Source of the DNA: Acidobacteriota bacterium
GTDB taxonomy: Bacteria; Acidobacteriota; Blastocatellia; RBC074
Direction: 5' to 3'
Assembly (NCBI GenBank): GCA_031423495.1
Contig: JANPFP010000212.1
Span: forward strand, 9,466 to 73,465
Length of the DNA stretch: 64,000 nucleotides
In this document: piece after piece, positions 1-64,000 of the stretch
How positions within the stretch are numbered: position 1 is the stretch's first letter
How the letters are laid out: each line of letters starts with the position of its first letter
Notes under the pieces: model-generated
Told to the model about the DNA's origin: nothing
The model's database searches: none
Seen by the model: the letters and a program-made list of their open reading frames with translations, nothing else
Position numbers and translations under genes: made by a program

Positions 1-1
1 C

Positions 2-106
2 GAACGCCTCAAGCGCCTCAACGAAATCGCTATTCGGCAGATGAAAACGCCCGCTGCGCATACCAGCGTGTTGCAACTTGGCGCAGCGAAGACAACAGAG
101 CCGTGA
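2..106 (+). CDS. 3' end of an upstream gene (partial, product unknown)
   Basis: Open frame from window edge to TGA at 104-106 (…ERLKRLNEIAIRQMKTPAAHTSVLQLGAAKTTEP*); no homology recognised. Confidence 0.2.
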   Translation, partial: ERLKRLNEIAIRQMKTPAAHTSVLQLGAAKTTEP

Positions 107-197
107 CAACGTGCGCAAGCAATCGTTCAGCAATGCTTACTAGAAAATGTAGAAAGCTGAACCACGGAAAACACGCTCACACGCTGTAGGAGTAATT

Positions 198-833
198 ATG
201 GGACTTTACGCGAAATACATCTTTCCGCACTTGTTGGACTGGACGCTGGGTACGCCGGAGTTCGGCAAATATCGGCGCGCAGCGTTGGCGGCGGCGCGAG
301 GCGAGACGCTCGAAATCGGTTTTGGTACCGGTTTGAACTTGCCGCATTATCCGACGACGGTTACGCGATTGGTGGCGCTGGATTCCGAAAACATGCTGCG
401 CCGCAAGGTCGCCGCGCGCATCGCTGCGTGCAAGTTGCCGGTTGAATTGCGGCAACTCGACGCGCAAGGGCGATTGCCCTTCGCCGATCATTCTTTCGAT
501 ACGGTGGTGACTACGCTAACGCTGTGTTCGATTGAGGACGTGATGGCGGCGCTGGCTCAGATGCGCCGCGTGTTGAAACCCGGCGGGCAGCTTCTTTTCT
601 TTGAACACGGACGCAGCGACGATTTCGACATAGCCGCGCGGCAGGATCGTTTCAATCCATTGCAACGCATCATCGGCGCGGGCTGCAACATGAATCGCCC
701 GATGGATGTGCTGATTCAACAAGCAGGTTTTGAGATCGGCGTAATCGAACGCTTCGTGATGCCCAAAGCCCCGCGCGTGCTGGCTGAGATGTCTCGCGGC
801 ATCGCGCGTCCACGCAGCGTGTCCGTAGCCTGA
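198..833 (+). CDS. class I SAM-dependent methyltransferase
   Basis: ORF track; motifs LEIGFGTGLN (SAM-binding motif I) and VLKPGGQLLFFEH (Methyltransf_11-like); GGAG RBS 8 nt upstream of ATG. Confidence 0.8.
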   Translation: MGLYAKYIFPHLLDWTLGTPEFGKYRRAALAAARGETLEIGFGTGLNLPHYPTTVTRLVALDSENMLRRKVAARIAACKLPVELRQLDAQGRLPFADHSFDTVVTTLTLCSIEDVMAALAQMRRVLKPGGQLLFFEHGRSDDFDIAARQDRFNPLQRIIGAGCNMNRPMDVLIQQAGFEIGVIERFVMPKAPRVLAEMSRGIARPRSVSVA

Positions 834-927
834 CCGTAAGAGAGGGCTACCACAAGGATGCGCCCTTCGGTTCAACGGTGCGCAACGTCAAGGTAGCCCT
901 CTCTTACGGTCAGGCTACGGACACGCT
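815..927. repeat. ~113-bp hairpin repeat element, copy A (36-bp perfect stem 815-851/892-927, 40-nt loop); contains the stop codon of the methyltransferase
   Basis: Left arm cagcgtgtccgtagcctgaccgtaagagagggctacc is the exact reverse complement of the right arm; a second copy is at 52443-52550. Confidence 0.75.
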
Positions 928-1018
928 GCGCGTTGCTTAATTCATCATCACGCCTCGCGCTTGCCGACACTGTCTATGCTGGAGGAGTTATGAACGCGCT
1001 TGGCGAAACGGACTGTAT

Positions 1019-1098
1019 CGCAACCTGTCAGGTTGCGGTGTCTCGTGCTTGCGTACAACAGTTCGCCACATCAAAGCCTCGCAACCTGACAGGTTGCG
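1019..1098. repeat. pair of 19-bp palindromes CGCAACCTG(T/A)CAGGTTGCG (1019-1037 and 1080-1098) in the cupin gene 5' region
   Basis: Perfect dyad symmetry read directly; the same core GCAACCTGWCAGGTTGC recurs as a pair at 51164-51257. Confidence 0.7.
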
Positions 1099-1124
1099 AT
1101 ACAGTTTTATCAGGAGTTTTAACG

Positions 1125-1451
1125 ATGGAACACCAAGACGTTTTTGCGCAGGTGCGCTTCGCGGCAGAGAAGATGCGGAAGGTCAATCTGTTCGAGACGC
1201 GCAATTTTTTCTGCGACGTGTATGGCCTCGAACCGGGGCAAGAACAAAAAGCCCACGCGCACGCGACCGAAGACAAAATCTATTATGTCTTGTCAGGGCG
1301 TGGCACGTTTCAGGTTGATGAAGAGTTCGTCGAGCTGGGCGAACAGCAAATCGTATTCGCTCCGGCGGGTTCAGTGCATGGCGTCAAGAACACGAGCGAA
1401 GCGCGGCTGACGCTGTTGGTGTTTATGACGCCGAACCCAAACTTTAAGTGA
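1125..1451 (+). CDS. cupin domain protein (start moved to internal ATG 1125 with GGAG RBS; the longer 933 ORF would run through the palindromes)
   Basis: Cupin_2 motifs GSVHGVKNTSEARLTLLVF; caggag at 1111-1116 precedes ATG 1125 in the same frame. Confidence 0.7.
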   Translation: MEHQDVFAQVRFAAEKMRKVNLFETRNFFCDVYGLEPGQEQKAHAHATEDKIYYVLSGRGTFQVDEEFVELGEQQIVFAPAGSVHGVKNTSEARLTLLVFMTPNPNFK

Positions 1452-2235
1452 GTAATGCCGCTGACTCAGCGTCGAGATAGAGCCAAGCATCGGGATGCGT
1501 ACGCAAAATCGAAGCCGGACACGCCGTCGTCACAGGGCCATTCAACGCACGTTCGACCGCCGCCTGCTTGCGCGCGCCGGGTACGCTCAAGACCAGTTTT
1601 GCGCAACGCATCATTGTGGGTACGGTCACTGACAGCGCGCGGCGCGGCACATCATTCAACGTAGCGAAACATCCATCATTCACTTGTTGCTGACGACAGG
1701 CTTCGTCGAGGTCTACGACTTTCAAAACTTGCGGGTCGTTGAAATCACACACAGGCGGATCCATAAACGCTAGGTGTCCGTTCTCGCCAATGCCGAGCGC
1801 AGCAAAATCAGGCGGCTTGAATTCCAGCTTGAATTCCATCAGGCGCGCGTAGTTCTGACAGACCGCCGCAGGGTTCGCCGCTTCACCGCGCAAGCCGTGA
1901 AATTCAGCCAACGGTACGCGCATCACCAGACGATCAATCAAATAACGACGAAACGATTGCGGCGCGTCTTCGTTGAGTCCGAGGTATTCATCCAGATGAA
2001 ACGCGATGACGCTCGTCCATTCGAGATCAGGTGCGGCGACTAACGCCGCGAGCGTTTCATCCTGAGAAGGCGCAGCGGCGAATAAGCCAATCGCGCGGCC
2101 TTTTTCAGTAATCAAGCCGCGCATCGTTTCAGCCAACGCCTCGCCCGCCGCCGCGCCCATCTGCGCGCGCGTGGCATAAACGGCTACGTTCAATTGCCCG
2201 GCCTTGAAAGTCTTGATGAGTCCAGGTTGTTTCAT
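1444..2235 (-). CDS. glucosamine-6-phosphate deaminase / 6-phosphogluconolactonase family (NagB-like)
   Basis: HLDEY and GIGENGHLAF motifs characteristic of the NagB/Pgl fold; 263 aa. Confidence 0.8.
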   Translation of the reverse strand: MKQPGLIKTFKAGQLNVAVYATRAQMGAAAGEALAETMRGLITEKGRAIGLFAAAPSQDETLAALVAAPDLEWTSVIAFHLDEYLGLNEDAPQSFRRYLIDRLVMRVPLAEFHGLRGEAANPAAVCQNYARLMEFKLEFKPPDFAALGIGENGHLAFMDPPVCDFNDPQVLKVVDLDEACRQQQVNDGCFATLNDVPRRALSVTVPTMMRCAKLVLSVPGARKQAAVERALNGPVTTACPASILRTHPDAWLYLDAESAALLT

Positions 2236-2313
2236 GTGGTTTGCTATTGTGGGGTTGGGTTATGAAAAATGCGGGTGAACTGAATTGTCTATTCATATCA
2301 GAGGTCTCGCAAG

Positions 2314-2811
2314 ATGGCAGCAGATTTTGTTTTTGAAGAATTGCACGACGAAGCCTTGCGCTGGTGGCGGCGCGGCTATGAAGCCCAAGCACAGGGCCGC
2401 GTGGCTGAAGCCGTCGAACTTTATACGCGCTCGCTCGAAATTCATCCGACGGCAGAGGCTTATACGTTTCGCGGTTGGGCTTACAGCTTTCAGGGCGATC
2501 TCGAAAACGCCATTGCCGAATGCCATCGCGCGATTGCGACTGACCCGGCTTACGGCAATCCTTACAACGACATCGGCGCTTATTTGATTCAGCAAGCGAA
2601 CTATTACGACGCGATTCCGTGGCTGCGCAAAGCCTTCGTTGCGACGCGCTATGAAGCGCCGTTTTATCCGCGCTTCAATCTGGCGCGCGTTTACGAACAC
2701 CTCGGCAATCTGACGCAGGCGATGCGGCTTTACAAAGAAGCCTACGATTTGAACAACGACTATAAACAAGCGCTGCAAGCCTTTCGCCGACTGCAACAAA
2801 AGCTCAACTGA
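2314..2811 (+). CDS. tetratricopeptide-repeat protein
   Basis: Repeated TPR-like helices (AYTFRGWAYSFQGDLENAIAECHRAIATDP, YYDAIPWLRKAF). Confidence 0.65.
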   Translation: MAADFVFEELHDEALRWWRRGYEAQAQGRVAEAVELYTRSLEIHPTAEAYTFRGWAYSFQGDLENAIAECHRAIATDPAYGNPYNDIGAYLIQQANYYDAIPWLRKAFVATRYEAPFYPRFNLARVYEHLGNLTQAMRLYKEAYDLNNDYKQALQAFRRLQQKLN

Positions 2812-3653
2812 TGAACGCAATCGAAGCCCGCGCCCAATTCAACGCCGAACTGCAACGTGACGAAGCGTCACTTGAACTCGACCGCGCGGCGTTGCTCATC
2901 GCGGCAGAAAGCTATCCGTCACTCGACGTTGAACACTATTTGCGACAACTCGACGAACTCGCCGCGCAAGCTCGCGCGAACGACACGCCGCACGCTTCGC
3001 CGGTCACGCGCCTCCTGCGGCTGAACGATTTGATGTATGGCGAATGGGGCTTTCACGGCAATACCGAAGATTATTACGACGCGCGCAACAGCTTCTTTAA
3101 CGAAGTGCTTGACCGCCTCACCGGCATACCGATTACGTTGTCAGTGGTTTATATGGAAGTCGCGCGCCGCCTCGGCCTTCCCCTCGTCGGCGTAGGCATG
3201 CCCGGTCATTTCATCGTCAAGTATCAACCCAAAGACGCTGAAGATGACGAGCTTTTTATTGATCCGTTTAACGAAGGCCGCTTGTTGTCAGAGGAAGATT
3301 GCTTTCGGATGGTGCTGCAAATGTATCAAGGCCGCGTCGTTTTTGAGCGGCGCTTGCTCGACGCTGTGACAAAGCGGCAAATTCTGGCGCGGATGCTGCA
3401 AAACCTGAAAGGCATTTACGCCCGCGCCCACGACCACGCCAAAACCCTGAGCGCCATCGAACGCGTGATGCTGATTCATCCCGCCGCTGAAGAGTTACGC
3501 GACCGTGGCTTGGTGCTGGCGGCGCTGCATCGCTATCCGCAAGCCATCGCCGACCTTGAAAGTTACCTGCGCACCAAACCTGAACCCGACGAAGCTCAAG
3601 CCATTCAAGCCAAACTGAAAGAACTCAAACAACGACAGGCGCAGTGGAATTAA
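2811..3653 (+). CDS. transglutaminase-like/TPR protein (YchA/SirB1-like family)
   Basis: N-terminal transglutaminase-like core followed by TPR-like C-terminus; start overlaps the previous stop (ATGA). Confidence 0.55.
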   Translation: MNAIEARAQFNAELQRDEASLELDRAALLIAAESYPSLDVEHYLRQLDELAAQARANDTPHASPVTRLLRLNDLMYGEWGFHGNTEDYYDARNSFFNEVLDRLTGIPITLSVVYMEVARRLGLPLVGVGMPGHFIVKYQPKDAEDDELFIDPFNEGRLLSEEDCFRMVLQMYQGRVVFERRLLDAVTKRQILARMLQNLKGIYARAHDHAKTLSAIERVMLIHPAAEELRDRGLVLAALHRYPQAIADLESYLRTKPEPDEAQAIQAKLKELKQRQAQWN

Positions 3654-3655
3654 GT

Positions 3656-4801
3656 CTAATCAAGCGCCTGCAACAAATCGGCCAGCAAGTCATCAGCGTG
3701 TTCCAACCCAACTGAAACCCGCAACAAACTCGGTGGCGCGGTGGATTGCGGCCCTTCGACCGAAGCGCGATGTTCGATCAAACTCTCAACACCGCCCAAA
3801 CTCGTAGCGCGTTTGAACAACTGAACTTTGCTCACCATTCGCAAGGCTTCTTCCGCGCCGCCTTTGACCTCTAGCGAAAGCATGCCGCCGAAAGGTTTCA
3901 TCTGACGCGCAGCAATCGCGTGGCCTTCGTGCGCGGGCAGCCCCGGGTAATTCACTTGGGCGATGCGCGCGTGGCGGCTTAATTCTTCGGCGAGCCGCGC
4001 GGCGCTTTGGCATTGGCGCTCGACACGCACGGCCATCGTCGCGGCGCTGCGTTGCAGCAACCAGCAATCGAAAGGCGCTGCGCCCGTACCGCCGATGGTT
4101 TGCATGGTGCGGATGCGTTCAAAGAATTCGTTGGCTTCTTTGTCTTCTTTATCTTTATCTTTATCTGGGGGGCGCATCACGATCACGCCGCTCAACGCAT
4201 CGCTGTGGCCGCCGAAATACTTGGTGGTCGAGTGCATCACGATGTCTGCGCCGTGTTCAAACGGTCGCGTACACATCGGCGTCGCCCAAGTGTTGTCACA
4301 CGCGAGCAAGGCGCTGTGCGCGTGTGCGAGTTCGGCGGTCGCGGCAATATCGGTGATGCGCAAGCGCGGATTGGAAGGCGTTTCGATCCAGACGAGTTTG
4401 GTGTTGGGTTGCCACGCGGCTTCGATCTCGGCGCGGTCGGTCGTGTTGACGAATGAGACTTGCAGTCCCCAGCGCGCGTAAAGCGATTCGATGACGGCGC
4501 GCGTACCAAAATAAATATCGAGCGGCGCGATGACGTGATCGCCCGGCGCAAGCGCGTGCATCACGGCTTGCGTCGCGGCGTTGCCCGAAGCGAACGCCGC
4601 CGCCGCCGTGCCGCCTTCGAGCGCCGTGCAAATCTGTTCAAAGGCCTGACGGTTCGGATGACCGAGGCGCGAGTAAAAATATTCGCTCACGAGTTGGTTG
4701 TCGGCGTTGCGCTCATACGTCGTCGAAAGCACGAGAGGCGGCGCGACTGAACCGTAAGCAGAAAGTTCAGCGGCATGTAAAGCAAGGGTTTCAGGTTGCA
4801 T
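3656..4801 (-). CDS. PLP-dependent trans-sulfuration enzyme (cystathionine gamma-synthase/beta-lyase/Met gamma-lyase family)
   Basis: Cys/Met-metabolism PLP family signatures (…STTKYFGGHSDALSGVIV…, LSLEVKGG); contains an unusual KDKDKDKEDKE insertion. Confidence 0.8.
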   Translation of the reverse strand: MQPETLALHAAELSAYGSVAPPLVLSTTYERNADNQLVSEYFYSRLGHPNRQAFEQICTALEGGTAAAAFASGNAATQAVMHALAPGDHVIAPLDIYFGTRAVIESLYARWGLQVSFVNTTDRAEIEAAWQPNTKLVWIETPSNPRLRITDIAATAELAHAHSALLACDNTWATPMCTRPFEHGADIVMHSTTKYFGGHSDALSGVIVMRPPDKDKDKEDKEANEFFERIRTMQTIGGTGAAPFDCWLLQRSAATMAVRVERQCQSAARLAEELSRHARIAQVNYPGLPAHEGHAIAARQMKPFGGMLSLEVKGGAEEALRMVSKVQLFKRATSLGGVESLIEHRASVEGPQSTAPPSLLRVSVGLEHADDLLADLLQALD

Positions 4802-4870
4802 AGGGCTGAATCATAGCTGAAAAGCCAAAGGCAAAGGAATCACGGCAGAGGAATAATCTTGCGGTTCAAC

Positions 4871-4913
4871 CAGAAAGCGCAAAAGCCACAAAAGCTAATT
4901 TTGCTTTTGTGGC
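4871..4913 (-). terminator. rho-independent terminator of the giant protease gene (bidirectional-looking)
   Basis: 11-bp stem gccacaaaagc/gcttttgtggc with 7-nt loop, T-runs on both sides. Confidence 0.6.
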
Positions 4914-4979
4914 TTCTGTGCTTTTTGGTGGCGAATACCCAATCAAGTCAACGCGAGTGTTCGATTTCTCAACCAGCGC

Positions 4980-7900
4980 TTACTTGATATTCACTTCGAC
5001 GGGATTCGCCCACTTGCCGTCAACTTTAAGCCAGAGCTTGACGAGACCGCTGCCCGCCAACGTACGCGGCAAGAGCAGGTTGGTTTGATCGAGTCCGGCG
5101 AGGCTGCCTTGCTTGTCGAGATACAACACGCTGACTTCAGTACCCACACCAGCGGTGGTTCCGCCGATGAAACATTGCACGTTGCGCAAGTCGCTGCGAT
5201 GGCGAAAGCCCGTGCCATAAAGCACTAAGTAAACCTGATCGGTCGTCGGCCCCAGATCAATCGGCGTCGCAACCATCTTGCTCGTCGTGCTGTCAAAACG
5301 GGCGATGTTCTCATACGTATTAACCCCGTTGCGCACGCGCAGCGCCGATCCGGCGACGACGCCTTGCCCTGAAGCGTTGGACGTGAACAACCCCGGATTG
5401 ACGCCGCTGATCATCAACGCACCGCTTTCCCAGCGTCCGGCGTTGTCGCTGATGATGACTTCGGCAAGGCCGGGCGCGAGTTCAGTTGGCAGCAAATAAT
5501 TCACCTGCGTTTTAGCCACGAAAAATAGCGGCGCGAGGAAGCTGGCTCCGGCGCTGTCATAAATCGTAACCGTCGTACCGCCCAGCGTGGTCGGCAACGG
5601 CAAGCTATTCGCCACCAAAGTGCCGGACGCGAGGTCAGAGCCAAACGCCGCCACAATGCCATCGCGCGTCGCTGACTGATCGCCGTTGTTGCCGTAATGC
5701 GCCGCCGAAACACTGACCGTCACGCGCACTACGCGGCAATCAAGCGCATTCGACGATCCGCCGCCGAGATTCGCCGTCGAAGCCGGATTGAACACAGTCA
5801 CTTTTGCCGTACCCAAATTGGCTACGACTAAATCAGTTGCCGGAATCGTCACGCGCAATTCCATGTCGCTGACAAAAGTCGTCGCACGCTCTGCGCCGTT
5901 CCAACGCACCACGGAATTCGAAAGGAAGTTGCGTCCGTAAACCGTCAGAGTGCGCGCCGCGCCCAGCGCCAGTGCGTCAGGATAAGTCCGCACCGCAGTC
6001 GGCAACGGATTAGCGGTTGCGCTGCCCGCTTGCGTCACGTTCACGGTTTGCCCGGCAATCACCACTTTGAAATTACGTGCGGCTGATGCGGCGTTGGGCT
6101 GCGTCATCAGGGCTACGGTTCCGTTGCCGGTGCCATAAATGCCCGCCGTAATTTGTGCCGCTACGTCGCTGGCCGCCGAAGACCATGAACAACTGTTGGT
6201 CGCCATCACTGAAACATTCGTGCTGCCGCCACCCGCAGGCACGGTCAACGTCCCCGGACTTACGCTGAAGCTGCACGTCGGCGCAGCCGCTTGCGTGATC
6301 GAAAAGGCTTGCCCCAACACCTGAATCGTACCCGTGCGCGCTTGCGTCGTGGTGTTCGTCGCCAGCGAATAACTCACTGCGCCGCGCCTGACGCCGCTCG
6401 CCGTTGCCGCATCGAGCATGATCCACGTCGCGCTGGTGGTCGCAGCCCAACGGCAATCGTGGCCCGTACTCACCGTCACGTTATAAACGCCGCCCGCGTA
6501 ACTGGCGCTATGCGCGACAGGCGTGAAATAGGCCGTGCAACTCACGGGTGCAGCCGCTTGATTCACCGTATAAAGTTTGTCACCGATCATGATCGAACCG
6601 GTGCGCGCGCCGCCGCTGTTCGCCGCGATATTAAAGTTGACTGCGCTGCTCGTCTTGCCGGTAATCACCAGCCAGTCGACGTTGCTGGTCGCGTTGAATA
6701 CGCAACCCAACGGATTGGTCGTCGCGCTCGCCGAGCCTGAGCCTGCCACGGCAGCAACACTGACGACACTCGTCGGCAAGGTCACGCCGCAATTCGCATC
6801 TTGCGACACGATGAAAGTGCGCCCCGCTACGGTCAGCGTCGCTTGCCGCTGATTCCCTGTCGTATTCGGACTCAACGCAAAGCCGACCGTACCGTTGCCG
6901 ACGCCGCTCGCCGCCGTAGTAATCGCCAACCAGCTTTGCCCTGCGGCTTGATTGACCGAAGCTGTCCAGCCACAACCGGCAGTCGTCGTCACCGCCACCG
7001 TACCCAACGAAGCCTGTGAACTGAAGGTCTGCCCGCTGATCGTCGCGTTGTAAGCACAACCACTCGCCTGGGTCAGTGTGAACGTCAATCCGTTGACGGT
7101 AATCGTCGCACTGCGCGCGACGCCCGCGTTGGCCGCGACCGCAAAAACCATTGTGCCGCTGCCGCTGCCCGATGCGCCGCTCGTGATTGTCAACCATGCC
7201 GCGTTGCTCACGGCTGTCCATGTGCAACCCGTACCCGCCGTCACACTGATGCTGCCGGTGCCACTGGTCGCCACCGTTGAAGCACTGGTAACGTTGATCG
7301 TTACCGAACAGTCTCCGGCTTGCGAGACCGTGAAAGACTTGCCGCCGACCGAAATTGCGGCACTGCGCGCTACGCCTGTATTCGCCGCGACGGAATAATT
7401 CACCGTGCCGTTGCCTGTGCCTGTGGCATTCGTGAACGTCAACCAACTCGCATTGCTCACCGCCGTCCAGCCACAACCATTGCCTGCCGTCACGGCAAAG
7501 CTACCCGTACTCGCCGCCGCCGCAACACTCGCGCTGGTCACGCCCAACGTGACGTTACAGCCACCTGCCTGAATCACCGTGAAGGACTGACCGCTTACCG
7601 TAATCGTCGCGGTACGCGCCGCGCCCGTATTCGCCGCGACAGAAAAATTCACCGCGCCATTGCCACTGCCCGACGCACCGCTCGTAATCGTCAACCACGT
7701 TTGATTGCTCACCGCCGACCACGTACAACCAGTTCCTGCCGTCACATTGAAGCTGCCCGTATTGGCAGCCGCCGCGAAGCTTACGCTGCTCGTGTTCAAC
7801 GTGATCGCACAGCCCGCCGCTTGCGTTACTGTGAACGTCTGCCCACCTACGCTAATCACTGCACTGCGGCTCACGCCGGTGTTCGACGTTGCAGAATAAT

Positions 7901-10900
7901 TCACTGCGCCGTTGCCGCTGCCCGACGCACCATTCGTGATCGTCAACCACGACTGATTGCTCGTCGCCGTCCACGTGCAACCGCTTCCCGCTGTTACGTT
8001 GAAGCTGCCCGTACTGCTCGTTGCCGCTACGTTCGCACTGTTCGCGCTCAACGTGATCGTGCAACCACCCACTTGCGTCACCGTGTAAGACTGACCGCCC
8101 ACGCTAATCACTGCGCTGCGGCTCGCGCCCGTGTTCGCCGCGAATGAATAACTCACCGTAGCGTTGCCGCTGCCCGACGCACCATTCGTAACCGTCAGCC
8201 ACGTTTGATTGCTCGTCGCCGTCCACGTGCAACCGCTTCCCGCTGTTACGTTAAAGCTGCCTGTGCCGTTGGTCGCGGCGACGTTCGCGCTCGACGCATT
8301 CAACGTGATGGTGCAACCACCTGCTTGCGTCAACGTGAACGATTGCCCGCCCACGCTAATCACCGCGCTGCGGCTCGCTCCCGTGTTCGCCGCGAATGAA
8401 TAACTCACCGTACCATTGCCGTTGCCCGAAGCACCGTTCGTAATCGTCAGCCAAGATTGATTGCTGGTCGCCGTCCACGTGCAACCATTGCCCGCTGTTA
8501 CATTGAAACTGCCCGTGCCACTCGTTGCGGCTACGTTGGCGTTCGTCGCGCTCAACGTGATCGTGCAGCCACCGGATTGTGTTACGGTGAAAGTTTGCCC
8601 CGCCACCGTAACCGTACTCGTACGCGCTGCGCCTGTGTTCGCAGCTACGCTCAAACTCACCGTGCCGTTGCCATTGCCCGACGCGCCGCTGCTGATCGTG
8701 ATCCAACTGGCATTGCTGGTGGCCGTCCATGCGCAACCCGGATTCGCCGTCACATTGACGCTCGCGGTTTGAATGCCTGCGCCTACGCTGGCGCTAGTGG
8801 CAGACAAACTGTAACTGCAAGCGACCGGCGTGAAGCTCGGCGTTTGCGTGTTGTTGCAACCTGATTTGATAAGCATCAGCGGCCCCGCCACGACACCCGC
8901 CGGAACCGTCACATTGATTTGCGTATCGCTCACCACCGTGAACGACGCGCTGACGTTGTTGCTAAAGAGTACGCTGTTGACGCCCGTGAAATTGCTGCCG
9001 GTGAGATTGACGGTCGCGCCTGCCACCGCGCTGGTGGGCGCGAGGTTCACGCCCGCCGGACAACTTGCCGAGCCTGATTCGAGCAAAAACGAAGCGTCGC
9101 TCATGTCGAAAAAGATATTGCCGACGGCTTCGACCTTGATGCGCGTCTCACCCGAAGAGAGTCCGGCAGGAACCGTGATCGTTTCGCTGCCGTCATTTGG
9201 CGTCGCGCCGAGAATCGTCACCGGAAAGGTTTCGCCGTTATCAATCGAGAGCGAAATTTTCACGTTCGCGCAACTGACCGGCGCGTTGTTGGTGTTGTTG
9301 ACGCTCCACGTCACGGTTTGTTGCGTACCGCCCACCCAGCGCACGCGCGTATCGGGGGCCGTTACCTGAAACGGGCCGGAAGCACCGTCCACGCTTAACA
9401 ACACGTCGTCATCGGCAACGCCGCCGCGCTGGTCGCGTACGATGACTTTGAAATTGAGATTGCGCGAAACGCGCGGCAAATGCTGCGCGACATACAAACC
9501 GTCGGCGTCCTGCAAAGGCGGTTCGTTGTTGTAATCCTGAATCAAAAACAGTTCGGGAAAGAGGTGCTGCGGGCTAAGCGTAGGCGAAAACGGTCGAAAG
9601 ATCGGGCGCGTCGTCGAAGCCGGGTCGCCCTCATCCGTGAAAGCCGGATTGCCGAAACTCGTGCCGCCCGCGTCATATTGTTCCCACGAATAAGTCAGAT
9701 TGGCGTAATCGCCGTTGTCGGAATCGTTCGCCGCTGCCGTCAAAGCGAAAGGCGTGAGTTTGGGAATGCGACGGTCTACGCCCGCATTCACCGTCGGCGG
9801 CGTATTGCCGCTGGGCGTCGCCGTCGAGCAGGTCGCTTCGTTTTGCATGAACTCAGCGATGGCATTCACCGCGCCGCTGTGAAAGTGCAACGCCCGCCCG
9901 AACGCAATGGCATTGCACGAACCGGAATAAGCCATGATCGTGAAGCCGCTGCCTGACTCATAGGCGGTGGTGGCGTTACGCTGCCCCGCGCAATTGCCCG
10001 TGTTGTCGTTGAAGGTGTGATGCGTGTTGAACTGATGGCCGAGTTCATGTGCAATGCGCCCGATATAAAACGGATGCCCTACGCCCACCGAGGTCGGAAT
10101 CAAACTGACGCCGCCACCTTTGTATTCATCTATCACGCAAGCGACGCCGATATAAGCCACGCCGCTCGCGCCCGTGCCCAACACATGGCCTACGTCATAG
10201 TTGGCCGCGCCGATGACGTTGTTAAAGTGCAAACGCGCTTCTTCCAACATCGTGCCGGCGCTGCCGTTGGTGAACGGGTCGCTCGTCGTGTCGTAAATCA
10301 ACTGATCGTTATTAGCCACGAGATTGAAATGCGCCGACAGATCGCGTTCATAAATCAGGTTGACCGCATTCAACCACGTGTTGACCGAAGCAATCGCGCC
10401 CGGCTTATTGCCGCCGCCGAACGCGAGCATATATTCATAGGTCGTCGCCAACGCCAGCCGATAGTTGCGGCGCGTCGCTCCCAAATTAATCACGCTCAAA
10501 TCGCGCGCAGCGGTGTTCTCACGCTGCGGCAAGCCCGGCACTTCTTCGGTCAGGCAATCATATTTGCCCGCCGCGACCGCGTCTTTGCTCTCATAGCTGA
10601 TGTATTGCCCATCGTTCGCTGAACCCACTGGCTCGACGCTATAGGCCGTGTCAGGCGTAGCGATCAACGCATATAACCCGCGCGGCGACCAGGTGAAACG
10701 CGCAATCAGCGCGGGATCATCCAACCCCACGGCGCGATAACTTTTGATTTCAGGAAAGCGTGCGGCTAAGGCGGCTTCCATATTCGGCGAGTCTTCGATG
10801 GCGAAACGCGCGAAGCTGCCATCGGGCAAAGGCAAGGTCACTGTCGGACGCACGCCTTTCGTGTTTTCGAGCGGAGCTTGCGCGAGTTGTCGTTGCCACG

Positions 10901-11162
10901 CGCTACGTTGCAACGTGACGCTCTGAAAGCGCCGTCCCGCCGCCACATTCACCGGCTTGCGGCTGAGGGCGTCGTTAGCCAACGGCAACCAGATGCCATC
11001 GGGCGAACCTTGCGCGGCACTCACCACCGCGTGATGCGCGTTGCCGCTGCTATGAAAAATCAGCCAGCCCATCAAACCTAATCCTAAACATCGAAACAGG
11101 CTGGTTCCGAAAAAGGCTAAACAACGACTCACGGTGTGTGAAAAACTTATGCTCACGGTCAT
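4980..11162 (-). CDS. giant secreted multidomain protein: metzincin-like zinc metalloprotease ([11 protein letters not shown]), about 11 tandem BACON-like Ig domains, Solibacter-type C-terminal domain
   Basis: ORF track (4980-11390); start trimmed to ATG 11162 (MTVSISF…, hydrophobic signal-like N-terminus). HExxHxxxxxH zinc motif; repeated C…W…GNGT…TQ modules; C-terminal …[48 protein letters not shown] resembles the TIGR03437-type Solibacter C-terminus. Confidence 0.8.
5975..8885 (-). repeat. tandem array of about 11 BACON-like domain repeats (~255-270 bp period) inside the giant CDS; boundaries approximate
   Basis: Near-identical DNA blocks (e.g. gtgcaaccgcttcccgctgttacgttgaagctgcc at ~7975, ~8225, ~8475) and repeated protein modules. 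Confidence 0.7.
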
Positions 11163-12127
11163 AGCTCCATAGTTGAGGATGCAACTGAAAATACAGTTGA
11201 AGATGCGGATGCCGAGGGATTGCCTGCGGGGGTGGTGGCTGACTGGGGGCCGACCTCTAAAAGCTGACATATCCGTTCGCGCTGAAACCAGGCGACCGCA
11301 CGGGAGACGCTGCCTTGTGCAACGCGTCTGGCAAGCCGACGCATTGCGGCACGGGGTTTCAAGTGTTTTTTGACGCACGCGCCCTAACACTCAAAGGCCA
11401 TCAGACCTCGCTTCAGTGCGAACGGATAGCTTGCGGGGATGCAAGCTCGATACTTTGGGAAAATAGAGAAAATCGCTCAACAGATCGCCTTGCACGAATG
11501 GCTCAAAAGGCTTTGGCAAAAGGGCAAGGCGCTGAGGTCGTGAGCGACAGCGTTTTACTCAATCGGGTCAAATGGACGGCAGGGAAAAATAGACAAGGCC
11601 TATTCATTTTCAGACGGGCACCACAACCACGCAGCGTAACTGGCATCCCTAACAGTCACGCTGCACCATCACGTCTCTCAAAATGAATAGGCCCTGAACG
11701 AACGGCGCGTGGGGGTGGCATTTCGTAAAAAGTAGGGGGGGAGAAACGAAAGCCGTGCGCCTAAATGGAAGGAATTCCGGCGGGAATTCAACAATTTCAA
11801 AGTGGTTCAAGCTGGAGCCGCAGCACCTCGGGGGCGCGCATCCATATACAAAAAGTTAAAAGAAACAGGGCCGATTATCCCACCAACACCCAGCGTAGCT
11901 CTTTTTCCCCTGCAACGCTGTTGGCACTTGACGTTACGAATCTATGGTTTGGCATCCCTAACAAACCGCAAATCCGTGTGTTGGCAAACTACCAGCCCTG
12001 TTTCTAACTGACAGAGCGATCTTTCACCTTCATCGCAACTCTACCAAGCCACGACGATTAATCCATCCGTCACCAAACACTTGACCTCTCTGTCACCCTA
12101 TAGTGCTGGCACTTCAGTTCTATTACA

Positions 12128-12160
12128 GCCCGCTTGATCGTGCGCTGTTTTTTTAATCTT
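12128..12160 (+). terminator. candidate plus-strand rho-independent terminator at the end of the 0.8-kb noncoding region
   Basis: cagcccgc…gcgctg stem followed by ttttttt; no annotated plus-strand gene upstream. Confidence 0.35.
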
Positions 12161-12202
12161 TAATCTATGGGGGCTGTGCCTTGCTGCGTTAGATGGACGA
12201 GT

Positions 12203-13468
12203 TCAGGGCGATAGTTCAGCAATTCGTTTGAGCAGAAAGCGGCGCACGGGTTGGCTCGAAGTCAGTTCATACGCGCGGCGAAAACAAGCGATGGCTTCGG
12301 TTGGCTGGCCTGCTTGTCGCAACAGTTCGCCGCGCGTGGCATAAAGCGGATAGTAATTTTTGAGCGCGCGATGTTCGCGCAAACTTTCGAGTTCGCTAAT
12401 CGCCGCCGCTGCGCCTCGCACTTTTGCGAGCGCGACGATGCGGTTGAGCGCAACCACCGGCGAAGGCTTGCGGCGCAACAACTCTTCATAACAATCCAGC
12501 ACGCGCGGCCAATCGGTCGCGTCGAAACTGACAGCCAGCGTGTGACACGCTGCGATTTCGGCTTCGAGATGCAAGTCGCTGAGTTCAGTGCCGCTGGCCG
12601 AACGCTGAAAATAATGCAGCCTGCGCCGCATCAACGCCGCGTTCCATTCCGTACGGTCTTGCTCTGACAACAGCAACAATTCGCCCGCCGCGTCGCAACG
12701 CGCACTGAGCCGCGCCGCCTGAAAACACAACAGCGCCGTCAGCGCCTGCACTTTGGGTAGCCCCGTTTCAGAATGGCTCGCCAGCAATTCGCACAATCGA
12801 ATCGCTTCAAAACACAAATCGGTACGCACCAGTTCTTCGCCTTCGAGCGCGCTGTAACCTTCGTTGAACATCAGGTAAACGGCTTTCAACACCGGCTGCA
12901 ACCGCGCGGCTAACTTGTCAGGCGCAGGCATCTCTAACCGCACTTGCTGTTCGCGCAATCGTTGCTTGGCGCGGGTGAGCAGCTTGGCAATCGCCGCTTC
13001 CTGCGCGAGAAAGGCGCGCGCGATTTCTGACGTACTGAATCCGCTGACGGCCTTCAACGTAAGCGCGACCTGGCTGTCTTCAGAGTTCGCCGGATGGCAA
13101 CAGATGAACATCATCCGCAATTGATCGTCGCGCACTTCGCGCGCGAACGCGGCTTCGGTCTTGGTCGTTTCGTCGGTCAACGTTTGCCAGGCTTGCGCGA
13201 ATGCTTCGTCGGTCGCGCGCCAGCGTTGGTCGTGGCGCAATTGATCGAGCAGCCGATTTTTCGCCACTTGAATCAACCACGCCAACGGGTGGTCGGGCAC
13301 GCTGCCATAAGGCCAGACGCGCAACGCCCGCACCAGCGCTTCCTGCACGGCGTCTTCGATTTGATCGAGCCGTTCGAGACCGAACAGCCGCGTCAACACG
13401 GCGATCATCTGTCCAGCGCGCTGGCGGAACAAATGATCTACGGATTGTTGAATCGTGTCGTCTGTCAC
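12203..13468 (-). CDS. ECF sigma factor with long C-terminal TPR-like extension (ECF42-type)
   Basis: Sigma70 region 2 (…IEDAVQEALVRALRVW…) and region 4 (…GFSTSEIARAFLAQEAAIAKLLTRAKQRL) followed by ~230-aa extension; start set to GTG 13468, 8 nt after the YCII stop (ORF track extends to 13558, overlapping YCII). Confidence 0.75.
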   Translation of the reverse strand: MTDDTIQQSVDHLFRQRAGQMIAVLTRLFGLERLDQIEDAVQEALVRALRVWPYGSVPDHPLAWLIQVAKNRLLDQLRHDQRWRATDEAFAQAWQTLTDETTKTEAAFAREVRDDQLRMMFICCHPANSEDSQVALTLKAVSGFSTSEIARAFLAQEAAIAKLLTRAKQRLREQQVRLEMPAPDKLAARLQPVLKAVYLMFNEGYSALEGEELVRTDLCFEAIRLCELLASHSETGLPKVQALTALLCFQAARLSARCDAAGELLLLSEQDRTEWNAALMRRRLHYFQRSASGTELSDLHLEAEIAACHTLAVSFDATDWPRVLDCYEELLRRKPSPVVALNRIVALAKVRGAAAAISELESLREHRALKNYYPLYATRGELLRQAGQPTEAIACFRRAYELTSSQPVRRFLLKRIAELSP

Positions 13469-13475
13469 GATGCCT

Positions 13476-13808
13476 TTACTCTTCGATTTCGCGCAGTTCG
13501 ATCCGCCCGCCGTATTTAAGATGCGGGCAACTCTGCGCAACCTTGACCGCTTCGTCATAGTTCGCGGCCTGCACGATGAAATAACCGCCCATCACTTCTT
13601 TCGCTTCGGCATAAGGGCCGTCCACGACGCGCAGTTGTTCGTTGTGTAATTGCAAATGGCGGCCTCCTTCGTCTTTCAACTTGTGGCCGACGGCGGCGAC
13701 CTGGATGCGCCAGTCGCCGTATTCCTTGATAATTGCCTGAATCTCTCCCGCCGAAACATTGTCGAAATCCGCCGGATTTTCGTGTAACAAGAGCATAAAT
13801 TGAGCCAT
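13476..13808 (-). CDS. YCII-related (DGPF) domain protein
   Basis: 110 aa, conserved partner of ECF42 sigma factors; GGAG-like RBS (aaggagaat) before ATG. Confidence 0.7.
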   Translation of the reverse strand: MAQFMLLLHENPADFDNVSAGEIQAIIKEYGDWRIQVAAVGHKLKDEGGRHLQLHNEQLRVVDGPYAEAKEVMGGYFIVQAANYDEAVKVAQSCPHLKYGGRIELREIEE

Positions 13809-13949
13809 GAAATTCTCCTTGCGTGTCTGCGTGAATTGCCGTTTGTTAAGCCTATCGGTGACAGGCCGTCGTCATCCCCTAAACGAATAACGAACCGCTG
13901 GCAGGACATCAAAAGCGCAGCTTGTGTCATTTTATCTGGCACCCATGCC

Positions 13950-13990
13950 AAACACGGCAGCCGCTGTCGAATCTTATCGCAGCGGGCTGC
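13950..13990 (-). terminator. candidate terminator hairpin downstream of the beta-propeller gene
   Basis: ggcagcccgctg…cagcggctgcc inverted repeat followed by GTGTTTGG on the minus strand. Confidence 0.35.
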
Positions 13991-14023
13991 CGTGTCAGAA
14001 CACCAATCGTTTATTTATCGGCG

Positions 14024-17000
14024 TTATGGCTTGCCGTCCCAATTGCCTGCGACTGGCAGGTCGCCGACTTGCCCGAAATTCACGGTGAAGGCTTCGGCAA
14101 CTCTGAAGCTCTGGAAGCGATTCGTCAGCGTAAACTTATCGTTCTTGAATACACCAAACGTGTCTACGCCGTCGCCGTCCCAATCGCCTGCGAGGGGCAA
14201 GGCGTCAGATGCGCCGAACTGTCCCACTTGAAAAGCTTCGAGCGGATTGAAATCGGCCAGGCCATTGGTGAACAACCAGCTACCGAGGCGAAAGATACCG
14301 ACCGTGTCGAAGCCGTCGCCGTTCCAGTCACCCGCCACCGGCAAGTCGCCCGTGACGCCGAAAGCGAACGTGGCATCAGGCAGCGGCGCAGAGCCGTTGA
14401 CGTTCTGCCCGTTCACGCCATTCGTCACGAGAAACAAACCCGCGCGGAATACGCCCGGCGTATCAATCCCGTCACCGTTCCAGTCGCCCGCAATCGGCAA
14501 ATCATTCGACTGACCGAAGACAATCGTTCGGGTGATCGCCTGACATTGCGGCGAGCCGCAACCAGGCACGGGGGGCCGCAAAATCAAAATGAACTGCCCG
14601 ACCGAAGGGCGAAAGATGCCTGCGTCATCGTCGCCGTCACCATCCCAATCGCCCGTGACCGGAAGCGCATCGGAGACAAAATTAAAGTTCACGGTTTGGT
14701 CAGGTGCGCCCGCCGTGTTGGAATTCCGCAGCAAAAAGTCGGTGAGCGCAGGCCGAAAGACCCCAATCGTATCAGCCGGAGTCGCGCTGATTTTGGCGAT
14801 GAACCCGTCGCCCGCGCCGCGAAACGCGCTTTGAAAAACCCCCGGCGTTACCGGCAAATTACCGTTCGCCACACCCGCCAGATAGACATTGCCTCGTGAG
14901 TCCAGAGCGACGCCTTTGGCAAAGGTATCGGCTCCGCCAAACGTCGTTGAATAAAGCAGCTTCGCCGTCGTCGTCGCAGAAACCGTAGCTTCGATTTTCG
15001 CCAGAAAGCTGGAACCCGCCAGATTCGCCGTCAAAGGGTTGACCGAAAGAAAGCTCGCGCCCGATCTCGTCGTACCCGCCACATAAGTATTGCCCGCCTG
15101 ATCAAGGGCGATGTCCAGCCCCGCCTCGCTGCTGTCTCCGCCCAGATAGCTGCAATAAAACAGGGCCGTGCCGTCCGCATTCAGCTTGGCGACGTAAGCC
15201 TCGCCTTCAGTCAACGTCGTTCTAAACGCATTCTTGAGCGGGAACGTACTCGCAAACGAAAAAGTTTGGCCCGTGATATACACGCGTTGCTGCGCGTCAA
15301 CTTTGATGGCCTCTATCGTGTCAACATCACCGCCGCCGAAATAAGTCTGATAGGTCAGCGATGCGGCTCCGCTCGCTTCGGTATCAATCTTGGCGACAAA
15401 GCCATCCGTGAACCCTTTCAGGTTGGATTGCAGCGGCGGCAAAGATTGTCCTGCGGGACTTTTCACGGGCAGGTCTTCCGAAAAAGTGGTTCCGCCCAGA
15501 TAGGCATTGCCTGCGTTGTCGGTGGCGATGTCTACGTTTAATCCCAAACCGGGTGCCGCTTCGATGTCGCTGCCGCCCACATAACTCGCATAGCGCAACG
15601 AACCGTTGCCGCTCAACGCCGGATCAAAGACAGCCACAAAGGCATCTGCCAAAGCCAGACTGCCCAGCGAATTCTGAAAGCCGTTTTTGGTCGGCAGGTT
15701 GTGAGAAAGGGTAAAGCCCGCGATATAGATTTTGTTGGCCGCGTCCACCGCAATCGCCTGCCCTGCATCAGAGTTCCCGCCGCCATAATAGCTGGAATAA
15801 ACCAGGCCATTGCCCGTGGCATTCAACACCGTGACGTAAGCATCGTTACCACGGCACGCTCCCACCAGACACGAAAGAAAGGTGCCATTGCCTTGAAAGG
15901 CTCCGTCGGTGACGGGGAAATCCGCCGTGCCGCGCGTGAAAGTGGCACCGGTCAAACAGGCTTGCCCATTGCTCATCACCGCGATGTCTTCGCCGGTGTC
16001 GGCATTGCGGCTGCCCAGATAAGTGCAATACACGGTGTCGGTTCCGTTGGCGTTGAGCTTGAGTATAAAAGCATCGCCCTCAGCGTCTTTGCGCTGGCTT
16101 TGCAAAGCTCCCTTGACCGGCAAATCTGAAGACAACGTCGTGCCGACGATATAAGCATTCCCCGCCGCATCCACCGCCACAGCCGTAGCAATATCCAGCA
16201 AACTGCCGCCCGCGTAAGTCGCATAAAGCAATTGCGGATCAATCACCAGCGGACGGCTCGCGTCATAAGCGCCCAGCGCAAAACTCACTTCGCGCTTTTC
16301 GTTCAGCACGTATTGGCCCGTCACCATCTCACGCCCTTGCGCACCTTCCTGATAAATAACCGGCGCGTGCTGAATCAGTTCGCCCGCCGAAGTTTGCAAC
16401 ACCAGATTGCCCGCGTCGTCGAGCCGCAGACTTTTCGCGCCTTCAAACCGTAGCTCAATCTGATTGGAATCAGCGCCCGGTTGCACGATGAAGTCATATT
16501 CCAACGTCCGCTGATTGCCGTACCAAACCATGTCTACGCCCGGCCAGACTTCGCGGTATTTCACCTGACGATAAGTCGGCACATCCGTCTGCCACTGGCT
16601 TCGATCATTACCGATCAGGTAATTCGCTTTGCCTTCGAGTTGGTCGAGCGCTTCGGCTGACGGCGCGACGTTCGCACTCACAAGGTTGAGCTTCAGCCAA
16701 CTCCGCGACGGAGTTTCTTTGTCTTTACCGTTCAACGCCAACGTAGCCGCGCCGCCTGACAGATAAAGCGAATAGCCATCGCCGCGCGACAGGTATTCAA
16801 CCGATTTGTCGGTTTGTCCGCGATTGGGTTCAAAGGCCAACGGTAACTTGCCGTAATTTTCCAGCACGCGCGCTTTCGCCTCAGCCTCAGTCGCGCTGCT
16901 CGCCTGCGCTGGCGAAGTGCGCGACCACCACGCCAGCCCTCCGGTTCCGATCAATAAAATAACTATCAATGCCGTTCCGATTAAGGGTTTGCGTCTTTTC

Positions 17001-17026
17001 GCCAACCTGTTGATGAGCTTATACAT
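14024..17026 (-). CDS. large secreted beta-propeller repeat (SBBP) protein with C-terminal FG-GAP/VCBS-like repeats
   Basis: N-terminal TM/signal (LIGTALIVILLIGTGGLAWW); repeated …DIATAVAVDAAGNAYIVGTT.S.DLPV… SBBP units; C-terminal AGDWNGDGxDTxGxFR x5. Confidence 0.75.
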   Translation of the reverse strand: MYKLINRLAKRRKPLIGTALIVILLIGTGGLAWWSRTSPAQASSATEAEAKARVLENYGKLPLAFEPNRGQTDKSVEYLSRGDGYSLYLSGGAATLALNGKDKETPSRSWLKLNLVSANVAPSAEALDQLEGKANYLIGNDRSQWQTDVPTYRQVKYREVWPGVDMVWYGNQRTLEYDFIVQPGADSNQIELRFEGAKSLRLDDAGNLVLQTSAGELIQHAPVIYQEGAQGREMVTGQYVLNEKREVSFALGAYDASRPLVIDPQLLYATYAGGSLLDIATAVAVDAAGNAYIVGTTLSSDLPVKGALQSQRKDAEGDAFILKLNANGTDTVYCTYLGSRNADTGEDIAVMSNGQACLTGATFTRGTADFPVTDGAFQGNGTFLSCLVGACRGNDAYVTVLNATGNGLVYSSYYGGGNSDAGQAIAVDAANKIYIAGFTLSHNLPTKNGFQNSLGSLALADAFVAVFDPALSGNGSLRYASYVGGSDIEAAPGLGLNVDIATDNAGNAYLGGTTFSEDLPVKSPAGQSLPPLQSNLKGFTDGFVAKIDTEASGAASLTYQTYFGGGDVDTIEAIKVDAQQRVYITGQTFSFASTFPLKNAFRTTLTEGEAYVAKLNADGTALFYCSYLGGDSSEAGLDIALDQAGNTYVAGTTRSGASFLSVNPLTANLAGSSFLAKIEATVSATTTAKLLYSTTFGGADTFAKGVALDSRGNVYLAGVANGNLPVTPGVFQSAFRGAGDGFIAKISATPADTIGVFRPALTDFLLRNSNTAGAPDQTVNFNFVSDALPVTGDWDGDGDDDAGIFRPSVGQFILILRPPVPGCGSPQCQAITRTIVFGQSNDLPIAGDWNGDGIDTPGVFRAGLFLVTNGVNGQNVNGSAPLPDATFAFGVTGDLPVAGDWNGDGFDTVGIFRLGSWLFTNGLADFNPLEAFQVGQFGASDALPLAGDWDGDGVDTFGVFKNDKFTLTNRFQSFRVAEAFTVNFGQVGDLPVAGNWDGKP

Positions 17027-17223
17027 TGCCGTGTTCCGCCTTTTTGGAAGTGTCTTGTTAAAAAATCAAAGTGATTTGCGACAGACGGAACATAGACAAG
17101 TCGGGCTGAGAAGTCTTAAAGGCGTTTTGAACTTTTTATGAAAGATTTCTAAACGGCGCGCAGCTCCGCCAGGCATAAGTCCTTTTCTTCTTTGTGACTT
17201 TGCGGCTTTGCGTGAGCGGCTGG

Positions 17224-18759
17224 CTAGGTAGGTAACAAGGCAGGTTCGGCTAAGCGTATGAGCGCGGCGCTGAGTTCGCGCTGAAAAGGCCCGCATAAAT
17301 GCGTGAGGTCAACCGTTGGCACGTCATCGCGCAACTGACGGTAAAAAGTGATGGCTCCTAAAGCGCGCGCCTCATCATCAAAGAGTGGCACGCGCAGTTG
17401 CCAATGCTGTCGCAAGGAATCCGTTGTGAAAGTTACTTCTTCCGCCGAGGCATTGCGCCACAGCCACACCACCCGTTGAGGGTTATCCGGCAAGATGACC
17501 AGCCGCTGTGGTATATTTATCAAGAGGTCTTCTGCTATTTCTAAAGTAACTAAATCAAATTCTTTCGTCGCCAACATAGCTTCCAGCGCCGCAAAAAAAT
17601 CCGTCGGCGTTTCGGCGCTTGCCAAACTGTTATAACTGCGCCTGACACCGACGTTCACCGCCAACGCGCGTCGCGTGCGGCTAACACCTTGTTTGATCTG
17701 GCTGCCTAACTCGCTGAACTCGGCATAACGCAAATGCTGTACGCCATAAATCAAACCAATGCCTAGCACAAAAAATATCAGCGCACCTAACTCACGCTTT
17801 GGGTTAAGTAACATAAGCCCGAATAACGCAAATAACGCGCTCACCGCGTAAAGCGCAATTACCACCTGCCGTTGTGATAAACCTCTTTCGAGCAATACGT
17901 GATGAATGTGTCCGCGATCTCCGGCAAAAATCGGCTTACCGCTAAGAAAGCGCCGCACGATAGATAACCCGACTTCCATCAACGGCAGGCCGAACGAAAT
18001 CAACGGAATCGTCACCGCCACCAGCGTAGTCCCCTTTTGCGAACCGGCCAGCGACAACACCGCCGCCATAAAACCCAAAAACAGCGCGCCGCAATCGCCC
18101 AGAAAAATCGTCGCCGGATTAAAGTTGTAACGTAAAAATCCGATTACCGCGCCGATTAAAATCACCGCCAACAAACTAATTTCTGGCTGCCCTTGTACGA
18201 CTGAAAATACCAAAATCGAAGTCAACGCAAACACCGACGCGCCCGCTGTCAATCCGTCTATGCCGTCAATTAAATTAAAGGCATTCGTGATGCTCAAAAT
18301 CCATAAAGCCGTAGCCGGAAAATTCAACAGCGTCGGCAATTGCCAGAATCCGCCCGGCGTAGACAACACGTTAATGCGATAGCCGCTGGCATAAACTAGG
18401 CTGGCCGCCAACAACTGAACCGCAAATTTCAACGTCGCACTGGCATTCTTAAAATCGTCATAAACCCCCAACGCAAAAACCAGCGTCGCCGGAACTAACA
18501 ATCCGAATAATAAAAGGGGTAAATCCTGCTTGAAGTTACGGCTGACTAAGTTACCCAAAAAAGGCACGCAACAAAGCGTCAGAATAAAGGCTAGATAAAT
18601 CGCTACACCGCCGAATTGCGGTGTAGGCCGGGCATGAATGCGCCGCTCACGGTCAGGCAGCGCCATCGCTCCCCATCGAATCGCCCAACGGCGCACGAAT
18701 GGCGTCAGCAAAAATGTCAGCAAAAACGCCAGACCAAATAAAATCACGTAAGAACGCAT
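17224..18759 (-). CDS. polyprenol-phosphate sugar-1-phosphate transferase (WecA/MraY family, GT4-like) with ~160-aa C-terminal extension of unknown function
   Basis: Multi-TM N-terminal 350 aa typical of WecA/WbpL priming transferases; last gene of the minus-strand EPS operon. Confidence 0.75.
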   Translation of the reverse strand: MRSYVILFGLAFLLTFLLTPFVRRWAIRWGAMALPDRERRIHARPTPQFGGVAIYLAFILTLCCVPFLGNLVSRNFKQDLPLLLFGLLVPATLVFALGVYDDFKNASATLKFAVQLLAASLVYASGYRINVLSTPGGFWQLPTLLNFPATALWILSITNAFNLIDGIDGLTAGASVFALTSILVFSVVQGQPEISLLAVILIGAVIGFLRYNFNPATIFLGDCGALFLGFMAAVLSLAGSQKGTTLVAVTIPLISFGLPLMEVGLSIVRRFLSGKPIFAGDRGHIHHVLLERGLSQRQVVIALYAVSALFALFGLMLLNPKRELGALIFFVLGIGLIYGVQHLRYAEFSELGSQIKQGVSRTRRALAVNVGVRRSYNSLASAETPTDFFAALEAMLATKEFDLVTLEIAEDLLINIPQRLVILPDNPQRVVWLWRNASAEEVTFTTDSLRQHWQLRVPLFDDEARALGAITFYRQLRDDVPTVDLTHLCGPFQRELSAALIRLAEPALLPT

Positions 18760-18776
18760 AACTTAAAACTACCGCA

Positions 18777-20036
18777 TCAAGAAGACGACACCGCGTCACG
18801 ATCAACCATCATTGCCAACGGCGCAAAACGCTCCTGCAACGCCCCCACATAACGCAGCGCCAACGTTTCGCGTAAATAATGCGCCAACACAAACACTTTG
18901 CCCCGTTCGCCCAACCGCCGCCGCAACGGCTCATCATCGCGCAATTGTTCAATCGCACCCACCCACGCTTCGACATTTTCCGACACAATGCACAAGCCGC
19001 CGCCCGCGCGTTCGACCAATTGCGCTGCTTCGCCTGCCACATTGCAAATCAGCGGAACGCCGTTTCCCATCAACTCGAATAACTTAGAAGGCAGCACTTT
19101 TTGAAACAATGGCAAATTCTTGAGCGGAACCAAACCCACATCGCTGGCGCGATAAAAAGCCAGCAAACGGTCACGCGGCTGCTGGTCAATAAACCTGACA
19201 TTGGTCAATTGCATCGCCACCGCCTCGGCCTTAAGCCGGGCTTTTTCCGCGCCTTCGCCTACGAATAAAAAAATAACCTGCGGCAACCTGGCAGCTGCCT
19301 GCAAAACCTCTTCCAACCCGTGCGACATCCCGTGCGTGCCGATATACGAAACAATAAATTTACCTTGCAAGCCTAGCTCTTCCCGCAGTTTTTCAGGCGC
19401 AAGGCTCGACGTAGCTAAATATCCCGCATCAATGCCATTGGGAATCACGACAATCTTTTCCGGCGCGATTCCCTTCCCCAATAAATATGGCCTGGTTGAT
19501 TCAGCCACCGGCACAATCAACGCCGCCCGACGGTAAAGGAATAACTCGATAGCTTCGAGCGTGGCAATCACAAACCGGTTCCGCAACACGCCCAACTCAA
19601 TCGCCGATTGCGGCCAGATGTCGCGTACCTCAAACACAAAGGGCGCGCGCTTTAACACACTGAATAAATAGGCCGCCACTGCGCAAAAAAATTGCGGCGA
19701 AGTCCCGACTACGACTTCCGGCCTGCGCGTAAATAAACTTCCCAATAACAAAGAAGAGCCAAAAAAAGACAGAAAGTTCAGCACGCGCTTAACAAAGCCT
19801 TTGTTCGGCGCGACATATAGCCACGTACGCAACAGTGCCACGCCTTTCACTTTTTCCCGTCGCATCCATACGCCTCGATACTCAGGATGAATCACGCCCG
19901 TCGGATGATTCGGCATACCCGTGATAACCGTCACCTCATGCCCCGCCGCCGCCCAATGCTGCGCATGCTCTGCCGTACGCGCCGCTGGCGCTCCCATTTC
20001 TGGCGGATAGTACTGGCAAAAAAACGTAATTCGCAT
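18777..20036 (-). CDS. glycosyltransferase family 4 (WbuB-like)
   Basis: MRITFFCQYYPPEMGAPAARTAEHAQHWAAAGHEVTVIT… N-terminus and GT-B C-terminal E-x7-E region. Confidence 0.8.
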   Translation of the reverse strand: MRITFFCQYYPPEMGAPAARTAEHAQHWAAAGHEVTVITGMPNHPTGVIHPEYRGVWMRREKVKGVALLRTWLYVAPNKGFVKRVLNFLSFFGSSLLLGSLFTRRPEVVVGTSPQFFCAVAAYLFSVLKRAPFVFEVRDIWPQSAIELGVLRNRFVIATLEAIELFLYRRAALIVPVAESTRPYLLGKGIAPEKIVVIPNGIDAGYLATSSLAPEKLREELGLQGKFIVSYIGTHGMSHGLEEVLQAAARLPQVIFLFVGEGAEKARLKAEAVAMQLTNVRFIDQQPRDRLLAFYRASDVGLVPLKNLPLFQKVLPSKLFELMGNGVPLICNVAGEAAQLVERAGGGLCIVSENVEAWVGAIEQLRDDEPLRRRLGERGKVFVLAHYLRETLALRYVGALQERFAPLAMMVDRDAVSSS

Positions 20037-20039
20037 TGC

Positions 20040-21839
20040 TTAAAGACGGCGTTTAATCCGATAGCCTATAACTTGCGGATTGCTCTCTTTTTTCAAAACA
20101 CAACTTAGCACAATCACTGCGCTCGGCAGCGCCACCCCAAACTCAGGAAACCACCAACCTTGCACTTGCGGCGACGAAGCTCCGATAACTAATTCAGCCG
20201 TAATTTCGCCGAAAGGTTCAATTACGATTTTTCCGCTTTGCGTCTCACACAAAAAGTCATTTCCCTCCCGGCTCACGCTCACCGCCGGATGTAGGTGAAT
20301 AAAACTTTTCACGCCATTTCCCCCAGCTTTAACTTTACGCAGCGAAAGCTGATCCGTTACTTCCCATTCGCCGCTAGCAAAACGCTTCACCTGACGTGAA
20401 TGACTTAACCCATTGGTTCCATAACCTTGCACTTCTCCTTCAAAGCTCCACCCTTCGGCATTCTCAGTGGCATCAGCCCAAAGCGCCTGCGCGCGACGCG
20501 CCACCCGAAACGTACCCCACACTTCTGACTGCTCTACGTCATCAACCATCACGGTGTTATGCGCGCGCGTCGAACGGCAATACTCCCGAAACTCATCGCC
20601 ACCATATCCATGCACTCCCGAATCAACAACCAACGGCGCTCCGTTTAGCCGCAACTCATAGCTCAACATATCGCAATGTGCGTGTGCTGTGTTATACGCG
20701 ACCGACGGCTCTCCCGCATCCACTACAATTTTTTCAAGCCGGTCAACCGATTGCCATACATAATAACCGCTGTCAGCGAAATTCCCTGTTGAGCTACTCA
20801 CAGTTTCGCCACAAACCCGACTCACGGCTTCCAACAAAGGCAGCGGGCGCGTCTCAACAGCGTTCGCCGAATCGTTAAATAGAGCCAGCGAACCATCAGC
20901 ATAACTCAAAGCCGCCAGGTGGCGTGCCATCTTAACCAAACTGCCACGCATACTTTCTGTCGCGCTTGATCGCCCAAAAGCCTTTAGCAACGCATAACAT
21001 TCCAGCGCATCGCCCAGCGTCTGAGCGTGATACATCGGCGCGCGCTCATAATGTCCGCCATCAGCTAAGACCTGCTCTGCCAATTCATCTGCCAGCCTTC
21101 GCTCTCCTTCGGCTAGCCATTCCTGCCCGCGTTTCGTATGAGCAAAAAACAAGCCGCCAATAACCAGTGCTTTTATATTTTTGAAAAGATGGTTTGCCAG
21201 CAAGTGTTTTTCTAAATGATGGCTCAAAAAATCTAGCTGCTGAAAAATACTCGTGCGCCAACGAGCCAGAAATGATGAGTCAGATTCGCGTTCAGCCACT
21301 AACGTATACGCATAAATCCAGTTCACCGTGCGCAAAGAAAGCGGGTAAGCATCCCAACCATCGCTCAAGCCAACTCGCGCCGTCGCTATCCAGCTTTCAA
21401 TTAACTCACCCGCGCACTGCCTCGCGTCAACATCTTCTTTCTCAACCCAGGCCCGCATCAGCCGCACAATATAATCTTGATAATGAAGCTGATAATTCCA
21501 TAGGTGGCTGACATAACGCACGTTCCAATCTGGCTCGACTATTTCTTTAACTTGATTAAGAAAAAGAAACTCACCGCGTTTTAATTTCTCAAGTTGCTTT
21601 TCAGTTTCTGGAGCAGGCTGGTTCAGATGGAAAAATTGCGTGTCAAAGACTTGGCGAAACTGAGACAGCACCTTGGCAGGGATTTCTGAGACAGGCTGGT
21701 CAAACCTCGTCCAACGTCTGGTTAGTAATGGAAAAGCGCGGTAACTTCGGTACTGAAACCAACGCAAAGGCCGATAAACGAACTGTTCCCATCGCAAATA
21801 AGGCAGTGTCCGGCAAATCAATCCAAGTTGGCTAAACAT
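20040..21839 (-). CDS. heparinase II/III-like protein (polysaccharide-locus associated)
   Basis: 599 aa; Hepar_II_III-like central region (…HLLANHLFKNIKALVIGGLFF…). Confidence 0.6.
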   Translation of the reverse strand: MFSQLGLICRTLPYLRWEQFVYRPLRWFQYRSYRAFPLLTRRWTRFDQPVSEIPAKVLSQFRQVFDTQFFHLNQPAPETEKQLEKLKRGEFLFLNQVKEIVEPDWNVRYVSHLWNYQLHYQDYIVRLMRAWVEKEDVDARQCAGELIESWIATARVGLSDGWDAYPLSLRTVNWIYAYTLVAERESDSSFLARWRTSIFQQLDFLSHHLEKHLLANHLFKNIKALVIGGLFFAHTKRGQEWLAEGERRLADELAEQVLADGGHYERAPMYHAQTLGDALECYALLKAFGRSSATESMRGSLVKMARHLAALSYADGSLALFNDSANAVETRPLPLLEAVSRVCGETVSSSTGNFADSGYYVWQSVDRLEKIVVDAGEPSVAYNTAHAHCDMLSYELRLNGAPLVVDSGVHGYGGDEFREYCRSTRAHNTVMVDDVEQSEVWGTFRVARRAQALWADATENAEGWSFEGEVQGYGTNGLSHSRQVKRFASGEWEVTDQLSLRKVKAGGNGVKSFIHLHPAVSVSREGNDFLCETQSGKIVIEPFGEITAELVIGASSPQVQGWWFPEFGVALPSAVIVLSCVLKKESNPQVIGYRIKRRL

Positions 21840-21843
21840 TACA

Positions 21844-23976
21844 TCAAAATGAAACCGCTATGGGCTTCCCGGTACGCAAGGCTTTTTCAATACCTAACGT
21901 CGTCAGCGTGGTCAGTGCCAAACTTCGGTAACTTATCGGCATCGCGCCCCCGTGCTTAACCGCTTGCAGGAACGAATGCAGCGATTGATCAAACCCTTTA
22001 TCCTGCGTTAGCCGTTTCGTCACGGTGCGCTTACCTTCGCGCCACACTTCCAGCAAGCGAAAATCATCCAGAACGGCTGTTCGGCCACCGCCAAAAACCT
22101 CCACTCGCTCTTTCGCCAAGCCGCGATCGCCCGTAGCAAAATAATTTATGTTGCCAATAGAGCCGTTATTAAATTTAATTATAATACTCAACGTATCTCC
22201 GCCCGCCGCGCTGGCATAAGCGAAAACTTCGATAGGCTCTGAATCTGTCAAAAACTGCATTAAATCTACGAAATGGCAAACTTCGCCAATAATTCGCCCG
22301 CCCCCTTCGGCCTGTTGAATCCAACTTTCGCGCGGTATAGCTCCAGCATTGACCCGATAGCTAATCGCCAGCGAAGCCACATCAGCAAAAGCACTTTTCA
22401 TTTGTGCAACTAACGCAGAAAAGCGGCGATTAAATCCCACAAAAACCCGCTCACCGTGCATAGCCACCGCCTCGCTAATTAAATGCAACCCCGCCTCATC
22501 AACTGACAATGGCTTTTCTACGTAAACGGTTTTCCCCGCCGCTAAAGCCTCTGACGTAATCCGCGCATGGTTATCGTGGCGCGTAGCGATTAGCACCGCA
22601 TTCGCCCGCTCATCTTGTAACAACTCACGGTAATCTGTCGTACACGTGGCGAAACCATATTGTTCGCCCACCGTTTTGGCGCTTCGCCCCGTTGCGGTAG
22701 CAATGCCCAACAACTGAATGTCTTTGAGCTTGCTTAAGCGCGGTAACAAAACGCTCTTGGCAAAATTCCCCGCGCCAATTACTCCCAGTCGAATATGCGG
22801 CTGCGCTTTAGCTGAGTTCTCTAGGGTTATAGTTCGCTCCCCTTGCGCAACCGCGCCCTCATACGTCAGCACCACGCCGAGGTAAGGTTCCTTTTTCTTG
22901 CCTGTAATAATGTCGTAAGCCGCTTCAGCCTGCTCAATAGGAAACCGGTGAGAAATAAGTTGAGTTACATTAACCGCCTTAACTGAAACCAACCTCAGAA
23001 ATTCCTGCATATTTCGGCGCTCAGTCCAACGCACATAACCCAACGGATAATCTACGCCTTGCTCTTCGTATTGCGCGTCATAACGACCCGGCCCATAAGA
23101 ACGAGAAAGTCTCAGTTGTAACTCTTTTTCGTAATAAGGCTTGCGCGGCAAATCCATTTTCACCGCTCCCACCATTGAGACAATCGCCCTATCGCGGGCA
23201 ATTTCTCCGGCTAGCTCAAGCGGATCATTCGTGTCAGCCGCCGCCGTAATAATAATGGCATCAGCACCGCCGCCCGCTGTCATTTCACGCACGGCAAAAT
23301 CCACGTCCGCGCTGCGCAAAATAACGACATCCGTTCCCAAGCTGCGCGCTAAGTCTAATTTGTTTTCCTCAAAATCAATCCCGATAACTCGGCAACCCGC
23401 CGCTTTTAGAATTTGCACTGTCAGCAATCCTAAAATGCCTAAACCAATAATCGCTACACATTCGCCCAATTTAGCTTCTGAGGTTCTAACCCCTTGCAAC
23501 GCAATCGCGCCTAACGTAACAAACGCAGCTTCTTCAAAAGAAACCGCTTCAGGAATTTTTACGGTTAAGTTTTTAGGCACATAAACCATCTCAGCATGCG
23601 ACGCATAATTCATGCCAGCGCACGCCACCCGCTCACCTACCTGAAACTCTTCCGCCCCTTGGCCGACCTCGTCAATCGTTCCCGCACAGCTATACCCCAA
23701 AGCCAACGGCGCATCGAGTTTGGCATTAACGGTGTTGAGCGTATTCATCAACCCATCCCGTTTCAGTTTCTGCCACACCTGTCGAACCAGATCAGGGCGT
23801 TCTTTGGCCTTGCCTACCAACGACTTTTGCGCGAGGCCAATCGCCATCTTCTCTGTCCCCGCGCTGATTAACGACGCCGCGTTTCTCACCAACACGCCGC
23901 CTCTTTTGCCCATCGTTTCGGGCACATCTGCGACTTCTAGTTTGCCTGTGCGAAAATTTTGTAAGACCTGCTTCAT
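21844..23976 (-). CDS. bi-domain oxidoreductase: zinc-type alcohol dehydrogenase (MDR) N-half + Gfo/Idh/MocA C-half
   Basis: GxGxxG Rossmann motifs in both halves (IIGLGILG…, LGVIGAGNFAKS…). Confidence 0.75.
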   Translation of the reverse strand: MKQVLQNFRTGKLEVADVPETMGKRGGVLVRNAASLISAGTEKMAIGLAQKSLVGKAKERPDLVRQVWQKLKRDGLMNTLNTVNAKLDAPLALGYSCAGTIDEVGQGAEEFQVGERVACAGMNYASHAEMVYVPKNLTVKIPEAVSFEEAAFVTLGAIALQGVRTSEAKLGECVAIIGLGILGLLTVQILKAAGCRVIGIDFEENKLDLARSLGTDVVILRSADVDFAVREMTAGGGADAIIITAAADTNDPLELAGEIARDRAIVSMVGAVKMDLPRKPYYEKELQLRLSRSYGPGRYDAQYEEQGVDYPLGYVRWTERRNMQEFLRLVSVKAVNVTQLISHRFPIEQAEAAYDIITGKKKEPYLGVVLTYEGAVAQGERTITLENSAKAQPHIRLGVIGAGNFAKSVLLPRLSKLKDIQLLGIATATGRSAKTVGEQYGFATCTTDYRELLQDERANAVLIATRHDNHARITSEALAAGKTVYVEKPLSVDEAGLHLISEAVAMHGERVFVGFNRRFSALVAQMKSAFADVASLAISYRVNAGAIPRESWIQQAEGGGRIIGEVCHFVDLMQFLTDSEPIEVFAYASAAGGDTLSIIIKFNNGSIGNINYFATGDRGLAKERVEVFGGGRTAVLDDFRLLEVWREGKRTVTKRLTQDKGFDQSLHSFLQAVKHGGAMPISYRSLALTTLTTLGIEKALRTGKPIAVSF

Positions 23977-23988
23977 GCTCGCCTTAAT

Positions 23989-25878
23989 TTACCAGTTATT
24001 CGTAATATATTTGCGATACCAGGCGTCGAACATCAAGATCGCAAATAACTCATATGAGTTATCGCGTTTTCCCTGGCGATGCTCTGCGCGCATTCTCGTG
24101 ATCGTGTCGTAATGAAAAATGCCTTCTCGCTCGACATAATCACGAGGTAATAGTTCGTCAAAATAGCTATCCAGCTTAGTGCGCATCCAGTTGCCCAAAG
24201 GCACGTTAAAACCTTTTTTAGGTATTTTTTGATTTTCCGGCGGAATCAAATGGGCAAACGCCCGTCGTAATATCTGCTTGCTGCCGTGCGAGTTGAGTTT
24301 GAGCGAAAAAGGGATTTGAAAAGCTAATTCCACCAACCGATGATCAAGATAAGGCACTCGTAACTCAAGCCCCCAGGCCATGCTCATTTTGTCTGAGTAT
24401 TCAAGCAGGTTATCCGGCAAAAAGGTTTCAGTGTCGAGCAAAGAAAATCTGTTACCGTCTTCCCAATCTTTGGGGTAATTATCCAGATGCTTTTTCAACA
24501 CCCGGTGCGCCGGTAACGTCGCGGCGGCACGATTAGGTAAAAGCTGCCCTTTTCTGCCTTCATTCAAATAGTAAACCCATTGCAGGTATTGCCGTGCTTC
24601 ATCTTTATCCAAACCACCTAATAATGCCCGCCAACGATGTAACCGGCGATCCGCAAAGTTATCTGAAGCAAATGAAAGCAGCTTTAACGCCGCTTTTGAC
24701 AGCGGAGGCGGAATAAATTTCAACCAGTGCGCCGCCTGCACCGCGCGATAACGGGGGTATCCGCCAAACAGCTCATCCCCACCCGCCCCAGACAATGCGA
24801 CAGTGACATGTTCTCGTGTATATTGTGATAGCAAATAGGTTAAAAAAAACGTCGTATTCCCAAAAGGCTGATCGAAATGCTGCACCATATCTAACATCTT
24901 TTCCGGGTGAGAAAGGTCTATCGGCAATTCATAATGTTCTGTGCCGAACCGTTCTGCGACTCTGCGGGCTTCTACCCGCTCATCGTAATAATCCAAGCCT
25001 GCACCTTCGAATAACACGGTAAAGGTTTTAACCGGCTTTCGAGAGGCTTGCGCCATTACTCCGACAATTAAATTCGAATCAACTCCGCCAGATAAAAATG
25101 CTCCCAAGGGTACGTCGCTAGCCATCTGTTTATGCACCGCGTCAGTGAATAACTCACGCACCTGCGTTTCGAGCGATGCTGCCCCGCAGAGGTTTTCGGC
25201 ATTCCCGCCACCTTGCGCTTGCCAATAGCATTGAATTTGAACAATCCGCTTTGCTTCCAGGTCGAATTCAAGCCAGTGCGCCGGAGGCAATTGAAAGATT
25301 CCCTGATAAATAGTTTGCGGGCAAGGTACGTATAAAAAAGAAAAGAAATCAGAAACTGATTGCTCATCCACAGCAGGAGAGTAACAGCCCGACGCGAGTA
25401 TTGCCTTAATTTCCGACCCGAAAATAAATTTATCGCCTGCCTGGGTGTAATATAGCGGCTTGACGCCGAGATGATCCCGCACCAAAAAGAGCCGCGCCTT
25501 TTTCGCATCATAAAGCGCCAGCGCAAACATCCCATTGAGCATCCCGAACGCTTTAACCCCGCGCTCTTCATAAAGATGCAAAATGGTTTCGGTGTCACTG
25601 TTAGAGCGAATTTGATGGCGAGACAAATCAAGCTGTTTTTTTAATTCGAGGTGATTATAAATCTCTCCGTTAAACGTCACCCAGACGCTTTCGTCTTCGT
25701 TAGCCATCGGCTGTCGTCCCAAAGCAGAAAGGTCAATGATACTTAAACGACGATGGCCTAATCCAAGCTCGTGCTGTAAAAATAACTCTACCCCTTCCCC
25801 ATCAGGCCCACGATGCGCCAGCGTGCGCGTCATCCGCTCCACCACCGCCCGTTCTGAAATGCCGACAATGCCACACAT
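23989..25878 (-). CDS. asparagine synthetase (glutamine-hydrolysing) family amidotransferase, copy 1
   Basis: N-terminal MCGIVGI glutaminase nucleophile, SGGVDS PP-loop; start set at MCGIVG (ORF track 25887). Confidence 0.85.
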   Translation of the reverse strand: MCGIVGISERAVVERMTRTLAHRGPDGEGVELFLQHELGLGHRRLSIIDLSALGRQPMANEDESVWVTFNGEIYNHLELKKQLDLSRHQIRSNSDTETILHLYEERGVKAFGMLNGMFALALYDAKKARLFLVRDHLGVKPLYYTQAGDKFIFGSEIKAILASGCYSPAVDEQSVSDFFSFLYVPCPQTIYQGIFQLPPAHWLEFDLEAKRIVQIQCYWQAQGGGNAENLCGAASLETQVRELFTDAVHKQMASDVPLGAFLSGGVDSNLIVGVMAQASRKPVKTFTVLFEGAGLDYYDERVEARRVAERFGTEHYELPIDLSHPEKMLDMVQHFDQPFGNTTFFLTYLLSQYTREHVTVALSGAGGDELFGGYPRYRAVQAAHWLKFIPPPLSKAALKLLSFASDNFADRRLHRWRALLGGLDKDEARQYLQWVYYLNEGRKGQLLPNRAAATLPAHRVLKKHLDNYPKDWEDGNRFSLLDTETFLPDNLLEYSDKMSMAWGLELRVPYLDHRLVELAFQIPFSLKLNSHGSKQILRRAFAHLIPPENQKIPKKGFNVPLGNWMRTKLDSYFDELLPRDYVEREGIFHYDTITRMRAEHRQGKRDNSYELFAILMFDAWYRKYITNNW

Positions 25879-25892
25879 GCCACACATAAATC

Positions 25893-27668
25893 TCAGCGCC
25901 GCCCTAACTCATATAAAGTGAAATGTTGATCTGACCATAAATGTTGGCAGCGAAAATATTCGGGCAATCGGGTAACCTCAAGGCCGAGATGCTGAGGTAA
26001 CAATACATAACCTAACGGCACAATCACACTTAACTTTGGCGCAGTTTTCCAAGCCTTAAACCGCTGCTCAAATTCTTCCGCCTCTTCCGTCATGGATTGC
26101 ATTAGCTGTTGGCTTTCAACATTGGGCGGGCGCTGAAGTTGCTGAAAAAAAATATCTACGGGTTTGCTTTGCAACCAGGCAGAAAACTCGTCTGCGCTCA
26201 TTCCACTTAACCATTTTCCTGCCACCACTCGCTCTTTTATCCCTGCTTCAGTGGTTTTTGTCTCACTGAGCCACATATAGCGTGAAAAATAAGCGGTCGC
26301 ATTGGTATAAAGCGGGATGGCTTCCCGCGCCAATTCATTAGGGCAATAGACCAAAGCTCCAGCAGGTATATGCTGCCTGATTGCTTGCATAGCGCCCTGC
26401 GCCATCACCGCCTCGCGTCCCAACGCAAAGACTTCACGATAGCGCGCATACTGAAAGGCGACGGCAATAATTAAGCACAACCCGATAGCAACTCTACGCA
26501 AATTGCGTACAATTCTAGCTGTGCGCGCTTCACGCTCCCAACGTTGAGCTATTACTAAACAAAACGCGACCAACGCTAAATTCAGGGCAGGGCGGCCAAA
26601 ATAGTGCAAATAGTGATAGGGCTGAATAAAAATTCCCGTCAGAACATTTTGTAATGCTCCGAGTGTAATCACTAGATTCAATACTAAGAGCGGCCATAAC
26701 GCTAGCCGCTGTTGACGGTCGTAAACGATTACTCCTAACAAGGCAGCGCTTATCATTAAGCCAATCCAAATAGCAGGATCTGCCGGCCAACTCCGCGTGT
26801 GTGCCGAAGCTGCGGATTGGCTGATTTGGCTAAAGTTTTTTATTACTGCCGAGAAGTACGGAAGCGCAATGATCAATCCCAGTAGAATAGCTAACAACCA
26901 AACTTTCAGTTTTTCAGGGTACTGCCAGCGCACTACCAACGCTCCCAACACAAACCAACCCAACAAGATCGTCCAGCTAAAATAATAACAGTAAAAACTT
27001 ATCCCAAAACCGATACCAGCCAGCACACTGGCGCTCCGGCAGAAGTTCAGGCGATTCAACTTCAGTAAGGCCAGCGAAACAGCTATCGTAAAATAATGAA
27101 TTACCGCTGTGAATTGAGGCTGATAGCGCCTGCTATAAGGTAACGATAAATGAAACCCCGGATCGAAGCCTGTCAGCAGAGTTGCCATGTATCGCGCTTG
27201 CATCAGCCATAACACGGGCGGAAGCATGAGCAATGAGAAAACCGTACATAACATTATGCTTGATGGTTCGCGCGCGCCGCAAAACCAAGCCAGATACGCG
27301 AAAAAGAAACCAGTCATTGCCGGTAAGATAAAGCTGCCTAGCAGAAACAAAATAATGACTGGCAAGCGGGTGATTCGAGCCAACTGCCCGATTACCCACG
27401 CAGGAAAAAACTGTACGGTCGCAAAAGAAAAAGGAATAGTTGATTGCGGATCAAACTGATGTGGATCAGGTTGCGTGATATGCTCTCCCGCTGCACGCGA
27501 AGCCCATACCGCATAGGCAATTTCGTCATAGTTCTCTTCCAGCAATACTTGCGGAGCGTGCCAATCGCGTAAATAAAAGAGTTGTGGCAAAAAATATACC
27601 GCTCCTATCGAAAGAGCGATTAACAAAGCCCATCTGAATGGGAACGAGGCATCGGAAGAAGAAATCAT
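25893..27668 (-). CDS. polytopic membrane protein, putative GT-C-type glycosyltransferase (ArnT/PMT-like DE motif)
   Basis: 591 aa, about 12 hydrophobic segments; DEIAYA motif in first loop resembles DExRYA of GT-C enzymes; inference only. Confidence 0.4.
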   Translation of the reverse strand: MISSSDASFPFRWALLIALSIGAVYFLPQLFYLRDWHAPQVLLEENYDEIAYAVWASRAAGEHITQPDPHQFDPQSTIPFSFATVQFFPAWVIGQLARITRLPVIILFLLGSFILPAMTGFFFAYLAWFCGAREPSSIMLCTVFSLLMLPPVLWLMQARYMATLLTGFDPGFHLSLPYSRRYQPQFTAVIHYFTIAVSLALLKLNRLNFCRSASVLAGIGFGISFYCYYFSWTILLGWFVLGALVVRWQYPEKLKVWLLAILLGLIIALPYFSAVIKNFSQISQSAASAHTRSWPADPAIWIGLMISAALLGVIVYDRQQRLALWPLLVLNLVITLGALQNVLTGIFIQPYHYLHYFGRPALNLALVAFCLVIAQRWEREARTARIVRNLRRVAIGLCLIIAVAFQYARYREVFALGREAVMAQGAMQAIRQHIPAGALVYCPNELAREAIPLYTNATAYFSRYMWLSETKTTEAGIKERVVAGKWLSGMSADEFSAWLQSKPVDIFFQQLQRPPNVESQQLMQSMTEEAEEFEQRFKAWKTAPKLSVIVPLGYVLLPQHLGLEVTRLPEYFRCQHLWSDQHFTLYELGRR

Positions 27669-28594
27669 CAGCGATTGGTGCGCGTGGCAGAAGGCGTAAA
27701 ATCGGGCGGCACAGGCAACTCTTGTTTAAGTTGCTGTTCATAAAGTTTAGCTGAGATTACTGTTTCGTGCATCATCATTAACGAACAAAACAAAAGCCCT
27801 GCGCGTCCATCCAAAAATCCGCGCTTGATAACATACATCCAGATAAATCGCAGTAGCGGGCGTGCTGGCAAACGCGCCCACCAACGTTTAATAAAACGCT
27901 TTCTCTCGACTGGTGCCCCCCAAAACGACGGAGTAATTACGTCACCTCCGGCGGCATCGTTTGCTAAATTAAAATAGACTCTGGCGTCCCAGGTCGAGTA
28001 GCGATTATGCCTCTCGATAAAATGATAGATGGACTTGAAATCTTCGTGAAGCAAGTCATTTTTTAGATATGCGGCCTGCCCTGAAAAGATCACATGCTCG
28101 TGAACTTCGACATCACCTGTGTGTTGAATGTCTTGGGTCTTTAATTGCTCAAAGCGTCCCATTCGATGCTTAAATAATCGTAAGTTCCAACTTGGGTACC
28201 ACCCGCAATGCTTAATCCAGCGACCTAAAAAAATCAGCTTACGATTGAGATAATACCCTTCGGCCTGATTCCCTTGTTCCCACAGTTGGCGAATTTCTGC
28301 GACTAACTCACGGGTAACGCGTTCATCTGCATCAAGTAACAAAACCCATTCATTAGCGAAATTGAGATTTTCCAGCGCCCAATTTTTCTTTTTCGGGCCA
28401 CCCGCCTGCCAATCAAATTGTATGATCCTGGCACCATGCAATTCAGCGAGCGCCACTGTTTCATCCGTGCTATGCGAATCAACCACCCAAACTTCATCAG
28501 CCCAGGCAACCGATGTCAGGCAGTCAACTATATTCAAAGCCTCGTTCTTGACTGGAACAATCACCGATATAGGTAATTTATCTGGGTTTAGCAT
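27668..28594 (-). CDS. glycosyltransferase family 2
   Basis: ISVIVPVKNEALNIVDCLTSV…DSHSTDET GT-A N-terminus; DAD motif. Confidence 0.8.
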   Translation of the reverse strand: MLNPDKLPISVIVPVKNEALNIVDCLTSVAWADEVWVVDSHSTDETVALAELHGARIIQFDWQAGGPKKKNWALENLNFANEWVLLLDADERVTRELVAEIRQLWEQGNQAEGYYLNRKLIFLGRWIKHCGWYPSWNLRLFKHRMGRFEQLKTQDIQHTGDVEVHEHVIFSGQAAYLKNDLLHEDFKSIYHFIERHNRYSTWDARVYFNLANDAAGGDVITPSFWGAPVERKRFIKRWWARLPARPLLRFIWMYVIKRGFLDGRAGLLFCSLMMMHETVISAKLYEQQLKQELPVPPDFTPSATRTNR

Positions 28595-29770
28595 TTAATG
28601 GCCTGATTGAATGAGAGTCTTATCAACCAATCGCATCAGATCGGTTACGTGAGTAGCCCAGGAAAAACTTTCAATCCTTTTTCTTCCCGCCTTAACGAGC
28701 TTATCGCTCAACGACTGGTCGCGTATCAAGCGAACCACCTGATTCGCCAATTGCCGCTCATCAAAAACATCAAAATAAACTGCCGCTTCCGCACAAACCT
28801 CACGCTGAACGGGCAAATCCGCAGCCACAATCGGCAAGCCATGAGCCATTGCCTCTAACATAGGGTGTCCAAAACTTTCAGCGTAAGAAGGGCAAATAAA
28901 AATGTCGGCAGCCTGATATACGTTAGTGAGTTGATCATACTCAACCGCTCCTAACATAGTCAGGTATGCGCTAACCTTGAGCTTCTCTATCATTTCCGCC
29001 ACCTTATCGGTTTTATACCCGCCATAGTTTTTACCAGATTTCAAATCGGTAGTGAGAATAAGCCTAAGCGGCGCACCAAGTAATTCATGGATAAACGGCA
29101 AAGCTGCTATCAACGTCTCAAAATTGCGAAAGTAATTATAATGACTGACATAAAGCAGACTTTTCGTTTCAGGCTCTCTCGCCAAAGAATGAAAAGCGCC
29201 TGATGGCGACGCGATGAATAACTCTGCGTCGAATCCAAAGGGAAGAACGTTTATTTTTTCACTTGGCACGCCAGCGCGCAGCAAATGCGCCGCCATCGCC
29301 CTCGTAGGAGTTACGTAAGAAGTGGAGGCCCGCAAAGAAAGGTTCGACAGCCAGGTTTTCACTTTATGGTCAATCAGCATCTTCCATTCACGGCGCTCCC
29401 GTAAATCCGCCGTGAAATACTCCGAAAAATAAAGCTCATTGCGGCAAAACAAAATTTGCGGAACCGGCGACCTTAGTAGCGCGAAATTTCCCAACGAAAT
29501 CAACAAGTCGCCTTTTTTCTGAAGAATAACCTTCCTAAGTGAATGCTGTTCCCACCAAACACGCGCGCCCGTTCCCGATAACTCAGGAATGGGTATGACA
29601 GTGAAAAATGACCGTAAAGCTGCTAACCAGTCCGCGTTCGTATCAGTCGGCAAAAAAACGAAAAACTCATGTAAATGGCTCCAGGCAGAAAGGCGCGGCA
29701 AGACATTTCTTAGGTAAGTTACGCCGCCGCCCGCCGTTGAGGCCAAGGCGTTTATGAAAACTTTAGCCAT
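28595..29770 (-). CDS. glycosyltransferase family 4 (group 1)
   Basis: C-terminal …ICPSYAESFGHPMLEAMAHGLPIVAAD… GT-B motif. Confidence 0.8.
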   Translation of the reverse strand: MAKVFINALASTAGGGVTYLRNVLPRLSAWSHLHEFFVFLPTDTNADWLAALRSFFTVIPIPELSGTGARVWWEQHSLRKVILQKKGDLLISLGNFALLRSPVPQILFCRNELYFSEYFTADLRERREWKMLIDHKVKTWLSNLSLRASTSYVTPTRAMAAHLLRAGVPSEKINVLPFGFDAELFIASPSGAFHSLAREPETKSLLYVSHYNYFRNFETLIAALPFIHELLGAPLRLILTTDLKSGKNYGGYKTDKVAEMIEKLKVSAYLTMLGAVEYDQLTNVYQAADIFICPSYAESFGHPMLEAMAHGLPIVAADLPVQREVCAEAAVYFDVFDERQLANQVVRLIRDQSLSDKLVKAGRKRIESFSWATHVTDLMRLVDKTLIQSGH

Positions 29771-31025
29771 AAGCGGTAGCGGGTTCTTTGTTACCCGCTG
29801 ACATCAGCGCATAACTCAACCATCCTGCCATCCAAAGCAATGCCCATACTTGATGAGACATAACAAACACCTCCCACCCCCAACTTTTCACCATCCCTTC
29901 AGGGAAGTAGCCACGATTTACTGCCCAAGCCAACGCCGCTGCTCCGGGTATTAAAAATGGCAGGCAACCGACTAGCACCGCCTTTGCCGTAAGTTTTGCC
30001 GCGACACTCTCGTGCCATTGAGAAAGAGCCAGTGCTACGGCAAAAAGCAATAGGCTCGCGTCATAAAACCGATGATAAACAGGTAACAAACTGATGGTGA
30101 TTACTGCGGCTGACGTTAGCAGTGAAGAAGGTAGCTGCTTTGTATTTCTGTGCCTGACAATCAGCCCGACTGCGAGCAATCCGACGAGAATAAGCGTCGC
30201 GCCCTCTACGGCCAACCGGTTGTCAGTTATCGCGTAAAATAATCGTTGTAAATTAATCAGATCGTGACGCCACGGATTCGCCGCTGACGAGTCACTGTCG
30301 TGCCCTTCCGCTAAAAATGAACTTACTAACCTGCGGTAATTTTGCCACCAGCCAGGAATATACTTCTGCATCCATAGCGTTGTCGCAATAAGTATCGCCC
30401 CAAGCCCAGTTAATCCTAAATAAACCGGCTTCCAGCATCGTCGGAGCATTAACACGGCAACAAATACCGCACCGATCTGAGGCTTCAGCATAAGGCTGAC
30501 CAATAAACAGGTACTGGCCGCCCACAAGCGATTTTGTCCGCTCGCCCACCATCCAACAGCCCCCAGGCTGATAGCAGGAATCGCTAAATTCCCTGTCGCC
30601 ATCCCGCTGTGCCACGGCGCCCAACTTAGCCCCGATGCCCACAAAACCAGCGAGCGCGAATCAAGCTGGCCGCCCAGCGATAAGGTCAACACCGTCAACA
30701 GTGCTGCGAGTCCGACCGTATCAACGACCAGTAATAAATAGCGGAAGTGCTCCCACGACAATTGAGAAAATACGGAAAGAATAACCAGCGTCGTAGGCGG
30801 GTAGATGGCCGATGGAAAGGTTGGAATAGTAGTGTTGCTTGATTTATTTATAAGTTCGAGCCGGGCGGTTTCAAGTAACTCACCGTTATAAGGGTTAATC
30901 TTTTTTACCAGCAGCCGCGAACTCAGGTAAGGGCCAAGACTGTCGCGCGCCTCAGACATGCGCATTGGCCCTCGCCAAATAAACCAACCCAGAGAGAGCG
31001 CAACCAGCAAAAAGTACTTAGCCAC
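29763..31025 (-). CDS. integral membrane protein, possibly DUF2029/GT87-like glycosyltransferase
   Basis: 420 aa, about 10 TM segments, AIYPP motif near N-terminus; weak inference. Confidence 0.35.
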   Translation of the reverse strand: MAKYFLLVALSLGWFIWRGPMRMSEARDSLGPYLSSRLLVKKINPYNGELLETARLELINKSSNTTIPTFPSAIYPPTTLVILSVFSQLSWEHFRYLLLVVDTVGLAALLTVLTLSLGGQLDSRSLVLWASGLSWAPWHSGMATGNLAIPAISLGAVGWWASGQNRLWAASTCLLVSLMLKPQIGAVFVAVLMLRRCWKPVYLGLTGLGAILIATTLWMQKYIPGWWQNYRRLVSSFLAEGHDSDSSAANPWRHDLINLQRLFYAITDNRLAVEGATLILVGLLAVGLIVRHRNTKQLPSSLLTSAAVITISLLPVYHRFYDASLLLFAVALALSQWHESVAAKLTAKAVLVGCLPFLIPGAAALAWAVNRGYFPEGMVKSWGWEVFVMSHQVWALLWMAGWLSYALMSAGNKEPATAYG

Positions 31026-31048
31026 TTAAGCGATAATCCAAGAAAAAG

Positions 31049-32434
31049 CTAAACACCACGAGTCGAGCGTAGCAATCCATTAAATGCAGGTAGCGTATTT
31101 TCTGTGCTGAGTTTCGGCGCAGGTACCCAACCCCACTGTGCTACGATTCCGCTGATGGGCACCCAGAACATCAGCGAAATGATATTACCCACTGAAAACA
31201 TCCAGCTTTCAAAGAATGCATTTACGGCTCCTGACAAAAAGACAGAGATAAACACCGCGTTGATATTACGTTGTAAATAACTTTCATGTCGTTGCACGAG
31301 GTTTACGCCGCAACTCCAAGCACGATAAAAAATTAACAGCAACAGCCCAATACCCGGCAAGCCCAAGTCGCCGAATAACTCTAAATAACTGTTATGAACG
31401 TGACGGCCTGCCGTTTTGTCTCCGGTAAAAGGAAACGCCTGCAAATGCGACGTGGCAAACCCATATCCGGTCATTTTTTCTTTCCAATATAGCGGCCAGA
31501 CTCCCATCCACAATCCATAGCGGCGCTCTTCTAAAATCTGGGACGCTACGTCAGTGATCTCAGCCCGTTCGACCGTATCCTTACGAATAAAGCTCATCAC
31601 ATTGCTTTTCACAGTTGGAAAAATAATAAAAACTAAAACCAGCGCGACGGCAGCAATAATAATTTTCAACCGGCTTTCCAGATTGACGATAAAAAAGTAA
31701 GTGCTGACCGAAATTAAAGTGGCCAACAAGCCTCCGCGCGAATTCGACAGCCAGAGACCGACAAAAATCACCGCAAGTAACCCTAAATCAAGCATACGGT
31801 CGCGGCGAGTTTGGGCATCTACGCGCCAATGAAAAAGCACATAAGGGGTAATGAGCGCCGAAAAAATACCAAAAAGATTTTGATTGCTGAACGGGCCCGC
31901 GTATTGCCCCATCAACACGGTGGCTCCATATTCATGCAACCCGGCAAAGTGCAAGCCGAGCGGCAAGGGCAATAGACACAGTGCGATATAATAATGAAAC
32001 CGGAAAAATTGCAGACACTTTGCGCGCCAGAATAAATACCGCAACGACCCCGTGACAATTGACAACGCGATTAAAACGAAGCTGGCGGCCCGCATAAACG
32101 AGTAACTAACATCTTCGGCATACATCGTGGAAATAAAAATATCCAGCAAAAATAATCCCGTTAGCACTAATAACACGGAATCCACCCGCATTTCGTCGGC
32201 CTGCCGCTCTCGTAACGAGATTAAGACCATTACTCCCAGCAAGACCCAGCGTATCAGGCTAAGTACGCCTTGCGATTCGCCGCTTAGGGCTTCCGCTTCC
32301 GAAAGCGAGCCTTTATTCGTGATGAAAAAAAGCAGGATTAGAAAAAATGCGCCGTAAGCGCGCAAAAAACCGTCCGTGAACCGATAATAAAGCAGATATA
32401 AAACTGTTAGTATTAGTACGCCTGCAACAACCAT
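31049..32434 (-). CDS. O-antigen ligase/polymerase (Wzy_C) family membrane protein
   Basis: Multi-TM; Wzy_C signature …SNSRGGLLA… and HVHNSYLELFGDLGLPG (H-N-x-Y-LE-x3-E-x-G-x2-G). Confidence 0.7.
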   Translation of the reverse strand: MVVAGVLILTVLYLLYYRFTDGFLRAYGAFFLILLFFITNKGSLSEAEALSGESQGVLSLIRWVLLGVMVLISLRERQADEMRVDSVLLVLTGLFLLDIFISTMYAEDVSYSFMRAASFVLIALSIVTGSLRYLFWRAKCLQFFRFHYYIALCLLPLPLGLHFAGLHEYGATVLMGQYAGPFSNQNLFGIFSALITPYVLFHWRVDAQTRRDRMLDLGLLAVIFVGLWLSNSRGGLLATLISVSTYFFIVNLESRLKIIIAAVALVLVFIIFPTVKSNVMSFIRKDTVERAEITDVASQILEERRYGLWMGVWPLYWKEKMTGYGFATSHLQAFPFTGDKTAGRHVHNSYLELFGDLGLPGIGLLLLIFYRAWSCGVNLVQRHESYLQRNINAVFISVFLSGAVNAFFESWMFSVGNIISLMFWVPISGIVAQWGWVPAPKLSTENTLPAFNGLLRSTRGV

Positions 32435-32446
32435 AAAAGCCCCCTG

Positions 32447-33643
32447 CTAACGACCGATCATCAAAGTGATAACTTGCTTAAGCTGATGCGCCGCCTGTGG
32501 TATTGACCAGTCACTGATTCGTTCCAGCGACTTTCGCTTAAGCACGTCCAACTTATCTTGATCGTGAGCGATAAAAGCCAAAGCGGAAGCAACCTCCTCC
32601 ACGGTGAAATCTTGCAAGACAAACCCGTTTTCTTCGTCCACCAAATCTAAGGTCGCGCCGCAATGTTGATGCGAAATAATTGCCAACCCGCTAGCCATAG
32701 CTTCATTAACCACCAATCCCCATGGCTCTGCGTGCGCAGGTAAAATCAATACATCTGACAGCGCGTAAAAAAGAGGCAGCTCTGCCTGCGTCGCAGAACC
32801 AGCGAAGCGAATGTAAGGGCTTTGACCTGCCAGTGCTTCTAGCCCCTCCCGCTCTTCCCCGCTACCGACAATCAAGAGCGCAACTGGCGCGTCACCGAAT
32901 CGCTGCAAGGCCGCAATTAATAGGTGGATATTTTTTCGGGCAATTAGCCGACCGACATAGATACAGACGGTATGACCTTCCCAACCCCAAGCTCGCTTCA
33001 GTTCAACAGCGTTATGTTTTTGTTGAATCGCTGCATTGCTAAAAAAAACATTATCAACAGCAAAACCTACGTGAAAAAGCCGTTCTGGCAATGCGCCATA
33101 TGCTTCCCAGAACATTCGGCAAGCAGTGCCTACCGTCACAATGGCAAACGCATGTCGCGCCAGCCAGCCCAGCCAGTGCTTTTTCACTGACCGTTTCCAT
33201 CCCGAAGTATTATCGGAGTAATAGTTGGCATCACCCGCGATAGCAAAAGGGATATTTCGCAACAACGCCCAAGCAATCAGAAATAGCTGCGGTAATTGCG
33301 TATAACCGTATATCAGAAAAAAATCATATTTTTCTTTTAGTACCTGAAAGAAAAGCGCCCAGGCTGCGAATGCCTGTTTACTCTTCCAGCCGCCCGTATG
33401 CCGCGTCAGTATCGTATCAGCCGAGCTAGAGAAATGAGTAGCGTTTTGCGGCACCCAACCTACCCCTTCGTTCCAGGCAGAAATATAGCAAGTTTTTAAC
33501 TTCCACTCGGCAGACTGGGCGAGCAAGGAAAAGACCGGAGAAAAATAAGGAGACGGCACATTGCTCAATAGCAACCCCTGCTTTTGCTTCATCGTGGGCA
33601 AGCGCTTATCCATAATTAAGGCATTAAGGCTGTCGGTGTGCAT
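32447..33643 (-). CDS. glycosyltransferase family 4 (group 1)
   Basis: …LILPAHAEPWGLVVNEAMASGLAIIS… GT-B C-domain. Confidence 0.8.
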   Translation of the reverse strand: MHTDSLNALIMDKRLPTMKQKQGLLLSNVPSPYFSPVFSLLAQSAEWKLKTCYISAWNEGVGWVPQNATHFSSSADTILTRHTGGWKSKQAFAAWALFFQVLKEKYDFFLIYGYTQLPQLFLIAWALLRNIPFAIAGDANYYSDNTSGWKRSVKKHWLGWLARHAFAIVTVGTACRMFWEAYGALPERLFHVGFAVDNVFFSNAAIQQKHNAVELKRAWGWEGHTVCIYVGRLIARKNIHLLIAALQRFGDAPVALLIVGSGEEREGLEALAGQSPYIRFAGSATQAELPLFYALSDVLILPAHAEPWGLVVNEAMASGLAIISHQHCGATLDLVDEENGFVLQDFTVEEVASALAFIAHDQDKLDVLKRKSLERISDWSIPQAAHQLKQVITLMIGR

Positions 33644-34568
33644 AGCGCCGACCTAATGTTTTACCGATTAAAACCCGAGAGAAATCAGTCATTAGCTGGC
33701 CAATAAACGCAGCGTAATCAGAACGAGAGGCTCGCTTTATTTTCAGAAAGAGTTTCAGCGCCAATAAACCTGTTGAAACAACGGCGTATCCCAATGCCTC
33801 AAGGTAGCTATCAGTTTTTATCAAATAATGCGCCGAGTTTCGTTTCAGTAAGAGCGCCACTGAGCTGGTTTCGCTATAGCCTTCTTTTTTTTGTTCGTGA
33901 ATGACGCTGTCAATGGGGAAATAGGCTATTTCCCAACTCATCAATTTTGCACGGTAGGCCAAATCGGCATCTTCGATATACATAAATAATGACTCGTCGA
34001 ATAATCCGATTTGCTGCATGCATTCCGAGCGTAGTAACACGCATACGCCATTGAGCATTTGCGCCCGCAGCGTTTTTCCGCCTGAAAGCTGGGCAAAATT
34101 CGGATTCCAACGATACCTAAACCAATGCAAAAGGTTCCGCCAAAATGATGGCGGAAATAGTACGGTATTTTGCACGGAATCAATTGAGCGCAAGAATACT
34201 CGTGCACCTGCGATACCAATTTGGGGCTGCCGCTCCAGTTCAATCACTAAATCGTTCACAAAAGCTGAATTCAATAACACAGTGTCAGGGTTAACTACTA
34301 AAACGTACTGACAGCCTTGCGATAACGCTGCTGCGATTCCTAGGTTGTTGCCGCCGGTATATCCGTCATTCGACTCAGCGCATAATACGTTACACTGAGG
34401 GAAATTATTTTTTACTACGCTCACAGTGCTGTCGCTCGACACATTATCCACTACCCAAAAAGTTGCATTGGGGTAACTCAGCTTCAAGAAAGAGCGTAAA
34501 CACCGTTCGATTATCGCCTCAGAGTTATAAGTCAAAACAATAATTGCAACTGACGGGTAAACTTTCAT
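33624..34568 (-). CDS. glycosyltransferase family 2
   Basis: VAIIVLTYNSEAIIERCL…VVDNVSSDST. Confidence 0.8.
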   Translation of the reverse strand: MKVYPSVAIIVLTYNSEAIIERCLRSFLKLSYPNATFWVVDNVSSDSTVSVVKNNFPQCNVLCAESNDGYTGGNNLGIAAALSQGCQYVLVVNPDTVLLNSAFVNDLVIELERQPQIGIAGARVFLRSIDSVQNTVLFPPSFWRNLLHWFRYRWNPNFAQLSGGKTLRAQMLNGVCVLLRSECMQQIGLFDESLFMYIEDADLAYRAKLMSWEIAYFPIDSVIHEQKKEGYSETSSVALLLKRNSAHYLIKTDSYLEALGYAVVSTGLLALKLFLKIKRASRSDYAAFIGQLMTDFSRVLIGKTLGRRYAHRQP

Positions 34569-34571
34569 CGC

Positions 34572-35510
34572 CTAGCCGGTAAACGCTGCGTCAGCAAGGT
34601 AATTCTTGCGCTGAATTTTCTTTTTATACTTCCCTGAAACGATGGCGGGAACTACGAGAAAAATAGCCCCCAGCGATTCCAGCAATCCAAGTCGGCATAA
34701 TTCGAGAGCAGCCGCAGGTTTTTTGAATAACCAGTTTAAGGCGTCCTTAAATTTCGAAAGCGGAAGCGCGATAACCGCCAACAAGATTACGCGGCTAACT
34801 GGATGACTAACGGTATAGCGCGGCCACCCTAAATAACCATAACGAAAACCTATAATTAGCACGTATTCCCAGTGCCTTAATTTTTTAATCACGGTCGTAG
34901 CCGTTATTCGGCGACGTGGATGATAAACGACGGCTGCTGGCTGCCACGCAATCTCGCCCCACGGACGAACTCGCGCAGCTAACTCAACGTCTTCATAAGC
35001 GGGATAAGGAAAGGATTCGTCGAACCCACCTGCCTTTAGCAAAACATCGCGCCGGTAAGCGCAATTACAAGTAAGATAAACGCCGCCGCTTAAATTCGTC
35101 GGCCCTTCGCCTAATGCGCCAAACTCATCAGGCTTTTCTGCGGTAACTTTACCTTCTACTGCTACCGCTCGCGGGTTAGCTTGCAACGCCGCCATTAATT
35201 GCGCCAACCACTCACGATCGGGCAACGTATCGCTATCTGTCATCGCCACAATCGGCGCGCGCGCCTTTCTAATTCCCAAATTGCGCGCGGCGGCTGGCCC
35301 CTGAGGCAGCTGTTTTAAGTAACTCAAATTTAGCCTGGCCTGAAACGGCCTTAATTCGGGCTGCAAATCTTCGGTCGAACCGTCATCGCAAATCAAAATT
35401 TCGTAACTTTCCGCAGGAAAAGTTTGTTGCGTCAGAGCCTCAAGGCAAGCGACTAGCTCACGCGGACGATCACGAGTTGGAATCACAACCGATACCTTAA
35501 ATTGCCCCAT
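34572..35510 (-). CDS. glycosyltransferase family 2
   Basis: VSVVIPTRDRPRELVACLEAL…ILICDDGSTED. Confidence 0.8.
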   Translation of the reverse strand: MGQFKVSVVIPTRDRPRELVACLEALTQQTFPAESYEILICDDGSTEDLQPELRPFQARLNLSYLKQLPQGPAAARNLGIRKARAPIVAMTDSDTLPDREWLAQLMAALQANPRAVAVEGKVTAEKPDEFGALGEGPTNLSGGVYLTCNCAYRRDVLLKAGGFDESFPYPAYEDVELAARVRPWGEIAWQPAAVVYHPRRRITATTVIKKLRHWEYVLIIGFRYGYLGWPRYTVSHPVSRVILLAVIALPLSKFKDALNWLFKKPAAALELCRLGLLESLGAIFLVVPAIVSGKYKKKIQRKNYLADAAFTG

Positions 35511-36426
35511 AGCCGGTGAGTTTCAAACGATCAGCGCGCCACTTACGCCAAATCATCAGGCTCTGACGCCAGATAGAAAATTGCATTCGGGCCAGCGCCA
35601 GCAAATGCACATATTTCATTGCCACCAAAGCGTCTTTAACTTTGCTTAAAAACGTTTGCCCATAATTAAACAGGTTTTTTGCGATAGCTCGGTCAGGAGC
35701 CGTGAGCGAATAGATAAACTGGCTTTTATCGCATTGATAATCGCGCACCATTTGTTTTTCTGGCGTAGCTCCCCACACGCCCCCACGATGATGGTGAAGC
35801 CGAGATTGTGTGACTAAGCCGGTGCGAAAGCCGTGATAGCGCGCGCGGCGGCAATAATCAATTTCTTCGTAAAAGGAAAAAAATATCGGATCGAATAATC
35901 CCACAGACTTTATGACCTTACGCTTGATAGCAAAACAAGAACCTTCAACCCATTCCATCTCAAGCCACGCGGGGCATTGCCCCTGACTGGATAACAACAT
36001 TTGCTGCGCTGGCGATAAAGCGGTATGTGTCCAACTGTTCCAGTCTTCATTGTCGTAGCGCAACTGCACTGCGCCTAAAATGCCTAAACTCGGCTCCTGC
36101 TCTCCCACTTCAATCATACGCGATAACCAGTCAGGTTTAACTTTGGTATCAGGGTTGAGCAACACTACATAGTCGGCGCGACGTTCCAGCGCGTAACGAA
36201 TTCCTAGATTGTTACCTGCTGAAAATCCGTCGTTTCGATTATTTTGCAACAAAATAATTTCTGGGTACTTCACACGAATCAGGTTAAGACTGTCGTCAGT
36301 AGAAGCATTATCCACCACAATAACTGAAAAATCAGAGTAAGCAGTTTGTAACAACGCCCCCAGACAAGCGATTAACCAATCAGCGCCATTAAAATTCAAG
36401 ACGATAACAAAAACGCGCGGAGACAT
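35497..36426 (-). CDS. glycosyltransferase family 2
   Basis: VFVIVLNFNGADWLIACL…VVDNASTDDS. Confidence 0.8.
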   Translation of the reverse strand: MSPRVFVIVLNFNGADWLIACLGALLQTAYSDFSVIVVDNASTDDSLNLIRVKYPEIILLQNNRNDGFSAGNNLGIRYALERRADYVVLLNPDTKVKPDWLSRMIEVGEQEPSLGILGAVQLRYDNEDWNSWTHTALSPAQQMLLSSQGQCPAWLEMEWVEGSCFAIKRKVIKSVGLFDPIFFSFYEEIDYCRRARYHGFRTGLVTQSRLHHHRGGVWGATPEKQMVRDYQCDKSQFIYSLTAPDRAIAKNLFNYGQTFLSKVKDALVAMKYVHLLALARMQFSIWRQSLMIWRKWRADRLKLTGYGAI

Positions 36427-36429
36427 TTA

Positions 36430-37530
36430 TTAACTCGCCTGGTTCGACGGCAGCGTCAGGCTCGCGTTAGACAATAACTCTTCTAGCGATTTGACCGCGC
36501 GTTCCCAGGTAAAATGGCGAACCGATTCGGCGGCGGATGTTGCCAGACGCGCCCTCAAAGCATGATTGGTCAACAATTGATATAAATGATCGGCTAACAC
36601 GGCAGGCTGCCTAACCGGAGCCAATAACGCATTCACGCCCGATTGCGCAAAATCACGTATCCCTTGATTTTCAGCAGCCGCTACGGCGCATCCGCAAGCC
36701 ATAGCTTCCATTGCTGGCAGCCCCCAGCCTTCGCTGATGCTGGGGAAAAGAAACACCGCAGCCTTATTATAAATATCGCGTAACTCACCGAGCGTAGGCA
36801 GTTGCACGTATTCGCACCAAGCAGGAGCCTCTGCCGGACGAGGGCCGACCCCGAATAATATCGCTTTCGCTTGCGGTAATCGTTCGCGCAAAAGCCGCAA
36901 CGCTTCCAAACCGTCCGCTGTCCCTTTAAATGGCAACGTGTGCGTCATCATGGCTACGAGCGGATAATCGCGCGCTTCGATAGGACGAGTAAGGTAAAAT
37001 TCAGAGAAATTCAGCCCATTCGGGATATAACTGGCATTGCTGTTTTCTCCCCACTCATTTGCCAAATCCAGTAACCATCGTGAAATTACGATTTTATGCA
37101 TCGGCAACTGCCAACTCGCCCGCACTGTTTCTGAGTCGCCTGTCCAATCTTCGAAATGCTGAATTAAATAAAATTTCCGCCCTTTTTCTGCCCCGAACTC
37201 ATTAACGGCAAAAGCTGTCTGAAAGGCCGTGGCGATAATGACATCGGCTGAGGGTAAGTTACTTTCCCGTAAATCCGATACAAGTCGTACGCTCACTTCA
37301 GGAGCCAGTTGGAACCATTTGATTAACGGGCGATTTTGCCAGCGTAATTTATACGGCCACAAAAAGCTTTTGATCGCTTCGCGCCACCCCGGCTGCGGCT
37401 GCACATTGCGCGGATGGATAACTGTGACTTCGTGCCCGCGCGCCTGCAAGCGGTTAGCATATTCATAAACAACCTTGAAGCCTCCGGCAGGCGCGGATAA
37501 AAACATCGGCAAGACAAAAGTAATGCGCAT
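36430..37530 (-). CDS. glycosyltransferase family 4 (group 1)
   Basis: MRITFVLPMFLSAPAGGFKVVYEYANRLQARGHEVTVIHP… and GT-B C-domain. Confidence 0.8.
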   Translation of the reverse strand: MRITFVLPMFLSAPAGGFKVVYEYANRLQARGHEVTVIHPRNVQPQPGWREAIKSFLWPYKLRWQNRPLIKWFQLAPEVSVRLVSDLRESNLPSADVIIATAFQTAFAVNEFGAEKGRKFYLIQHFEDWTGDSETVRASWQLPMHKIVISRWLLDLANEWGENSNASYIPNGLNFSEFYLTRPIEARDYPLVAMMTHTLPFKGTADGLEALRLLRERLPQAKAILFGVGPRPAEAPAWCEYVQLPTLGELRDIYNKAAVFLFPSISEGWGLPAMEAMACGCAVAAAENQGIRDFAQSGVNALLAPVRQPAVLADHLYQLLTNHALRARLATSAAESVRHFTWERAVKSLEELLSNASLTLPSNQAS

Positions 37531-37533
37531 CCT

Positions 37534-38427
37534 TTATGACCAGCGTTTTAGCAAAGCGGCTGCCAAAATCCAGCGCGCAACCAATGGATGGCAGCTATAA
37601 CGAAACGCTTTAACCGCGCTGGCTAAAGCTTGTAACCATTGGCCTCGACGCTTCCATGCGTGAGCCGCGCGAATTTGTAAGCGCGCCAGTAACTGTCCGC
37701 GCCGCACCCCCGTGCGCTGCCATAAGTCAGGATGTAATCGCTCGACCATTTGCAAAGCAATCACGGCATCGGATAAGCCTCGATTAATATCACGGTTATC
37801 GCCCACCAGACTGTCAGTGCGCCAGCGGTAAAAAGCGAGCGGACGCGCGATGCCTGCAATTTGGCAACGATAGGCAATACGCATCAAGTATTCGTAATCT
37901 TCCGCGCGCACTAAAGATTCGTTCATTCCGCCTAGTTGTTCATAACAAGAGCGGCGCAGCAAAATGGTGTTCGTAGGAATGCAATCACCGTATAACAAAA
38001 GCCTTAAATCAGGATTTACCGTATATCCAACTTTATCCACGATGACGCGCCTGTCACCGTGCTGAATAAATGCCCAGGACTCTGCATAAACCAAGCTCAC
38101 GTGCAAATTAGTATCTAAATAACTTACTTGCACCTTTAATAAATCCGAATGCCAGAGGTCATCACTATCCAGCCAGGCGAGGTATTCTCCCTGTGCGTAC
38201 CGAAAACCCAGGTTACGAGCAGCCGAAGGCCCTTGATTATGTTGCGTGAAGACTCGCGCACGAGGTTCGAAGCCACGCGCGACCGCCAACGTCTGATCGG
38301 TCGAACCATCATCAATAAGTAAAACTTCAAAATCCTGATAGGTCTGGGCGTAAACGCTAGCAAGCGTTTCTGACAAATACGGCGCAGCGTTATACATCGG
38401 AATAATAACGCTAACTTTAGGCGGCAT
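37534..38427 (-). CDS. glycosyltransferase family 2
   Basis: VSVIIPMYNAAPYLSETLASV…LLIDDGSTDQT. Confidence 0.8.
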   Translation of the reverse strand: MPPKVSVIIPMYNAAPYLSETLASVYAQTYQDFEVLLIDDGSTDQTLAVARGFEPRARVFTQHNQGPSAARNLGFRYAQGEYLAWLDSDDLWHSDLLKVQVSYLDTNLHVSLVYAESWAFIQHGDRRVIVDKVGYTVNPDLRLLLYGDCIPTNTILLRRSCYEQLGGMNESLVRAEDYEYLMRIAYRCQIAGIARPLAFYRWRTDSLVGDNRDINRGLSDAVIALQMVERLHPDLWQRTGVRRGQLLARLQIRAAHAWKRRGQWLQALASAVKAFRYSCHPLVARWILAAALLKRWS

Positions 38428-38433
38428 AACAAT

Positions 38434-39489
38434 TTATACAGCGAGTTGTCCGTATTGGTTCAGCAAATGGCGTTTGATCGCACCGGCTGTCATTCTGGTA
38501 AAACGAATTATCGGATCAAAGCAGGCTAACCCAGCCAATTTCATAGCGCGAAAAAGACGAAAGCCCTGCGGGTTCTTTTCCATTTCGCTTAATTGCGCCA
38601 ACCAATTTAATTGCCGCAACTTGTTATCACATAGCTTGCGCAATTTACGGGTTGGCAACGTGTGCCTTAATCTTACCCACAATTTCAGCCGTTCCGCCTC
38701 AAACGCTTCGGCCTGCGATACGGTCTTGGAAGCAGTGTGCAACCGAAAGCGCGCTACGGTTTGCGGCAGGTAACATACCTGCGGGTATTTCAACAGGTAG
38801 CGCGTAGTCATTTCCCAATCAAAAACGAAATGGTACTGGGCATCAATCCCTCCGCAATCAAGCAAGTGCTTGCGCCTGAGCCATACGGCAGGCTGGTGAT
38901 AAACCGTTCCCGGACGCCAAACTAACAAGTTATCGAGAGAAAGATGGGCGTTGGTGATAACTTGCTCTTCTCCTACTCCGAAATCCACACAAGCAGCCGC
39001 AACTATATCAGCCTGATTTTCAACAAAAGCTGTAGCGATAACCGCCAACGCACCGGGGGCTAGCAAATCATCTGAGTTGATCCAATTGAAATAATCGCCG
39101 GTAAGATACGGCAAGCCTTTGTTAATGGCGTGGGGCTGACCGCCGTCTTTTTCACTTATCCAATAACGTAGCCAGGGCGAGTAACGTTGAATAATTTCCC
39201 TACTTCCGTCCTGACTTCCTCCGTCAATAATTACATACTCAAGATTGGAGTAACCTTGCAACAACACTGAACGAATGGTTTCTTCCAGATATGCTGCCTG
39301 ATTATAAGAAGGAGTTACGATAGAAACGCGCGGCCACGGTTGCCCGTTAAGCATTTGAGCAGGCAGCTCAGGCGAGGCTTCCGTCCAGGGCCAGCCAATT
39401 TTACCTGCCGGAGCGGGAGGTAAATCAGCCAATGACACAGTTATTTTACGTTGGTTTGTCAAAGCAGTTTCTGCCATTCGCAAAACCAT
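38434..39489 (-). CDS. glycosyltransferase family 2 (tandem paralogue A)
   Basis: VSIVTPSYNQAAYLEETIRSVLLQGYSNLEYVIIDGGSQDGS; paralogous to the next gene. Confidence 0.8.
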   Translation of the reverse strand: MVLRMAETALTNQRKITVSLADLPPAPAGKIGWPWTEASPELPAQMLNGQPWPRVSIVTPSYNQAAYLEETIRSVLLQGYSNLEYVIIDGGSQDGSREIIQRYSPWLRYWISEKDGGQPHAINKGLPYLTGDYFNWINSDDLLAPGALAVIATAFVENQADIVAAACVDFGVGEEQVITNAHLSLDNLLVWRPGTVYHQPAVWLRRKHLLDCGGIDAQYHFVFDWEMTTRYLLKYPQVCYLPQTVARFRLHTASKTVSQAEAFEAERLKLWVRLRHTLPTRKLRKLCDNKLRQLNWLAQLSEMEKNPQGFRLFRAMKLAGLACFDPIIRFTRMTAGAIKRHLLNQYGQLAV

Positions 39490-40478
39490 CGCTCAGAGTT
39501 TTTTTCCGCATTCTCAAAGCCGATTACTTGAATATTTTCGCCGTAAAAAGGCTTGAGCCAAGCGCGCCAGGTCATCAATTTATGTAGCCGTAGCTTTTGA
39601 TATAACCGATAAGCGAGCGCTAGCCAGGGATTGCCTTTTCGCTGAAGGCAAGACCAGGCTTCTTGCCGATAAAGTGCCGCTTGCGTCGCGCTGCGTTGAT
39701 CATCGTGAACGCGGAAACAAGCGATTGGCGCATCCAGCAAAGCCAATTTCGTATAAGCAAAAAACCTTTTCCATAACTCAAAATCGTTAGCCATGCGCAA
39801 CGTTTCGTTTATGTTCCCGCCAGCTTTCTCCCACAAGGATTTACGCCAAAAGGTGGATTCCTGCTGAATGAACCCCAGAGAATAGGCCTCAAACCCCAGA
39901 TAACCGCCTGCCATAAAAAAGGTACGAGAAAAACCCGGCATGGAATAAGTAAAGGCATCGGCGTCAGGCTCGTGACGGCCCGGTTGTGCCGAAGTAATCC
40001 ATGCTATTTCTGAAAAAGTCTGAAAAGCCTGAGCTACACGATGCAGCGCCTGTGGAAAATAAAAATCTCCGGCGTTAATCCAGGCTAAAATTTCTCCGGT
40101 GCTGCGGGCGAATCCTTTATTGAGCGCATGCGCGTGGCCGCGATCAGGTTCGCTCACCCAATAACTGATTGATTGATTATAGCGCTCAAGTATTTCGACG
40201 GTCTCATCCTGACTTCCGCCGTCAATCACGATATATTCCAAGTTCGGATAGCCTTGTAACAAAACAGATCGGATGGTTTCTTCCAGATAGCGTCCGTGGC
40301 GAAAGGTCGGCGTCACAATACTTATTTTCGGATAAGCTAGCGACGATGAAAAAATCGAAGGGGAGTTACATTCCCACGGCCATCCAGTTTTATCAGCAGG
40401 CGCAGCGGGCAATAACATTAAGCAAGATTGAGTCCAGCCCAACGGCTTAACACATAAAGACTCCAAACGCGCGACCAA
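39459..40478 (-). CDS. glycosyltransferase family 2 (tandem paralogue B)
   Basis: ISIVTPTFRHGRYLEETIRSVLLQGYPNLEYIVIDGGSQDET; shares N-terminal …PAPA.K.GWPW… with paralogue A. Confidence 0.8.
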   Translation of the reverse strand: MVARLESLCVKPLGWTQSCLMLLPAAPADKTGWPWECNSPSIFSSSLAYPKISIVTPTFRHGRYLEETIRSVLLQGYPNLEYIVIDGGSQDETVEILERYNQSISYWVSEPDRGHAHALNKGFARSTGEILAWINAGDFYFPQALHRVAQAFQTFSEIAWITSAQPGRHEPDADAFTYSMPGFSRTFFMAGGYLGFEAYSLGFIQQESTFWRKSLWEKAGGNINETLRMANDFELWKRFFAYTKLALLDAPIACFRVHDDQRSATQAALYRQEAWSCLQRKGNPWLALAYRLYQKLRLHKLMTWRAWLKPFYGENIQVIGFENAEKNSERWFCEWQKLL

Positions 40479-42307
40479 GTGAGCCGCTCCTGTTGAAAGT
40501 CATCCCATAAGGTCAAAGCGGGAATTCTTAGCAAGTGCTTGAGCGGAGTTTCATTGAATTCGCGGTCGACCTCGGCACGTAATTCCTTACGCAACCAATG
40601 CTTGAAGGGTAATTCAAATCCACGTTTGGGGCGATGCACTATCTCATGGGGTAAATCGGCGACGGCATTAACTAATAACCGCTTAGGTTCGTGGGCGCGC
40701 ACCTTTAAGTTACCCGGCACTTGCAACATAAACTCGACCAGCCGGTGGTCAATCAGCGGCACGCGCACCTCCAGACTGTGCGCCATGCTCATCGTGTCGG
40801 TGTCGCGTAATAATGTGTTGCTCAAATATCCGCCTAGCTCCAGCACAGAAGATTGATTGATGACATCGGCTGACAAGGCGGTTTGAACTTGCCGCTGCGA
40901 CCACATTTTCAGTACGCGATGATCGTGGCTGCGGGTATTGCCGTTATTTTCTAGCAACAGCGCTCGTTGCTGCTCATCGGTAAACAGGCGACGCTGTAAA
41001 TAGACTGAATGGTCTGCGAGATGCTCGCTGCGTAACAAAGAACTTAGTTTATGAGCGCGCGTTGAGCTTGCCAGCGTGCCGACCGCAGCGGCAGCGGCGT
41101 GGCGGGCTAGTCGCGGCAGACGCAGCAATTGATGACGCAGGCGTTCGCTTTGCGAAACCCTGTGAAAAAATTGGTAACCCGCAAATACCTCGTCGCCGCC
41201 TACCCCCGAAAGCGCGACTTTTAAGCCCGCAGCAGCGACAGCTTCGCTGACAATATAAGTATTGAAGCCATCCACGGCGGGCTGATCAAGTGCCGCCAGC
41301 GCGCGGGGTAACTTGGCGAGTAACTCAGATTCGGTGACGGTAACGAATTGATGCTCGGTGTTGAATTGACGCGCGATCTGTTGGGCGTAAGTGCCCTCAT
41401 TAAACTCATCGGCGGAAAAAGTAACAGAAAAGCTTTTAATCGTGCTGTTGGTGGAGCGCCTCATTAGTGATACGAGGGCGCTTGAATCAATGCCGCCGCT
41501 CAGAAATACGCCGACCGGTACGTCTGAAACTAAACGTAATTTAACCGCTTCGCTTAGCAAGGCCGACAGTTCTTCGGTGATGGCGGCTTCATTCGCAACA
41601 GAAGAGTTCGCCTTGGCGGATAGTTCCCAATAAGGTTCTGTATGAACTTGCCCGCCCGTAAAAGTCAACGAGTGGCCGGGTAACAAGGCAAACACATTTT
41701 CAATAATCGTGAGCGGCTGCTGCACTGAGCCGTATGACAAATAACTTTCGAGCGCGGTGTGAGAAAGGCGGCGCGGAACCAGTCCAGTAGCTAACAACGC
41801 ACGCACTTCAGAGGCAAAGAGGAAATGCTCGCCATCATAAAAATAATAAAGCGGCTTGATGCCTAAACGGTCGCGCAACAACGTCAGGCGGCGTTCACCA
41901 GGCTGCCAAAAACCGAGCGCAAACATACCTCGCCAATCAGTAACAGCGGCTAAACCTCGCTCGCTGAGTCCCTGCATAATAACTTCAGTGTCACTGTTAG
42001 AACGGAAATGATGACCGCGCGCCGCAAGCGCGGCTCGCACTTCGTGAAAGTTAAAGACTTCGCCGTTGTAAGTAATCCAGTTGCCGGTGGCATCGTGCCG
42101 CATCGGCTGATGTCCTGCGGTAGAAAGGTCAAGAATTGCCAGACGGCGTTGACCGAAGGCGACGGTGAGCGGATCGTCAGGTGCCGTCAGAAACTCGACG
42201 CCATCGTCATCAGGGCCGCGATGCCGGAGCGCGTCAGTGCCTTTTTGCAAGGCGTGACTGATGCATTCGCGCCGCTGGTTAGTTACGATTCCGATAATTC
42301 CGCACAT
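40418..42307 (-). CDS. asparagine synthetase (glutamine-hydrolysing) family amidotransferase, copy 2 (EPS-locus/exosortase-associated type)
   Basis: MCGIIGIVT… nucleophile, SGGIDSS PP-loop; start set at MCGIIG (ORF track 42349). Confidence 0.85.
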   Translation of the reverse strand: MCGIIGIVTNQRRECISHALQKGTDALRHRGPDDDGVEFLTAPDDPLTVAFGQRRLAILDLSTAGHQPMRHDATGNWITYNGEVFNFHEVRAALAARGHHFRSNSDTEVIMQGLSERGLAAVTDWRGMFALGFWQPGERRLTLLRDRLGIKPLYYFYDGEHFLFASEVRALLATGLVPRRLSHTALESYLSYGSVQQPLTIIENVFALLPGHSLTFTGGQVHTEPYWELSAKANSSVANEAAITEELSALLSEAVKLRLVSDVPVGVFLSGGIDSSALVSLMRRSTNSTIKSFSVTFSADEFNEGTYAQQIARQFNTEHQFVTVTESELLAKLPRALAALDQPAVDGFNTYIVSEAVAAAGLKVALSGVGGDEVFAGYQFFHRVSQSERLRHQLLRLPRLARHAAAAAVGTLASSTRAHKLSSLLRSEHLADHSVYLQRRLFTDEQQRALLLENNGNTRSHDHRVLKMWSQRQVQTALSADVINQSSVLELGGYLSNTLLRDTDTMSMAHSLEVRVPLIDHRLVEFMLQVPGNLKVRAHEPKRLLVNAVADLPHEIVHRPKRGFELPFKHWLRKELRAEVDREFNETPLKHLLRIPALTLWDDFQQERLTWSRVWSLYVLSRWAGLNLA

Positions 42308-42544
42308 AGCTCGGCAGTTGACGGAACAGAAAGACACTTCTGCCGTCAAGCAACCATAAAGGAAACCTCGTGTCGAGGCAGCGATAATTTGTGAGGGGCG
42401 AGTGAGTTAAACCTAGTCACACCACGAGACAGACAAATGCGCCGTTTGAAACTGCAACAGATTGCAGATGCCTGCCGTCACAAGGTTGTGGGTGGGTAAA
42501 CGCAAGGCCAGTTTAAGGGGGTTAAGCTAACTGGTTGTCAGGAA

Positions 42545-44869
42545 TTAATCTGCACCGACGGCACTGTCTCTCTCGTTATCACCGCCGCTATAATAGTAAC
42601 GGCTGTAATAACTCGAATAATAATAATAATCGTGTGGTTGTAATTTAATCTGATTGATTACTACGCCCAGAATTTTTGCGCCGACCGATTGCAGGTGAGC
42701 TTTGGTACGTTGTGCCATTTCGCGCGGAGTAAAGCCGCTGCGCACGACGATAATGACGCCTTCGACCAGCGAAGATAAAATCAAGCTATCGGCGAACGAA
42801 GAAACCGGCGGCGAATCAATGATGACATAATCAAAATTCTCAGCCAGCGTTTCTACAACAATTTTCATCTTGCTCGAACCCAATAACTCAGCCGGATTGG
42901 GCGGCAGAGGGCCGACGGGCAAAACATAAAGGTTCGGCATGGCGATTTGAATCAACGAGGCCAAATCGCAATCGCCCGCCAGATAGTTACAAAGCCCTAC
43001 GTTATTTTTGAGGTTGAAAATTTTGTGTACGCGCGGGCGACGCAAATCGGCGTCTACGATCAGCACCGAAGCACCGGTCTGCGCCAACGAAATAGCGGTG
43101 TTCACGCTGGTGGTGGTTTTGCCTTCCGCCGGTTGGCTGCTGGTAACTAACAAAGTGCGCGGCGCGTGTCCGGCGGAGGAAAGTAACAAAGACGTGCGCA
43201 ACTGGCGATAGCTTTCGGCAATCGAAGAGTTGGTTTCGACTTGCGTGAGAATTACGCTGCCGTTGCTGTTGCCGTTATTGATGTGAACGAGTTCCTGGCT
43301 TTCGCTTTCTTCGCCGCTGGTGAGCGCCTTGCGAGCTTTAGGTTGTTCAAAAACCGGGATGACACCCAGCGCAGGTAAGCGCAGGTAACGGTCAATGTCT
43401 TCAACCGAATCAATTTTGTTATTGATGTAATCGAGAAATAACACCAATGCGACGCCGCCTAATAAACTCAACAACAAACTCAACAAGATATTTTGCGCCC
43501 GGTTGGGCGCAACCGCTGAACGTGGCAAGGGCGAGTTGCTACGGACAAAGATATTCGTCGTAATTAAGCCTGCCGCCGAGACTTCGACTTCAGATTGGCT
43601 TTCTTGCAATTTGTTCAGCATGTTGCGGTTGGTATCAACTTCCTGTTGCAACATTTTGGCGATGATGGAATCTTCGCTTTGGGTTAGTGTATCTTTTTCC
43701 TGTTGTCTGAAAGCCGCCCGCAAACTGTTTTCTTTTTGCACCGTTGACTGATAAAGATTCGCAATCGTACTCAGAATTCTTTCTTGGGCTGCTCGTTTCT
43801 CGCCTTCGATTTGTGCGATCTGTTGATTGACGGTTTTTACCGCCGGCCATTCATCAGTGTAATCCACCATCAACTTTTCGCGGCTTTGCCGAAGCTCGGT
43901 GAGTCGGCGCGTGAGGTCTTGCACCAACTGATCTTTTTGAATCTCAGGAATAATCGTCGGGTCTTTAACGCTTTTACTTAACTCATAACCAGTTTGCGCT
44001 GCTTTCCGATCCTGCTCGGCATTAAGCAGCATGTTATTCAACGCACTCAGGCGTGATTGCACTACGTTTTCTTTGTCAGTACCGAAAGGCACGAATTTAT
44101 GCGTGCGCGTATAGTTCAAAAGCTTCTCTTCGGCGTTGCGCAACTTGAGCTTGTAATCGGCAATGCTCGTACTAAGAAAGTCAGCTGACTTACGGTTAGC
44201 CCGCTGTTGGTCGAGTATGTCATTTTCGACAAAAACCTCACCCCATTTATCCGCAACTTTGCGCGCCATGTCAGGGTCGGTGTGTTTGTAACGAATATCT
44301 ACCAAATGCGTATCGCGCACTTGCACAAATTTCACACCACCGAGCAAGCCATCCATATAAGGCTGCAATCGCTCCATCTCGGCACGTTCGTTGGCGTCGT
44401 CTTCGCTAACTGCCAGCTTGCCCAGCGGACGCGCGCTTTGTTTGCCCGGCATAAACTCACTGCTGCGGTCGAGTTGCAACGACTTGGCTACGCGATAGGC
44501 GACTTTCGGGCTTTCAAGAATTTTGAGTTGGGTGGCGAGATAAGCCGGGTCTTCGGCTCCGCCGAGATTAAGCTGAACGTCTTTGAGGTTTACGACACGG
44601 TCTTTGCCAGCGATTTCGATGCGCGTTACGCCTTCATAAATCGAAGGCAGCCGTAAGTTATAAATCGTCGTCAGCGTCACGGTCAGCACCATCACCGTCA
44701 GCGGAACCCACAGGCGACGACGAATAACACGCCAATAATCGCGCAAATGAGTGTCTTCGGTTTCGTGAACGCCGCCGCGTCCGTAGCCATAATCGCGCCG
44801 CAATAAATCTAATTGGGCGGCGGCATCGTCAGCGGTAATTAACTTGTTGTTACGTTCTTCTGGTTGCAT
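42545..44869 (-). CDS. polysaccharide co-polymerase/tyrosine autokinase (Wzc/GumC/EpsG family)
   Basis: N-terminal Wzz-type TM + coiled-coil periplasmic domain, C-terminal Walker A (SSQPAEGKTTTSVN) ATPase, tyrosine-rich tail YYYYSSYYSRYYYSGG. Confidence 0.85.
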   Translation of the reverse strand: MQPEERNNKLITADDAAAQLDLLRRDYGYGRGGVHETEDTHLRDYWRVIRRRLWVPLTVMVLTVTLTTIYNLRLPSIYEGVTRIEIAGKDRVVNLKDVQLNLGGAEDPAYLATQLKILESPKVAYRVAKSLQLDRSSEFMPGKQSARPLGKLAVSEDDANERAEMERLQPYMDGLLGGVKFVQVRDTHLVDIRYKHTDPDMARKVADKWGEVFVENDILDQQRANRKSADFLSTSIADYKLKLRNAEEKLLNYTRTHKFVPFGTDKENVVQSRLSALNNMLLNAEQDRKAAQTGYELSKSVKDPTIIPEIQKDQLVQDLTRRLTELRQSREKLMVDYTDEWPAVKTVNQQIAQIEGEKRAAQERILSTIANLYQSTVQKENSLRAAFRQQEKDTLTQSEDSIIAKMLQQEVDTNRNMLNKLQESQSEVEVSAAGLITTNIFVRSNSPLPRSAVAPNRAQNILLSLLLSLLGGVALVLFLDYINNKIDSVEDIDRYLRLPALGVIPVFEQPKARKALTSGEESESQELVHINNGNSNGSVILTQVETNSSIAESYRQLRTSLLLSSAGHAPRTLLVTSSQPAEGKTTTSVNTAISLAQTGASVLIVDADLRRPRVHKIFNLKNNVGLCNYLAGDCDLASLIQIAMPNLYVLPVGPLPPNPAELLGSSKMKIVVETLAENFDYVIIDSPPVSSFADSLILSSLVEGVIIVVRSGFTPREMAQRTKAHLQSVGAKILGVVINQIKLQPHDYYYYSSYYSRYYYSGGDNERDSAVGAD

Positions 44870-44893
44870 GGAATTTCGTCAGGCTCAGGTAAC

Positions 44894-45961
44894 TTAATAA
44901 GGTCGAATAACCCGCAGCGGCAGTTGTCCGGCAGTCGGCGCGATTAATCCTAACAAACTGCGTCCAATGCCTTTCATTGCTGAAGACGGCACTTCGATAA
45001 CATCACTAGCTCGCAAAATTAAATCTTCTGCTTTCTTTTTTTCGATAGCGTCAAAATCAATCGTGAGAGTCTCGCGCTGGGTCGAACCGGCAATTTGGCG
45101 GCTCACCTTAATTTTATTTTTCGCTACGTCGGTGAAAAAGCCGCCCGCCATGCCAATCGCTTCTGACAAGCGCAACGCCTGTTTCATCGGAATCGCGCCG
45201 GGACGCATTATGCCGCCAATGAGAAACACCTGATCGGCGTCAGGTACGCTAACGGTATCGCCCGGTTCAACGTAGATATTCGTCTCAGGCGTACCCAGCA
45301 AGACATCGCGCAAATTCAGCGTAATCAACTGCCCGGCAAACACCTCATCTGTGGCTTTCGCGCCGTCCACTGCTTTATCCACTGCTTTATCCACTGCTTT
45401 ATCAGAGGGCGGCACAGGGGCAGCCGGTGTGCGGCAATAGTTATATTCCTGACTGCGGATGAGATTGATGGTCGTACCGGAACTAGCGTTCGCGCCGCCT
45501 GCGCGACTTAGCAACTCAAGCAACCGAATGCGGCGTTGCAACTTAAACTGTCCAGGTTGCATAACGGCTCCGATCACAGCGACTGGTTGGCTTTGAAAAT
45601 CCTTGACGAAAACGTCAACCATCGGCGTACGCAGATACTTGCTGTACTTTTCTTCAAGCATGCGTGCCACCTGCAATTCGGTCATACAGGCGACGGCTAA
45701 ATCTTCTTTGATAAATACGGGACGGATGCGCCCCTGATTATCTACGCGAAAGTCTTTGCTCATTTCCGGCTGACCGAACACGCGAATTTCGAGCGTGTCG
45801 CCGGGGCCGATGCGATAAAGCATGTCTTCAGCCACTGGACGCCGAGCCACAGTGGCAGGTGTCGCAGACGCAGCAGAAGCAGAGGCGGGCGCTTGCCCGA
45901 AGCTGGGATAAGCTACGATTCCGCTTAACAAGATGGCGCTAAAAAAGTTTTTGACTGACAT
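44894..45961 (-). CDS. polysaccharide export outer-membrane protein (Wza-like; Poly_export + SLBB)
   Basis: …GPGDTLEIRVFGQPEMSKDFRVDNQGRIRPVF… Poly_export motif; start set at ATG 45961 (MSVKNFFSAILLSG… signal peptide). Contains DKAV x3 tandem repeat. Confidence 0.8.
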   Translation of the reverse strand: MSVKNFFSAILLSGIVAYPSFGQAPASASAASATPATVARRPVAEDMLYRIGPGDTLEIRVFGQPEMSKDFRVDNQGRIRPVFIKEDLAVACMTELQVARMLEEKYSKYLRTPMVDVFVKDFQSQPVAVIGAVMQPGQFKLQRRIRLLELLSRAGGANASSGTTINLIRSQEYNYCRTPAAPVPPSDKAVDKAVDKAVDGAKATDEVFAGQLITLNLRDVLLGTPETNIYVEPGDTVSVPDADQVFLIGGIMRPGAIPMKQALRLSEAIGMAGGFFTDVAKNKIKVSRQIAGSTQRETLTIDFDAIEKKKAEDLILRASDVIEVPSSAMKGIGRSLLGLIAPTAGQLPLRVIRPY

Positions 45962-46110
45962 AAGGCAATACCTCAACACGTAAAAAGGACAAGACAACAT
46001 CTCGCCCTGTTTTCACTAAATAACAGCGACGACCAAGTTCGCACAAAAGATTGCAAAGACTGCGTTGGGGGGAAAGTGCAAAACAGGCTCGCCTGAATCA
46101 TCAAATTGCT

Positions 46111-46132
46111 ATCAAATTGCTCAGAGGATTCC
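46111..46132. promoter_or_regulatory. adjacent 11-bp direct repeat (AGCAATTTGAT x2 on minus strand) ~150 bp upstream of the Wza start; candidate regulator site for the EPS operon
   Basis: catcaaattgctatcaaattgctcag read directly. Confidence 0.3.
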
Positions 46133-46231
46133 GCCAGGGATTCTGCAAGCTGGCTCGTTCAAAGTGGTCGTAGTATCGCCAACGAGTTCAATAGTGTCAA
46201 TAAGTTGGCCTTTGCGAGTGAAAGCATCACG

Positions 46232-47266
<1,035 letters not shown>

Positions 47267-47715
47267 AAGCAGGCTCCTTTGGGTGACGCGCGATTATCGC
47301 CGCACCGCCTCACATCTGCCAATGCCTGCGACGAGCAGAAGTATAAAGCTCAGAAAAATAACTCATAGCTTAGAATTAAATTGACGAAATCGCCGCAAGC
47401 GTGTTACTTACTAATTATCTCGAAAGCAGTTTTTGATTTTCCACTTTTTCGGATGAGTTCATTTTTCTGAATTTCCCCGAATTCTTTCAACGAGTAACTT
47501 CCATGCATAAGCATAACGTAAACAATCTGGAATTCGCCGCAGGCACGAAACCCGCTGCGAGTCCGTTTGCGTTGGTGCCGCTCACTACGTGGCGCTCGCT
47601 TATGCCGCAAACGGTAATTAACCGCCGCGACGTATCGCGTTACGGCGCTTACCGGTGCAAGTTGCTACCGCTTCTGAAAGAAAACAGCTAACCGCTAATT
47701 TCAACCAGATTTCAG

Positions 47716-47768
47716 CAACCCTGACCGGTACTTAAACAGATCGGTCAGGGTTTTTGCTTTTTGGGCGA
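47716..47768 (+). terminator. rho-independent terminator (plus strand) in the MFS-transporter leader region
   Basis: aaccctgaccg…cggtcagggtt 11-bp stem followed by tttttgctttttg. Confidence 0.6.
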
Positions 47769-48020
47769 CAGCATTTTGCGGTTTGCGTCTTCAGCCCAAA
47801 GCCACGGCGTGCCAGCCGTAACGGCACGCCGTATCCACTATTAGCAGTGGCAAAGACGGTGAAGCCAAAGTATTCGCGGCCCGGGCGCGGCACAAGTTGC
47901 ACGCATTCGTCCCCGTTAGTAGCTGGTGAGAGTCCAGCCACCGTCTTCGAGTTATCTTGCGCGGTCAGTGAGTAACTTAGCGTTACCGATGATTTCGGCG
48001 ACGTTCAGGTTACGTGTAGC

Positions 48021-49340
48021 TTGAGTAACAAGCGATTAACAAAAAAAGTAATTATGCAATCCGTCAGTTATTCTGAGTTATTACGAAAAAATGCGCCGTT
48101 TCGCCGCCTGTGGTTTGGGCAGGTAATTAGCGAACTCGGCACTTGGTTCTCTGCCATTGCCGAGTTGGGCTTGGTGCGTATGTTATCCGGCTCGACGGCG
48201 ATGACGGCGGCGGTGTTAGTCGCGCGTACCTTGCCTTTTCTGCTGGTTTCGCCGTTGGCAGGCGTGGCCGTAGATCGCGGTCATCGCAAACAGATTCTCA
48301 TCGCGGCAGATTTGTTGCGTGCCGTTGTGGCGTTGGGCTTTCTCACGACTAATTGGGGAGCGCCCGCGTGGGTCGTCGTCGTTTGCACGGCGTTGATGTC
48401 GTCTATCGGCACATTTTTCGAAGCCGCCAAAAACGCCGCGATTGCGAATCTAGCGAATAAGCAAGAGCTGTTGACGGCGAACGTGTTGATGTTCGGTACG
48501 CGCTTTTTGCAACTCACGCTGGGTGCGGCCTTGGGCGGCATCACGGCGGCGAAGTTCGGTTATAACGCAGCCTTTCTCATCAACGCGCTTTCGTTCGTGG
48601 CATCGGCTTATTTCATCTGGCGTATTCCGACCGAGTTGATGTCACAGAGCGAGGCCGACGCAGCGCGTCCCGCCAGCCAGTTCTGGCAACAGGTGCGCGA
48701 AGGTTGGGCTTACATCAGAGCGACGCCTTTCGTACGTAATGTGATGCTGGTGAACATAGCGTGGGCGATGGGCGGCGGCATGAACAACTTGCTGTTAGAC
48801 CGCTTGGCGGGCAGCGAATTCGCCAGCAACGGTGCAGACGTAGCGTTGGCCTCTTTGTGGACAGCCGCAGGCGCGGGCTTATTCATCGGCATGATGTTCG
48901 CGCGACGGGCAGGCGCGTGGGCTTCAGAAGAACGCCGTGCGGGTTTGCTGGTCGGCTGGGCGTTGCTCATTCACGGCGTCGCGTGGGCGGCAAGCGGCTG
49001 GATGCCTTCACTGTGGAGCATGGCAGCAGCGATTATGTTGAGCCGTTTGATACTCGGCGCAGAGTTCGGCGTGCAGGAAACGCTCGTGATGCGCGTCATT
49101 CCCGACGATTATCGCGGGCGTGTATTCACGACCGACCGCGCGCTCGAACTCACGATGATGACGGTTTCGATGGTCGCGGCGAGTTGGTTGTTACAGTGGT
49201 TCACGCCGCGTCAGATGATGGTGGCTTCGGGCTTGTTGTCGGCGAGTCCGGGCTTGGTGTGGTTACTGGCGTTGTGGTTCAAACGATTCAGCGTGCCATC
49301 GCTGGCGGTGCGCGAACCGCAAACTGTCACGTGCGAATAA
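48021..49340 (+). CDS. MFS transporter
   Basis: 439 aa, 12 predicted TM segments; start TTG 48021 or ATG 48054 uncertain. Confidence 0.75.
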   Translation: MSNKRLTKKVIMQSVSYSELLRKNAPFRRLWFGQVISELGTWFSAIAELGLVRMLSGSTAMTAAVLVARTLPFLLVSPLAGVAVDRGHRKQILIAADLLRAVVALGFLTTNWGAPAWVVVVCTALMSSIGTFFEAAKNAAIANLANKQELLTANVLMFGTRFLQLTLGAALGGITAAKFGYNAAFLINALSFVASAYFIWRIPTELMSQSEADAARPASQFWQQVREGWAYIRATPFVRNVMLVNIAWAMGGGMNNLLLDRLAGSEFASNGADVALASLWTAAGAGLFIGMMFARRAGAWASEERRAGLLVGWALLIHGVAWAASGWMPSLWSMAAAIMLSRLILGAEFGVQETLVMRVIPDDYRGRVFTTDRALELTMMTVSMVAASWLLQWFTPRQMMVASGLLSASPGLVWLLALWFKRFSVPSLAVREPQTVTCE

Positions 49341-49405
49341 ACGCGACGAGCCGCCGGAAGTTTTCACTTCTAGCGGCTCGTTGTACGAGTGACTGGCAAA
49401 AAAAT

Positions 49406-50188
49406 TCAGAGTTCTTCGAGGCGCAGGTTCACGCGGTAAATCATATCTACGATCAGCACGGCGATGGGCGGATAAAACAGGATGGGAAACAGTGCGTCGC
49501 TCGCTTCGGGGCCAAAGAGTTCCGTAGAAAAATTCGTCAGCGCATCAAGCAACAGGCCCGAGCCGAGCGACAGCAGATAACCGCCAATGACGAAAGCCCA
49601 GGCAATGCCGCGTTTGAATTTAGGATCATCTTTGCGCTTACGCGCGCGGCGCGGCGCGGGATAGGTGTAATGGTCGAAATGTTCTTTCAGACTCTTGAGC
49701 AAATGCCACATGCCCAACAGAAACAGCGCAATTAGCACAGCGCGCCAAGCCAGTCCGGCGCTTTCAAACAGATTCGGCTTCGTCATCGCCATCACGAAAG
49801 TCGAAAGAAACAACGTCACAATCGTATAAACCGCTTTGCCGCGCGCTTTGGTTTCGGTGCGTTCGCGGTCGAGCCATTCGTTGACGACACGGTCGGCGCG
49901 CGCCTGGTAATAAGCCCTTCGCGCGACACGCAAGGATTCAGCGCTGGTCTGCCGGTTCTGGCTGATGAGATTGACGCCGTCGAGCGTACCCGTTTGATCG
50001 TACCAATCCCGCCGCGCCGGATCGCTCAAGATATGATAAGCCTCGTTCACGCGCGCGAAGCGTTCCCCTGACGTAGGTTCAGGGTTCACGTCAGGGTGAT
50101 ACTGCCGCGCCAAACGGCGGTAAGCAGATTTGATTTCGCTGGTATCGGCTCCTCGGTTAATGCCGAGTTCCGCGTAAAGGTCTGACAC
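49406..50188 (-). CDS. J-domain (DnaJ-like) membrane protein
   Basis: N-terminal J domain with HPD (YRRLARQYHPDVNPE) followed by TM segments. Confidence 0.75.
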   Translation of the reverse strand: MSDLYAELGINRGADTSEIKSAYRRLARQYHPDVNPEPTSGERFARVNEAYHILSDPARRDWYDQTGTLDGVNLISQNRQTSAESLRVARRAYYQARADRVVNEWLDRERTETKARGKAVYTIVTLFLSTFVMAMTKPNLFESAGLAWRAVLIALFLLGMWHLLKSLKEHFDHYTYPAPRRARKRKDDPKFKRGIAWAFVIGGYLLSLGSGLLLDALTNFSTELFGPEASDALFPILFYPPIAVLIVDMIYRVNLRLEEL

Positions 50189-50376
50189 GGCTTATATGAT
50201 GCTATTTGGTTATTGGTTAAACGAGACGGGGCAAACTTTTGAGAACGAAACGAATGCATTTTACGCAGCGACTCGTGAGATTCAAAACCAGAAGTTGTCA
50301 GCCACGAATTAACACATATTTTCACGAAGCAAGGGCAAAAGCTTTTCGTGTAAATTTGTGGCTAACCGTTCTTCAC

Positions 50377-51153
50377 TCAGCGCACGAGGCCGCTTAACGG
50401 ACTGCTCGCGCTCGCATACAAACGTTGCGGCATGCGTCCGGCGAAGTAAGCGGAACGTCCGGCTTCGACGGCTTTCCGCATCGCTTCGGCCATCTCGCCC
50501 GGATGCTCGGCTTCGGCAATTGCCGTATTCATCAGCAAGCCGTCAATGCCCAACTCCATCGCAAAGCAGGCGTCTGACGCAGTGCCTACGCCCGCGTCAA
50601 CGATGATGGGTACGGCCGTGATCTGTTCGCGCATGATGCGCAGGTTGTTCGGATTCTGAATGCCCAAGCCCGAACCAATCGGCGCGGCCAGCGGCATTAC
50701 GGCGGAGGCTCCGGCATCAATCAGCTTTTTCGCCATAATCAAATCGTCGCCGAAATAAGGCAGCACGGTGAAGCCTTCTTTCACTAAAACCTTGGTCGCC
50801 TCAAGCGTAGCTTCGTTGTCAGGAAACAACGTCTTTTGATCGCCGATGACTTCGACTTTGACCCAGTCAGACAAACCGACTTCGCGCGCCAGCCGCGCCG
50901 TGCGAATCGCTTCATCAGCCGTGTAACAACCCGCCGTATTCGGCAATAGCGCGAAACGTTTCAGATCAATAAAGTCCAACAACGACGGTTGCGAACGGTC
51001 AGTGATGTTTACGCGCCGCACCGCGACCGTAATCATGTCAGCGCCACTGCGGTCAAAGGCTTCGACCATCAGTTCGTTGGTTTTGTATTTGCCCGTGCCG
51101 ATAATCAGCCGCGACTTGAATTCTTTTCCTGCGATGACGAATTTGGTGTCCAT
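50377..51153 (-). CDS. thiG: thiazole synthase
   Basis: Full-length match to ThiG family (…[20 protein letters not shown]…, 258 aa). Confidence 0.9.
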
Positions 51154-51163
51154 AGTCTGCTGT

Positions 51164-51257
51164 ATGGCAACCTGTCAGGTTGCCATGTCTTGAAAGTTCT
51201 TACCTTTATTCAAACGGCTCGCACTGCCAAAGCCATGGCAACCTGTCAGGTTGCCAT
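51164..51257. repeat. pair of 23-bp palindromes ATGGCAACCTGTCAGGTTGCCAT (51164-51186, 51235-51257) between thiG start and the upstream gene
   Basis: Perfect dyads; same core as the 1019-1098 pair. Confidence 0.7.
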
Positions 51258-51268
51258 ACAAATTGAGA

Positions 51269-52414
51269 TTACCGATGTTCCAGCCGCAACTCAAAGCCCA
51301 GCGGCGAACGCAACGTCGCGCTCATCTCATCGCTCGCGGCTTGCCACGACTTCCCTTCTAACTGGCTCGCCAACTGAAAGACTTCTTCGGCGGGCGTACG
51401 GCTGCGCGTGAGCTTATCGTAAAGCGCAACGGGGCAGCGTACCTGAAAACACAGCCGGTCTGATTTCACGCGCTCGTCGGGAAATAAATTCTCTTGCGCG
51501 TTGTTCATCGCCTTGAATAAAAACGGCTGTTCGATTTCAGCGACCAGCCAGCCTTTGATTCTCTTTACCGGAAAAGCTAACTCGCCGCGTACGTCACGCA
51601 ACGCACGACGTTGATCGTAAAGATCAACCGCCGTCAACACGTTCGCCAATTCGTAACAACCCAGCAAAGCGAAATGTTTTGCCAGCGCCAGTTGCGTCAC
51701 GCCCGTCAGCAAATCACGAAACGGAATCTCAGTGAACAGCGGCAACATCTCTTCCCACGTGGGGTCGCTCAAGATCAGCGTCGCCATTTCTTTCGTGCGC
51801 GCTTGCGGCAAAAACAAACCCGCGACCAGCGAATGTTTGAGCTTGTTGCCTTCGCCCGGATTCAGGTTTTGTTTTTGTTCGATGCCGGTCTTGACGGCGC
51901 GCTGCAACTCTTTCAACGAACTCTGATTACCTTTGCATTCGAGCGCGCTGAAGCTCAACGCATTATCGAGAAACAAATAATCGGGCGCTTTCTTCGGCCC
52001 CAGTTTCGTCATCCGTCCCAACTTGAGCAGCTTTGTGCCGAGTAGTTTCACCAACCACTTGGTTTCGACAAACAGCAGCGCGCCAACCTGTTCCGTCAAC
52101 AATTGCGTAGCGACGCCTACGCTGACCTCTTCGCTCAACACGGATTTTTGCTGATGGCTGACTTCGTCCCACTCGCGGCGCAACCTGAAATCATAGGTCG
52201 GCGCGAACGCCCGTTGATAACGCAACCACGCATGGCTGTCGCTCAGGTCGCAACCCGTATAGCGCGGCGGACGTGTCCACAACGCGGCGTGCAACAGGGC
52301 TTGATCGAGATCGAATCCGCCGTTGCCGTGCAGCGCCGCCAACTCTTTCGGCGGACGGCTGCCTGGCCACGTAGGCTTATCAATAATGACAGTGAGTGAT
52401 TTGGTATTCGCCAT
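51269..52414 (-). CDS. hypothetical protein with central PD-(D/E)xK nuclease-like motif
   Basis: 381 aa; …APDYLFLD-x9-ALECKG… fits hhhD…hExK; no other family recognised. Confidence 0.55.
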   Translation of the reverse strand: MANTKSLTVIIDKPTWPGSRPPKELAALHGNGGFDLDQALLHAALWTRPPRYTGCDLSDSHAWLRYQRAFAPTYDFRLRREWDEVSHQQKSVLSEEVSVGVATQLLTEQVGALLFVETKWLVKLLGTKLLKLGRMTKLGPKKAPDYLFLDNALSFSALECKGNQSSLKELQRAVKTGIEQKQNLNPGEGNKLKHSLVAGLFLPQARTKEMATLILSDPTWEEMLPLFTEIPFRDLLTGVTQLALAKHFALLGCYELANVLTAVDLYDQRRALRDVRGELAFPVKRIKGWLVAEIEQPFLFKAMNNAQENLFPDERVKSDRLCFQVRCPVALYDKLTRSRTPAEEVFQLASQLEGKSWQAASDEMSATLRSPLGFELRLEHR

Positions 52415-52442
52415 CGTTAACAGGTGATGGAACAGGTGATGG

Positions 52443-52550
52443 CGTGTCCGTAGCCCGACCGTAAGCGAGGGCTACCTCCGCAATGCGCCTGTTGGTATCA
52501 AGATACGCACTGCCGAGGTAGCCCTCGCTTACGGTCGGGCTACGGACACG
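52443..52550. repeat. ~108-bp hairpin repeat element, copy B (36-bp perfect stem, 36-nt loop)
   Basis: cgtgtccgtagcccgaccgtaagcgagggctacctc / gaggtagccctcgcttacggtcgggctacggacacg; differs from copy A at two stem positions, both compensated. Confidence 0.75.
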
Positions 52551-52553
52551 GCG

Positions 52554-53000
52554 CTATTTTTTATTCAACATCCCCGGTGATTGCCATTGAAAGACGTGAT
52601 AGGTCGCGGGCGTTTTGCCTACGTTGCGGATGCTGTGCATTTGATTGGACGCCTGAAAAATCACCGAACCCGGCCCCACAACTTTAAGCTGCCCGTTGAC
52701 CAGCGATTCAACCGTACCCTCTTTGACAATGATGACTTCTTCCGCCGGATGCTTGTGCGGCGGATGCGCTTCTTGCCCCGGATTCAACGTCGTGATGTGG
52801 CATTCCAACTCATCCAGCGTCGCCGTCTGAGCTTTCAGCACCTCGCGCCGTGCGCCAGAATTCGTCTTTTTCGCATCGAACGAATTCCAGTCGAAGATGG
52901 ATGAACCCATTACTTTGTTTTGCGTACGCGCCACATTGACCGCGCTCAACGTGAATAGCACCGCCGCGCTTGCCACCAATAAATCTCTTCGTGTAATCAT
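52554..53000 (-). CDS. cupin domain protein with Tat-type signal peptide
   Basis: N-terminal RRDLLVASAAV twin-arginine motif; cupin_2 core (…HSIRNVGKTPATYHVFQW). Confidence 0.7.
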   Translation of the reverse strand: MITRRDLLVASAAVLFTLSAVNVARTQNKVMGSSIFDWNSFDAKKTNSGARREVLKAQTATLDELECHITTLNPGQEAHPPHKHPAEEVIIVKEGTVESLVNGQLKVVGPGSVIFQASNQMHSIRNVGKTPATYHVFQWQSPGMLNKK

Positions 53001-53010
53001 TCTTGTTCCT

Positions 53011-53580
53011 TTAGCCTGCGTTGTCGTAAGCCTGTTTCAACCAACCAATTAGTTCTGTGTCTACTTCTGTTGTTTTGCTCACGCGTACGCGATGACTGAC
53101 CATCGCATTGAAACTGACTGAAGCCTCTAACCGTGCGGTCGGCGTCACGTCTTTCAAATTGATGCCCACATCCAACCGCGTAGCCCGCGTGGGCTGAATA
53201 ATCGCAAACTGTTTCGCGCGCCTGAGGCTGACATACGTCTTTTTCGGAGCCAGTTCGACATCCGCGCCGAACTGATTAACCGCCGCAATCAACACGTCGT
53301 AAACCGGTCGCAACCCCGCTTTCGCTCTGCCGTATTGCGCGATCACCACATGATCCTGACTGCCCGCGACGGCGACGGCCAGCGTTTCTACGGCTCTCAA
53401 CGCAATGAAGTTGGCGTAACCGTATGACAGCCCGTGTTCGGCTTTCAAATGCATCAACAACGCGCGCTGTTTGGCGATCCCCGCGCCGCGCGCCAACGTG
53501 ATCCAGTCGGCCAGACTCCTGCCGGTCTTGGCCTCCAAATTTTGAATCATTGACTCAACCGCTTTATCAACTGCACTCAT
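53011..53580 (-). CDS. DUF4287/DUF5655 domain protein
   Basis: N-terminal …LEAKTGRSLADWITLA…HGLSYGYANFIAL pattern typical of DUF4287. Confidence 0.55.
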   Translation of the reverse strand: MSAVDKAVESMIQNLEAKTGRSLADWITLARGAGIAKQRALLMHLKAEHGLSYGYANFIALRAVETLAVAVAGSQDHVVIAQYGRAKAGLRPVYDVLIAAVNQFGADVELAPKKTYVSLRRAKQFAIIQPTRATRLDVGINLKDVTPTARLEASVSFNAMVSHRVRVSKTTEVDTELIGWLKQAYDNAG

Positions 53581-53609
53581 CGTTTTATCTCCTGACCGCT
53601 CTCACTCAT

Positions 53610-54005
53610 TTAGCTACCTGACCGATGCAACATCTCCGCCATCTTTTGGTGAATCAGGTTCACCGCCTTGAGCGGACGCAGCATAACCTTGAACTCGATG
53701 ATCTGCCCGTGATCGTTCCATTTGAGTATGTCTACGCCGTTCACGACGATGCCTTCGATCTCGACTTCGAACTCAAGCACCGCGTCGTTCTCACCCACCA
53801 CTTGGCGGACATAACGAAAGCTCTCGTTGACGAAGACTTTGAACGCCGCTGACAAATACATCGCCGTCAATTGCTTGCCGCGCTGCGGTGTATGCAGAAT
53901 CGGCGAAAAGAAAACGGCCTCATCCGCCAGCAAGTCTTGCAAACCCGCCGCGTCGTGATCGCGCACCAACCGATGCCATTTTTCGAGTACCGCTAATTGA
54001 GCCAT
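53610..54005 (-). CDS. NTF2-like (SnoaL/DUF4440-type) protein
   Basis: 131 aa; NTF2-fold pattern. Confidence 0.5.
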   Translation of the reverse strand: MAQLAVLEKWHRLVRDHDAAGLQDLLADEAVFFSPILHTPQRGKQLTAMYLSAAFKVFVNESFRYVRQVVGENDAVLEFEVEIEGIVVNGVDILKWNDHGQIIEFKVMLRPLKAVNLIHQKMAEMLHRSGS

Positions 54006-54015
54006 AAGCGCCTCG

Positions 54016-54468
54016 TTATTGTCCGTCGGGAATTTCTGCTTCGACCAGTTTTGCCAGCAGGGTGAGTGATTCCTGCCAACCCAGATAACAAGCCTCTGCC
54101 GGAATAATGGCGGGCACGCCTTCCTGAACGACGTGCAACTCAGTGCCGACCAATACTTGTTTCAACGTAACCGTCACCTGCATTTCACCCGGCAGATTCG
54201 GGTCATCAAATTTGTCGGTATAACGAATCCGTTCGTGCGGCGTCAGTTCGAGATACTCTCCGCCAAAGGAATGGCTCGAACCGGTGCTGAAATTGGTGAA
54301 CGACATTTTGAACGTGCCGCCGACTCGCACGTCCATGTGATGCATCTTGCCAGTGAAGCCGTTCGGCGGCAGCCATTTGACCATTGCGTCTGCGTCGAGA
54401 AAAGCCCGATAGATCCGCTCAGGCTTGGCGCGCAAGACGCGATGAAGCCGAATCGTATTCGTTGACAT
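54016..54468 (-). CDS. SRPBCC family protein (AHSA1/activator-of-Hsp90-ATPase-like)
   Basis: …RVLRAKPERIYRAFLDADAMVKWLPPNGFTGKMHHMDVRVGGTFKMSF…. Confidence 0.6.
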   Translation of the reverse strand: MSTNTIRLHRVLRAKPERIYRAFLDADAMVKWLPPNGFTGKMHHMDVRVGGTFKMSFTNFSTGSSHSFGGEYLELTPHERIRYTDKFDDPNLPGEMQVTVTLKQVLVGTELHVVQEGVPAIIPAEACYLGWQESLTLLAKLVEAEIPDGQ

Positions 54469-54572
54469 AATGATTTCTCCTTATTGCCGCGTACTTTTTG
54501 TGGCAGATCGGCTTTCTCTTAATCCCACCTGGGAGCAGGTGGGATTGCGGGGAAGTTAAGTTTTAATACGTC

Positions 54573-54902
54573 CTAAACCGCAACACGAATTTCTCCTGCT
54601 GAATGCGAGCGCGGTTTACGCTTCACCACAATTTCAATGTCTTGATCGAGCCTGGTTAAAAAGCCCATCAGCTTATCAATCGAAAACCCTTTCAACTGCC
54701 GCCCGCTATACAAGGCGGCAATACGAGTTTGAGGTACGTTAAGCATCTCAGCCGCCTGCGGCTTGGTTAATTTGCGCTGCCTGATAAGCTCGGTAATTTT
54801 CATGGCAAGCACGGCTTTCACATACATTTCCTTCGCGTCGGGTAATCCCAAGTCCGCGAAGACATTGCCGCTGCTTTTTTCGACTTCGATGATTTCTTTC
54901 AT
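54573..54902 (-). CDS. XRE-family helix-turn-helix protein (HigA-like antitoxin-type)
   Basis: …SGNVFADLGLPDAKEMYVKAVLAMKITELIRQRKLTKPQAAEMLNVPQTRIAALYSG… HTH_37-like; no partner toxin ORF evident. Confidence 0.6.
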   Translation of the reverse strand: MKEIIEVEKSSGNVFADLGLPDAKEMYVKAVLAMKITELIRQRKLTKPQAAEMLNVPQTRIAALYSGRQLKGFSIDKLMGFLTRLDQDIEIVVKRKPRSHSAGEIRVAV

Positions 54903-54984
54903 AACTCTTGTGACTTCGCTCGACGGCGCGTTTGTATCTCGCCTTGATGGCGTCCACTTCCTCTTTCGGCGTGACGAATTGTTG

Positions 54985-55860
54985 TTATGCCTCTACATCC
55001 GTGGGAAGCACGCATCTCCATACGCCGTTTATTTTTCGGAACCCATAATAGTCAACACGCTTTTGATTCGGGTGACGCGGTGAACCTGGCGTCCATATCG
55101 CATGGACTGCGGCCTGATTATGACGAGCCGTTCTGGTCGGAAGAGCAATCCGTCGGGTGAGTTTCTTTTTGCCGAAAAATTTATCCGTCAGTACCCACTC
55201 GCCAATGGAAATATCCCAATGAATGAGAATTGACCAGTCATATTCGGGGAGTCCTTCCCGGCTTTGCCCAGAGCCACCGTAACCCGCAGGTAAGGCAAAG
55301 CCTCCTGCTGCGGTGAGCCTTGTCTGATGTGGTCTTAGCCAATGCGAGCAAGCTCCAAGCTGAATGAAAATATTATGTGTGTCAAAATCCCGCAGCATGA
55401 AGTGGAAGGTGTCGCCTAATAACGTATAAGTAGCGATTGCCCAAAACACGGGGTCATCATCTTGTGTTAGGTGCGAATCAATCTCAGAAATAATTTTGCG
55501 TACTTCCGTTAAGCTGAACTCTTTGAGAGAAGCAATGGCTTCCTCATCGGTTTCATCGCCTCGCACAGCCGGTATCACATCGAAAAACGACGCATCGGGC
55601 GCAAGCTCGATTTGCGGACGGCTTTCTGCAATCGCACGCTGGCGTGCGGCTAGTTTTTCTTCGGGCGTGCGGCTGGTCAGCTTCGCAATCATTCGATTCA
55701 GCGCGTCAGGGTCGTAATCGCTCGCAGTGTCGTTGGCAGGCGCGGCAGCCTTGCTATCCCGTTGCACCAGCGAGAGCAGATAAGACGCCACATCCATCCC
55801 CCGTTGGGCGGCCTGTGTTTTGACTTGTTGCTCAAATTCCAAAGGAAACGTCACGATCAT
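54985..55860 (-). CDS. hypothetical protein; N-terminal ~35 aa resemble a ribbon-helix-helix antitoxin (possible fused/degenerate TA remnant)
   Basis: MIVTFPLEFEQQVKTQAAQRGMDVASYLLSLVQRD… RHH-like start; remainder unrecognised. Confidence 0.4.
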   Translation of the reverse strand: MIVTFPLEFEQQVKTQAAQRGMDVASYLLSLVQRDSKAAAPANDTASDYDPDALNRMIAKLTSRTPEEKLAARQRAIAESRPQIELAPDASFFDVIPAVRGDETDEEAIASLKEFSLTEVRKIISEIDSHLTQDDDPVFWAIATYTLLGDTFHFMLRDFDTHNIFIQLGACSHWLRPHQTRLTAAGGFALPAGYGGSGQSREGLPEYDWSILIHWDISIGEWVLTDKFFGKKKLTRRIALPTRTARHNQAAVHAIWTPGSPRHPNQKRVDYYGFRKINGVWRCVLPTDVEA

Positions 55861-55937
55861 TTTCTCTACCTCTTCAAAATCGCGCGCATCGTTTTAGCGG
55901 ATGGTTTTCACTTCGCCCAGCTTGTTCTAACGCAGCC

Positions 55938-56249
55938 TCACAACTTCATATACTGGTTCCACGCCCCGCGAACGGCGGCTTCGTCCTGTGGGCTAAGCTG
56001 CCCAAGCCGTCGGGTGAGCAGCGTCTTTTCTGCCGTCACCAATCGGTCAAGCCGCGCGACTGAGGGCTTTGCCAGTCCGGCCTGCGCCCAATCTTGCAAC
56101 GCAACGTCCCGCGCTCCGGTTCGTAAAACCGAGGTCACGCGACAAATCACGGCATCTTGCTGCAAATCGAAAAGTACCAGCACCGGACGCGCTTTGCTCA
56201 CCGCGCCCGAAGTGAAAGGAAATTGGCAAAGGAAGATTTGGCCGAACAT
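55938..56249 (-). CDS. type II toxin, MazF/PemK family
   Basis: GQIFLCQFPFTSGAVSKARPVLVL…VICRVTS pattern; 3-nt gap to the upstream antitoxin ORF. Confidence 0.7.
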   Translation of the reverse strand: MFGQIFLCQFPFTSGAVSKARPVLVLFDLQQDAVICRVTSVLRTGARDVALQDWAQAGLAKPSVARLDRLVTAEKTLLTRRLGQLSPQDEAAVRGAWNQYMKL

Positions 56250-56252
56250 GTT

Positions 56253-56462
56253 TCAATAATTGTCATAGATGGCGTCTTCAGCCGAATCATCGCGCATAAA
56301 CTGCTCATAACCAGCCAGTCGCCATTCAGCGTCGTCCGCATTGCCGTCGGTTAAAACGATGACACGCACCTGACCTGTTTTGGGAAGCTGCGCGACGACT
56401 TCCTGAGGAATCGCCAGCACCGGTTCAGGGGTCAGAGTCGTGATGAATTCGATTGCTTGCAT
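56253..56462 (-). CDS. putative antitoxin partnered with MazF-like toxin
   Basis: 69-aa ORF immediately upstream of and coupled with the toxin gene. Confidence 0.5.
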   Translation of the reverse strand: MQAIEFITTLTPEPVLAIPQEVVAQLPKTGQVRVIVLTDGNADDAEWRLAGYEQFMRDDSAEDAIYDNY

Positions 56463-56527
56463 AACGGCAGTATAGTTTTCCTAACTCAGCGCCGCAAAGA
56501 ATTAGACAGGGTAACTCACCATAAAAT

Positions 56528-56553
56528 CACGGGAGCGCACCGACGCTCCCGTG
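56528..56553 (-). terminator. rho-independent terminator after xylose isomerase
   Basis: cacgggagcg…cgctcccgtg 10-bp stem followed by ATTTTAT on the minus strand. Confidence 0.6.
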
Positions 56554-56567
56554 TTCGCTCAATCGTT

Positions 56568-57881
56568 TTAGATGAAATCGTTAAACAGCGATTCCAGATA
56601 TTCCTGCCGTCCACTGCGGATGGTTTTCACTTCGCCCAGTTTGAGCGCAATTTGTTCTAACTCAGCAAAGCTGCTCTTGCCTTTGGCGACTTTCTTGCCG
56701 AGTTCGCTGTCCCACGAACTGTAACGCTCTTTGACGAAGTCGGCGATGCGTCCGTCCTGACGAATCCGCGCCGCGATTTTCAGGCCGCGCGCGAAGGTGT
56801 CCATCCCTGCGATGTGGGCGAGGAATAAATCTTCCGGCTCGAAGCTCTCGCGGCGCACTTTGGCGTCGAAGTTCAGGCCGCCCGTCGTGAAGCCGCCCAT
56901 CTTCAATACGCAAAGCATCACATGCGAAGTGATATACAAGTCAGTCGGAAACTGGTCAGTGTCCCAACCCAATTGCCAGTCGCCCATGTTCGCGTCAACC
57001 GAACCGAGCGCGTTGGCCGCAATCGCCGTTTCGAGATCGTGTTGAATCGTATGCCCAGCGATTTGCGCGTGATTGGTTTCAAGGTTGAGCTTGAAATCTT
57101 TCATCAATCCGTATTGCCGCAGGAAGTTCAAACAGGTCGCGGCATCGGTGTCGTATTGATGCTTGGTCGGTTCTTTCGGCTTCGGTTCGATATAGAAAGG
57201 CCCTTTCAGCCCGATCTCTTTTTTGTAATCAACCGCCATGTGCATAAACGCGCCGAGGTGGTCGAGTTCGCGTTTCATATCGGTGTTGAGCAGCGTGAAA
57301 TAGCCTTCGCGCCCGCCCCAAAACACATAGCCTTCGCCGCCAAGTTCGAGCGTTGCTTCCATCGCTTTTTTGACCTGCGCCGCGCCGTAAGTGAAGGCAT
57401 TCAAGTCAGGCGACGTAGCCGCGCCGTGCATAAAGCACGGATGCTGAAACAAACACGCTGTGCCCCACAACACTTTTTTGCCGCTGTTCTTTTGCGCTTT
57501 GGCGAGTTCTTTGACTACGCGGTCTAGGTTCTTGTTCGACTCTTTGAGCGTCTTGCCTTCGGGGGCTACGTCGCGGTCGTGAAAGCAGTAATAGTCAATC
57601 TGCAACTTTTCGAGCAGTTCAAAAAAGACGGGAATGCGGCGCAGCGCGTTTTCCATGCTCTCGCTAAAATCATCCCACGGACGCACCGCTGTCGGCATCC
57701 CGAAAATCTCAGCGCCGCGCCCGCGCATCGTGTGCCAATAACTCGAAGCAAAGCGCAAATGCTCGCGCATCGTCTTGCCTTCGACGAGTTCATCGGGGTT
57801 GTAATGTTTGAATGCGTAAAGATTGCGCGTGTCAGGTCCTTCAAACTTGACCGTTTTGATTTTCGGAAATGCGTCAGCCAT
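56568..57881 (-). CDS. xylA: xylose isomerase
   Basis: …[40 protein letters not shown]… class II XylA signature; start set at ATG 57881 (MADAFPKI). Confidence 0.85.
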
Positions 57882-58173
57882 TGCAGGTATCTTCCTTTGG
57901 TTTTGATTTAATGGTGAATCACGACAGATGCGCCGTGTTGAGGGCGGGACAATAACACAAACTTTGGATGGCAACTATTGGATGAAACGGGTCACGAGTA
58001 ATGGGCTATCAGCCGATGGCTGGCTCACCGCAGAGCCACGCGGAGTCCTCGCAGAGGCTGCGCAGAGGAGAAGCGGAAGAGAGTTTTTTTGGCGGTGGAC
58101 GCATCCTCTGCGGAAACTCTGCGAAAAACTCTGCGGTGAGGCGAACTTGATCTTTCAGCCCATCGGTTTCCCC

Positions 58174-59616
58174 TTAACGGCTCAACGCATCAGCCAATAC
58201 CAACCCCGCTTCGCAATGCCCCATTCCGCTGGTATAGCTGCTCATCTTTTTGGCTTCGCTAATGCCGAAGCGCGCGTGCAAATCGCTGCCGCGTAAATAG
58301 TCAGGCAACGTCTGCCGCGTAGACATCGCAAAGCCCAATGATTCGCCGCGCAACAAATTACCGTGCGTAGCCTGCATCGTCGCAAACGTAGTCATAAACG
58401 GACTGCCCAACAGCCAACCGTCTTGAAAACTTATGACGACATCGGCGCGGTTTTTCACATGCGTATCGAAGGCATCAAACGCGCGCCGTACCGGGTCAAG
58501 GTAATCGTGCGCCAGCGTCGCCCGAAACCACGTCGCGCGGTCAGCGAAGCCCGCCGCATCGAGTTGCCCGCTGTCGCGCATCGTTTCGATGATCGCATTC
58601 AGCCGCAGCGGATCACCGCCGAGGTCTTCATATTTGAATCGTTCGCCTGCGTGCGTGAGGCGCGCGCGTCCGCGTGGGCTGACCAGAGCGAGTGAATTGT
58701 CACCCTGGTAGTAAAGCGCGAAATCTACGCCATCGGCTTTGAGGCAGGCGGCGGCGACTGATTCTTTCTCGCCCGCAAAGGCGAATAGTTGCGCCGAACC
58801 GACCAAGCCGTATCGCGGCAACACTACGTCGCCGTTTTGCTTGAGGCTTTTGACGGCGTTGAAGCCGGCCTGCGTGAGCGCATCGTTCAAGCGCACGTGC
58901 CGATAGTCGTCATAACGATTCCCGTGATCTGAAAGCAATTCGACTTCGAGCTTGGTGCCGTTGCGTTCGGCTTCGGCGGCGAGGTCTTCGATGGCGCGGT
59001 CAAGCTGACGCAACGCGACTTTGAGCATGCCTTCGCCGCCCAGATGCGCCAGTGAATCGGTCGCTCCCACGTAGCCCAAAAAGACCTGCGCATCCGATTC
59101 GCGGAAAGAATTTTTCAGTGATGCCAAATCGAGTTGCGCGGTGATGAGCGTCGAGAACGGCGCAGCGACATAAGCCATTCCGCCCAACGCCGCCGCCGCG
59201 TGATAATCAAAGCCCTGACGATAAGTGCGCGCAATGAACTTCCCGCCATTAAACCGGTCGGCGATGTTGCCGAACAAACGGTTTTGCGCGCGGTCGTAAT
59301 AATGGTCTTCATAACCCGGCGAGTTTTCGGTGTGCAGAATTTCTACCAGCGAAGGATTGGTCGAACTCGGAAACGTCGCCACCATTCGCGCCGGTGCGGT
59401 GAAGCGCTTGAAACGCCCTTCGGCGCGCAGCTTTTCGATGGTGTCAAATGGTACGCCGTCGAGAATGAGGATGAGGCGACGAGTAGCAGCAGATTGTTTG
59501 GCTGTGGCGGCAGATTGTTTGGCTGTGGCTTGGAGCTTCGCGTAAAGCGGCAAGATTGAGCAACAAACTAAAGCGTAAGTCATCAAAAAAATGGGCGCGC
59601 GGAACAGTCGTTTCAT
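58174..59616 (-). CDS. alkaline-phosphatase superfamily protein (NPP/type I phosphodiesterase-like), secreted
   Basis: Signal peptide; metal-ligand motifs DGVPFD…, GATDSLAHLGG, LLSDHGN; N-terminal TAKQSAA x2 repeat. Confidence 0.6.
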   Translation of the reverse strand: MKRLFRAPIFLMTYALVCCSILPLYAKLQATAKQSAATAKQSAATRRLILILDGVPFDTIEKLRAEGRFKRFTAPARMVATFPSSTNPSLVEILHTENSPGYEDHYYDRAQNRLFGNIADRFNGGKFIARTYRQGFDYHAAAALGGMAYVAAPFSTLITAQLDLASLKNSFRESDAQVFLGYVGATDSLAHLGGEGMLKVALRQLDRAIEDLAAEAERNGTKLEVELLSDHGNRYDDYRHVRLNDALTQAGFNAVKSLKQNGDVVLPRYGLVGSAQLFAFAGEKESVAAACLKADGVDFALYYQGDNSLALVSPRGRARLTHAGERFKYEDLGGDPLRLNAIIETMRDSGQLDAAGFADRATWFRATLAHDYLDPVRRAFDAFDTHVKNRADVVISFQDGWLLGSPFMTTFATMQATHGNLLRGESLGFAMSTRQTLPDYLRGSDLHARFGISEAKKMSSYTSGMGHCEAGLVLADALSR

Positions 59617-59638
59617 GTATGTTGGTTAAGAGATTTTT

Positions 59639-60088
59639 CTATCTAGCGCATTTCAGGTTTCCAACGAACATAAGCCCAAAGCACTCAGCAATGGCTCCCG
59701 TCCTTTTTACCCATTCTGGAGTAATGTCCCTTTTAATACTTTCGACATCCTCATACCTAACCTCATAGGTTGGCGCGAATCCAGAGAATACTGAGTAGTG
59801 ATTAAAAGTGAAAACTTCATCCTGTAAACTCAAAATTAGACCTCCTAGTTTTTTATATTCAGAAGTCATAAACCCTCCCCTATCCGTCAAAAACCTATAT
59901 TCGCGCCCTGACTTCAGCCTAAGCGTTACCATTACCTCTGCAGTCTGAAGTGCCTTCATTCGCTCTTTTATTTTACTGACTGCTTGTTCCGGCGAGTTAG
60001 CTGAAGCTTGACCTTGCGCTAAAACTGTCGTCGCGTGCATCAGACAAGACAGAGCTATCAGTAGATGGACTATTGTTATCTTTATCAT
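59639..60088 (-). CDS. secreted hypothetical protein (low-GC gene)
   Basis: Start set at ATG 60088 (MIKITIVHLLIALSCLMHATTVLAQG signal peptide); markedly AT-richer than flanks. Confidence 0.55.
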   Translation of the reverse strand: MIKITIVHLLIALSCLMHATTVLAQGQASANSPEQAVSKIKERMKALQTAEVMVTLRLKSGREYRFLTDRGGFMTSEYKKLGGLILSLQDEVFTFNHYSVFSGFAPTYEVRYEDVESIKRDITPEWVKRTGAIAECFGLMFVGNLKCAR

Positions 60089-60107
60089 TTTTACCTCAAA
60101 TATCGGC

Positions 60108-60935
60108 TTAATCAGCCAGCGGATGCACACAAAGAATTCGGTATTCGCCGTCAACCTTGGCAAACATCAGGTGAAACATTTCAAAAATTGGGACACACAC
60201 GACGCGGGTGCCTGCGGGCAAGCCGAGAAATGGTTCGTCATGGATTTCGACAACAGGTTTGTCGGTGCCAGTAAGTGTGAGCTTGGCTAAGAGCTTGTGC
60301 GCGACTTGGGTCAGCTTGAACGAGTTGTCGCCGCGTTCGTGTTTGATTGCCTCCAACGTTCGCTCAAGTAACGCCGTCACACGACGCAAGTCTTCGATGT
60401 TAGCAATGGTGGCGGAATCAGCGCCATCATTCACTAAGTTGCCAAGCACAGGGTCTTGCGCCAACTCGCCGCGCACGCTGGCAGGAATCAGGCGCTCTAT
60501 CATCTTGTCTATTTGATCGGCATCGGGTTCTTTCCCCTGCAACAGCGGCCCCGCCGTTTGATTGATTGCAATCGTGGCAAAAGAGAAAAACACGCCGTGC
60601 GCAGCCACATAAAAGCTGCGCCAGTCTTCAGTCGAAGCCGTGGTAAGCAAATCGGATTGATAGTGCATCCCCGGCAAAAACATAATGCTTGCAGTTGGAG
60701 CCTCTTCGCGTAACGCCGATTTTTCCTGCGCGATAAACCGTTCGATAAAATCAGGCGCGTAAAGTTCACTCACAACGCGGCGCATCTTTCCGTCGGCTTC
60801 CCACTGCTCAAGAAACTTGGCGGACAAATTGGCAGCGGCACGTTGCTCTTCGGCAGTTATCGTTTCCTGTGCCAGTGAAGGAAAGCTTTGAAATGTAAGT
60901 ACGAGCAAAAAGAAAAACTTGATAGCTAGTCGCAC
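60108..60935 (-). CDS. secreted hypothetical protein
   Basis: GTG start 60935 preceded by AAGGAGG at 5-nt spacing; VRLAIKFFFLLVLTFQSFPSLAQE signal peptide; ORF track version (to 61082) runs through the micro-ORF. Confidence 0.6.
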   Translation of the reverse strand: MRLAIKFFFLLVLTFQSFPSLAQETITAEEQRAAANLSAKFLEQWEADGKMRRVVSELYAPDFIERFIAQEKSALREEAPTASIMFLPGMHYQSDLLTTASTEDWRSFYVAAHGVFFSFATIAINQTAGPLLQGKEPDADQIDKMIERLIPASVRGELAQDPVLGNLVNDGADSATIANIEDLRRVTALLERTLEAIKHERGDNSFKLTQVAHKLLAKLTLTGTDKPVVEIHDEPFLGLPAGTRVVCVPIFEMFHLMFAKVDGEYRILCVHPLAD

Positions 60936-61063
60936 ATTTCCTCCTTTGTGCGTTGGCGTTGCAACGCGGCTGAAGCAAACCACTGACTGGCAATCAATCC
61001 CAGCGGCAGCGCGAGAATGATCAGCAGCATGAATAAACAAACCATCGTCAAAACATTGTTCAT
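60926..61063 (-). CDS. 45-aa hydrophobic micro-protein (MNNVLTMVCLFMLLIILALPLGLIASQWFASAALQRQRTKEEMCD)
   Basis: ATG 61063 after GAGGGG; single predicted TM; stop overlaps the GTG start/RBS of the downstream gene (coupling). Confidence 0.45.
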   Translation of the reverse strand: MNNVLTMVCLFMLLIILALPLGLIASQWFASAALQRQRTKEEMCD

Positions 61064-61087
61064 CACAAAACCCCTCAATCATTGCGG

Positions 61088-61192
61088 CTAGTTGACGATC
61101 TCATTCAATACGCCGTGTACCGCCCAGGCGATAACGCCGACAGCGCAGAGAAACATGGCCGCGCACAGTGCCAATACAACAATGACCATCAT
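61088..61192 (-). CDS. 34-aa hydrophobic micro-protein (MMVIVVLALCAAMFLCAVGVIAWAVHGVLNEIVN)
   Basis: GGAGA RBS 4 nt before ATG 61192; single predicted TM; lies 10 nt after the upstream gene stop. Confidence 0.45.
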   Translation of the reverse strand: MMVIVVLALCAAMFLCAVGVIAWAVHGVLNEIVN

Positions 61193-61201
61193 CGTTTCTC
61201 C

Positions 61202-61618
61202 TTAATCAGCAAGCGCGTAGGCCAAAATGAAAAGCGTCAGCAGAGTCGCGCCGACGCCAATGCCAATGCCAATCGCAATGGCGGCTCCGGTTGAAAGGTT
61301 CTTGCCCTGCGCTTGCATAACGTTCGGATAAGGCACTTCAGTCGCAGCGCCTGTCTTGGCGTCGGTGATCGTGAACGAATCAGCGCCCGCCTGACTGACG
61401 TAACCCGACAGTTTGGTTTTGTCGCGCAGTTTGATTTTGATATTGGCCTCAGGGCCGGTGCCGAGCTTGCTGATAGAGACTTTGATTTTTGCTACGCGCG
61501 CGGCCTCTTTTGCTTCAGGCGTAACAGTCGCCGCAAAGGCAGGTACGGCCAACAGCGCGTAAAGCAACGCGCCGATCAAAGTGAGTGATAGAGATTTTTG
61601 CGTATGGGATTTGAACAT
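61202..61618 (-). CDS. secreted/membrane-anchored hypothetical protein (signal peptide + C-terminal glycine-zipper TM)
   Basis: Start set at ATG 61618 with GGAGGTG RBS; MFKSHTQKSLSLTLIGALLYALLAVPAFA signal; C-terminal …GAAIAIGIGIGVGATLLTLFILAYALAD. Confidence 0.6.
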   Translation of the reverse strand: MFKSHTQKSLSLTLIGALLYALLAVPAFAATVTPEAKEAARVAKIKVSISKLGTGPEANIKIKLRDKTKLSGYVSQAGADSFTITDAKTGAATEVPYPNVMQAQGKNLSTGAAIAIGIGIGVGATLLTLFILAYALAD

Positions 61619-61728
61619 TTTGACCACCTCCGCCCCGTTCAAAAAATTCTTGCGCCGTGCCAGTTCGCCGCTTGGCGTTGCACACGGCGCAAGGTTCTTA
61701 AATATCCTCAACGGTTGCGTGATGGCTT

Positions 61729-61746
61729 AAAGCAAGGGCGATGCCA
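61729..61746 (-). promoter_or_regulatory. sigma54 (-24/-12) promoter TGGCAT-N5-TTGCT driving the secreted-protein operon
   Basis: Minus strand reads cTGGCATcgcccTTGCTtta, exact match to the TGGCAC-N5-TTGCW spacing; ~110 nt upstream of the 61618 start; adjacent sigma54-dependent activator gene. Confidence 0.6.
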
Positions 61747-61804
61747 GAGGCGAGTTAACAGGTTCTGGAAATTCTGGAAGCTCCAACGGAGCGCGGGAAT
61801 ATAG

Positions 61805-61937
61805 CCCAGGGTGAAGCCCTGGGTTAGGTGGCGATAAATAACAAAAGCCCTGAAAGGGCGTGATAAATCGTTGGCTATCACGCCCTTTCAGGGCTTTTTG
61901 AAATTTCGGTTGCGTAACCCAGGGCTGACACCCTGGG
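61805..61937. promoter_or_regulatory. two dyad elements CCCAGGG-N5/6-CCCTGGG (61805-61823, 61918-61937) flanking the terminator; candidate enhancer (UAS) sites for the NtrC-family activator
   Basis: cccagggtgaagccctggg and cccagggctgacaccctggg read directly; located 60-190 bp upstream of the sigma54 promoter. Confidence 0.35.
61843..61900. terminator. strong bidirectional rho-independent terminator (19-bp stem) after the response-regulator gene
   Basis: gccctgaaagggcgtgata…tatcacgccctttcagggc flanked by aaaa/ttttt. Confidence 0.7.
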
Positions 61938-62037
61938 CTATTTTATTTTGCCCCGTTGGGGCACTCAGAAGTTCTCGTTTGACGTTTGATTGCCAACTAA
62001 AAACTATCGCGCAGCGTTTGCCTGTCAGCCGAAGCTG

Positions 62038-63507
62038 TCACTCGTCATCGGAATCTGGCGCTTCGTCGCCAAAGACGTAGCGGCGTGTGAGTCCCAAATC
62101 TTTGAGTTTTTGTTGGAGGCTTTGGCGATGCATGCCTACGCGCTCAGCGGCGCGGGTGACGTTGCCGCCGGTTTCCTGCAGGCAGCGTTCGATATATGCG
62201 CGTTCGAATTCGCGGCGGGCTTCGCGGAAGTCGGCGAGAAACGGAATCTGTAGCGCGTTATCATCGGCAGGTTGGGACGGTTCGATTTTGGTTGGTGATG
62301 CGAGTGAAGCAACCGCCACTTGCGGCTTGGCGGATTCCTGCGTGAGTTCGGCAGGCAGGTCGCTCACCTGCAGACTCTCGCCATCGGTCAGCACGACGCT
62401 GCGTTCGAGCGCGTTGCGCAATTCGCGTACGTTGCCGGGCCAGTCATAAGCGATGAGGCGTTGCATGGCTGCGGCGCTGATCTCGGTGCATTTGAGTTGA
62501 TAGCGCGCGGCGTAACTCTGCAAAAAATGTGTCGCCAGCAACGGGATGTCTTCGCGACGCTCGCGCAGGGGCGGCAGCTCGAGTTCGACTACGCGCAAAC
62601 GGTAAAAGAGGTCGGCGCGAAACGTGCCCGCGTCAACGGCCTGTTGCAAGTCGCGGTTGGTGGCGCTGACGACGCGCACGTCAACTGATACGGTTTGCGA
62701 ACTGCCGAGGCGTTCGATCTTGCGTTCTTCAAGTACGCGCAAGAGCTTGGCTTGCGTGTTCAAACTCATATCGCCGATTTCGTCGAGAAAGATCGTGCCG
62801 CCGTGCGCGAGTTCGAACTTGCCTTTGCGTTGCGCGGCGGCTCCGGTGAAGGCACCTTTTTCGTGGCCGAACAGTTCCGATTCGATCAACTCGGAAGGCA
62901 GCGCGGCGCAATTCATCGCAATGAATTCGCCTTTGCGGCGCGCCTGGCTCTGTTCGTGAATGGCGCGCGCTACGAGTTCCTTGCCCGTACCCGATTCGCC
63001 GCGAATCAGCACCGTGACATCGGTCGCGGCTACCTTGTTAATCAAATCGTAAATGCGCCGCATCGGTTCACTGGTGCCGAGCAAATCGCCCACGCCCCGC
63101 GCGGCTTTGAGCGCAGCGCGCAGTTGCTCGTTCTCGCGTTTGAGCGAACGCGTTTCGAGCGCGTTTTTGACGACGAGGCGGAGTTCGTCCACTTCAAAAG
63201 GCTTGGCGAGATAATCGTAAGCGCCCGCCTTGATGGCTTCGACGGCCGTGCGTTCGTTGCCGTGCGCGGTAAGCATTACGACAGGTGGCGCATCGGGTTG
63301 CGTTTGCAGTTCGCGCAAATAATCGAGCCCGCTCACACCGGGCAGATTGATGTCGAGCAAGAGCAAATCAGGTTTGTCGGCGGCGATGAGTTGGCGAGCT
63401 TCCGGCACAGAACCGGCTTCACGGATAGCGTAATTTTTCAGCGCGCGTTGCATGCCGTAACGCGCAGCTTCTTCGTCGTCAATAATGAGAATTTTGGCTT
63501 CAGACAT
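62038..63507 (-). CDS. sigma54-dependent Fis-family response regulator (NtrC-like)
   Basis: Receiver domain (ILIIDDEEAARYG…DLLLLDINLPGVSGLD), AAA+ sigma54-interaction domain (GESGTGKELVARAIH, GAFTGA), C-terminal Fis-type HTH. Confidence 0.9.
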   Translation of the reverse strand: MSEAKILIIDDEEAARYGMQRALKNYAIREAGSVPEARQLIAADKPDLLLLDINLPGVSGLDYLRELQTQPDAPPVVMLTAHGNERTAVEAIKAGAYDYLAKPFEVDELRLVVKNALETRSLKRENEQLRAALKAARGVGDLLGTSEPMRRIYDLINKVAATDVTVLIRGESGTGKELVARAIHEQSQARRKGEFIAMNCAALPSELIESELFGHEKGAFTGAAAQRKGKFELAHGGTIFLDEIGDMSLNTQAKLLRVLEERKIERLGSSQTVSVDVRVVSATNRDLQQAVDAGTFRADLFYRLRVVELELPPLRERREDIPLLATHFLQSYAARYQLKCTEISAAAMQRLIAYDWPGNVRELRNALERSVVLTDGESLQVSDLPAELTQESAKPQVAVASLASPTKIEPSQPADDNALQIPFLADFREARREFERAYIERCLQETGGNVTRAAERVGMHRQSLQQKLKDLGLTRRYVFGDEAPDSDDE

Positions 63508-63540
63508 TTCGTAGCTCGCAGTTAAAAGATTGTTCCCGTT

Positions 63541-64000
63541 TCACTTTAGCACATCCAAAATCGGCAGCGTCACGGCAAACCTTGTACCGCATTCCCCACT
63601 GAGCGGACTCACGCATTGAATCGCACCTCCTAACTCGCGCACGCGCCGCGCGACGATTGCCAAACCCAATCCCGTACCGCGCTGCGTGGTCGTAAAAAAC
63701 GGTTCAAAGATTTTGCTTTGCTGTTCCGCCGGAATGCCTTCACCTTCGTCACTGACGGTGAATTGCCAGCGCGCGTCATCAAGGCTTTCGGAAAGTTTGG
63801 CGCTCGCAATCGTTACCGTGCCAGCTTGTCGCATTGCTTGCACGCCGTTGAGCGTGAGGTTGAGCAGAACTTCTTTGAGCGCCGCCACCGTAGCGCCGTC
63901 GAGTTGCGGATCGATTGACAAGTCGAGTGTGAGTTGCACTTCGCGTTCGGCGGCCTGGTTGCGCGCGAGCGTGACAACGGTCTCAGCCAGTTCAGAAAAC
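63541..64000 (-). CDS. sensor histidine kinase, C-terminal part (gene continues beyond window end)
   Basis: HATPase_c motifs (…NLTLNGVQAM…, DEGEGIP, GTGLGLAIV); frame remains open upstream of 63939 to the window edge. Confidence 0.8.
   Translation of the reverse strand, partial: FSELAETVVTLARNQAAEREVQLTLDLSIDPQLDGATVAALKEVLLNLTLNGVQAMRQAGTVTIASAKLSESLDDARWQFTVSDEGEGIPAEQQSKIFEPFFTTTQRGTGLGLAIVARRVRELGGAIQCVSPLSGECGTRFAVTLPILDVLK

Follow-up and report, generated by a model that had tools for sequence, protein, structure and literature searches.

A dispersed, probably REPIN-type hairpin element in Blastocatellia and Pyrinomonadales and its probable Y1 transposase partner

The two long hairpins carried by the window (the whole stretch of 64,000 nucleotides analysed here) belong to a dispersed repeat family, family A, which is very probably a small, non-coding and non-autonomous element of REPIN type, about 106-120 bp long and moved in trans by a RAYT-like Y1 transposase of the class 3 or TIRYT-like kind. 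Each complete element is a doublet in which two inverted copies of a 33-nt unit, GTGTCCGTAGCCCGACCGTAAGNGAGGGCTACC, flank a spacer, and inverted units of the same type bracket a 175-aa Y1 (HUH) transposase gene in related genomes. The family-A repeat itself seems to be undescribed and the type of element is ordinary; no paper linking REP elements to Blastocatellia, Chloracidobacterium or Pyrinomonas was found in the literature searched.

Copy 1, including an outer stem CGCAGC/GCTGCG, occupies positions 813 to 932, as delimited by inverted repeat I2, folding, BLAST bounds and the orthologous sites that lack it. It consists of a left unit GTGTCCGTAGCCTGACCGTAAGAGAGGGCTACC at 819-851 (plus strand, one mismatch to the consensus), a 40-nt spacer ACAAGGATGCGCCCTTCGGTTCAACGGTGCGCAACGTCAA at 852-891 (plus strand, recognized by alignment with the 40-nt spacer class) and an inverted right unit at 892-924 (minus strand), in which the mirrored bases are an A opposite the T of unit position 13 and a T opposite the A of position 23. 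Its stem is a perfect 39 bp (813-851 with 892-930), made up of the outer CGCAGC/GCTGCG and the 33-nt unit. Copy 2, delimited by inverted repeat I1 and by folding, lies at 52443-52550 and has a perfect stem of 36 bp (52443-52478 with 52515-52550), with units at 52444-52476 (plus strand) and 52517-52549 (minus strand), both without mismatches in the unit scan, and a spacer at 52477-52516. The repeat finder reported I1 as 52443-52494/52499-52550 and I2 as 813-863/880-930, and also joined the two copies as a direct repeat, D8, of 80% identity. The four arms were the only matches to a 20-nt arm pattern (up to three mismatches) in the 64-kb window, where none would be expected.

A preliminary description of the window had placed two hairpins at 815-927 and 52443-52550, and both are present there, the first being slightly wider than described, with bounds at about 813 and 932-937 in a BLAST search of the window against all loci, in which only the element matches. 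The same description gave both copies perfect 36-bp stems, which is correct for copy 2, copy 1 having 39 bp. The two stem differences that it noted between the copies are exactly as claimed, lying at unit positions 13 (T in copy 1, C in copy 2) and 23 (A in copy 1, C in copy 2) and both being mirrored in the opposite arm, and the loop blocks that it reported as common to the copies (ATGCGCC...GGT...CGCA) were found in both spacers. The hairpins are very stable when folded either as RNA (copy 1, MFE -102.8 kcal/mol, z = -14.4; copy 2, -98.8 kcal/mol, z = -14.3) or as DNA (copy 1, -60.6 kcal/mol, z = -16.5; copy 2, -59.8 kcal/mol, z = -14.6), and 0 of 200 shuffles folded as well as either copy. 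Within the family-A unit, GTAG precedes a 7-bp palindrome of its own, GTAGCCC/GGGCTAC, with a 12-nt loop, and this small hairpin folds at -6 kcal/mol (z = -2.8). In many copies the long stem extends outward through GCGCGAAGC/GCTTCGCGC or variants of these.

Species-representative genomes scanned with the arm pattern yielded 49 loci, almost all of them in MAGs of Acidobacteriota, Blastocatellia, Chloracidobacterium or Pyrinomonadales (about 13 MAGs), and many of the loci sit at contig ends. Together the window and these loci contain at least 36 complete doublets, besides 24 units that are lone or truncated, and nearly all copies sit in short intergenic spacers. Strict doublets number 16 in the MAG JANNUY01 and 5 in JAYSVR01, and two family-A copies were counted for the genome of the window itself, in the 64 kb examined. 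The spacers fall into discrete classes of 40 nt (giving a 106-nt element, as in both window copies), 49 nt and 8-18 nt, with the sequence conserved inside each class and both orientations occurring; the 40-nt class of copy 1 has about 20 further members in other genomes. Scanning metagenomes with the unit's inner half added at least 120 loci, mainly of sister families, abundant in soil metagenomes, that have the core GCCCGACCGTAAGGGAGGGC in common and differ in their outer stems. The expectation of the preliminary description that the hairpins form a dispersed REP- or MITE-like repeat family is therefore upheld by a family-wide search, and the possibility it had raised that only two copies exist does not hold.

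Regarding the sequence of the arms, the mirrored changes seen in the window extend to the family. When 20 copies with the 40-nt spacer were aligned, the column pair 35/98 is AU in 10 copies, CG in 8, UG in 1 and UU in 1, the pair 43/90 is AU in 10, GC in 7, GU in 1 and broken in 2, and the pair 25/108 is CG in 19 and UA in 1, the latter being copy 1 of the window. Only 1 of 500 shuffles reached the covariation score of this alignment, and none of the slid controls did. Among 30 strict doublets the two arms match at unit position 23 in 27 (A/A in 16, C/C in 10, G/G in 1, with 3 mismatched) and at position 31 in 24. Measured over the 14 positions left free by the search pattern, arm mismatch in these doublets averages 1.07 within elements and 2.13 between elements, a likeness within elements that 0 of 10,000 permutations reached. 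The compensatory pattern put forward for two copies in the preliminary description thus generalizes when tested as covariation across the family.

What is preserved is arm-to-arm pairing, or else a process that copies one arm from its partner, because it is in the long hairpin that the 43/90 and 25/108 changes are compensated; in the small hairpin of the unit they would give T·G. The cause of the covariation could be selection, repair inside the hairpin, or the spread of compensated lineages. All four combinations of the position 23 and position 31 polymorphisms occur, both states of each coexist in single MAGs, and much of the signal could come from a few already-compensated lineages spreading, because both major variants coexist in several genomes. 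The step from compensatory change to selection or gene conversion, taken in the preliminary description, is thus a reasonable one, with the qualification that lineage spread would give a like pattern. Compensatory changes across REPIN hairpins have already been reported as common (Bertels and Rainey, 2011; PMC3116915).

Comparison with relatives bears on the insertion of the copies and on the genes beside them. Copy 1 overlaps the end of a gene for a SAM-dependent methyltransferase (198-833, plus strand; Pfam Methyltransf_11), to which it supplies the last six codons and the stop (RSVSVA*). The preliminary description was right in deriving this TGA from the element; it lies at 831-833 inside the left arm and is made by a copy-specific C to T change, and with C instead the frame would end two codons further on, at a TAA also in the arm. 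Close orthologues of the methyltransferase are mostly 205-208 aa long, compared with 211 aa in the window, and end in ...GIARPQTS or similar. Two syntenic contigs (L176 and L179) have, in this order, the genes for the methyltransferase, a cupin (108 aa), glucosamine isomerase and a TPR protein, with a spacer of 31 nt between the methyltransferase and cupin genes and without the element. The flanks of the window are nearly identical to these contigs up to position 812 and again from 1113, with the left breakpoint at 812/813, and 34 nt in the relatives correspond to about 300 nt in the window, comprising the family-A element, an 80-nt linker and a hairpin of a second family, B. Copy 1 has therefore taken the place of the last three codons of the methyltransferase gene and of its stop, a change that goes beyond simple insertion of the element.

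Only 3 nt (52551-52553) separate copy 2 from the stop of the cupin gene that precedes it (52554-53000, minus strand), and the ATG of ORF381 (51269-52414, minus strand) follows 28 nt downstream. The preliminary description had put both copies at the 3' ends of genes, and indeed both follow a stop codon, but copy 2 is equally placed just upstream of a start codon. In the closest relative at this site (L180, from the MAG JANNUY01), where ORF381 is 92% identical, the spacer between the cupin gene and ORF381 is 4 nt and lacks the element, and the same MAG carries at least 16 family-A doublets elsewhere. With three orthologous sites lacking the element (L176, L179 and L180), the alignments show insertion polymorphism between relatives. 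A composite transposon made up of family A, ORF381 and family B was considered and rejected, as ORF381 is resident, lying beside thiG-dnaJ in L180-L183, and is present in L180 without family A upstream.

Target-site duplications, which the preliminary description had proposed as a check, were looked for at both possible definitions of the ends and none were found. With the ends set at the edge of the 33-nt unit, 27 of 34 copies had no flanking match and 7 had matches of 2-3 nt, and with the ends set at the limit of the extended stem, no match was longer than 2 nt and 25 of 34 copies had none. Within 45 nt of the 34 copies, the longest direct repeats are distributed as in the between-locus control. 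L180 is the single exception, having a 13-nt exact flanking direct repeat; the idea that long direct repeats at the flanks hide a target duplication was dismissed, this being one case and the 34 others matching the control. The lack of target-site duplication is as expected for Y1 transposition.

The link to a transposase comes from the genes that adjoin the units. A gene for a 175-aa Y1/HUH transposase adjoins units in ten loci representing eight distinct places, and inverted units bracket it in all four complete places checked (L040, L050, L051 and L053/L054). Among loci selected by DNA pattern, a Y1_Tnp gene lies directly against units in L006, L025, L040, L100 and L118, the genes of L100 and L118 coming from metagenome loci. 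In L040 a plus-strand and a minus-strand unit enclose about 570 bp encoding a frameshifted protein of about 175 aa, of which L006 and L025 have intact homologues. Three further homologues (L050, L051 and L053) were picked by protein similarity alone, at 58-67% identity, and in all three a plus-strand unit ends 25 nt before the ATG and a minus-strand unit begins 18 nt past the stop. The places of L051 and L053 are each represented by a short second contig as well, L052 and L054, respectively; L054 has both units, and in L052 the upstream unit is visible before the contig ends. The unit variant tracks the transposase lineage (L053 vs L050), the units flanking the L053 gene being GTGTCAGTAGCCCGCACGTAAGTAAGGGC, a variant that recurs in doublets of L009, L027 and L049. 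Because L006, L040 and L050 have the neighbouring genes GH92 and DUF1501 in common, the transposase gene is suggested to be vertically inherited at a fixed position.

The transposase matches Pfam Y1_Tnp (PF01797) with 30.2 bits against a cut-off of 23, the NCBIfam model REP_Tyr_transpos with 25.8 bits against a cut-off of 80, and weakly also an IS200 model. Because the REP_Tyr_transpos score is far below the cut-off, the protein does not qualify by its sequence as a canonical proteobacterial RAYT. Homologues number 1460 among 5.8 billion proteins and come from Pyrinomonadaceae, Blastocatellia and Acidobacteria, and many of them are labelled 'REP element-mobilizing transposase RayT' by JGI. Their alignment contains the invariant motifs NHxH, WSRHGSTRYLW and Y-x4-Q, and residues N101, H102, H104, Y162 and Q167 are invariant or near-invariant in the alignments over the length of 175 aa. 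A fold search was needed because searches of the PDB with the transposase as a single sequence and as a profile gave marginal matches only. For an AlphaFold model with a pLDDT of 82, the top 30 PDB matches in Foldseek were all IS200/IS605 TnpA or TnpA_REP (4er8), with E-values from 2e-5 to 3e-3. A tblastn search of the 64-kb window revealed no transposase gene of the Y1 kind; the source genome presumably encodes such a partner elsewhere, the association itself being seen in relatives. The units that flank transposase genes end in ...GGGCGCC and not in ...GGGCTACC, and their small hairpin folds no better than shuffles. The small unit hairpin as the recognized structure was accordingly set aside, being significant for the REPIN-type unit only and not for the transposase-flanking units.

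REPINs are doublets of REP sequences that form hairpins and adjoin RAYT genes (Bertels and Rainey, 2011; PMC3116915). Family A resembles the REPIN/RAYT systems and the E. coli REP/TnpA_REP 'REPtron' in its inverted doublet with a less conserved spacer and a long hairpin, in its many dispersed extragenic copies with compensatory changes and without target-site duplication, in having a Y1/HUH transposase gene flanked by cognate units and perhaps in the GTAG just 5' of a short palindrome (GTAGCCC...GGGCTAC). However, the host belongs to the Acidobacteriota (Blastocatellia) and not to the Proteobacteria, the unit, at 33 nt and having a 12-nt loop, is longer than a REP, the protein reaches 25.8 instead of the required 80 bits and has Y-x4-Q in place of the motifs of proteobacterial RAYTs, and, unlike in the REPtron, the units beside the transposase gene have a weak hairpin of their own. 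Regarding the IS200/IS605 family and PATE, likenesses are the Y1 HUH fold (with ISDra2, IS608 and IS200 TnpA as top Foldseek matches), hairpin-containing ends, the lack of target duplication and the occurrence of short non-autonomous derivatives. In contrast to IS200/IS605, the ends are inverted copies of one unit instead of distinct LE and RE hairpins, the transposase gene is in conserved synteny in at least three genomes instead of at many sites, and there is no tnpB.

The closest likeness of the protein is to the class 3 TnpA_Y1, which the relevant sections of Quentin et al. (2018; PMC6006769) describe from Acidobacteria with atypical flanking hairpins in up to about 600 copies, the family of about 600 copies belonging there to Solibacter usitatus, and to the acidobacterial TIRYT/TIRtron group covered in passages of Di Nocera et al. 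(2013; PMC3733652). Features in common with what those sections report are a length of about 175-178 aa, the HUH motif NHVH, the tyrosine motif Y----Q, the occurrence in Acidobacteria, and a gene bounded by inverted repeats or hairpins that also form a genomic repeat family; for the protein itself the likeness is one of length and motifs. In these sections the published Y-motif of class 3 is YV[VI][AENY]EQ, compared with YVVNGQ here (G for E), and a 5' CnGA 'foot' is described; CCGA occurs inside the family-A unit, giving no confident foot call. The same parts of the two papers cover Terriglobia, Solibacter and Koribacter, not Blastocatellia or Pyrinomonadales, and contain no description of a REPIN-like doublet with fixed spacer classes for class 3 or TIRYT.

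Several other explanations of the repeat were weighed against the trans-mobilized REPIN-type element. It could be a MITE derived from a DDE-type IS, with terminal inverted repeats and moved by a cut-and-paste transposase, as its size, its long terminal inverted repeats, its dispersed multi-copy occurrence, its insertion polymorphism and the repeated joining of an IS4/Tn5-like IS to the unit might suggest. However, the copies lack target-site duplications, and the one DDE transposase met among the loci, that of the IS4/Tn5-like element of L033, belongs to an element with unrelated termini (CTTGTCATTACCC...) that interrupts a unit at CCGTAAG and is not bounded by it; the sole gene found bounded by inverted units is that of the Y1 transposase. 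A MITE origin is therefore extremely improbable. Host functions of enterobacterial REP and BIME sequences are documented, and the repeat might accordingly be a protein-binding or nucleoid site, like the BIMEs bound by IHF or gyrase, that the host has domesticated and keeps for a cellular function, the more so as some copies keep orthologous positions in different MAGs, those of L003 and L043 having flanks in common. Against this stand the presence or absence of the element at three sites between close relatives, its wide variation in copy number between MAGs and its tight link to a transposase gene, which leave such a role very unlikely. Readings as integron attC sites or CRISPR were also considered, but seem unlikely, as the copies seen are single doublets standing alone in ordinary intergenic spacers, with unrelated genes on either side, and form no array.

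The preliminary description likened the hairpins to transcription-terminating elements or a structured RNA. As a terminator, structured RNA or mRNA-stabilizing 3' hairpin conserved for a function at the RNA level, the element would agree with the great stability of both hairpins, with the stop codon that precedes both window copies and with the resemblance of the conserved spacer block GCGCCCTTCGG to a UUCG-type loop, and REPs of E. coli stabilize upstream mRNA, according to a passage of Di Nocera et al. (2013; PMC3733652). The orientation of the spacers relative to flanking co-directional genes is nevertheless the same in 7 cases and opposite in 5 (approximate counts, as the genes were called by an ORF heuristic), the two window copies are oriented oppositely to each other relative to their genes, and some copies lie between divergent genes. 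The terminator scan called neither element, copy 1 being followed by GCTGCGCGTTGCTTAATTC and copy 2, on the transcribed minus strand, by CCATCACCTGTTCC, with no T-run after the hairpin on the transcribed strand in either case. No family of Rfam 15 matched the element at threshold, the E-value mode returning only sub-threshold models of eukaryotic miRNA precursors (best 58 bits against 95) and the gathering mode returning only Acido-Lenti-1, elsewhere in the window. At least three unrelated spacer classes occur on identical arms, and the orthologous sites in relatives are empty. Such an RNA-level function is highly improbable, and the suggestion is not borne out: the family-A element is in all likelihood neither a terminator nor a structured RNA.

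Returning to the REPIN-type reading, the doublets are most likely moved by the Y1 transposase, which, by analogy, would work on single-stranded DNA. The element would be a miniature mobile unit of two inverted 33-nt REP-like units and a short spacer, mobilized in trans by a genome-encoded Y1 (HUH) single-strand transposase closest to the 'class 3 TnpA_Y1', whose own gene would lie between two inverted copies of a family-A-type unit. By analogy with IS200/IS605 and with E. coli TnpA_REP, the enzyme may recognize the unit when it is folded in single-stranded DNA, as at a replication fork, cut beside it, and either move the doublet or make a copy of it, leaving the target unduplicated. The doublet would then be the replicating unit, with both arms kept as pairing copies of one recognition sequence, which in this proposal would account for the long hairpin and the mirrored arm changes; variants changed in both arms may have spread as lineages, and mismatch repair inside the hairpin may homogenize the arms too. 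Effects on neighbouring genes would be side effects, as in the replaced end of the methyltransferase gene at copy 1 and the wedging of copy 2 between the cupin gene and ORF381. Against this reading count the lack of a Y1 transposase gene in the window, the low REP_Tyr_transpos score, the different ending and weak small hairpin of the units that flank transposase genes, and the complex replacement at copy 1.

A wider proposal, that an active REPIN-transposase partnership driven by class 3 Y1 enzymes extends across Blastocatellia and Pyrinomonadales, with arm pairing actively maintained and not merely inherited, is tentative and on balance doubtful. Under this proposal either selection favouring a hairpin as the transposition substrate or correction of mismatches inside the hairpin would keep the arms paired, and the same intergenic spacers would be colonized time and again by hairpins of different families; if true, it would give a second, phylogenetically independent model of the persistence of REPIN populations. 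The family-A findings do not overturn current understanding. They carry the REPIN/RAYT picture beyond the Proteobacteria, in which it has been worked out so far, into a phylum abundant in soil and to the little-understood class 3 Y1 transposases, and account for a conspicuous repeat, and the contig breaks that apparently result from it, in genomes and MAGs of Blastocatellia and Pyrinomonadales. Annotators can now label the 33-nt unit and the gene for its 175-aa partner, and copy 1 is a clean example of how such an insertion can rewrite a gene's 3' end, with a new C-terminus and stop codon.

Regarding family B, no copy was found in the 49 genome loci and the JGI metagenome scan gave 0 matches, so that it is tied to family A by adjacency in the window alone. 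In L180 it is a family-A copy that occupies the next spacer, between ORF381 and thiG, where the window has family B.

A second family of hairpin doublets (family B) was detected in the window by inverted-repeat search and folding, with copies at 1012-1105 and 51160-51261, each arm of which carries the palindrome GCAACCTG(T/A)CAGGTTGC. The differences between the two copies are symmetric (CGCAACC..GGTTGCG vs GGCAACC..GGTTGCC), start codons are located 7-20 nt downstream of both (cupin at 1125 and thiG at 51153), and a copy of family A, the REPIN-type doublet, is found within 1.2 kb of each. Family B was not detected among the 49 genome loci scanned, had 0 matches in the JGI metagenome scan, and is missing at the orthologous sites in L176 and L179, the syntenic contigs of relatives.

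The copy of family B at 51160-51261 lies in the spacer between thiG and ORF381, an ORF of 381 aa (51269-52414, minus strand), while in the closest relative at ORF381 (locus L180, 5157-5262 of JANNUY010000692.1) the same place holds a family-A doublet; thus, this spacer has been colonised by different hairpin families in the window and in L180. The L180 doublet has the direct repeat GGAACATCGGTAA(A)TTGC on both sides, 13 nt being exact and 17 imperfect, which sets it apart from the other 34 family-A copies. Regarding ORF381 itself, no Pfam or NCBIfam match was found and its homologues number only 30 among the 5.8 billion proteins searched. The genes thiG-dnaJ are directly downstream, an arrangement that is kept in the related loci L180-L183. 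By eye, the protein contains a D...ECK stretch resembling the PD-(D/E)xK nuclease motif, a candidate assignment. On the start-codon side of ORF381, the second family-A copy of the window is abutted by a 12-nt tandem duplication, AACAGGTGATGG x2 (52419-52442), which is missing from the empty site of L180.

In other genomes, family-A units are themselves interrupted by an IS4/Tn5-like insertion sequence with the ends CTTGTCATTACCC..., the point of interruption being CCGTAAG at each of five loci, which belong to three MAGs (L018 ~4085, L037 ~4816, L033 ~1610, L029 ~97 and L039 ~318); its transposase, with Tnp_DNA_bind and Dimer_Tnp_Tn5 domains, is encoded at 1697-3136 of L033. The recurrence of the insertion at this one motif suggests that the insertion sequence targets the family-A repeat. 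Further observations concern the Y1 transposase gene that adjoins family-A units in relatives. In L040 (1520-2045), where it lies between the two inverted units, the gene is broken by a frameshift, as residues 1-142 align in one frame and residues 143-175 in another (tblastn), and this copy may be a pseudogene. In the product called at L053 (1-2138), of 986 aa, a Pfam match to Y1_Tnp falls in the middle of a protein with AMP-binding domains of the acetyl-CoA-synthetase type; a housekeeping gene may here contain, or be fused with, a transposase gene or part of one.

Sister families were found in metagenomes (loci L056-L174), with elements of 79 nt (for example L076, L089, L094, L114 and L116) that consist of GGGGCA[C/T/G]TAGCCCGACCGTAAGGGAGGGCTCCC, a 13-nt spacer and the inverted arm. 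In many of these copies, the two arms differ in that one reads CACTAG and the other CATTAG, a conserved C·A asymmetry (G·T on the opposite strand) in a stem that is otherwise perfect.

The window also contains an Acido-Lenti-1 RNA (RF01687) at 61918-61963, scoring 44.8 bits against a gathering score of 37 and enclosed by the long inverted repeats I4 and I5, one nested in the other (61768-61974). Periodic repeats are present within two ORFs. In an ORF of 2136 aa (4980-11390, minus strand), a ~252-bp unit occurs six times in tandem with 63-75% identity (7056-8768), and in an ORF of 1000 aa (14024-17026), the repeat period is ~141-165 bp (14026-14674).

Follow-up and report, generated by a model that had tools for sequence, protein, structure and literature searches.

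The locus and its gene

The window, a stretch of 64,000 nt from an acidobacterial contig, carries a complete protease gene on its minus strand (4980..11162, with the stop codon at 4980-4982). Its product, as read from the list of open reading frames and their translations, has 2060 aa. All features given below with coordinates lie on this same strand. The frame is single and uninterrupted, spanning 4980..11390 when counted from a GTG; the ATG at 11162 gives the product of 2060 aa. The extension to the GTG at 11390 was rejected, because the interval 11172-11271 is poorly conserved with indels and conservation returns at a GGAG followed by MTV. The N-terminus MTV is also kept in two relatives (L001 and L002). 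The conserved GGAG lies 2 nt 5′ of the ATG and 8 nt 5′ of a GTG two codons further, and from this spacing the true start codon may be the GTG at 11156 instead of the ATG at 11162. The database copy of the protein at NCBI (P0001, 2030 aa) starts at Met31 and is 100% identical. With an intact frame, an N-terminus conserved in L001 and L002 and an identical database entry, the 2060-aa gene of the original prediction stands. The gene is real, an identical protein is already public, and the architecture is of an already known type.

A perfect 13-bp palindromic hairpin with a T-rich tail, 65 nt past the stop codon (4883..4915), is the likely intrinsic terminator, and given this hairpin the protease gene would be its own transcription unit. 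A scan for sigma-70 promoters returned none on the strand of the gene, a scan that says little for this phylum. No conserved neighbor gene pointing to a dedicated export or anchoring partner was found, and there is no second BACON or Soli_cterm gene within the window. The nearest syntenic contigs are Acidobacteriota MAGs (85-89% nt identity over ~14.5 kb, which align as three blocks within 20 kb), and an Acido-Lenti-1 RNA is present in the window; both agree with the acidobacterial host that had been proposed. Acidobacteriota are abundant in soil and freshwater, and their extracellular nutrient acquisition is poorly known.

Taking the sequence and the structural models together, the protein reads as a signal peptide, a prodomain, a catalytic domain, two Ig/PKD-like domains, an IPT/TIG domain, 11 BACON units, a second IPT/TIG domain and Soli_cterm, with the last ~1,600 aa all beta-rich. 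Most likely, then, a protease head sits on an all-beta stalk of ~16 domains.

A conserved RNA upstream of the gene

Directly upstream of the protease gene, and on its strand, a structured RNA of ~550 nt, with compensatory base changes, is found in seven genomes. Its 5′ domain (11855..12137), seen in a five-genome alignment, has several helices and a small hairpin with the loop UAGGGAUGC. Of 83 predicted pairs in this domain, 13 are changed on both sides, a number that none of 500 shuffles reached and that compares with 3-8 in slid controls; 89.6% of the cells are paired in the five genomes. The RNA closes with a hairpin of 103 nt (11594..11696), ~430 nt 5′ of the start codon, in which an invariant apical UGUUAGGGAUGCCAG is followed by a U-rich tail. 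The hairpin is stable (MFE -53.4 kcal/mol, z = -6.0). Paired cells account for 96.9% of it over the seven genomes, and both sides have changed in 10 of its 42 pairs, which one of 500 shuffles reached (slid controls, 1-3). Both domains present the same invariant loop (UAGGGAUGC).

A covariance model of the 103-nt hairpin matches solely upstream of orthologues of the protease gene. Searched against Rfam, the upstream RNA matched no family at E<=1, and its opposite strand had only chance-level matches at E<=10. The small ORFs upstream do not qualify as genes, since relatives differ there by indels whose lengths are not divisible by three. The conserved folded RNA is the less expected feature of the locus.

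The putative export signal, the predicted prodomain, and the catalytic domain

A putative export signal (~aa 1-45; 11028..11162) is read from a basic stretch, a 12-residue hydrophobic run and the sequence SSGNA. An equivalent hydrophobic N-terminus is present in all relatives inspected, and an AF2 model of aa 31-520 (pLDDT 86, pTM 0.89) is disordered to ~aa 46. The prodomain that follows (~aa 46-229; 10476..11027) has no Pfam match and was recognized by its predicted fold. In Foldseek, the same model aligns with the zymogen of ADAM17, comprising prodomain and catalytic domain, over 481 columns (E 1.4e-10), and with profragilysin-3 over 420-428 columns. Since alignments of 420-481 columns cover the prodomain besides the catalytic domain, a prodomain of the ADAM17/profragilysin type, ~185 aa long, is predicted to precede the latter. 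ADAMs have a cysteine switch at the end of the prodomain. The cysteine at this place here, Cys203 (in YDCLTEE), is one of five conserved cysteines, is kept in 118 of 120 homologues and is a candidate for the same function.

The catalytic domain (~aa 230-450; 9813..10475) was identified by Reprolysin HMMs and by its fold. Pfam Reprolysin_4 matches at E 4e-25 (89-93 bits against a cut-off of 22), and Reprolysin_5, _2 and _3 match as well. The zinc motif HExxHxxxxxH (aa 372-382; 10017-10049) is found in all 119 homologues examined for it, and the three zinc-binding histidines and the catalytic glutamate are intact here. The glycine that metzincins have at position 8 of the motif (HExxHxxGxxH) is asparagine in this protein; among the 119 homologues the position is Gly in 91 and Asn in 14, and the three closest relatives read HELGHQFGTHH. 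The Met-turn, TIMAY, lies within a conserved E-SGSG-TIM-Y pattern (M410 95% conserved, E402 and G406 100%). Foldseek places the model with ADAM17, ADAM33 and snake-venom metalloproteinases (E 1e-10 to 1e-6), with TM scores, normalized to the target, of 0.70-0.76 for snake-venom and ADAM catalytic domains. A sequence search of the PDB with the N-terminal 781 aa gave no significant match. The zinc protease of metzincin type that had been proposed is thus confirmed by the reprolysin HMMs, the zinc motif, the Met-turn and the adamalysin fold; judged by sequence and model, the catalytic domain is a reprolysin/ADAM-type metzincin of MEROPS family M12B.

The protein resembles the M12B zymogens (ADAM/adamalysin) and profragilysin-3 of Bacteroides fragilis in its Reprolysin_2/_3/_4/_5 matches, zinc ligands, catalytic glutamate, Met-turn, and predicted fold of prodomain and catalytic domain. 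It differs from them in lacking a sequence-level relative in the PDB, in an identity of 10-19% in the structural alignments, and in the Gly to Asn change of the motif. Unlike ADAMs, it has no disintegrin, Cys-rich or EGF domains and has bacterial beta-sandwich domains instead. Fragilysin, for its part, has an aspartate switch and lacks a stalk. The closest likeness of sequence is to the uncharacterized M12/reprolysin-like metallopeptidases of Acidobacteriota (Blastocatellia, Pyrinomonadaceae) and Bacteroidota, which have in common a core of ~700 aa (34-91% identical) made of the prodomain, the catalytic domain and two Ig-like domains; after it come further Ig-like domains, in a string that varies, and then a C-terminal module.

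The predicted stalk and the C-terminal module

The stalk begins with a conserved beta-rich region (aa 451-700; 9063..9812) for which Pfam offers sub-threshold matches only, PKD-like and Kre9_KNH/Invasin_D3-like Ig. The region belongs to the ~700-aa core of the family, with many invariant columns over 60 homologues. A first IPT/TIG domain (aa 701-781; 8820..9062) scores 26.9 bits with Pfam TIG, against a cut-off of 20.9. The second (aa 1717-1830; 5673..6014), on the far side of the BACON array, is matched by NCBIfam CoaZ_rpt_PGGG (NF058597; 85 bits) and by Pfam TIG (25.4 bits).

The protein ends in Soli_cterm (TIGR03437; aa 1831-2060; 4983..5672), as the original prediction had it: the single match scores 103.4 bits against a cut-off of 29.05 and reaches the last residues (...VEVNIK). 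The AF2 model of the module is all-beta (pLDDT 90), and from its strand pattern two beta-sandwiches are predicted. Of 114 aligned homologues, 112 end with Soli_cterm, commonly in a sequence of the form [VIL]x[IVF][KR]. The family numbers 7,896 cluster representatives at E<=1e-3, on passengers that are unrelated to one another (PKD, Kelch, cohesin, SBBP, peptidase S9 and FGE-sulfatase among others). It has no transmembrane or lipid-anchor feature. TIGR03437 is annotated merely as "uncharacterized", and a literature search found no papers mentioning it.

In Bacteroidota members of the M12 family (e.g., Hymenobacter IPT/TIG proteins), the terminal place is held by the T9SS domain PF18962, in contrast to Soli_cterm here. 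We considered Soli_cterm as a possible divergent form of the T9SS C-terminal domain (PF18962/TIGR04183) and rejected the idea: there was no Pfam match at E<=1, and when the Soli_cterm alignment was compared by hhalign with the C-terminal domains from nine Bacteroidota homologues, the probability came to 0.2%. A PDB sequence search with the C-terminal 344 aa gave no significant match, and a fold search with the C-terminal model returned generic Ig, Fab and plexin matches only (TM ~0.2), with no specific relative among them. With neither profile similarity to T9SS domains nor a specific structural relative to go by, Soli_cterm is, by virtue of its position and promiscuity, a candidate signal of sorting or attachment, of a kind so far undescribed.

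The BACON array

Eleven BACON units, R1 to R11, lie between the two IPT/TIG domains (aa 782-1716; 6015..8819). They follow the pattern C...C-x-W...GNGTV...TQ, with two cysteines per unit. In the order of the protein the units are R1 (8568-8819), R2 (8316-8567), R3 (8064-8315), R4 (7812-8063), R5 (7560-7811), R6 (7311-7559), R7 (7059-7310), R8 (6792-7058), R9 (6540-6791), R10 (6276-6539) and R11 (6015-6275). Most are 84 aa or 252 bp long, and the remaining ones 83, 87, 88 or 89 aa; the unit size of ~88 aa that had been given needs correction to this extent. The units abut, with linkers of 3-5 residues.

Pfam BACON and BACON_2 match nearly all units. In single-unit scans, nine of ten units (R1, R2 and R4-R10) pass the Pfam BACON (PF13004) cut-off of 25 bits, with 25.7-40.7 bits each; R3, which was outside these scans, is 86% identical to R2. 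R11 is below Pfam detection, yet an HMM built from its ten siblings matches it with 39 bits (E 3e-14). The expected run of about 11 consecutive BACON-like modules is therefore present, nine of the ten scanned units being assigned by Pfam and R11 by its siblings.

At the DNA level the units are less alike than was supposed. Tandem Repeats Finder reports 5.4 copies (7373-8738, 76-78% matches). The long identical nucleotide stretches attributed to the array are found among R2-R4, where pairwise identity is 81-86% (highest for R2/R3, 86%) and the longest exact words are 47, 33 and 22 nt, but not elsewhere: all other pairs are 45-74% identical and share exact words of <=16 nt. The dS among the most similar units (R2-R4) is 0.52-0.91, values that are noisy with only 84 codons per unit. 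Between units dN/dS is 0.10-0.31, and the surface motifs W, GNGTV and AR are conserved.

Change of copy number between relatives

The number of BACON units in relatives is 1, 2, 7, 8, 9, 10 or 12. Unit maps against P0002, P0003 and P0004 locate the variation in an interior block, R2-R6 (7311..8567). The edge units are 1:1 orthologues across relatives, and R8-R11 are old and divergent. The nearest relative (L001) is shorter by exactly 1008 bp, or four units of 252 bp, and carries at the junction a unit that is a chimera of R2, R5 and R6. Another relative is two units shorter and contains a chimera of R2 and R4. Of two positional orthologues in a common Hfq-PdxA context, one has 12 units and the other 2, with nothing but the edge units shared. 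A scan of a metagenome collection found no close relative (closest sequence, 53% identity).

Since a difference of exactly four units goes together with a chimeric junction unit, these alignments show what reads as unequal homologous recombination in the interior of the array, by which whole units of 252 bp are gained and lost in register, while the edges are stable. The locus is thus length-variable and recombining, as had been suspected, with 1-12 units between relatives. A recent expansion, however, is not supported by the dS values: those of the most similar units are as large as or above the dS of 0.28-0.40 between orthologues of the nearest relative. For this reason the copy-number differences look to be, at least partly, deletions in the relatives. 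The relatives that show variation are at a dS of 0.3-0.7, i.e., at the level of species. Between orthologues dN/dS is 0.19-0.22, and this ratio, with that between units, shows purifying selection on the whole protein and on the repeats.

Comparison with known repeat arrays

BACON-like units, 1-12 in number, are present in 57 of the 120 best homologues, largely Acidobacteriota/Blastocatellia MAGs where the source is named. The layout of M12, BACON(n) and Soli_cterm is found in 17 of these 120, one of them identical to the present protein. The view that BACON is notable here as a Bacteroidetes domain is not sustained by these counts. The present array, with 11 units, is near the top of the family in BACON count (one homologue has 12). 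The features contained in the name BACON, a Bacteroidetes association and an N-terminal position, do not apply here, the host being acidobacterial and the array central; this is a descriptive, not a structural, feature. Literature searches for "BACON domain" with "Acidobacteria" found no papers, and those on secretome and metalloprotease nothing relevant.

Tandem arrangement and a copy number that varies with lineage are shared with crAssphage gp64, which has eight tandem BACONs, and with the BACON linkers of Bacteroides glycoside hydrolases (PMC6949934). The present array differs in being in the middle of a protease, not N-terminal on a glycan enzyme or in a phage tail protein, and in its acidobacterial host, the cysteine pair conserved in each unit, and R11 being below Pfam detection.

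The general plan also resembles that of the Periscope Proteins (SasG, Rib, Sgo_0707, CdrA), with an N-terminal head, central beta-rich repeats in variable number and a conserved C-terminal end (PMC8201768). In these proteins the copy number alters via intragenic recombination (PMC8201768). Their repeats are highly identical in DNA, whereas here the maximum is 86%, most pairs are at 45-74%, and no exact word is longer than 47 nt. Periscope Proteins vary between strains, whereas the variation here is seen between species-level relatives (dS 0.3-0.7). Finally, the head is an enzyme here and not an adhesin, and the C-terminal attachment is a putative one.

A proposed role and its alternatives

We favor, as the probable reading, an exported M12B zinc-endopeptidase made as a zymogen, held at the envelope via Soli_cterm and digesting extracellular protein, with the BACON chain serving mainly as a spacer. 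The protein would be synthesized in an inactive state in which the prodomain, perhaps by way of Cys203, blocks the zinc site. Sec would carry it across the inner membrane, and the 22 repeat cysteines would form 11 intradomain disulfides. Outside the cell, the conserved C-terminal module would be the handle for envelope attachment or export. This reading draws on its terminal position in 112 of 114 homologues, its presence on unrelated passengers, and the T9SS domain occupying that place in Bacteroidota members. The BACON chain would act as a semi-rigid spacer that sets the reach of the N-terminal protease head from the cell surface, and the BACON copy number as an evolutionary length adjuster. 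The spacer reading draws on the only solved bacterial BACON domain, which, as relayed in PMC6949934 (its ref. 12), was interpreted as a linker and not a glycan binder, and on the 3-5-residue linkers between units. The head would digest extracellular protein for nutrition or matrix remodeling.

The array could instead, or besides spacing, bind a ligand. As a multivalent binder of a glycan, a glycoprotein, or a cell-wall or matrix polymer, its copy number would tune avidity, not reach. Carbohydrate binding was the function first proposed for the BACON module, and binding to cell surfaces has been proposed for BACON arrays of phages (PMC6949934). The purifying selection on the units with their conserved surface motifs fits such a function, as do the old and divergent R8-R11, which are 1:1 across relatives, as expected if each had its own role. 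We consider binding rather unlikely, given that the sole structural study cited gave a linker role and no binding, as PMC6949934 reports it, and that orthologues otherwise unchanged differ in how many interior units they have (1-12), as if these could be exchanged in number. We are similarly doubtful of a free soluble protease, with Soli_cterm as a secretion tag or quality-control domain, cleaved or non-anchoring, and the stalk aiding solubility or stability. The missing transmembrane or lipid anchor, a last element that is a beta-strand (...VNIK), and the lack of an anchoring partner gene nearby are in its favor. So is the T9SS tag of the Bacteroidota homologues; T9SS tags are cleaved on export. 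Against it, a tag alone would hardly call for a predicted two-sandwich module of 230 aa conserved in thousands of proteins, nor a diffusible enzyme for a stalk of 1,600 aa with its cost; neither argument decides the matter.

The asparagine in the zinc motif, where the three closest relatives have glycine, raises the question of a catalytically dead adhesin or pseudo-protease. We regard this as very improbable, as Asn recurs in 14 of 119 homologues, the three histidines, the glutamate, the Met-turn and the conserved cysteines are all intact, and dN/dS of the N-terminal 781 codons (0.19-0.21) is the same as in Gly-bearing relatives. Nor do we give appreciable weight to a MAG assembly artefact as the source of the 11-unit array, even though tandem repeats are a classic source of mis-assembly and the window is apparently from a MAG contig. 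Unit pairs share at most 47 identical bases, most of them <=16, and a de Bruijn graph with larger k-mers would resolve units sharing so few. The frame is intact across 6.2 kb, and the order of the units agrees with that in three independently assembled relatives, whole-unit differences aside.

Beyond the envelope-held zymogen that we favor, we put forward a more tentative idea, possible though well short of probable: that gene and RNA form a conserved unit of two parts, with the protease gene as its cargo. The upstream RNA would control production, as a long cis-acting leader/attenuator of a new kind or as an sRNA titrating a GGA-loop-binder such as CsrA, and Soli_cterm would also be the cargo handle of an undescribed acidobacterial route of surface display or export.

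In closing, the locus is a clean and well-resolved example of the large secreted M12B-like proteases of Acidobacteriota, and leaves current views unchanged. It offers direct evidence, in its sequence, for stalk-length change by in-register unequal recombination inside the array with the edges fixed. Soli_cterm fills the C-terminal place held by the T9SS tag in the Bacteroidota relatives, and the conserved upstream RNA provides a testable handle on the regulation of protease expression.

Protease Gene and Zymogen-Like Head

The region holds a single long minus-strand ORF, 4980..11390 in the ORF listing, that opens with GTG. The original prediction had placed the gene at 4980-11162, which is indeed an ATG start giving a product of 2060 aa (MTVSISFSH...), and this N-terminus is kept in the two closest relatives (MTVFTSF... 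and MTVFIRF...). The longer ORF to the GTG at 11390 is not real, since the 100 nt 5′ of the ATG are weakly conserved among relatives and carry indels. A conserved GGAG precedes the ATG by 2 nt and a GTG two codons on by 8 nt; because of the latter spacing, the true start may be 11156. The identical database entry (P0001, NCBI, from a 143,562-bp contig) begins at Met31, the remainder being 100% identical. Sixty-five nt past the stop codon, ahead of the next gene (a Cys/Met-metabolism PLP enzyme, 3656-4801), sits a perfect 13-bp palindromic hairpin (AAGCCACAAAAGC / GCTTTTGTGGCTT, 4883-4915) with a T-rich tail. It is likely the terminator of the protease gene, which thus probably terminates its own transcript. 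The gene is intact, and purifying selection acts on it.

The protein belongs to the metzincin M12B-like peptidases, as its zinc-protease domain had suggested. Pfam places Reprolysin_4 at aa 230-418 (4e-25) and, on the whole protein, also matches Reprolysin_3, BACON (10 stretches, 5e-47) and BACON_2; scans of sub-segments add Reprolysin_5 and Reprolysin_2. The zinc motif HExxHxxxxxH (aa 372-382) is found in 119/119 homologues; of the 120 sequences compared, 92-100% keep the Met-turn (E-SGSG-TIM-Y) and Cys 203, 342, 391, 416 and 445. All defining features of the class that were tested are present except the metzincin Gly of HExxHxxGxxH, itself variable within the family. Asn379 (codon 10026-10028) replaces it here, while the three closest relatives have Gly; as position 8 is Asn in 14 homologues out of 119 (Gly in 91), this is a recurrent family variant.

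Sub-segment profile scans gave no match for aa 1-230, and sequence searches with protease segments detected no solved structure. An AF2 model of aa 31-520 (pLDDT 86, pTM 0.89) aligns over 420-480 columns to zymogen ADAM17 (E 1.4e-10) and profragilysin-3, and its catalytic half aligns to snake-venom metalloproteinases and ADAM33 (target-normalised TM 0.70-0.76). Because of the zymogen alignments, the first 185 aa after the signal peptide, which carry no annotation, are predicted to be an adamalysin-type prodomain, with Cys203 at its end as a candidate cysteine switch. The encoded product is an ADAM-type metzincin zymogen with about 1,600 aa of beta-rich domains, mostly Ig-like, on its C-terminal side.

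BACON Array and Its Change in Length

In sub-segment scans, aa 451-700 gave weak PKD-like and Ig-like signals only, and two IPT/TIG domains scored above cut-off (aa 701-781 and aa 1717-1830). Between the latter run 11 gapless BACON units, R1 to R11 from the N-terminal side (aa 782-1716; 6015-8819, minus strand). The predicted number of about 11 stands; the predicted length of about 88 aa does not, eight units being 84 aa (252 bp) and the rest 83, 87, 88 or 89 aa. Every unit has two Cys in the pattern C...C-x-W...GNGTV...AR...V-x-Q. The modules are BACON-like, and HMMs did not name a different Ig family, since R1, R2 and R4-R10 singly pass the BACON gathering score and R11, below that score, reaches 39 bits when compared with an HMM of the other ten units.

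Long identical nucleotide stretches, predicted for the repeats at large, exist only among R2, R3 and R4, the sole pairs at 81-86% nt identity (longest common words 47, 33 and 22 nt). Identity in the remaining pairs is 45-74%, with common words of at most 16 nt; Tandem Repeats Finder reports 5.4 copies at 7373-8738 with 76-78% matches.

The nearest genomes are two Acidobacteriota MAGs, whose loci L001 and L002 encode proteases with 91% (N-terminal part) and 80% aa identity, respectively. The window is collinear with L001 in three blocks (3658-7697, 8165-13912 and 17263-22000) at 85-89% nt identity. Counted with an HMM built from the protease's own units, the array has 11 units here, 9 in P0002, 10 in P0003 (the L002 protein), 7 in P0004 (the L001 protein), 12 in P0005, 8 in P0006, 7 in both P0007 and P0008, 2 in P0015 and 1 in P0016. 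Units R1 and R7-R11 each pair 1:1 with an orthologue in close relatives; identity is 74-97%, or 58% for the final unit of P0003. Unit-by-unit comparison places the copy-number differences among these relatives in the block R2-R6. Between the window and L001 the difference is exactly 1008 bp (4 × 252): a single chimeric unit stands in L001 in place of R2-R6, its 5′ end resembling R2 (93%), its middle R5 (90-93%) and its 3′ end R6 (83-96%). In P0002, with two units fewer, the first half of the junction unit resembles R2 and the second half R4 (38/42 each). The greatest contrast seen, 12 versus 2 units, is between P0005 (L045 4001-10420) and P0015 (L050 3001-6876), positional orthologues that share an upstream context of Hfq, PdxA and the RNA described below and are 65-71% identical outside the array; only their first and last units correspond. 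Given whole-unit differences, chimeric junction units and conserved edge units, the array interior bears the mark of in-register unequal recombination. Stalk length changes by whole units, and the locus, as predicted, is recombining and length-variable between relatives (1-12 units). Elsewhere, L046 (1-8127) carries two tandem paralogous proteases 256 nt apart, P0016 with one BACON unit and then P0007 with seven; the upstream RNA is present at neither.

The recent expansion that had been proposed is not supported by synonymous divergence. Among themselves, R2-R4 have dS of 0.52-0.91 (dN/dS 0.10-0.17), figures that are noisy at 84 codons, versus orthologue dS of 0.28-0.40 for L001 and 0.53-0.70 for L002. 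As their dS is at least 0.5, the R2-R4 duplications do not postdate the divergence from L001, and loss in relatives seems to account for at least some of the copy-number difference.

The Soli_cterm Module

The predicted Solibacter-type C-terminus is borne out by NCBIfam, which matches Soli_cterm (TIGR03437) at aa 1831-2060 with 103 bits (cut-off 29) and finds CoaZ_rpt_PGGG at aa 1719-1808. An AF2 model of aa 1717-2060 is all-beta (pLDDT 90, pTM 0.82), and the order of its strands suggests one IPT-like sandwich, then two more that would form Soli_cterm; Foldseek with this model returned generic Ig, Fab and plexin chains only. At 50% clustering, 7,896 representatives match Soli_cterm with E ≤ 1e-3 and 1,937 with E ≤ 1e-30. 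The domain is the last element in 112 of 114 aligned homologues, with usual endings fitting [VIL]x[IVF][KR], and the passengers ahead of it are unrelated (PKD, IPT, BACON, cohesin, Kelch, SBBP propeller, peptidase S9, FGE-sulfatase and others). Bacteroidota members of the protease family end in a T9SS sorting domain in its place. The two are alike in position only; homology is rejected (hhalign probability 0.2%). By this analogy, Soli_cterm is possibly a sorting handle. A literature search on TIGR03437 found no paper mentioning the family.

A Conserved Structured RNA Upstream of the Protease

An ECF-type sigma gene and the protease start are separated by about 1 kb of non-coding DNA in which conservation exceeds that of the coding sequence. 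Identity to L001 is 90-100% over most of 11290-12150 (coding sequence 90%), and identity to L002 is mostly 84-94% over 11300-11800 (coding sequence 80%). This non-coding DNA holds no conserved ORF, and indels between relatives are not multiples of three. Two blocks, 11862-12019 (75-80% nt identity) and 11585-11697 (81-86%), are kept where the protease is only about 52% identical. They fall in a structured RNA, about 550 nt long and conserved (11585-12137, minus strand), that immediately precedes the protease gene in seven genomes; it recurs at L001 7376-7925, L044 2007-2545, L045 2607-3121, L050/L051 2210-2732 and at the starts of the L002 and L043 contigs.

The 3′ block forms a hairpin of 103 nt (11696-11594, minus strand; -53.4 kcal/mol, z = -6.0) with a U-rich tail after it. 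Across the seven genomes, pairing holds in 96.9% of pair cells, and 10/42 pairs have changed on both sides, a count reached by 1/500 shuffles (slid controls 1-3); the other four measures were reached by 0/500. Conserved G-U pairs show that its strand is that of the protease. The 5′ block (12137-11855, minus strand) is predicted to fold into several helices, in which 13/83 pairs have changed on both sides among five genomes (0/500 shuffles, slid controls 3-8). Both blocks present an invariant loop, UAGGGAUGC, and the window contains two exact copies of the 14-mer TGTTAGGGATGCCA versus 0.19 expected.

Over 51 loci, every occurrence of the element found by a covariance model and blastn lies immediately upstream of an orthologue of the protease gene; the occurrences come from 7 distinct genomes (L050 and L051 being the same sequence). 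The gene beyond the element varies: an ECF sigma gene, an unrelated opposite-strand gene, or Hfq-PdxA. Rfam 15 has no matching family. Most simply, the element would be a new structured RNA tied to the protease, acting either as a long leader/attenuator or as a separate small RNA with its own terminator. CsrA/RsmA sites present GGA in a hairpin loop, and the loop UAGGGAUGC presumably resembles them.

From the RNA hairpin to the start codon, 11270-11580 (minus strand) is 84-100% conserved in L001, L002, L043 and part of L044, and not in L045 or L050; it contains 23-nt inverted repeats (11270-11292 / 11406-11428, 87% complementary).

Neighboring Genes

The sigma gene directly upstream (12203-13558, minus strand; Sigma70_r2, DUF6596 and TPR) is syntenic in L001, and its adjacency may reflect a regulatory link to the protease. 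In L049 (563-2368), a Sigma70_r2 gene and a TPR gene adjoin a paralogous protease. The 1000-aa DUF7948 and SBBP beta-propeller protein at 14024-17026 (minus strand) is absent from the otherwise collinear L001, where about 180 bp correspond to 3.3 kb here (13912-17263). Six kb from the protease, minus-strand ORFs run uninterrupted from the 17224-23976 region to about 46000; the first four genes, those scanned (GT4 family, GT1 family, heparinase II/III-like, fused oxidoreductase), make the run look like a large surface-polysaccharide biosynthesis cluster. An Acido-Lenti-1 RNA (Rfam; 61918-61963, plus strand; 44.8 bits against a gathering score of 37) is consistent with an acidobacterial origin of the window.

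Discussion

We favor a path in which the protein would be exported by Sec, since a basic and hydrophobic N-terminal segment is common to all inspected relatives, and activated through loss of the prodomain. It would be extracellular, with Soli_cterm as an attachment or export handle, and the BACON chain, its repeats stabilised by disulfides, would serve as a spacer. The spacer reading is consistent with the account of the solved Bacteroides BACON domain as a linker (PMC6949934), and with the Periscope concept of stalks of variable length (PMC8201768). The protease does not qualify as a Periscope Protein: its repeats lack high DNA identity, its unit variation is known between relatives, and its C-terminal anchoring is putative.

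The same architecture could be read otherwise. The BACON chain may be a multivalent binding array rather than a spacer, the enzyme may be freely released with its tag cleaved rather than attached, or, much less probably, the protease may be dead. That the array is an artefact of mis-assembly is unlikely, because the units share so little exact identity that the repeats can be resolved unambiguously.

The original prediction had held a BACON array on an acidobacterial protease to be notable. It is not unusual: among the best 120 homologues, 1-12 BACON-like units are present in 57, a terminal Soli_cterm in 24 and the two together in 17, the present protease being merely near the top of the unit range. 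Homologues with a named source come mostly from Acidobacteriota, Blastocatellia or Pyrinomonadaceae MAGs, annotated as M12 family or reprolysin-like metallopeptidases. The combination of BACON and Soli_cterm on a protease is already in public data, uncharacterised, the identical entry included. What the analysis adds is the putative prodomain, the exact mode of copy-number change, the scale and strictly terminal place of Soli_cterm, and the RNA associated with the protease.

Follow-up and report, generated by a model that had tools for sequence, protein, structure and literature searches.

A conserved two-component, predicted sigma-54-dependent module of Blastocatellia with a previously undescribed leader RNA

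The stretch of 64 kb of Acidobacteriota DNA analysed here (the window) carries what is probably a conserved two-component, sigma-54-dependent regulatory module of Blastocatellia, in which a kinase and activator would act on a sigma-54 promoter, followed by a leader RNA and envelope cargo, with a nearby palindrome being a repeat and the enhancer more likely a tandem 13-mer. Its conserved core comprises, in this order, the kinase, the activator, the sigma-54 promoter, the leader RNA and an AP-superfamily phosphodiesterase, p480 (58174-59616); what differs by lineage is the set of small secreted or membrane proteins encoded between the leader and the phosphodiesterase. The relatives compared are without exception metagenome-assembled genomes or metagenome contigs. 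Eight orthologous genome loci were found independently, via the 138-aa protein p138, and 24 metagenome loci were picked by a search pattern containing both the sigma-54 promoter and the 5' box of the leader. Loci L003, L005, L007, L008, L011, L015 and L042 share synteny of the kinase, the activator, p138 and p480. Wherever a flank of the 24 metagenome loci gave a match, it was to the activator on the upstream side and to p480 on the downstream side.

The regulatory genes are the following.

63541-64000, minus strand: C-terminal part of a sensor histidine kinase (Pfam HATPase_c, 1.2e-22), the gene extending past the window end
62038-63507, minus strand: NtrC-family response-regulator activator of sigma-54, 489 aa, assigned from its Pfam domains

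Both regulators had been named in the original prediction, and their domains are confirmed by Pfam. Full-length orthologues of the kinase have about 697 aa, with at least six hydrophobic segments in the first ~310 residues in a hydropathy scan, and the L003 orthologue contains a weak GAF-like region, HisKA and HATPase_c. The activator contains Response_reg, Sigma54_activat (7.7e-74), AAA_lid_14 and HTH_8, and its translation reveals Asp52 in the receiver domain, the motifs GESGTGKE and GAFTGA in the AAA+ domain, and an HTH of the Fis type. Judging from this domain content, the polytopic-membrane histidine kinase would phosphorylate the NtrC-type activator. The proposed likeness to zraSR and atoSC holds at the level of regulatory logic only, as the activator scores under every curated equivalog cut-off of NCBIfam.

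The promoter that this activator would serve lies downstream of its gene.

61731-61746, minus strand: sigma-54 promoter TGGCATCGCCCTTGCT, the sole exact match in the window and conserved, with the -24 GG at 61744-61745 and the -12 GC at 61732-61733

This site had been predicted with its end at 61729, which is corrected here to 61731. A scan for further sites gave no second exact match to TGGCAY-N5-TTGCW in the 64-kb window, and with 0.25 matches expected by chance and one or more present in 22 of 100 shuffles, the lone match is weak evidence by itself. At the equivalent position, TGGCA[CT]-N5-TTGC[AG] is present in 8/8 orthologous loci against a background of 0.028 sites per kb per strand, and these promoters score 10-11 and lie 111-134 nt 5' of the first gene, the exception being L003, where an additional micro-ORF is present and the distance is 264 nt. 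The site is also present in the 24 metagenome loci, but the pattern used for their selection included it. The promoter heading the co-directional operon thus looks like a genuine sigma-54 promoter, at which (TGGCAT-N5-TTGCT) the activator would remodel sigma-54 RNA polymerase, with transcription predicted from promoter conservation to start at about 61720. It is exceedingly improbable that the promoter match and the hairpin reflect chance and that the operon is served by read-through from the regulator genes or by an unrecognised sigma-70-type promoter. The weak significance of a single consensus match would allow this, but conservation of the promoter, of the leader and of the fixed distance between promoter and box extends across loci whose activators are just 65-92% identical, strong hairpins stand between the regulator genes and the promoter, and a sigma-70-like site was not found on the minus strand of this interval.

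Just downstream of the promoter and before the first gene, a leader RNA is found in 33 loci.

61641-61720, minus strand: leader RNA of ~80 nt, from alignment, RNAalifold and a covariance model
61708-61718, minus strand: invariant 5' box GCAACCGTTGA, covering about +3 to +13 of the predicted transcript, with no other exact match in the window
61641-61693, minus strand: intrinsic terminator of the leader, with stem arms at 61682-61693 and 61649-61660 and the U-run at 61641-61646

The leader is previously undescribed: no Rfam family contains it, and an Rfam search gave no match at E <= 1. From its 5' end, it has an unpaired stretch holding the invariant box GCAACCGUUGA, then an A-rich tract and a GC-rich hairpin, and a U-run last. 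The box is followed directly by a conserved GG(A), and its distance from the -12 element is fixed at 13 nt. In the 24 metagenome loci the box is invariant by design, as the search pattern contained it, and therefore independent evidence for it comes from only nine genome loci, found without using the box, in which it is invariant. Indel lengths not divisible by three show that the 5' region is not coding. When the covariance model was run over 1.02 Mb, matches were confined to nine syntenic sources, with one copy in the window (61642-61720). In the alignment of 29 sequences, the basal nine pairs of the terminator are 98.5% paired, as compared to 33-45% in slid controls, and the stem has 13 double-change cells versus 2.6 in shuffles, a value reached in 0/500 of them, with three pairs showing compensatory changes. 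No antiterminator structure is supported; the box could pair with the 5' arm of the terminator over 5 bp in all sequences, covariation being absent. The fold has an MFE of -31.6 kcal/mol (z = -4.0), and the terminator thus looks strong, which counts against the proposed read-through. The original prediction did not include this leader or its intrinsic terminator ahead of the first gene.

In the proposed sequence of events, the transcript would open with this leader, having the unpaired box GCAACCGUUGAGG first and then the A-tract/GC-stem/U-tract terminator, whose structure is shown by covariation. In the window, the first gene begins only 22 nt past the U-run and hence the downstream genes would have to be transcribed by read-through of the terminator, so that attenuation of transcription is the most likely role of the leader, which would thereby set a second point of control. 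A small RNA may also arise by release of the terminated transcripts, and the leader could be an attenuator, act as a Pxr-like small RNA, or combine the two functions. That it is mainly a stand-alone, sigma-54-dependent, trans-acting small RNA of the Pxr kind, with the box as seed and downstream read-through incidental or minor, is less likely. Such a role would fit its architecture of a minimal small RNA, with ~28 unpaired, highly conserved 5' nt followed by a canonical terminator, and its association with the activator gene, in contrast to the next gene, which varies (p138, a 164-aa type protein, micro-ORFs or p480). Precedents exist as well: the gene of the sigma-54 response regulator nla19 is followed after 262 nt by pxr (108 nt), which lies behind a sigma-54 promoter (PMC5568312), and Qrr1 is a further regulatory RNA that depends on sigma-54 and is activated by a pair of enhancer-binding proteins (PMC10162802). 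However, the leader has no similarity to the Rfam models of Pxr, Qrr or GlmY, and GAGGA in its box resembles an SD and not an anti-SD sequence. Furthermore, in every locus co-directional genes begin 13-50 nt past the U-run, which leaves no space for a promoter of their own, and p138-family genes elsewhere have a sigma-54-like site directly 5' in 20 of 85 cases versus 1.1 expected, suggesting that the genes themselves need sigma-54 transcription.

Upstream of the promoter lies a palindromic region.

61768-61974, no strand assigned: composite nested palindromic repeat of ~205 nt, comprising inverted repeats I4 and I5
61847-61894, no strand assigned: central hairpin with a 20-bp stem and GCCCTGAAAGGGCG arms, from a terminator scan, flanked by T-runs on both strands
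61918-61963, plus strand: Acido-Lenti-1 copy (Rfam RF01687), made of dyad 2 (61918-61937) and the small hairpin GCCCCGTTGGGGC
61779-61823, minus strand: inverted Acido-Lenti-1-like copy (Rfam RF01687), made of dyad 1 (61805-61823) and the small hairpin GCTCCGTTGGAGC

The two CCCAGGG/CCCTGGG dyads, located exactly as predicted, had been taken for the upstream activating sequences of the activator, with the hairpin between them as a strong terminator of the regulator operon. Each dyad is the first stem of one of two inverted Acido-Lenti-1 motif copies; against a gathering score of 37, the plus-strand copy reaches 44.8 bits (E 7e-8) and the minus-strand copy stays below it at 31.2 bits (E 3.6e-4). 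The composite reads as small hairpin, dyad hairpin, central 20-bp hairpin, dyad hairpin and small hairpin, forming an imperfect palindrome whose mirror-image arms (~61768-61865 and ~61876-61974) hold both dyads and the hairpin. A hairpin with a T-run is present where the terminator was claimed, as the centre of this repeat. The same architecture recurs in related genomes at L003:5230-5420, L003:6440-6630, L015, L004, L033:30-230 and L038:4525-4760, of which L033, L038 and the second L003 copy, inside the operon, represent unrelated loci. Within a few hundred nt of these three there is no sigma-54 site scoring >=10, and L038 has two weaker score-9 matches nearby. At orthologous promoters the position of the composite is occupied by other palindrome families or by none, including in the closest relative, L009, and most orthologues, where the promoter, the leader and the DNA-binding region of the activator are kept; the distance between the element and the promoter also differs by ~20 nt between the window and L003. 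Thus, an enhancer function of the dyads is quite improbable, even though no other dyads occur in the window, with 0 expected, their centres, ~70 and ~180 nt from the -24 element on its upstream side, fall within the usual enhancer range, and the composite is kept at this position in L003, L004 and L015. As a conserved enhancer the dyads were rejected, being parts of a composite that is a member of a multi-copy family and not specific to this promoter. The composite probably terminates or insulates the kinase-activator transcript, and may have been secondarily recruited, for example for DNA bending.

A more likely enhancer, from sequence comparison, is found at the end of the activator gene.

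62024-62056, minus strand: candidate enhancer, a tandem 13-mer RGATTCNGMTGAC in two copies at 20-nt spacing

The copies, AGATTCCGATGAC at 62044-62056 and AGCTTCGGCTGAC at 62024-62036, straddle the stop codon of the activator. Among 25 orthologues, the first 17 non-coding nt past this stop carry 1.02 bits per position and the next 28 nt carry 0.20, and the 13-mer repeat match is 7.64/13 at offset 20 versus 1.7-5.1 at other offsets. Half of the tandem overlaps conserved codons. Direct repeats are unusual among NtrC-type sites.

The genes of the operon are as follows.

61202-61618, minus strand: p138, an ORF of 138 aa with signal peptide, helix, Sm/SH3-like five-stranded small beta-barrel and Gly-rich C-terminal membrane helix
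61088-61192, minus strand: hydrophobic micro-protein, 34 aa, conserved in L003 (58%) and L035 (64%)
60926-61063, minus strand: hydrophobic micro-protein, 45 aa, homologue of a 54-aa ORF in L003 and L035 (tblastn 51%)
60108-60935, minus strand: p275, secreted, 275 aa, GTG start, NTF2-like beta-sheet domain with a helical insert
59639-60088, minus strand: putative low-GC ORF, ~149 aa, ORFan with a signal-peptide-like N-terminus
58174-59616, minus strand: p480, 480 aa, NPP-type phosphodiesterase or pyrophosphatase of the AP superfamily (Pfam PF01663) with a hydrophobic N-terminus

The suspected run-on of the operon into an AP-superfamily gene is borne out, since p480 is the conserved downstream gene across loci: all loci with a sufficiently long contig have it, and in L089, L121, L125 and L127 it comes straight after the leader. 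It matches Pfam Phosphodiest with 36.7 bits (cut-off 23), and its catalytic residues D53, T86, D187, H191, D230, H231 and H418 are invariant in ten orthologues. Thus, p480 appears to be the conserved target gene of the module, and would be an exported or membrane-anchored enzyme.

The remaining co-directional genes are present as predicted, with one codon less in p275 (formerly 276 aa) and ~149 instead of 150 aa in the low-GC ORF. Profile searches of the five small products gave no Pfam match and none above an NCBIfam cut-off. Their description as novel cargo has to be limited: at least 708 proteins make up the family of p138, which is large in Blastocatellia and Pyrinomonadaceae, and p275, which has an NTF2-like fold, is in a family of 121 cluster representatives. 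Placed before p480, the predicted envelope cargo of the window (tail-anchored p138 with its Sm/SH3-like barrel, the two hydrophobic micro-proteins, the secreted NTF2-like p275 and the low-GC ORFan) represents lineage-variable passengers. The low-GC ORF (GC 0.40-0.45, flanks ~0.57), to which gene callers gave just 76 aa, had no homologue in a search and is missing in L003, where the phosphodiesterase directly follows the p275 homologue; it is presumably a window-specific insertion. Between L003 and L035, homologues of the 45-aa micro-protein have substitutions at the three codon positions of 7/1/15, with 14 synonymous and 6 non-synonymous changes, and the 34-aa micro-protein is annotated as a gene in public assemblies.

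The regulatory part of the module comprises the following features:

63541-64000, minus strand: C-terminus of a histidine kinase with a HATPase_c domain (Pfam), whose gene runs off the window
62038-63507, minus strand: activator of 489 aa with receiver, sigma-54-interaction, AAA-lid and Fis-type HTH domains
62044-62056 and 62024-62036: candidate enhancer made of two tandem copies of RGATTCNGMTGAC (spacing 20 nt) across the activator stop codon
61731-61746, minus strand: sigma-54 promoter TGGCATCGCCCTTGCT, with GG and GC at the canonical spacing within TGGCAC-N5-TTGCW
61641-61693, minus strand: intrinsic terminator with a 12-bp GC-rich stem and then a U-run (U6), between the promoter and the first ORF

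The activator contains the receiver, the AAA+ sigma-54 interaction domain and the Fis-type HTH of an NtrC-family response-regulator bEBP, with PF00072, PF00158, PF25601 and PF02954 each above its cut-off (Pfam) and with Asp52, GESGTGKE and GAFTGA legible in its translation. In NCBIfam it falls under every named equivalog cut-off, scoring 489.5 vs 714 for AtoC and 465.6 vs 558.6 for NtrC, and still further below those of ZraR (383 vs 760), GlrR (375 vs 763) and LuxO (392 vs 800), and on these profile scores it is judged to be a member of no named equivalog. In a full-length orthologue of the kinase, the N-terminal ~310 residues contain at least six hydrophobic segments, and a weak GAF-like region comes after them; these segments suggest that the sensor is membrane-embedded. 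Kinase and activator genes are adjacent in the window, unlike in the close relatives L003 and L004 (L numbers denote loci from related genomes, with L087 to L129 being metagenome loci), where one or two Uma2-family genes, putatively restriction-endonuclease-like, are inserted between them (L003:2808-3677; L004:3082-4539).

This Sigma54_activat- and GAFTGA-containing activator adjoins a sigma-54 promoter that heads a co-directional operon, as the original prediction had proposed, and that is conserved in 8/8 syntenic genome loci with scores of 10-11. Within the window, 61731-61746 is the sole exact match to TGGCAY-N5-TTGCW, which by itself is weakly significant, as 0.25 matches are expected by chance and at least one occurs in 22/100 shuffles. 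Promoter equivalents of the form TGGCA[CT]-N5-TTGC[AG] are found in all eight loci, 111-134 nt upstream of the 138-aa ORF p138 (61202-61618, minus strand), against a background of 0.028 such sites per kb per strand; the distance extends to 264 nt in L003 because of an extra 43-aa micro-ORF there. The comparison draws on 80 loci obtained by scanning 185,579 species genomes with the p138 alignment, and the L004 orthologue yields no promoter information, as its contig stops within the repeat that lies upstream of the promoter. With the -24 GG at 61744-61745 and the -12 GC at 61732-61733, transcription is predicted to start at ~61720. Judged from sequence conservation, the promoter is taken to be real and conserved.

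Conservation extends to the flanking genes. The order kinase, activator, p138 and p480 (the phosphodiesterase gene, 58174-59616, minus strand) is kept in L003, L005, L007, L008, L011, L015 and L042 and in part in L009, with activators 71-92% identical across these genome loci. In the metagenome loci, the activator gene (65-81% identical) is located upstream wherever the upstream flank gave a match and p480 downstream wherever the downstream flank gave a match, and p480 directly follows the leader RNA in L089, L121, L125 and L127. Since these flanks are conserved and the genes between them vary, the core of the module can be defined as the kinase, the activator, the sigma-54 promoter, the leader and the AP-superfamily enzyme. 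This 480-aa enzyme belongs to the Pfam Phosphodiest family, passing the PF01663 gathering cut-off over residues 48-263 (36.7 bits vs 23), has a conserved hydrophobic N-terminus and is taken to be exported. Across 10 orthologues no change is seen in D53, T86 (TFPSxTN), D187, H191, D230, H231 (SDHG) or H418, and we take these residues to be the metal-ligand Asp/His set and the Thr nucleophile of NPP enzymes; sequence and profile searches detected no PDB relative. L102 has two p480 matches past the leader, the one at 3537-3776 being a short fragment of the N-terminus and the one at 4164-5333 a full copy, which suggests a duplication or a pseudogene.

The original prediction overlooked the leader RNA itself (61641-61720, minus strand), which is conserved. 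An invariant GCAACCGTTGA box is common to the orthologues downstream of the promoter, exactly 13 nt past TTGC and hence at about +3 to +13 of the transcript; 3' of it, the sequence is first A-rich and then forms a GC-rich hairpin (CTTGCRCCG...CGGYGCAAG), to which a T-run is attached. Scanning of metagenomes with the pattern GGCA-N6-TTGC-N13-GCAACCGTTGA returned 48 stretches, 24 of which contain the complete promoter-box-hairpin-U-run arrangement; the invariance of the box in this set is by construction, and the independent evidence for it comes from the nine genome loci. The terminator is present in all 29 sequences of the leader alignment (A4), for which RNAalifold gives the hairpin as paired and the initial ~28 nt as single-stranded. 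Its nine basal pairs are 98.5% paired, as compared to 33-45% in slid controls, with compensatory changes in three of them and 13 double-change cells vs 2.6 +/- 1.5 in shuffles, a value that 0/500 shuffles reach. The window leader folds with -31.6 kcal/mol (z = -4.0). A covariance model built from A4 recovers the element at the nine syntenic sources only in 1.02 Mb of related DNA and a single copy in the window, at 61642-61720, and no Rfam match was obtained at E <= 1 over 61620-61730.

Coding explanations for the leader were considered in two forms, a TTG-started frame fused to p138 (169 aa) and a UUG-initiated peptide over the terminator arm, and both were rejected. In A4 columns 17-22 the indels are not multiples of three and the frames vary between loci, which argues that the unpaired part is not coding. 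An antiterminator helix was also examined: the CGCAA of the box can form 5 bp with UUGCG of the terminator 5' arm in 97.9% of cells, and with four of these five pairs never varying and none covarying, this helix lacks covariation support. Translation-coupled antitermination from the SD-like GAGGA found 8-13 nt before a UUG is speculation.

Established for this locus are the domains of its proteins, the conservation of the promoter and of the terminator-ended leader, and the synteny; in its workings the module resembles other two-component sigma-54 switches of the NtrC type. In the proposed sequence of events, the phosphorylated activator would open the sigma-54 complex and transcription would proceed from ~61720, with most transcripts ending at the U-run (61641-61646) if nothing relieves termination, and read-through would then allow the expression of the envelope proteins and the phosphodiesterase. 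As the first ATG is located 22 nt downstream of the U-run, read-through is required, which favours an attenuator role. The terminated product of ~80 nt has the anatomy of a small RNA, and this, together with an arrangement that mirrors pxr downstream of nla19, makes a dual role of the leader plausible; the closeness of the downstream ORFs argues that its function is at least partly that of a leader. A more far-reaching proposal, which we advance only tentatively and regard as rather doubtful, is that the ~80-100-nt RNA represents a new class of sigma-54-dependent regulatory RNA, acting both as a conditional terminator gating the envelope and phosphodiesterase operon and, once released, as a trans-acting small RNA with the invariant 5' box GCAACCGUUGAGG as a seed or protein-binding site. 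It would then be the equivalent of Pxr/Qrr in Acidobacteriota, wired directly into a membrane-sensing two-component system.

Qrr1-LuxO and GlmY-GlrKR are examples of sigma-54-dependent small RNAs encoded beside their own two-component activator. As in these systems, an NtrC-type activator would here drive the synthesis of a short RNA ending in a terminator, using a -24/-12 promoter beside the activator gene; however, Qrr1 and GlmY are independent genes whose Hfq or RapZ partners and whose targets are known, whereas the RNA described here is the 5' leader of an operon, and the activator is below both the LuxO and the GlrR cut-offs of NCBIfam. Qrr1 is the subject of PMC10162802. In Myxococcales, the nla19 sigma-54 activator gene is followed by a 250-300-nt intergenic region with a sigma-54 promoter, the ~100-nt Pxr RNA and a co-directional gene (PMC5568312). 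The order of activator gene, sigma-54 promoter, structured RNA and co-directional gene is the same, but the phylum is different, no sequence or structure similarity to Pxr is apparent (no Rfam match), a single terminator hairpin takes the place of the three stem-loops of Pxr, and the downstream genes start within tens of nt and apparently depend on read-through. In its logic and in where it lies in the genome the leader resembles Pxr, Qrr and GlmY, but it shows no homology to these RNAs and differs in its position at the head of an operon. With terminator-based attenuators and riboswitch expression platforms it shares an intrinsic terminator between promoter and first ORF and a conserved upstream sequence that could form or nucleate an alternative state; alignment A4 contains no conserved aptamer-like structure, no covarying antiterminator and no conserved leader peptide, any reading frame being broken by indels. 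To our knowledge, attenuators on sigma-54 transcripts have rarely been described.

The analogy with zraSR-zraP and atoSC drawn in the original prediction applies to the sensor kinase and NtrC-type activator controlling adjacent genes for small envelope proteins, and does not extend to family membership, since kinase and activator are below the AtoC/AtoS and ZraR/ZraS cut-offs. Unlike in those systems, the cargo contains no ZraP or Ato families (Pfam, NCBIfam), and the genes are co-directional with a leader RNA and not divergent with a shared enhancer. What is new is the leader RNA, which is conserved and predicted to be sigma-54-dependent, and the constancy with which it is paired with an NPP-type enzyme that is uncharacterised. 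Kinase, activator, promoter, leader and enzyme make up a compact circuit present in dozens of soil and sediment genomes. Acidobacteriota are a dominant soil phylum in which regulation is almost unexplored, and the library searched yielded no paper on sigma54 and enhancer binding proteins in Acidobacteria. Should the leader turn out to work as an attenuator or as a small RNA, it would constitute an unusual terminator checkpoint on a sigma-54 transcript and a first regulatory-RNA handle in Blastocatellia.

Upstream of the promoter, the two CCCAGGG-N5/6-CCCTGGG dyads at 61805-61823 (dyad 1) and 61918-61937 (dyad 2), with a 20-bp-stem hairpin and T-run between them, are borne out by the sequence, and no others occur in the 64 kb, where none is expected. 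Their proposed role as the conserved enhancer of the activator did not hold. A repeat search revealed that the dyads mirror each other inside one long, imperfect palindrome, with arms at ~61768-61865 and ~61876-61974 and the 20-bp hairpin, the strong terminator of the original prediction, as its core, together a composite repeat of ~205 nt (61768-61974). The segment 61918-61963 (plus strand) matches Acido-Lenti-1 (RF01687) at 44.8 bits, passing the gathering score of 37, and its mirror copy at 61779-61823 (minus strand) reaches 31.2 bits, under that score; each dyad corresponds to stem 1 of this family and the small GCCCCGTTGGGGC / GCTCCGTTGGAGC hairpins to stem 2. The five-hairpin composite recurs in related genomes at L033:30-230 (where the copy within it scores 43.1 bits), L038:4525-4760 and L003:6440-6630, the last being a second copy inside the orthologous operon. 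No sigma-54 site with a score of 10 or more is located within a few hundred nt of any of these three, the L038 composite having two weaker score-9 matches in that range; the scan of related genomes places the same composite in unrelated contexts. At the orthologous promoter position it is found solely in the window, L003, L004 and L015, its place being taken by a GGGCAAACTGTCAGTTTGCCC palindrome pair in L005, L008 and L098 and by a CTGGGAGCGC...GCAGGCGGGACG pair in L102, L119 and L121, and no pair matching these palindrome families is present there in L007, L011 and L042; altogether, the dyads are replaced by other palindromes or by none in more than 20 orthologous loci. Recurrence at unrelated loci and turnover at the orthologous position therefore identify the dyads as dispersed-repeat sequence and not as a conserved enhancer, an outcome that the original prediction itself had named as grounds for refutation. 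Because some long hairpin is nearly always present, its likely role would be to terminate or insulate the kinase-activator transcript, a role that any strong palindrome could serve, which would explain the palindrome turnover.

Acido-Lenti-1 is listed as a probable RNA that is not cis-regulatory, from Acidobacteria and Lentisphaerae (Weinberg et al. 2010, PMC2864571). The match at 61918-61963 agrees with it in passing the gathering score, in two-hairpin architecture and in phylum, but differs in that two inverted copies, the second below the gathering score, flank a long central hairpin in a ~205-nt symmetric composite recurring as a unit. Such a symmetric arrangement fits a DNA-level repeat as well as an expressed non-coding RNA; by its sequence organization, the composite is closer in appearance to a DNA repeat of the REP/BIME or MITE kind than to an RNA gene standing by itself. 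The presence of Acido-Lenti-1 inside a larger symmetric repeat unit bears on whether this 'RNA family' is an RNA gene, and striking dyads near promoters in these genomes should be treated with caution, as they often are dispersed palindromic repeats. A loose association of Acido-Lenti-1 with group II introns has been reported, and agrees with a group II intron domain at L038:4225-4323 (RF00029, 54 bits), ~200 nt upstream of the L038:4525-4760 composite.

Other candidates for an enhancer were weighed in the same region. Between activator stop and promoter, an ~85-nt ACGGAA-array palindrome is present in L009 (the closest relative), L087, L101, L111, L112, L117, L122, L124, L125, L126 and L129, with ACGGAA units at ~10-11-nt phasing on one arm and TTCCGT on the opposite arm. 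This palindrome may serve as a terminator, represent a repeat element or be an enhancer with multiple sites. Its position is nearly fixed relative to the promoter (167-169 nt from stop to -24). Its arms keep their complementarity through changes in sequence, and many orthologues lack the palindrome, so that it behaves like one more hairpin or repeat element and was rejected as an enhancer. The GGGCAAACTGTCAGTTTGCCC pairs of L005, L008 and L098 behave in the same way and were likewise rejected. The best candidate is the tandem RGATTCNGMTGAC at the activator stop codon, which we offer as a lead and not as a finding: its non-coding copy retains 1.02 bits per position vs 0.20 further on, and its register gives 7.64/13 matches at offset 20 vs 1.7-5.1 at other offsets. 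Ten loci have 167-169 nt between activator stop and promoter; the window, into which the composite repeat has been inserted, has 291 nt.

Palindromes are also found elsewhere in the window. Pairs of GCAACCTGTCAGGTTGC palindromes 61-71 nt apart, resembling the GGGCAAACTGTCAGTTTGCCC pairs, occur at 1012-1105 and 51160-51260, and a ~110-nt hairpin with 51-52-nt arms (CGTGTCCGTAGCC...) occurs at 813-930 and 52443-52550. Downstream of p480, the stretch 58000-58170 is rich in CTCTGCG / CGCAGAG around a T7 run and may be another dispersed repeat or the operon end.

The genes between leader and p480 are variable and encode hydrophobic micro-proteins and p138-type or 164-aa-type proteins, both of these latter types combining a signal peptide with a small beta-barrel and a Gly-rich membrane helix. 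All predicted ORFs exist, with one-codon corrections to the "276-aa" product, which is 275 aa (p275, 60108-60935, minus strand, GTG start at 60935), and to the "150-aa" product, whose low GC content (0.40-0.45) was confirmed. As predicted, the five small products have no recognised family, none matching Pfam or passing an NCBIfam cut-off in profile searches. At least 708 homologues of p138 occur in Blastocatellia and Pyrinomonadaceae. Restricted to the immediate clade of the window are p275 and the micro-proteins of 34 aa and 45 aa; divergence of the micro-ORFs is biased to the third position, consistent with coding. A word-indexed homology search had left p275 as an orphan, a status rejected after an exhaustive HMMER search gave 121 cluster representatives; exact look-up of the corrected p275 sequence pointed to contigs from the same strain only. 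The low-GC ORF is absent from L003, is called only in part by gene finders and yielded no homologue in the homology search, and is a recent insertion or an ORFan. The first ORF past the leader is often very hydrophobic, with 40-120 aa and the N-terminus M-x-x-(F/I)-(A/L)-C-(F/M) (L088, L093, L097, L099, L101, L112, L118, L119, L122, L124, L126, L129 and L003:5554-5685), and these proteins form an unannotated micro-protein family tied to the module. Outside the synteny, p138-family members have no adjacent activator gene, and 20/85 carry sigma-54-like sites within 100 nt upstream vs ~1.1 expected (loci L005-L084), for example CGGCACCGCGATTGCA and TGGCATTGTAGTTGCT at ~30-35 nt upstream of the start; the whole p138 family may constitute a sigma-54 regulon class in Pyrinomonadaceae.

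In other parts of the window, 7056-8768 contains at least six tandem copies of a 252-nt unit (84 codons) with 63-75% identity, presumably a repeat-domain surface protein gene. At 55938-56462 (minus strand), the translations of two small adjoining ORFs (103 aa and 69 aa) suggest to the eye a toxin-antitoxin pair, and that of the neighbouring 468-aa ORF at 56568-57974 similarly looks like a xylose isomerase.

Follow-up and report, generated by a model that had tools for sequence, protein, structure and literature searches.

Two conserved single-helix micro-ORFs in a predicted sigma-54-dependent operon of uncultured soil Acidobacteria, with a possible partnership to an exported Sm/SH3-like protein

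The stretch of acidobacterial DNA analysed here as a whole (the window, 64,000 nt) ends inside a histidine kinase gene, of which the 3' part (63541..64000) lies within the window, and which is adjacent to the gene of a sigma-54-dependent response regulator (62038..63507) with the receiver, AAA+ (Sigma54_activat) and HTH_8 domains recognised by Pfam. In its full-length relatives the kinase has about 694 aa, the GAF, HisKA and HATPase_c domains and six or more membrane segments; the exact look-up of the sigma-54 activator sequence gave no match. All genes of this region are on the minus strand, as are the signals described below. Beyond the activator gene lie gene A (61202..61618), two micro-ORFs designated ORF1 (61088..61192) and ORF2 (60926..61063), and the genes D (60108..60935), E (59639..60088) and F (58174..59616), the successive gaps along A-ORF1-ORF2-D-E-F being 9, 24, -10, 19 and 22 nt.

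ORF1 reads ATGATG...TAG from 61192 to 61088 and encodes 34 aa (MMVIVVLALCAAMFLCAVGVIAWAVHGVLNEIVN), ORF2 encodes 45 aa (MNNVLTMVCLFMLLIILALPLGLIASQWFASAALQRQRTKEEMCD), and both products are predicted single-pass membrane peptides. The Shine-Dalgarno site of ORF1, AGGAGA (61197..61202), overlaps the stop codon TAA of gene A (61204-61202). In all seven lineages in which the pair was found, TAAGGAG or TAAAGGAG comes directly after the last codon of gene A, and the ORF1 ATG is placed 9-10 nt past the gene A stop. The gap between ORF1 and ORF2 is of 10 nt and ORF2 has no Shine-Dalgarno site in five of the seven lineages, which implies a re-initiation coupled to termination; in the window lineage the gap is of 24 nt and contains GAGGGG (61071..61076), a Shine-Dalgarno site specific to this lineage, with the ATG 7 nt further on. 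The start at the ATG at 61063 is backed by the alignment, in which the orthologues begin with MNTVL or MRVLL. The ORF2 tail in the window has been remodelled at the site of gene D insertion: the last 10 nt of ORF2 (60935-60926) are shared with the GTG start of gene D, and the gene D AAGGAGG (60946-60940) sits within the K-E-E codons of ORF2. This overlap of the ORF2 end with the AAGGAGG and GTG of the next gene had been pointed out in the first-pass annotation together with a translational coupling, and both are borne out by the A stop in the ORF1 Shine-Dalgarno site, the ORF2/D overlap and the tight gaps.

Gene D encodes a 275-aa protein with a signal peptide and is an orphan known from this organism alone, its sole match among 5.8 billion proteins being itself. 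A 324-aa reading of gene D, which covers ORF2 in another frame on one Logan contig, was rejected, since ORF2 is conserved where D is absent. Gene E (149 aa, signal peptide) has an uncertain start, a 76-aa version having been called as well. Gene F encodes a protein of 480 aa that carries a hydrophobic helix at the N-terminus and a phosphodiesterase domain of the alkaline phosphatase superfamily (PF01663, Phosphodiest, E = 4.8e-9), and has no PDB relative by sequence; it is also found 3' of A in the loci L004, L005, L007, L009, L013 and L017, being a recurrent distal gene. The earlier placement of the micro-ORFs between secreted proteins agrees with the signal peptides of the flanking proteins.

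A sigma-54 promoter of the -24/-12 type is predicted 112 nt upstream of A (61731..61746; TGGCATcgcccTTGCT, i.e. TGGCAT-N5-TTGCT), with one mismatch to TGGCAC-N5-TTGCW, and is one of two such sites in the 64 kb. Promoter matches with at most one mismatch within 300 nt upstream of A were found in 20 of 84 related loci and in none of 64 control regions, and TGGCA(C/T)-N5-TTGC is present upstream of A in all close relatives. By its promoter, spacing, conservation and the adjacent activator gene, the operon that begins with A has the predicted make-up of a sigma-54-dependent one. An intrinsic terminator (61847..61894), with a 20-bp stem and a T tract, is positioned after the sigma-54 activator gene, which implies that the kinase and regulator genes are transcribed separately from the micro-ORFs. 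Thus, their previous assignment to the inside of the sigma-54 operon can be kept as regards the conserved promoter upstream of A, but not as regards the kinase and regulator genes, which the terminator separates; the micro-ORFs presumably belong to a neighbouring operon dependent on the activator.

Gene A is preceded by a leader of about 110 nt that ends at about 61641; its conserved stretch (61641..61718) comprises a box (61718-61704, GCAACCGTTGAGGAT), a hairpin (61693-61649, CTTGCGCCGTG...CACGGCGCAAG) and a T tract (61646-61641). The leader is conserved in 12 loci, has a 10-bp stem with a compensatory change from G-C to A-U in three sequences and a folding energy of -34.1 kcal/mol (z = -4.25), and matches no Rfam family. 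The hairpin with its T tract looks like a terminator or attenuator, and could bring about the termination of most transcripts. In interest, this conserved leader hairpin of the sigma-54 promoter does not rank below the micro-ORFs. A 169-aa ORF that starts with TTG and keeps the frame of A in both the window and L007 would make the leader an N-terminal extension of A, and was rejected because the frame is lost through 1-nt indels when close relatives are compared. A terminator-like match at the 3' end of A (61258-61233) is attributed to chance, six such sites having been found against 6.4 expected.

In the product of gene A (138 aa), a signal peptide is followed by a helix, then by an Sm/SH3-like barrel of five strands and, at the C-terminus, by a glycine-rich membrane helix; the best fold matches of its AlphaFold2 model are the Hfq/Sm-like and SH3-like barrels, and the C-terminal helix is assigned as a tail anchor by hydropathy. 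Gene A was used as the synteny anchor instead of the orphan gene D, and the contexts of the A homologues were compared. The 708 homologues all come from MAGs of Acidobacteriota, Blastocatellia or Pyrinomonadaceae. This wider family has as its core the kinase, the sigma-54 regulator and A, joined in most cases by the phosphodiesterase F. The slot that separates A from F is variable: L009 and L013 have nothing there, L005 has another copy of A along with a 306-aa protein, L007 a 186-aa protein, L010 a 99-aa membrane protein and L017 a 139-aa multi-helix protein. By synteny, the ORF1-ORF2 pair is a clade-specific occupant of this slot. A third micro-ORF was observed upstream of A in two relatives.

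Comparative evidence for the coding status of the micro-ORFs comes from seven distinct lineages, namely the window, L003 (the same as L008), L037, L004, L087, L088 and L089, in all of which the order and position of the pair are identical, always straight after gene A; L001 and L002 represent the same organism (99.9-100% identical) and carry no comparative information. ORF1 has 34 aa in each lineage, with the invariant residues C10, W23, H26-G-V-L29 and E31, and ORF2 (45 aa in the window, 54-60 aa in the orthologues) retains C9, the L-A-L-P-L motif and a basic stretch past the helix. The variable alignment columns at the codon positions 1/2/3 number 18/9/26 in ORF1 and 22/15/29 in ORF2, the third positions being the most variable in both, and the pairwise dN/dS is of 0.12-0.44 and 0.09-0.41, respectively, with a synonymous excess in the six pairs tested (p = 4e-5 to 0.03). 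Of the six frames, only the proposed one is stop-free in all seven lineages. In view of this stop-free frame, the codon-position pattern, the dN/dS, the synonymous excess and the retention in seven lineages, ORF1 and ORF2 are identified, on comparative grounds, as protein-coding genes under purifying selection. Short and hydrophobic as both ORFs are, they might still be taken for chance ORFs held open by a constraint on RNA or DNA rather than for functional proteins; such a reading is hardly credible, as the variability tracks the codon position, the dN/dS is far under 1, a single frame of six is open throughout, the ORF1 length and the ribosome-binding sites are conserved, and no Rfam family match overlaps either ORF. 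The description of the pair as unannotated could not be upheld, since the matching contigs of NCBI and Logan already carry gene calls of 34/33 aa and 45 aa, and the ORF2 orthologue of L003 is listed as "hypothetical protein HOP19_21440" in an NCBI MAG.

The distribution of the pair is narrow. It is confined to the clade with gene A at least 74% identical to that of the window, and no pair was detected in about 75 other A loci of Blastocatellia and Pyrinomonadaceae (GTDB species representatives), which share the core of kinase, regulator, A and phosphodiesterase, with the refined HMMs built from all members, nor did these HMMs reveal a divergent ORF1 or ORF2 copy in about 80 A loci or elsewhere in the window. 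The combined ORF1+ORF2 profile yielded six matches among 5.8 billion proteins, and a phmmer search with ORF2 against 1.84 billion representatives returned ORF2 itself and one relative. The DNA-level scans of JGI metagenome contigs with the ORF1+ORF2 and ORF2 profiles gave pattern matches, none of them a locus confirmed by tblastn; the known JGI locus L004 was missed too, which leaves this negative without weight. The gene 3' of ORF2 differs between the lineages, being D in the window, a 164-aa protein gene in L003 and L089, the phosphodiesterase in L004, a HEPN gene in L087 and a 168-aa protein gene in L088. Toxin-antitoxin and Uma2/HEPN genes were noticed nearby in the relatives. As judged from the profile searches, ORF1 and ORF2 are two new sequence families of a narrow clade of soil Blastocatellia (Acidobacteria) that are uncultured. 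The pair has a single origin, in one clade, and its adjacency to A is statistically a single event; therefore, the co-occurrence statistics cannot separate the functional readings considered below.

As to the peptides themselves, each has one hydrophobic segment, with the top 19-residue Kyte-Doolittle value of 3.05 in ORF1 and 2.89 in ORF2, the helix starting at residue 2-3 in both, without a leader; the AlphaFold2 model of ORF2 is a single helix of the residues 2-44 (pLDDT 79). The notion of two single-helix micro-ORFs of 34 and 45 aa is in accord with these values, with the intact and conserved frames and with the Shine-Dalgarno sites. ORF1 has a net charge of -1, a GRAVY of 2.1 and no basic residues, for which reason its orientation in the membrane is not predictable. 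ORF2 carries a conserved Cys inside the helix and a basic cluster C-terminal to it, and the N-out/C-in topology is predicted for it by the positive-inside rule. Membrane insertion and topology of both peptides are inferred from these sequence properties. The two are not paralogues by the hhalign comparison (probability 0.4%). Neither the two peptides nor their orthologues matched a Pfam or NCBIfam model at E <= 1, and the PADLOC defence models gave no match. The resemblance to MgrB, KdpF or SafA and to bacteriocins, which the first-pass annotation had considered, finds no counterpart in sequence similarity within Pfam and NCBIfam.

The reading favoured here, tentatively and short of being held probable, is that ORF1 and ORF2 are clade-specific single-pass membrane partner subunits of A, made in step with it. 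According to the sequence signals, the adjacent pair of kinase and sigma-54 activator would presumably switch on the sigma-54 promoter; the transcript would pass the conserved leader hairpin and then extend over A-ORF1-ORF2-D-E-F, with ORF1 and ORF2 as genes 2 and 3 of the putative co-transcribed unit. The translation of ORF1 would be coupled to that of A by the A stop inside the ORF1 ribosome-binding site, and that of ORF2 would be coupled too, since in most lineages it begins 10 nt past the ORF1 stop without its own ribosome-binding site. The peptides would then act in the membrane with the tail helix of the exported Sm/SH3-like A, the assembly of which they may stabilise or tune. The partnership with A is favoured because the peptides appear to be made in step with A, because A is their sole constant neighbour, and because the A-ORF1-ORF2 junctions are fixed while the gene after ORF2 varies. 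The presence of A without ORF1 and ORF2 in about 75 other loci counts against it.

The other functional readings assign the peptides other targets or roles. Among known small membrane proteins, MgrB and SafA act on PhoQ, PmrR on LpxT, and AcrZ on AcrB. It is possible, though unlikely, that the pair acts as feedback modulators of the adjacent sensor kinase, i.e. that the peptides are induced by the kinase and activator, bind to the membrane domain of the kinase and damp or boost its signalling, after the pattern of MgrB or SafA with PhoQ. Such a role would suit an operon with a sigma-54 promoter adjoining the activator gene, and the kinase of the relatives is polytopic (at least six membrane segments) and so offers an intramembrane surface; small membrane proteins encoded in a regulon and acting back on the kinase are an established principle (10.1101/438515; PMC12648545). 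The same kinase and regulator, however, occur in the about 75 loci devoid of the peptides, the coupling of the peptides is with A and not with the kinase gene, no similarity to MgrB, SafA or another family was found in Pfam and NCBIfam, and the predicted ORF2 topology is opposite to that of MgrB. Considerably less probable is that the peptides serve the phosphodiesterase F, or other exported operon proteins, as membrane partners or regulators, in the manner of PmrR-LpxT or AcrZ-AcrB: F is a recurrent distal gene with one N-terminal hydrophobic helix and, in L004, is immediately 3' of ORF2, yet it is widespread without the peptides, is separated from ORF2 by two genes in the window, and has to compete with the tight coupling of the pair to A.

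A membrane-damaging pair, be it of the type I toxin, leaderless bacteriocin or two-peptide bacteriocin kind, appears very improbable. What could suggest it is a superficial likeness to the two-peptide bacteriocin loci, two very hydrophobic small ORFs adjoining each other beside a two-component system, along with the toxin-antitoxin and Uma2/HEPN genes near the loci of the relatives. The negative charge of ORF1 and its GRAVY point, by contrast, to an integral helix and not to a cationic amphipathic peptide, both ORFs lie within a tightly packed operon and show ordinary purifying selection, and there is neither a double-glycine leader nor a Pfam transporter or peptidase domain in A, D, E and F, nor a PADLOC match. 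A more speculative idea, about as unlikely as the kinase feedback, which draws on elements of both the partnership with A and the feedback on the kinase, is that ORF1, ORF2 and the third micro-ORF are newly evolved intramembrane adaptors rewiring a widespread envelope module of Blastocatellia, composed of the polytopic kinase, the sigma-54 activator, the tail-anchored Sm-like ring protein and the phosphodiesterase, via the glycine-rich helix of A or via kinase feedback. If this were true, the region separating A from the phosphodiesterase would be a hot spot for the birth of lineage-specific small membrane proteins.

Many small membrane proteins escape annotation and most are uncharacterised, above all outside the model bacteria. 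The locus adds two examples from soil Acidobacteria that are uncultured; both are validated by sequence comparison, and their regulatory context, with the sigma-54 promoter, the leader hairpin and the coupling to the tail-anchored A, is clear. If a partnership with A or an effect on the kinase is borne out, the pair would illustrate the way in which lineage-specific membrane accessories are added to a conserved envelope signalling module. The result so far is mainly a confirmation of annotation quality, the peptides being ordinary bacterial small membrane proteins.

Among the known systems, MgrB is a PhoQ inhibitor of 47 aa in enterobacteria. Common to MgrB or SafA and the present locus is a small single-pass membrane protein within the regulon of an adjoining two-component system, the helix containing, or lying close to, a conserved Trp and a conserved Cys. 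The MgrB protein has the N-in/C-out topology, cytoplasmic N-terminal lysines and two essential periplasmic cysteines, C28 and C39 (10.1101/438515). ORF2, in contrast, has the opposite predicted topology, lacks the cysteine pair and has its basic cluster after the helix, whereas ORF1 is devoid of lysines and of C-terminal cysteines, its tail being only of 9 residues; furthermore, the regulator here is a sigma-54 activator and not an OmpR-type one. Membership in the MgrB family was thus rejected, both by the family-model similarity and by the topology and cysteines.

The Psp operon is similar in being sigma-54-dependent, with a dedicated activator and several small envelope or membrane proteins. 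Its activator PspF has no receiver domain, and its small membrane proteins are PspB, PspC, PspD and PspG. The activator of the present locus does carry a receiver domain and no Psp Pfam domain was found in the operon proteins, which speaks against the membership in the Psp system; the polytopic cognate kinase and the phosphodiesterase as the last operon gene are further differences. The class IIb bacteriocins are characterised by an N-terminal double-glycine leader and, nearby, by an immunity gene and a dedicated ABC transporter that bears a C39 peptidase. The present locus recalls such two-peptide systems in having two small genes for hydrophobic products side by side, close to the genes of a kinase and its regulator, but the helices encoded here are uncharged or acidic and integral, the host is a didermic acidobacterium, and the assignment was discarded for the lack of a double-glycine leader and of Pfam transporter or peptidase domains in A, D, E, F and the regulator, on which the bacteriocin-like reading of the first-pass annotation also founders. 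The type I toxins, such as those of the Hok, TisB or Ibs kind, are stand-alone hydrophobic ORFs repressed by an antisense or overlapping small RNA. ORF1 and ORF2 lie inside a six-gene operon, coupled in translation to their neighbours, and no Rfam RNA overlaps them, though an antisense RNA of a kind new to Rfam may be present.

KdpF in kdpFABC, CydX in cydABX and AcrZ with AcrB are accessory subunits of 30-50 aa. KdpF membership itself, for which an operon with the P-type ATPase KdpABC or another transporter or oxidase partner would be needed, was rejected, since there is no Pfam KdpF match and the neighbours A, D, E and the phosphodiesterase are without a Pfam transporter domain. There is no sequence relation of ORF1 or ORF2 to KdpF, CydX or AcrZ, and the would-be partner here is a tail-anchored, Sm/SH3-like exported protein instead of a transporter or oxidase; the likeness, a functional analogy only, is that of single-helix peptides of 30-50 aa encoded in the operon of their partner and presumed to make helix-helix contacts with it. 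By their predicted properties, ORF1 and ORF2 fit the generic class of bacterial small membrane proteins, i.e. those of up to about 50 aa with one predicted helix, which has been reviewed as a class (PMC12648545).

In the operon of gene A, which encodes a tail-anchored envelope protein, gene D (60108-60935, minus strand; 275 aa with a signal peptide) has no homologue besides itself among 5.8 billion proteins. The single-helix peptide ORF2, encoded immediately upstream of it, comprises 45 aa in the window vs 54-60 aa in the relatives, and the insertion of D appears to have shortened and remodelled its C-terminal tail. A 324-aa form of D, given by one public gene call and reading across ORF2 in another frame, is contradicted by the conservation of ORF2. 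The start of the following gene E (59639-60163, minus strand) is ambiguous: public records contain calls of 76 aa and of 149 aa, the longer one carrying a signal peptide.

In two relatives, a third hydrophobic micro-ORF (e.g., MSIVFLCSSFGGPFILLGALLVFAVVPLALIAISIRYGFCAKS) is placed between the leader hairpin described below and gene A (L003, about 4840-4975; L004, 4869-4979); it is absent from the window, and its occurrence suggests that the gene A operon gains small membrane peptides repeatedly. A hairpin with a perfect 16-bp stem, AGGGTGTAGAGCGGGTTATTAACCCGCTCTACACCCT, was inserted between ORF1 and ORF2 only in the L004 lineage (5536-5597), where the gap between these two peptide genes is 62 nt instead of 10.

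In the relatives, inserted genes of the Uma2-family, PemK-toxin and HEPN types separate the kinase gene from the regulator gene or stand behind ORF2 (L003, 2102-2971; L004, 1674-3085; L005, 1440-2839; L007, 2594-3253; L087, 829-1104). The junction of kinase and regulator genes looks like a site where small genes of mobile or toxin-antitoxin type settle. No insert of these types is present at that junction or after ORF2 in the window. Elsewhere in it, a 69-aa ORF without a Pfam match stands ahead of a gene for a PemK/MazF-type toxin (103 aa; Pfam PF02452, E = 3e-9), and the two (55938-56462, minus strand) probably constitute a type II toxin-antitoxin pair. This pair is located just past a xylose-isomerase-like gene (56568-57974).

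In the stretch that separates the regulator gene from the sigma-54 promoter, two copies of the Acido-Lenti-1 RNA motif (RF01687), the sole Rfam match across the whole window, lie on either side of a terminator hairpin: one at 61918-61963 on the plus strand (44.8 bits, above the gathering score) and a weaker inverted one at 61779-61823 on the minus strand (31.2 bits). No function has been assigned to this motif (Weinberg et al. 2010, PMC2864571).

Downstream of the promoter, a conserved 5' leader of gene A (61641-61718, minus strand), kept also in L003, L004, L005, L007, L009, L010, L011, L013, L017, L044, L088 and L089, consists of the invariant box GCAACCGTTGAGGAT close to the expected start site, followed by a hairpin and a T tract. 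The interior of the hairpin is variable, but its 10-bp base (CTTGCGCCG/CGGCGCAAG) is conserved, with a compensatory change from G-C to A-U in 3 of 12 sequences; the folding energy is -34 kcal/mol (z = -4.25). The leader, which resembles a terminator or attenuator, matched no Rfam family, and it is possibly an uncharacterised cis-regulatory element of gene A's sigma-54 operon family.
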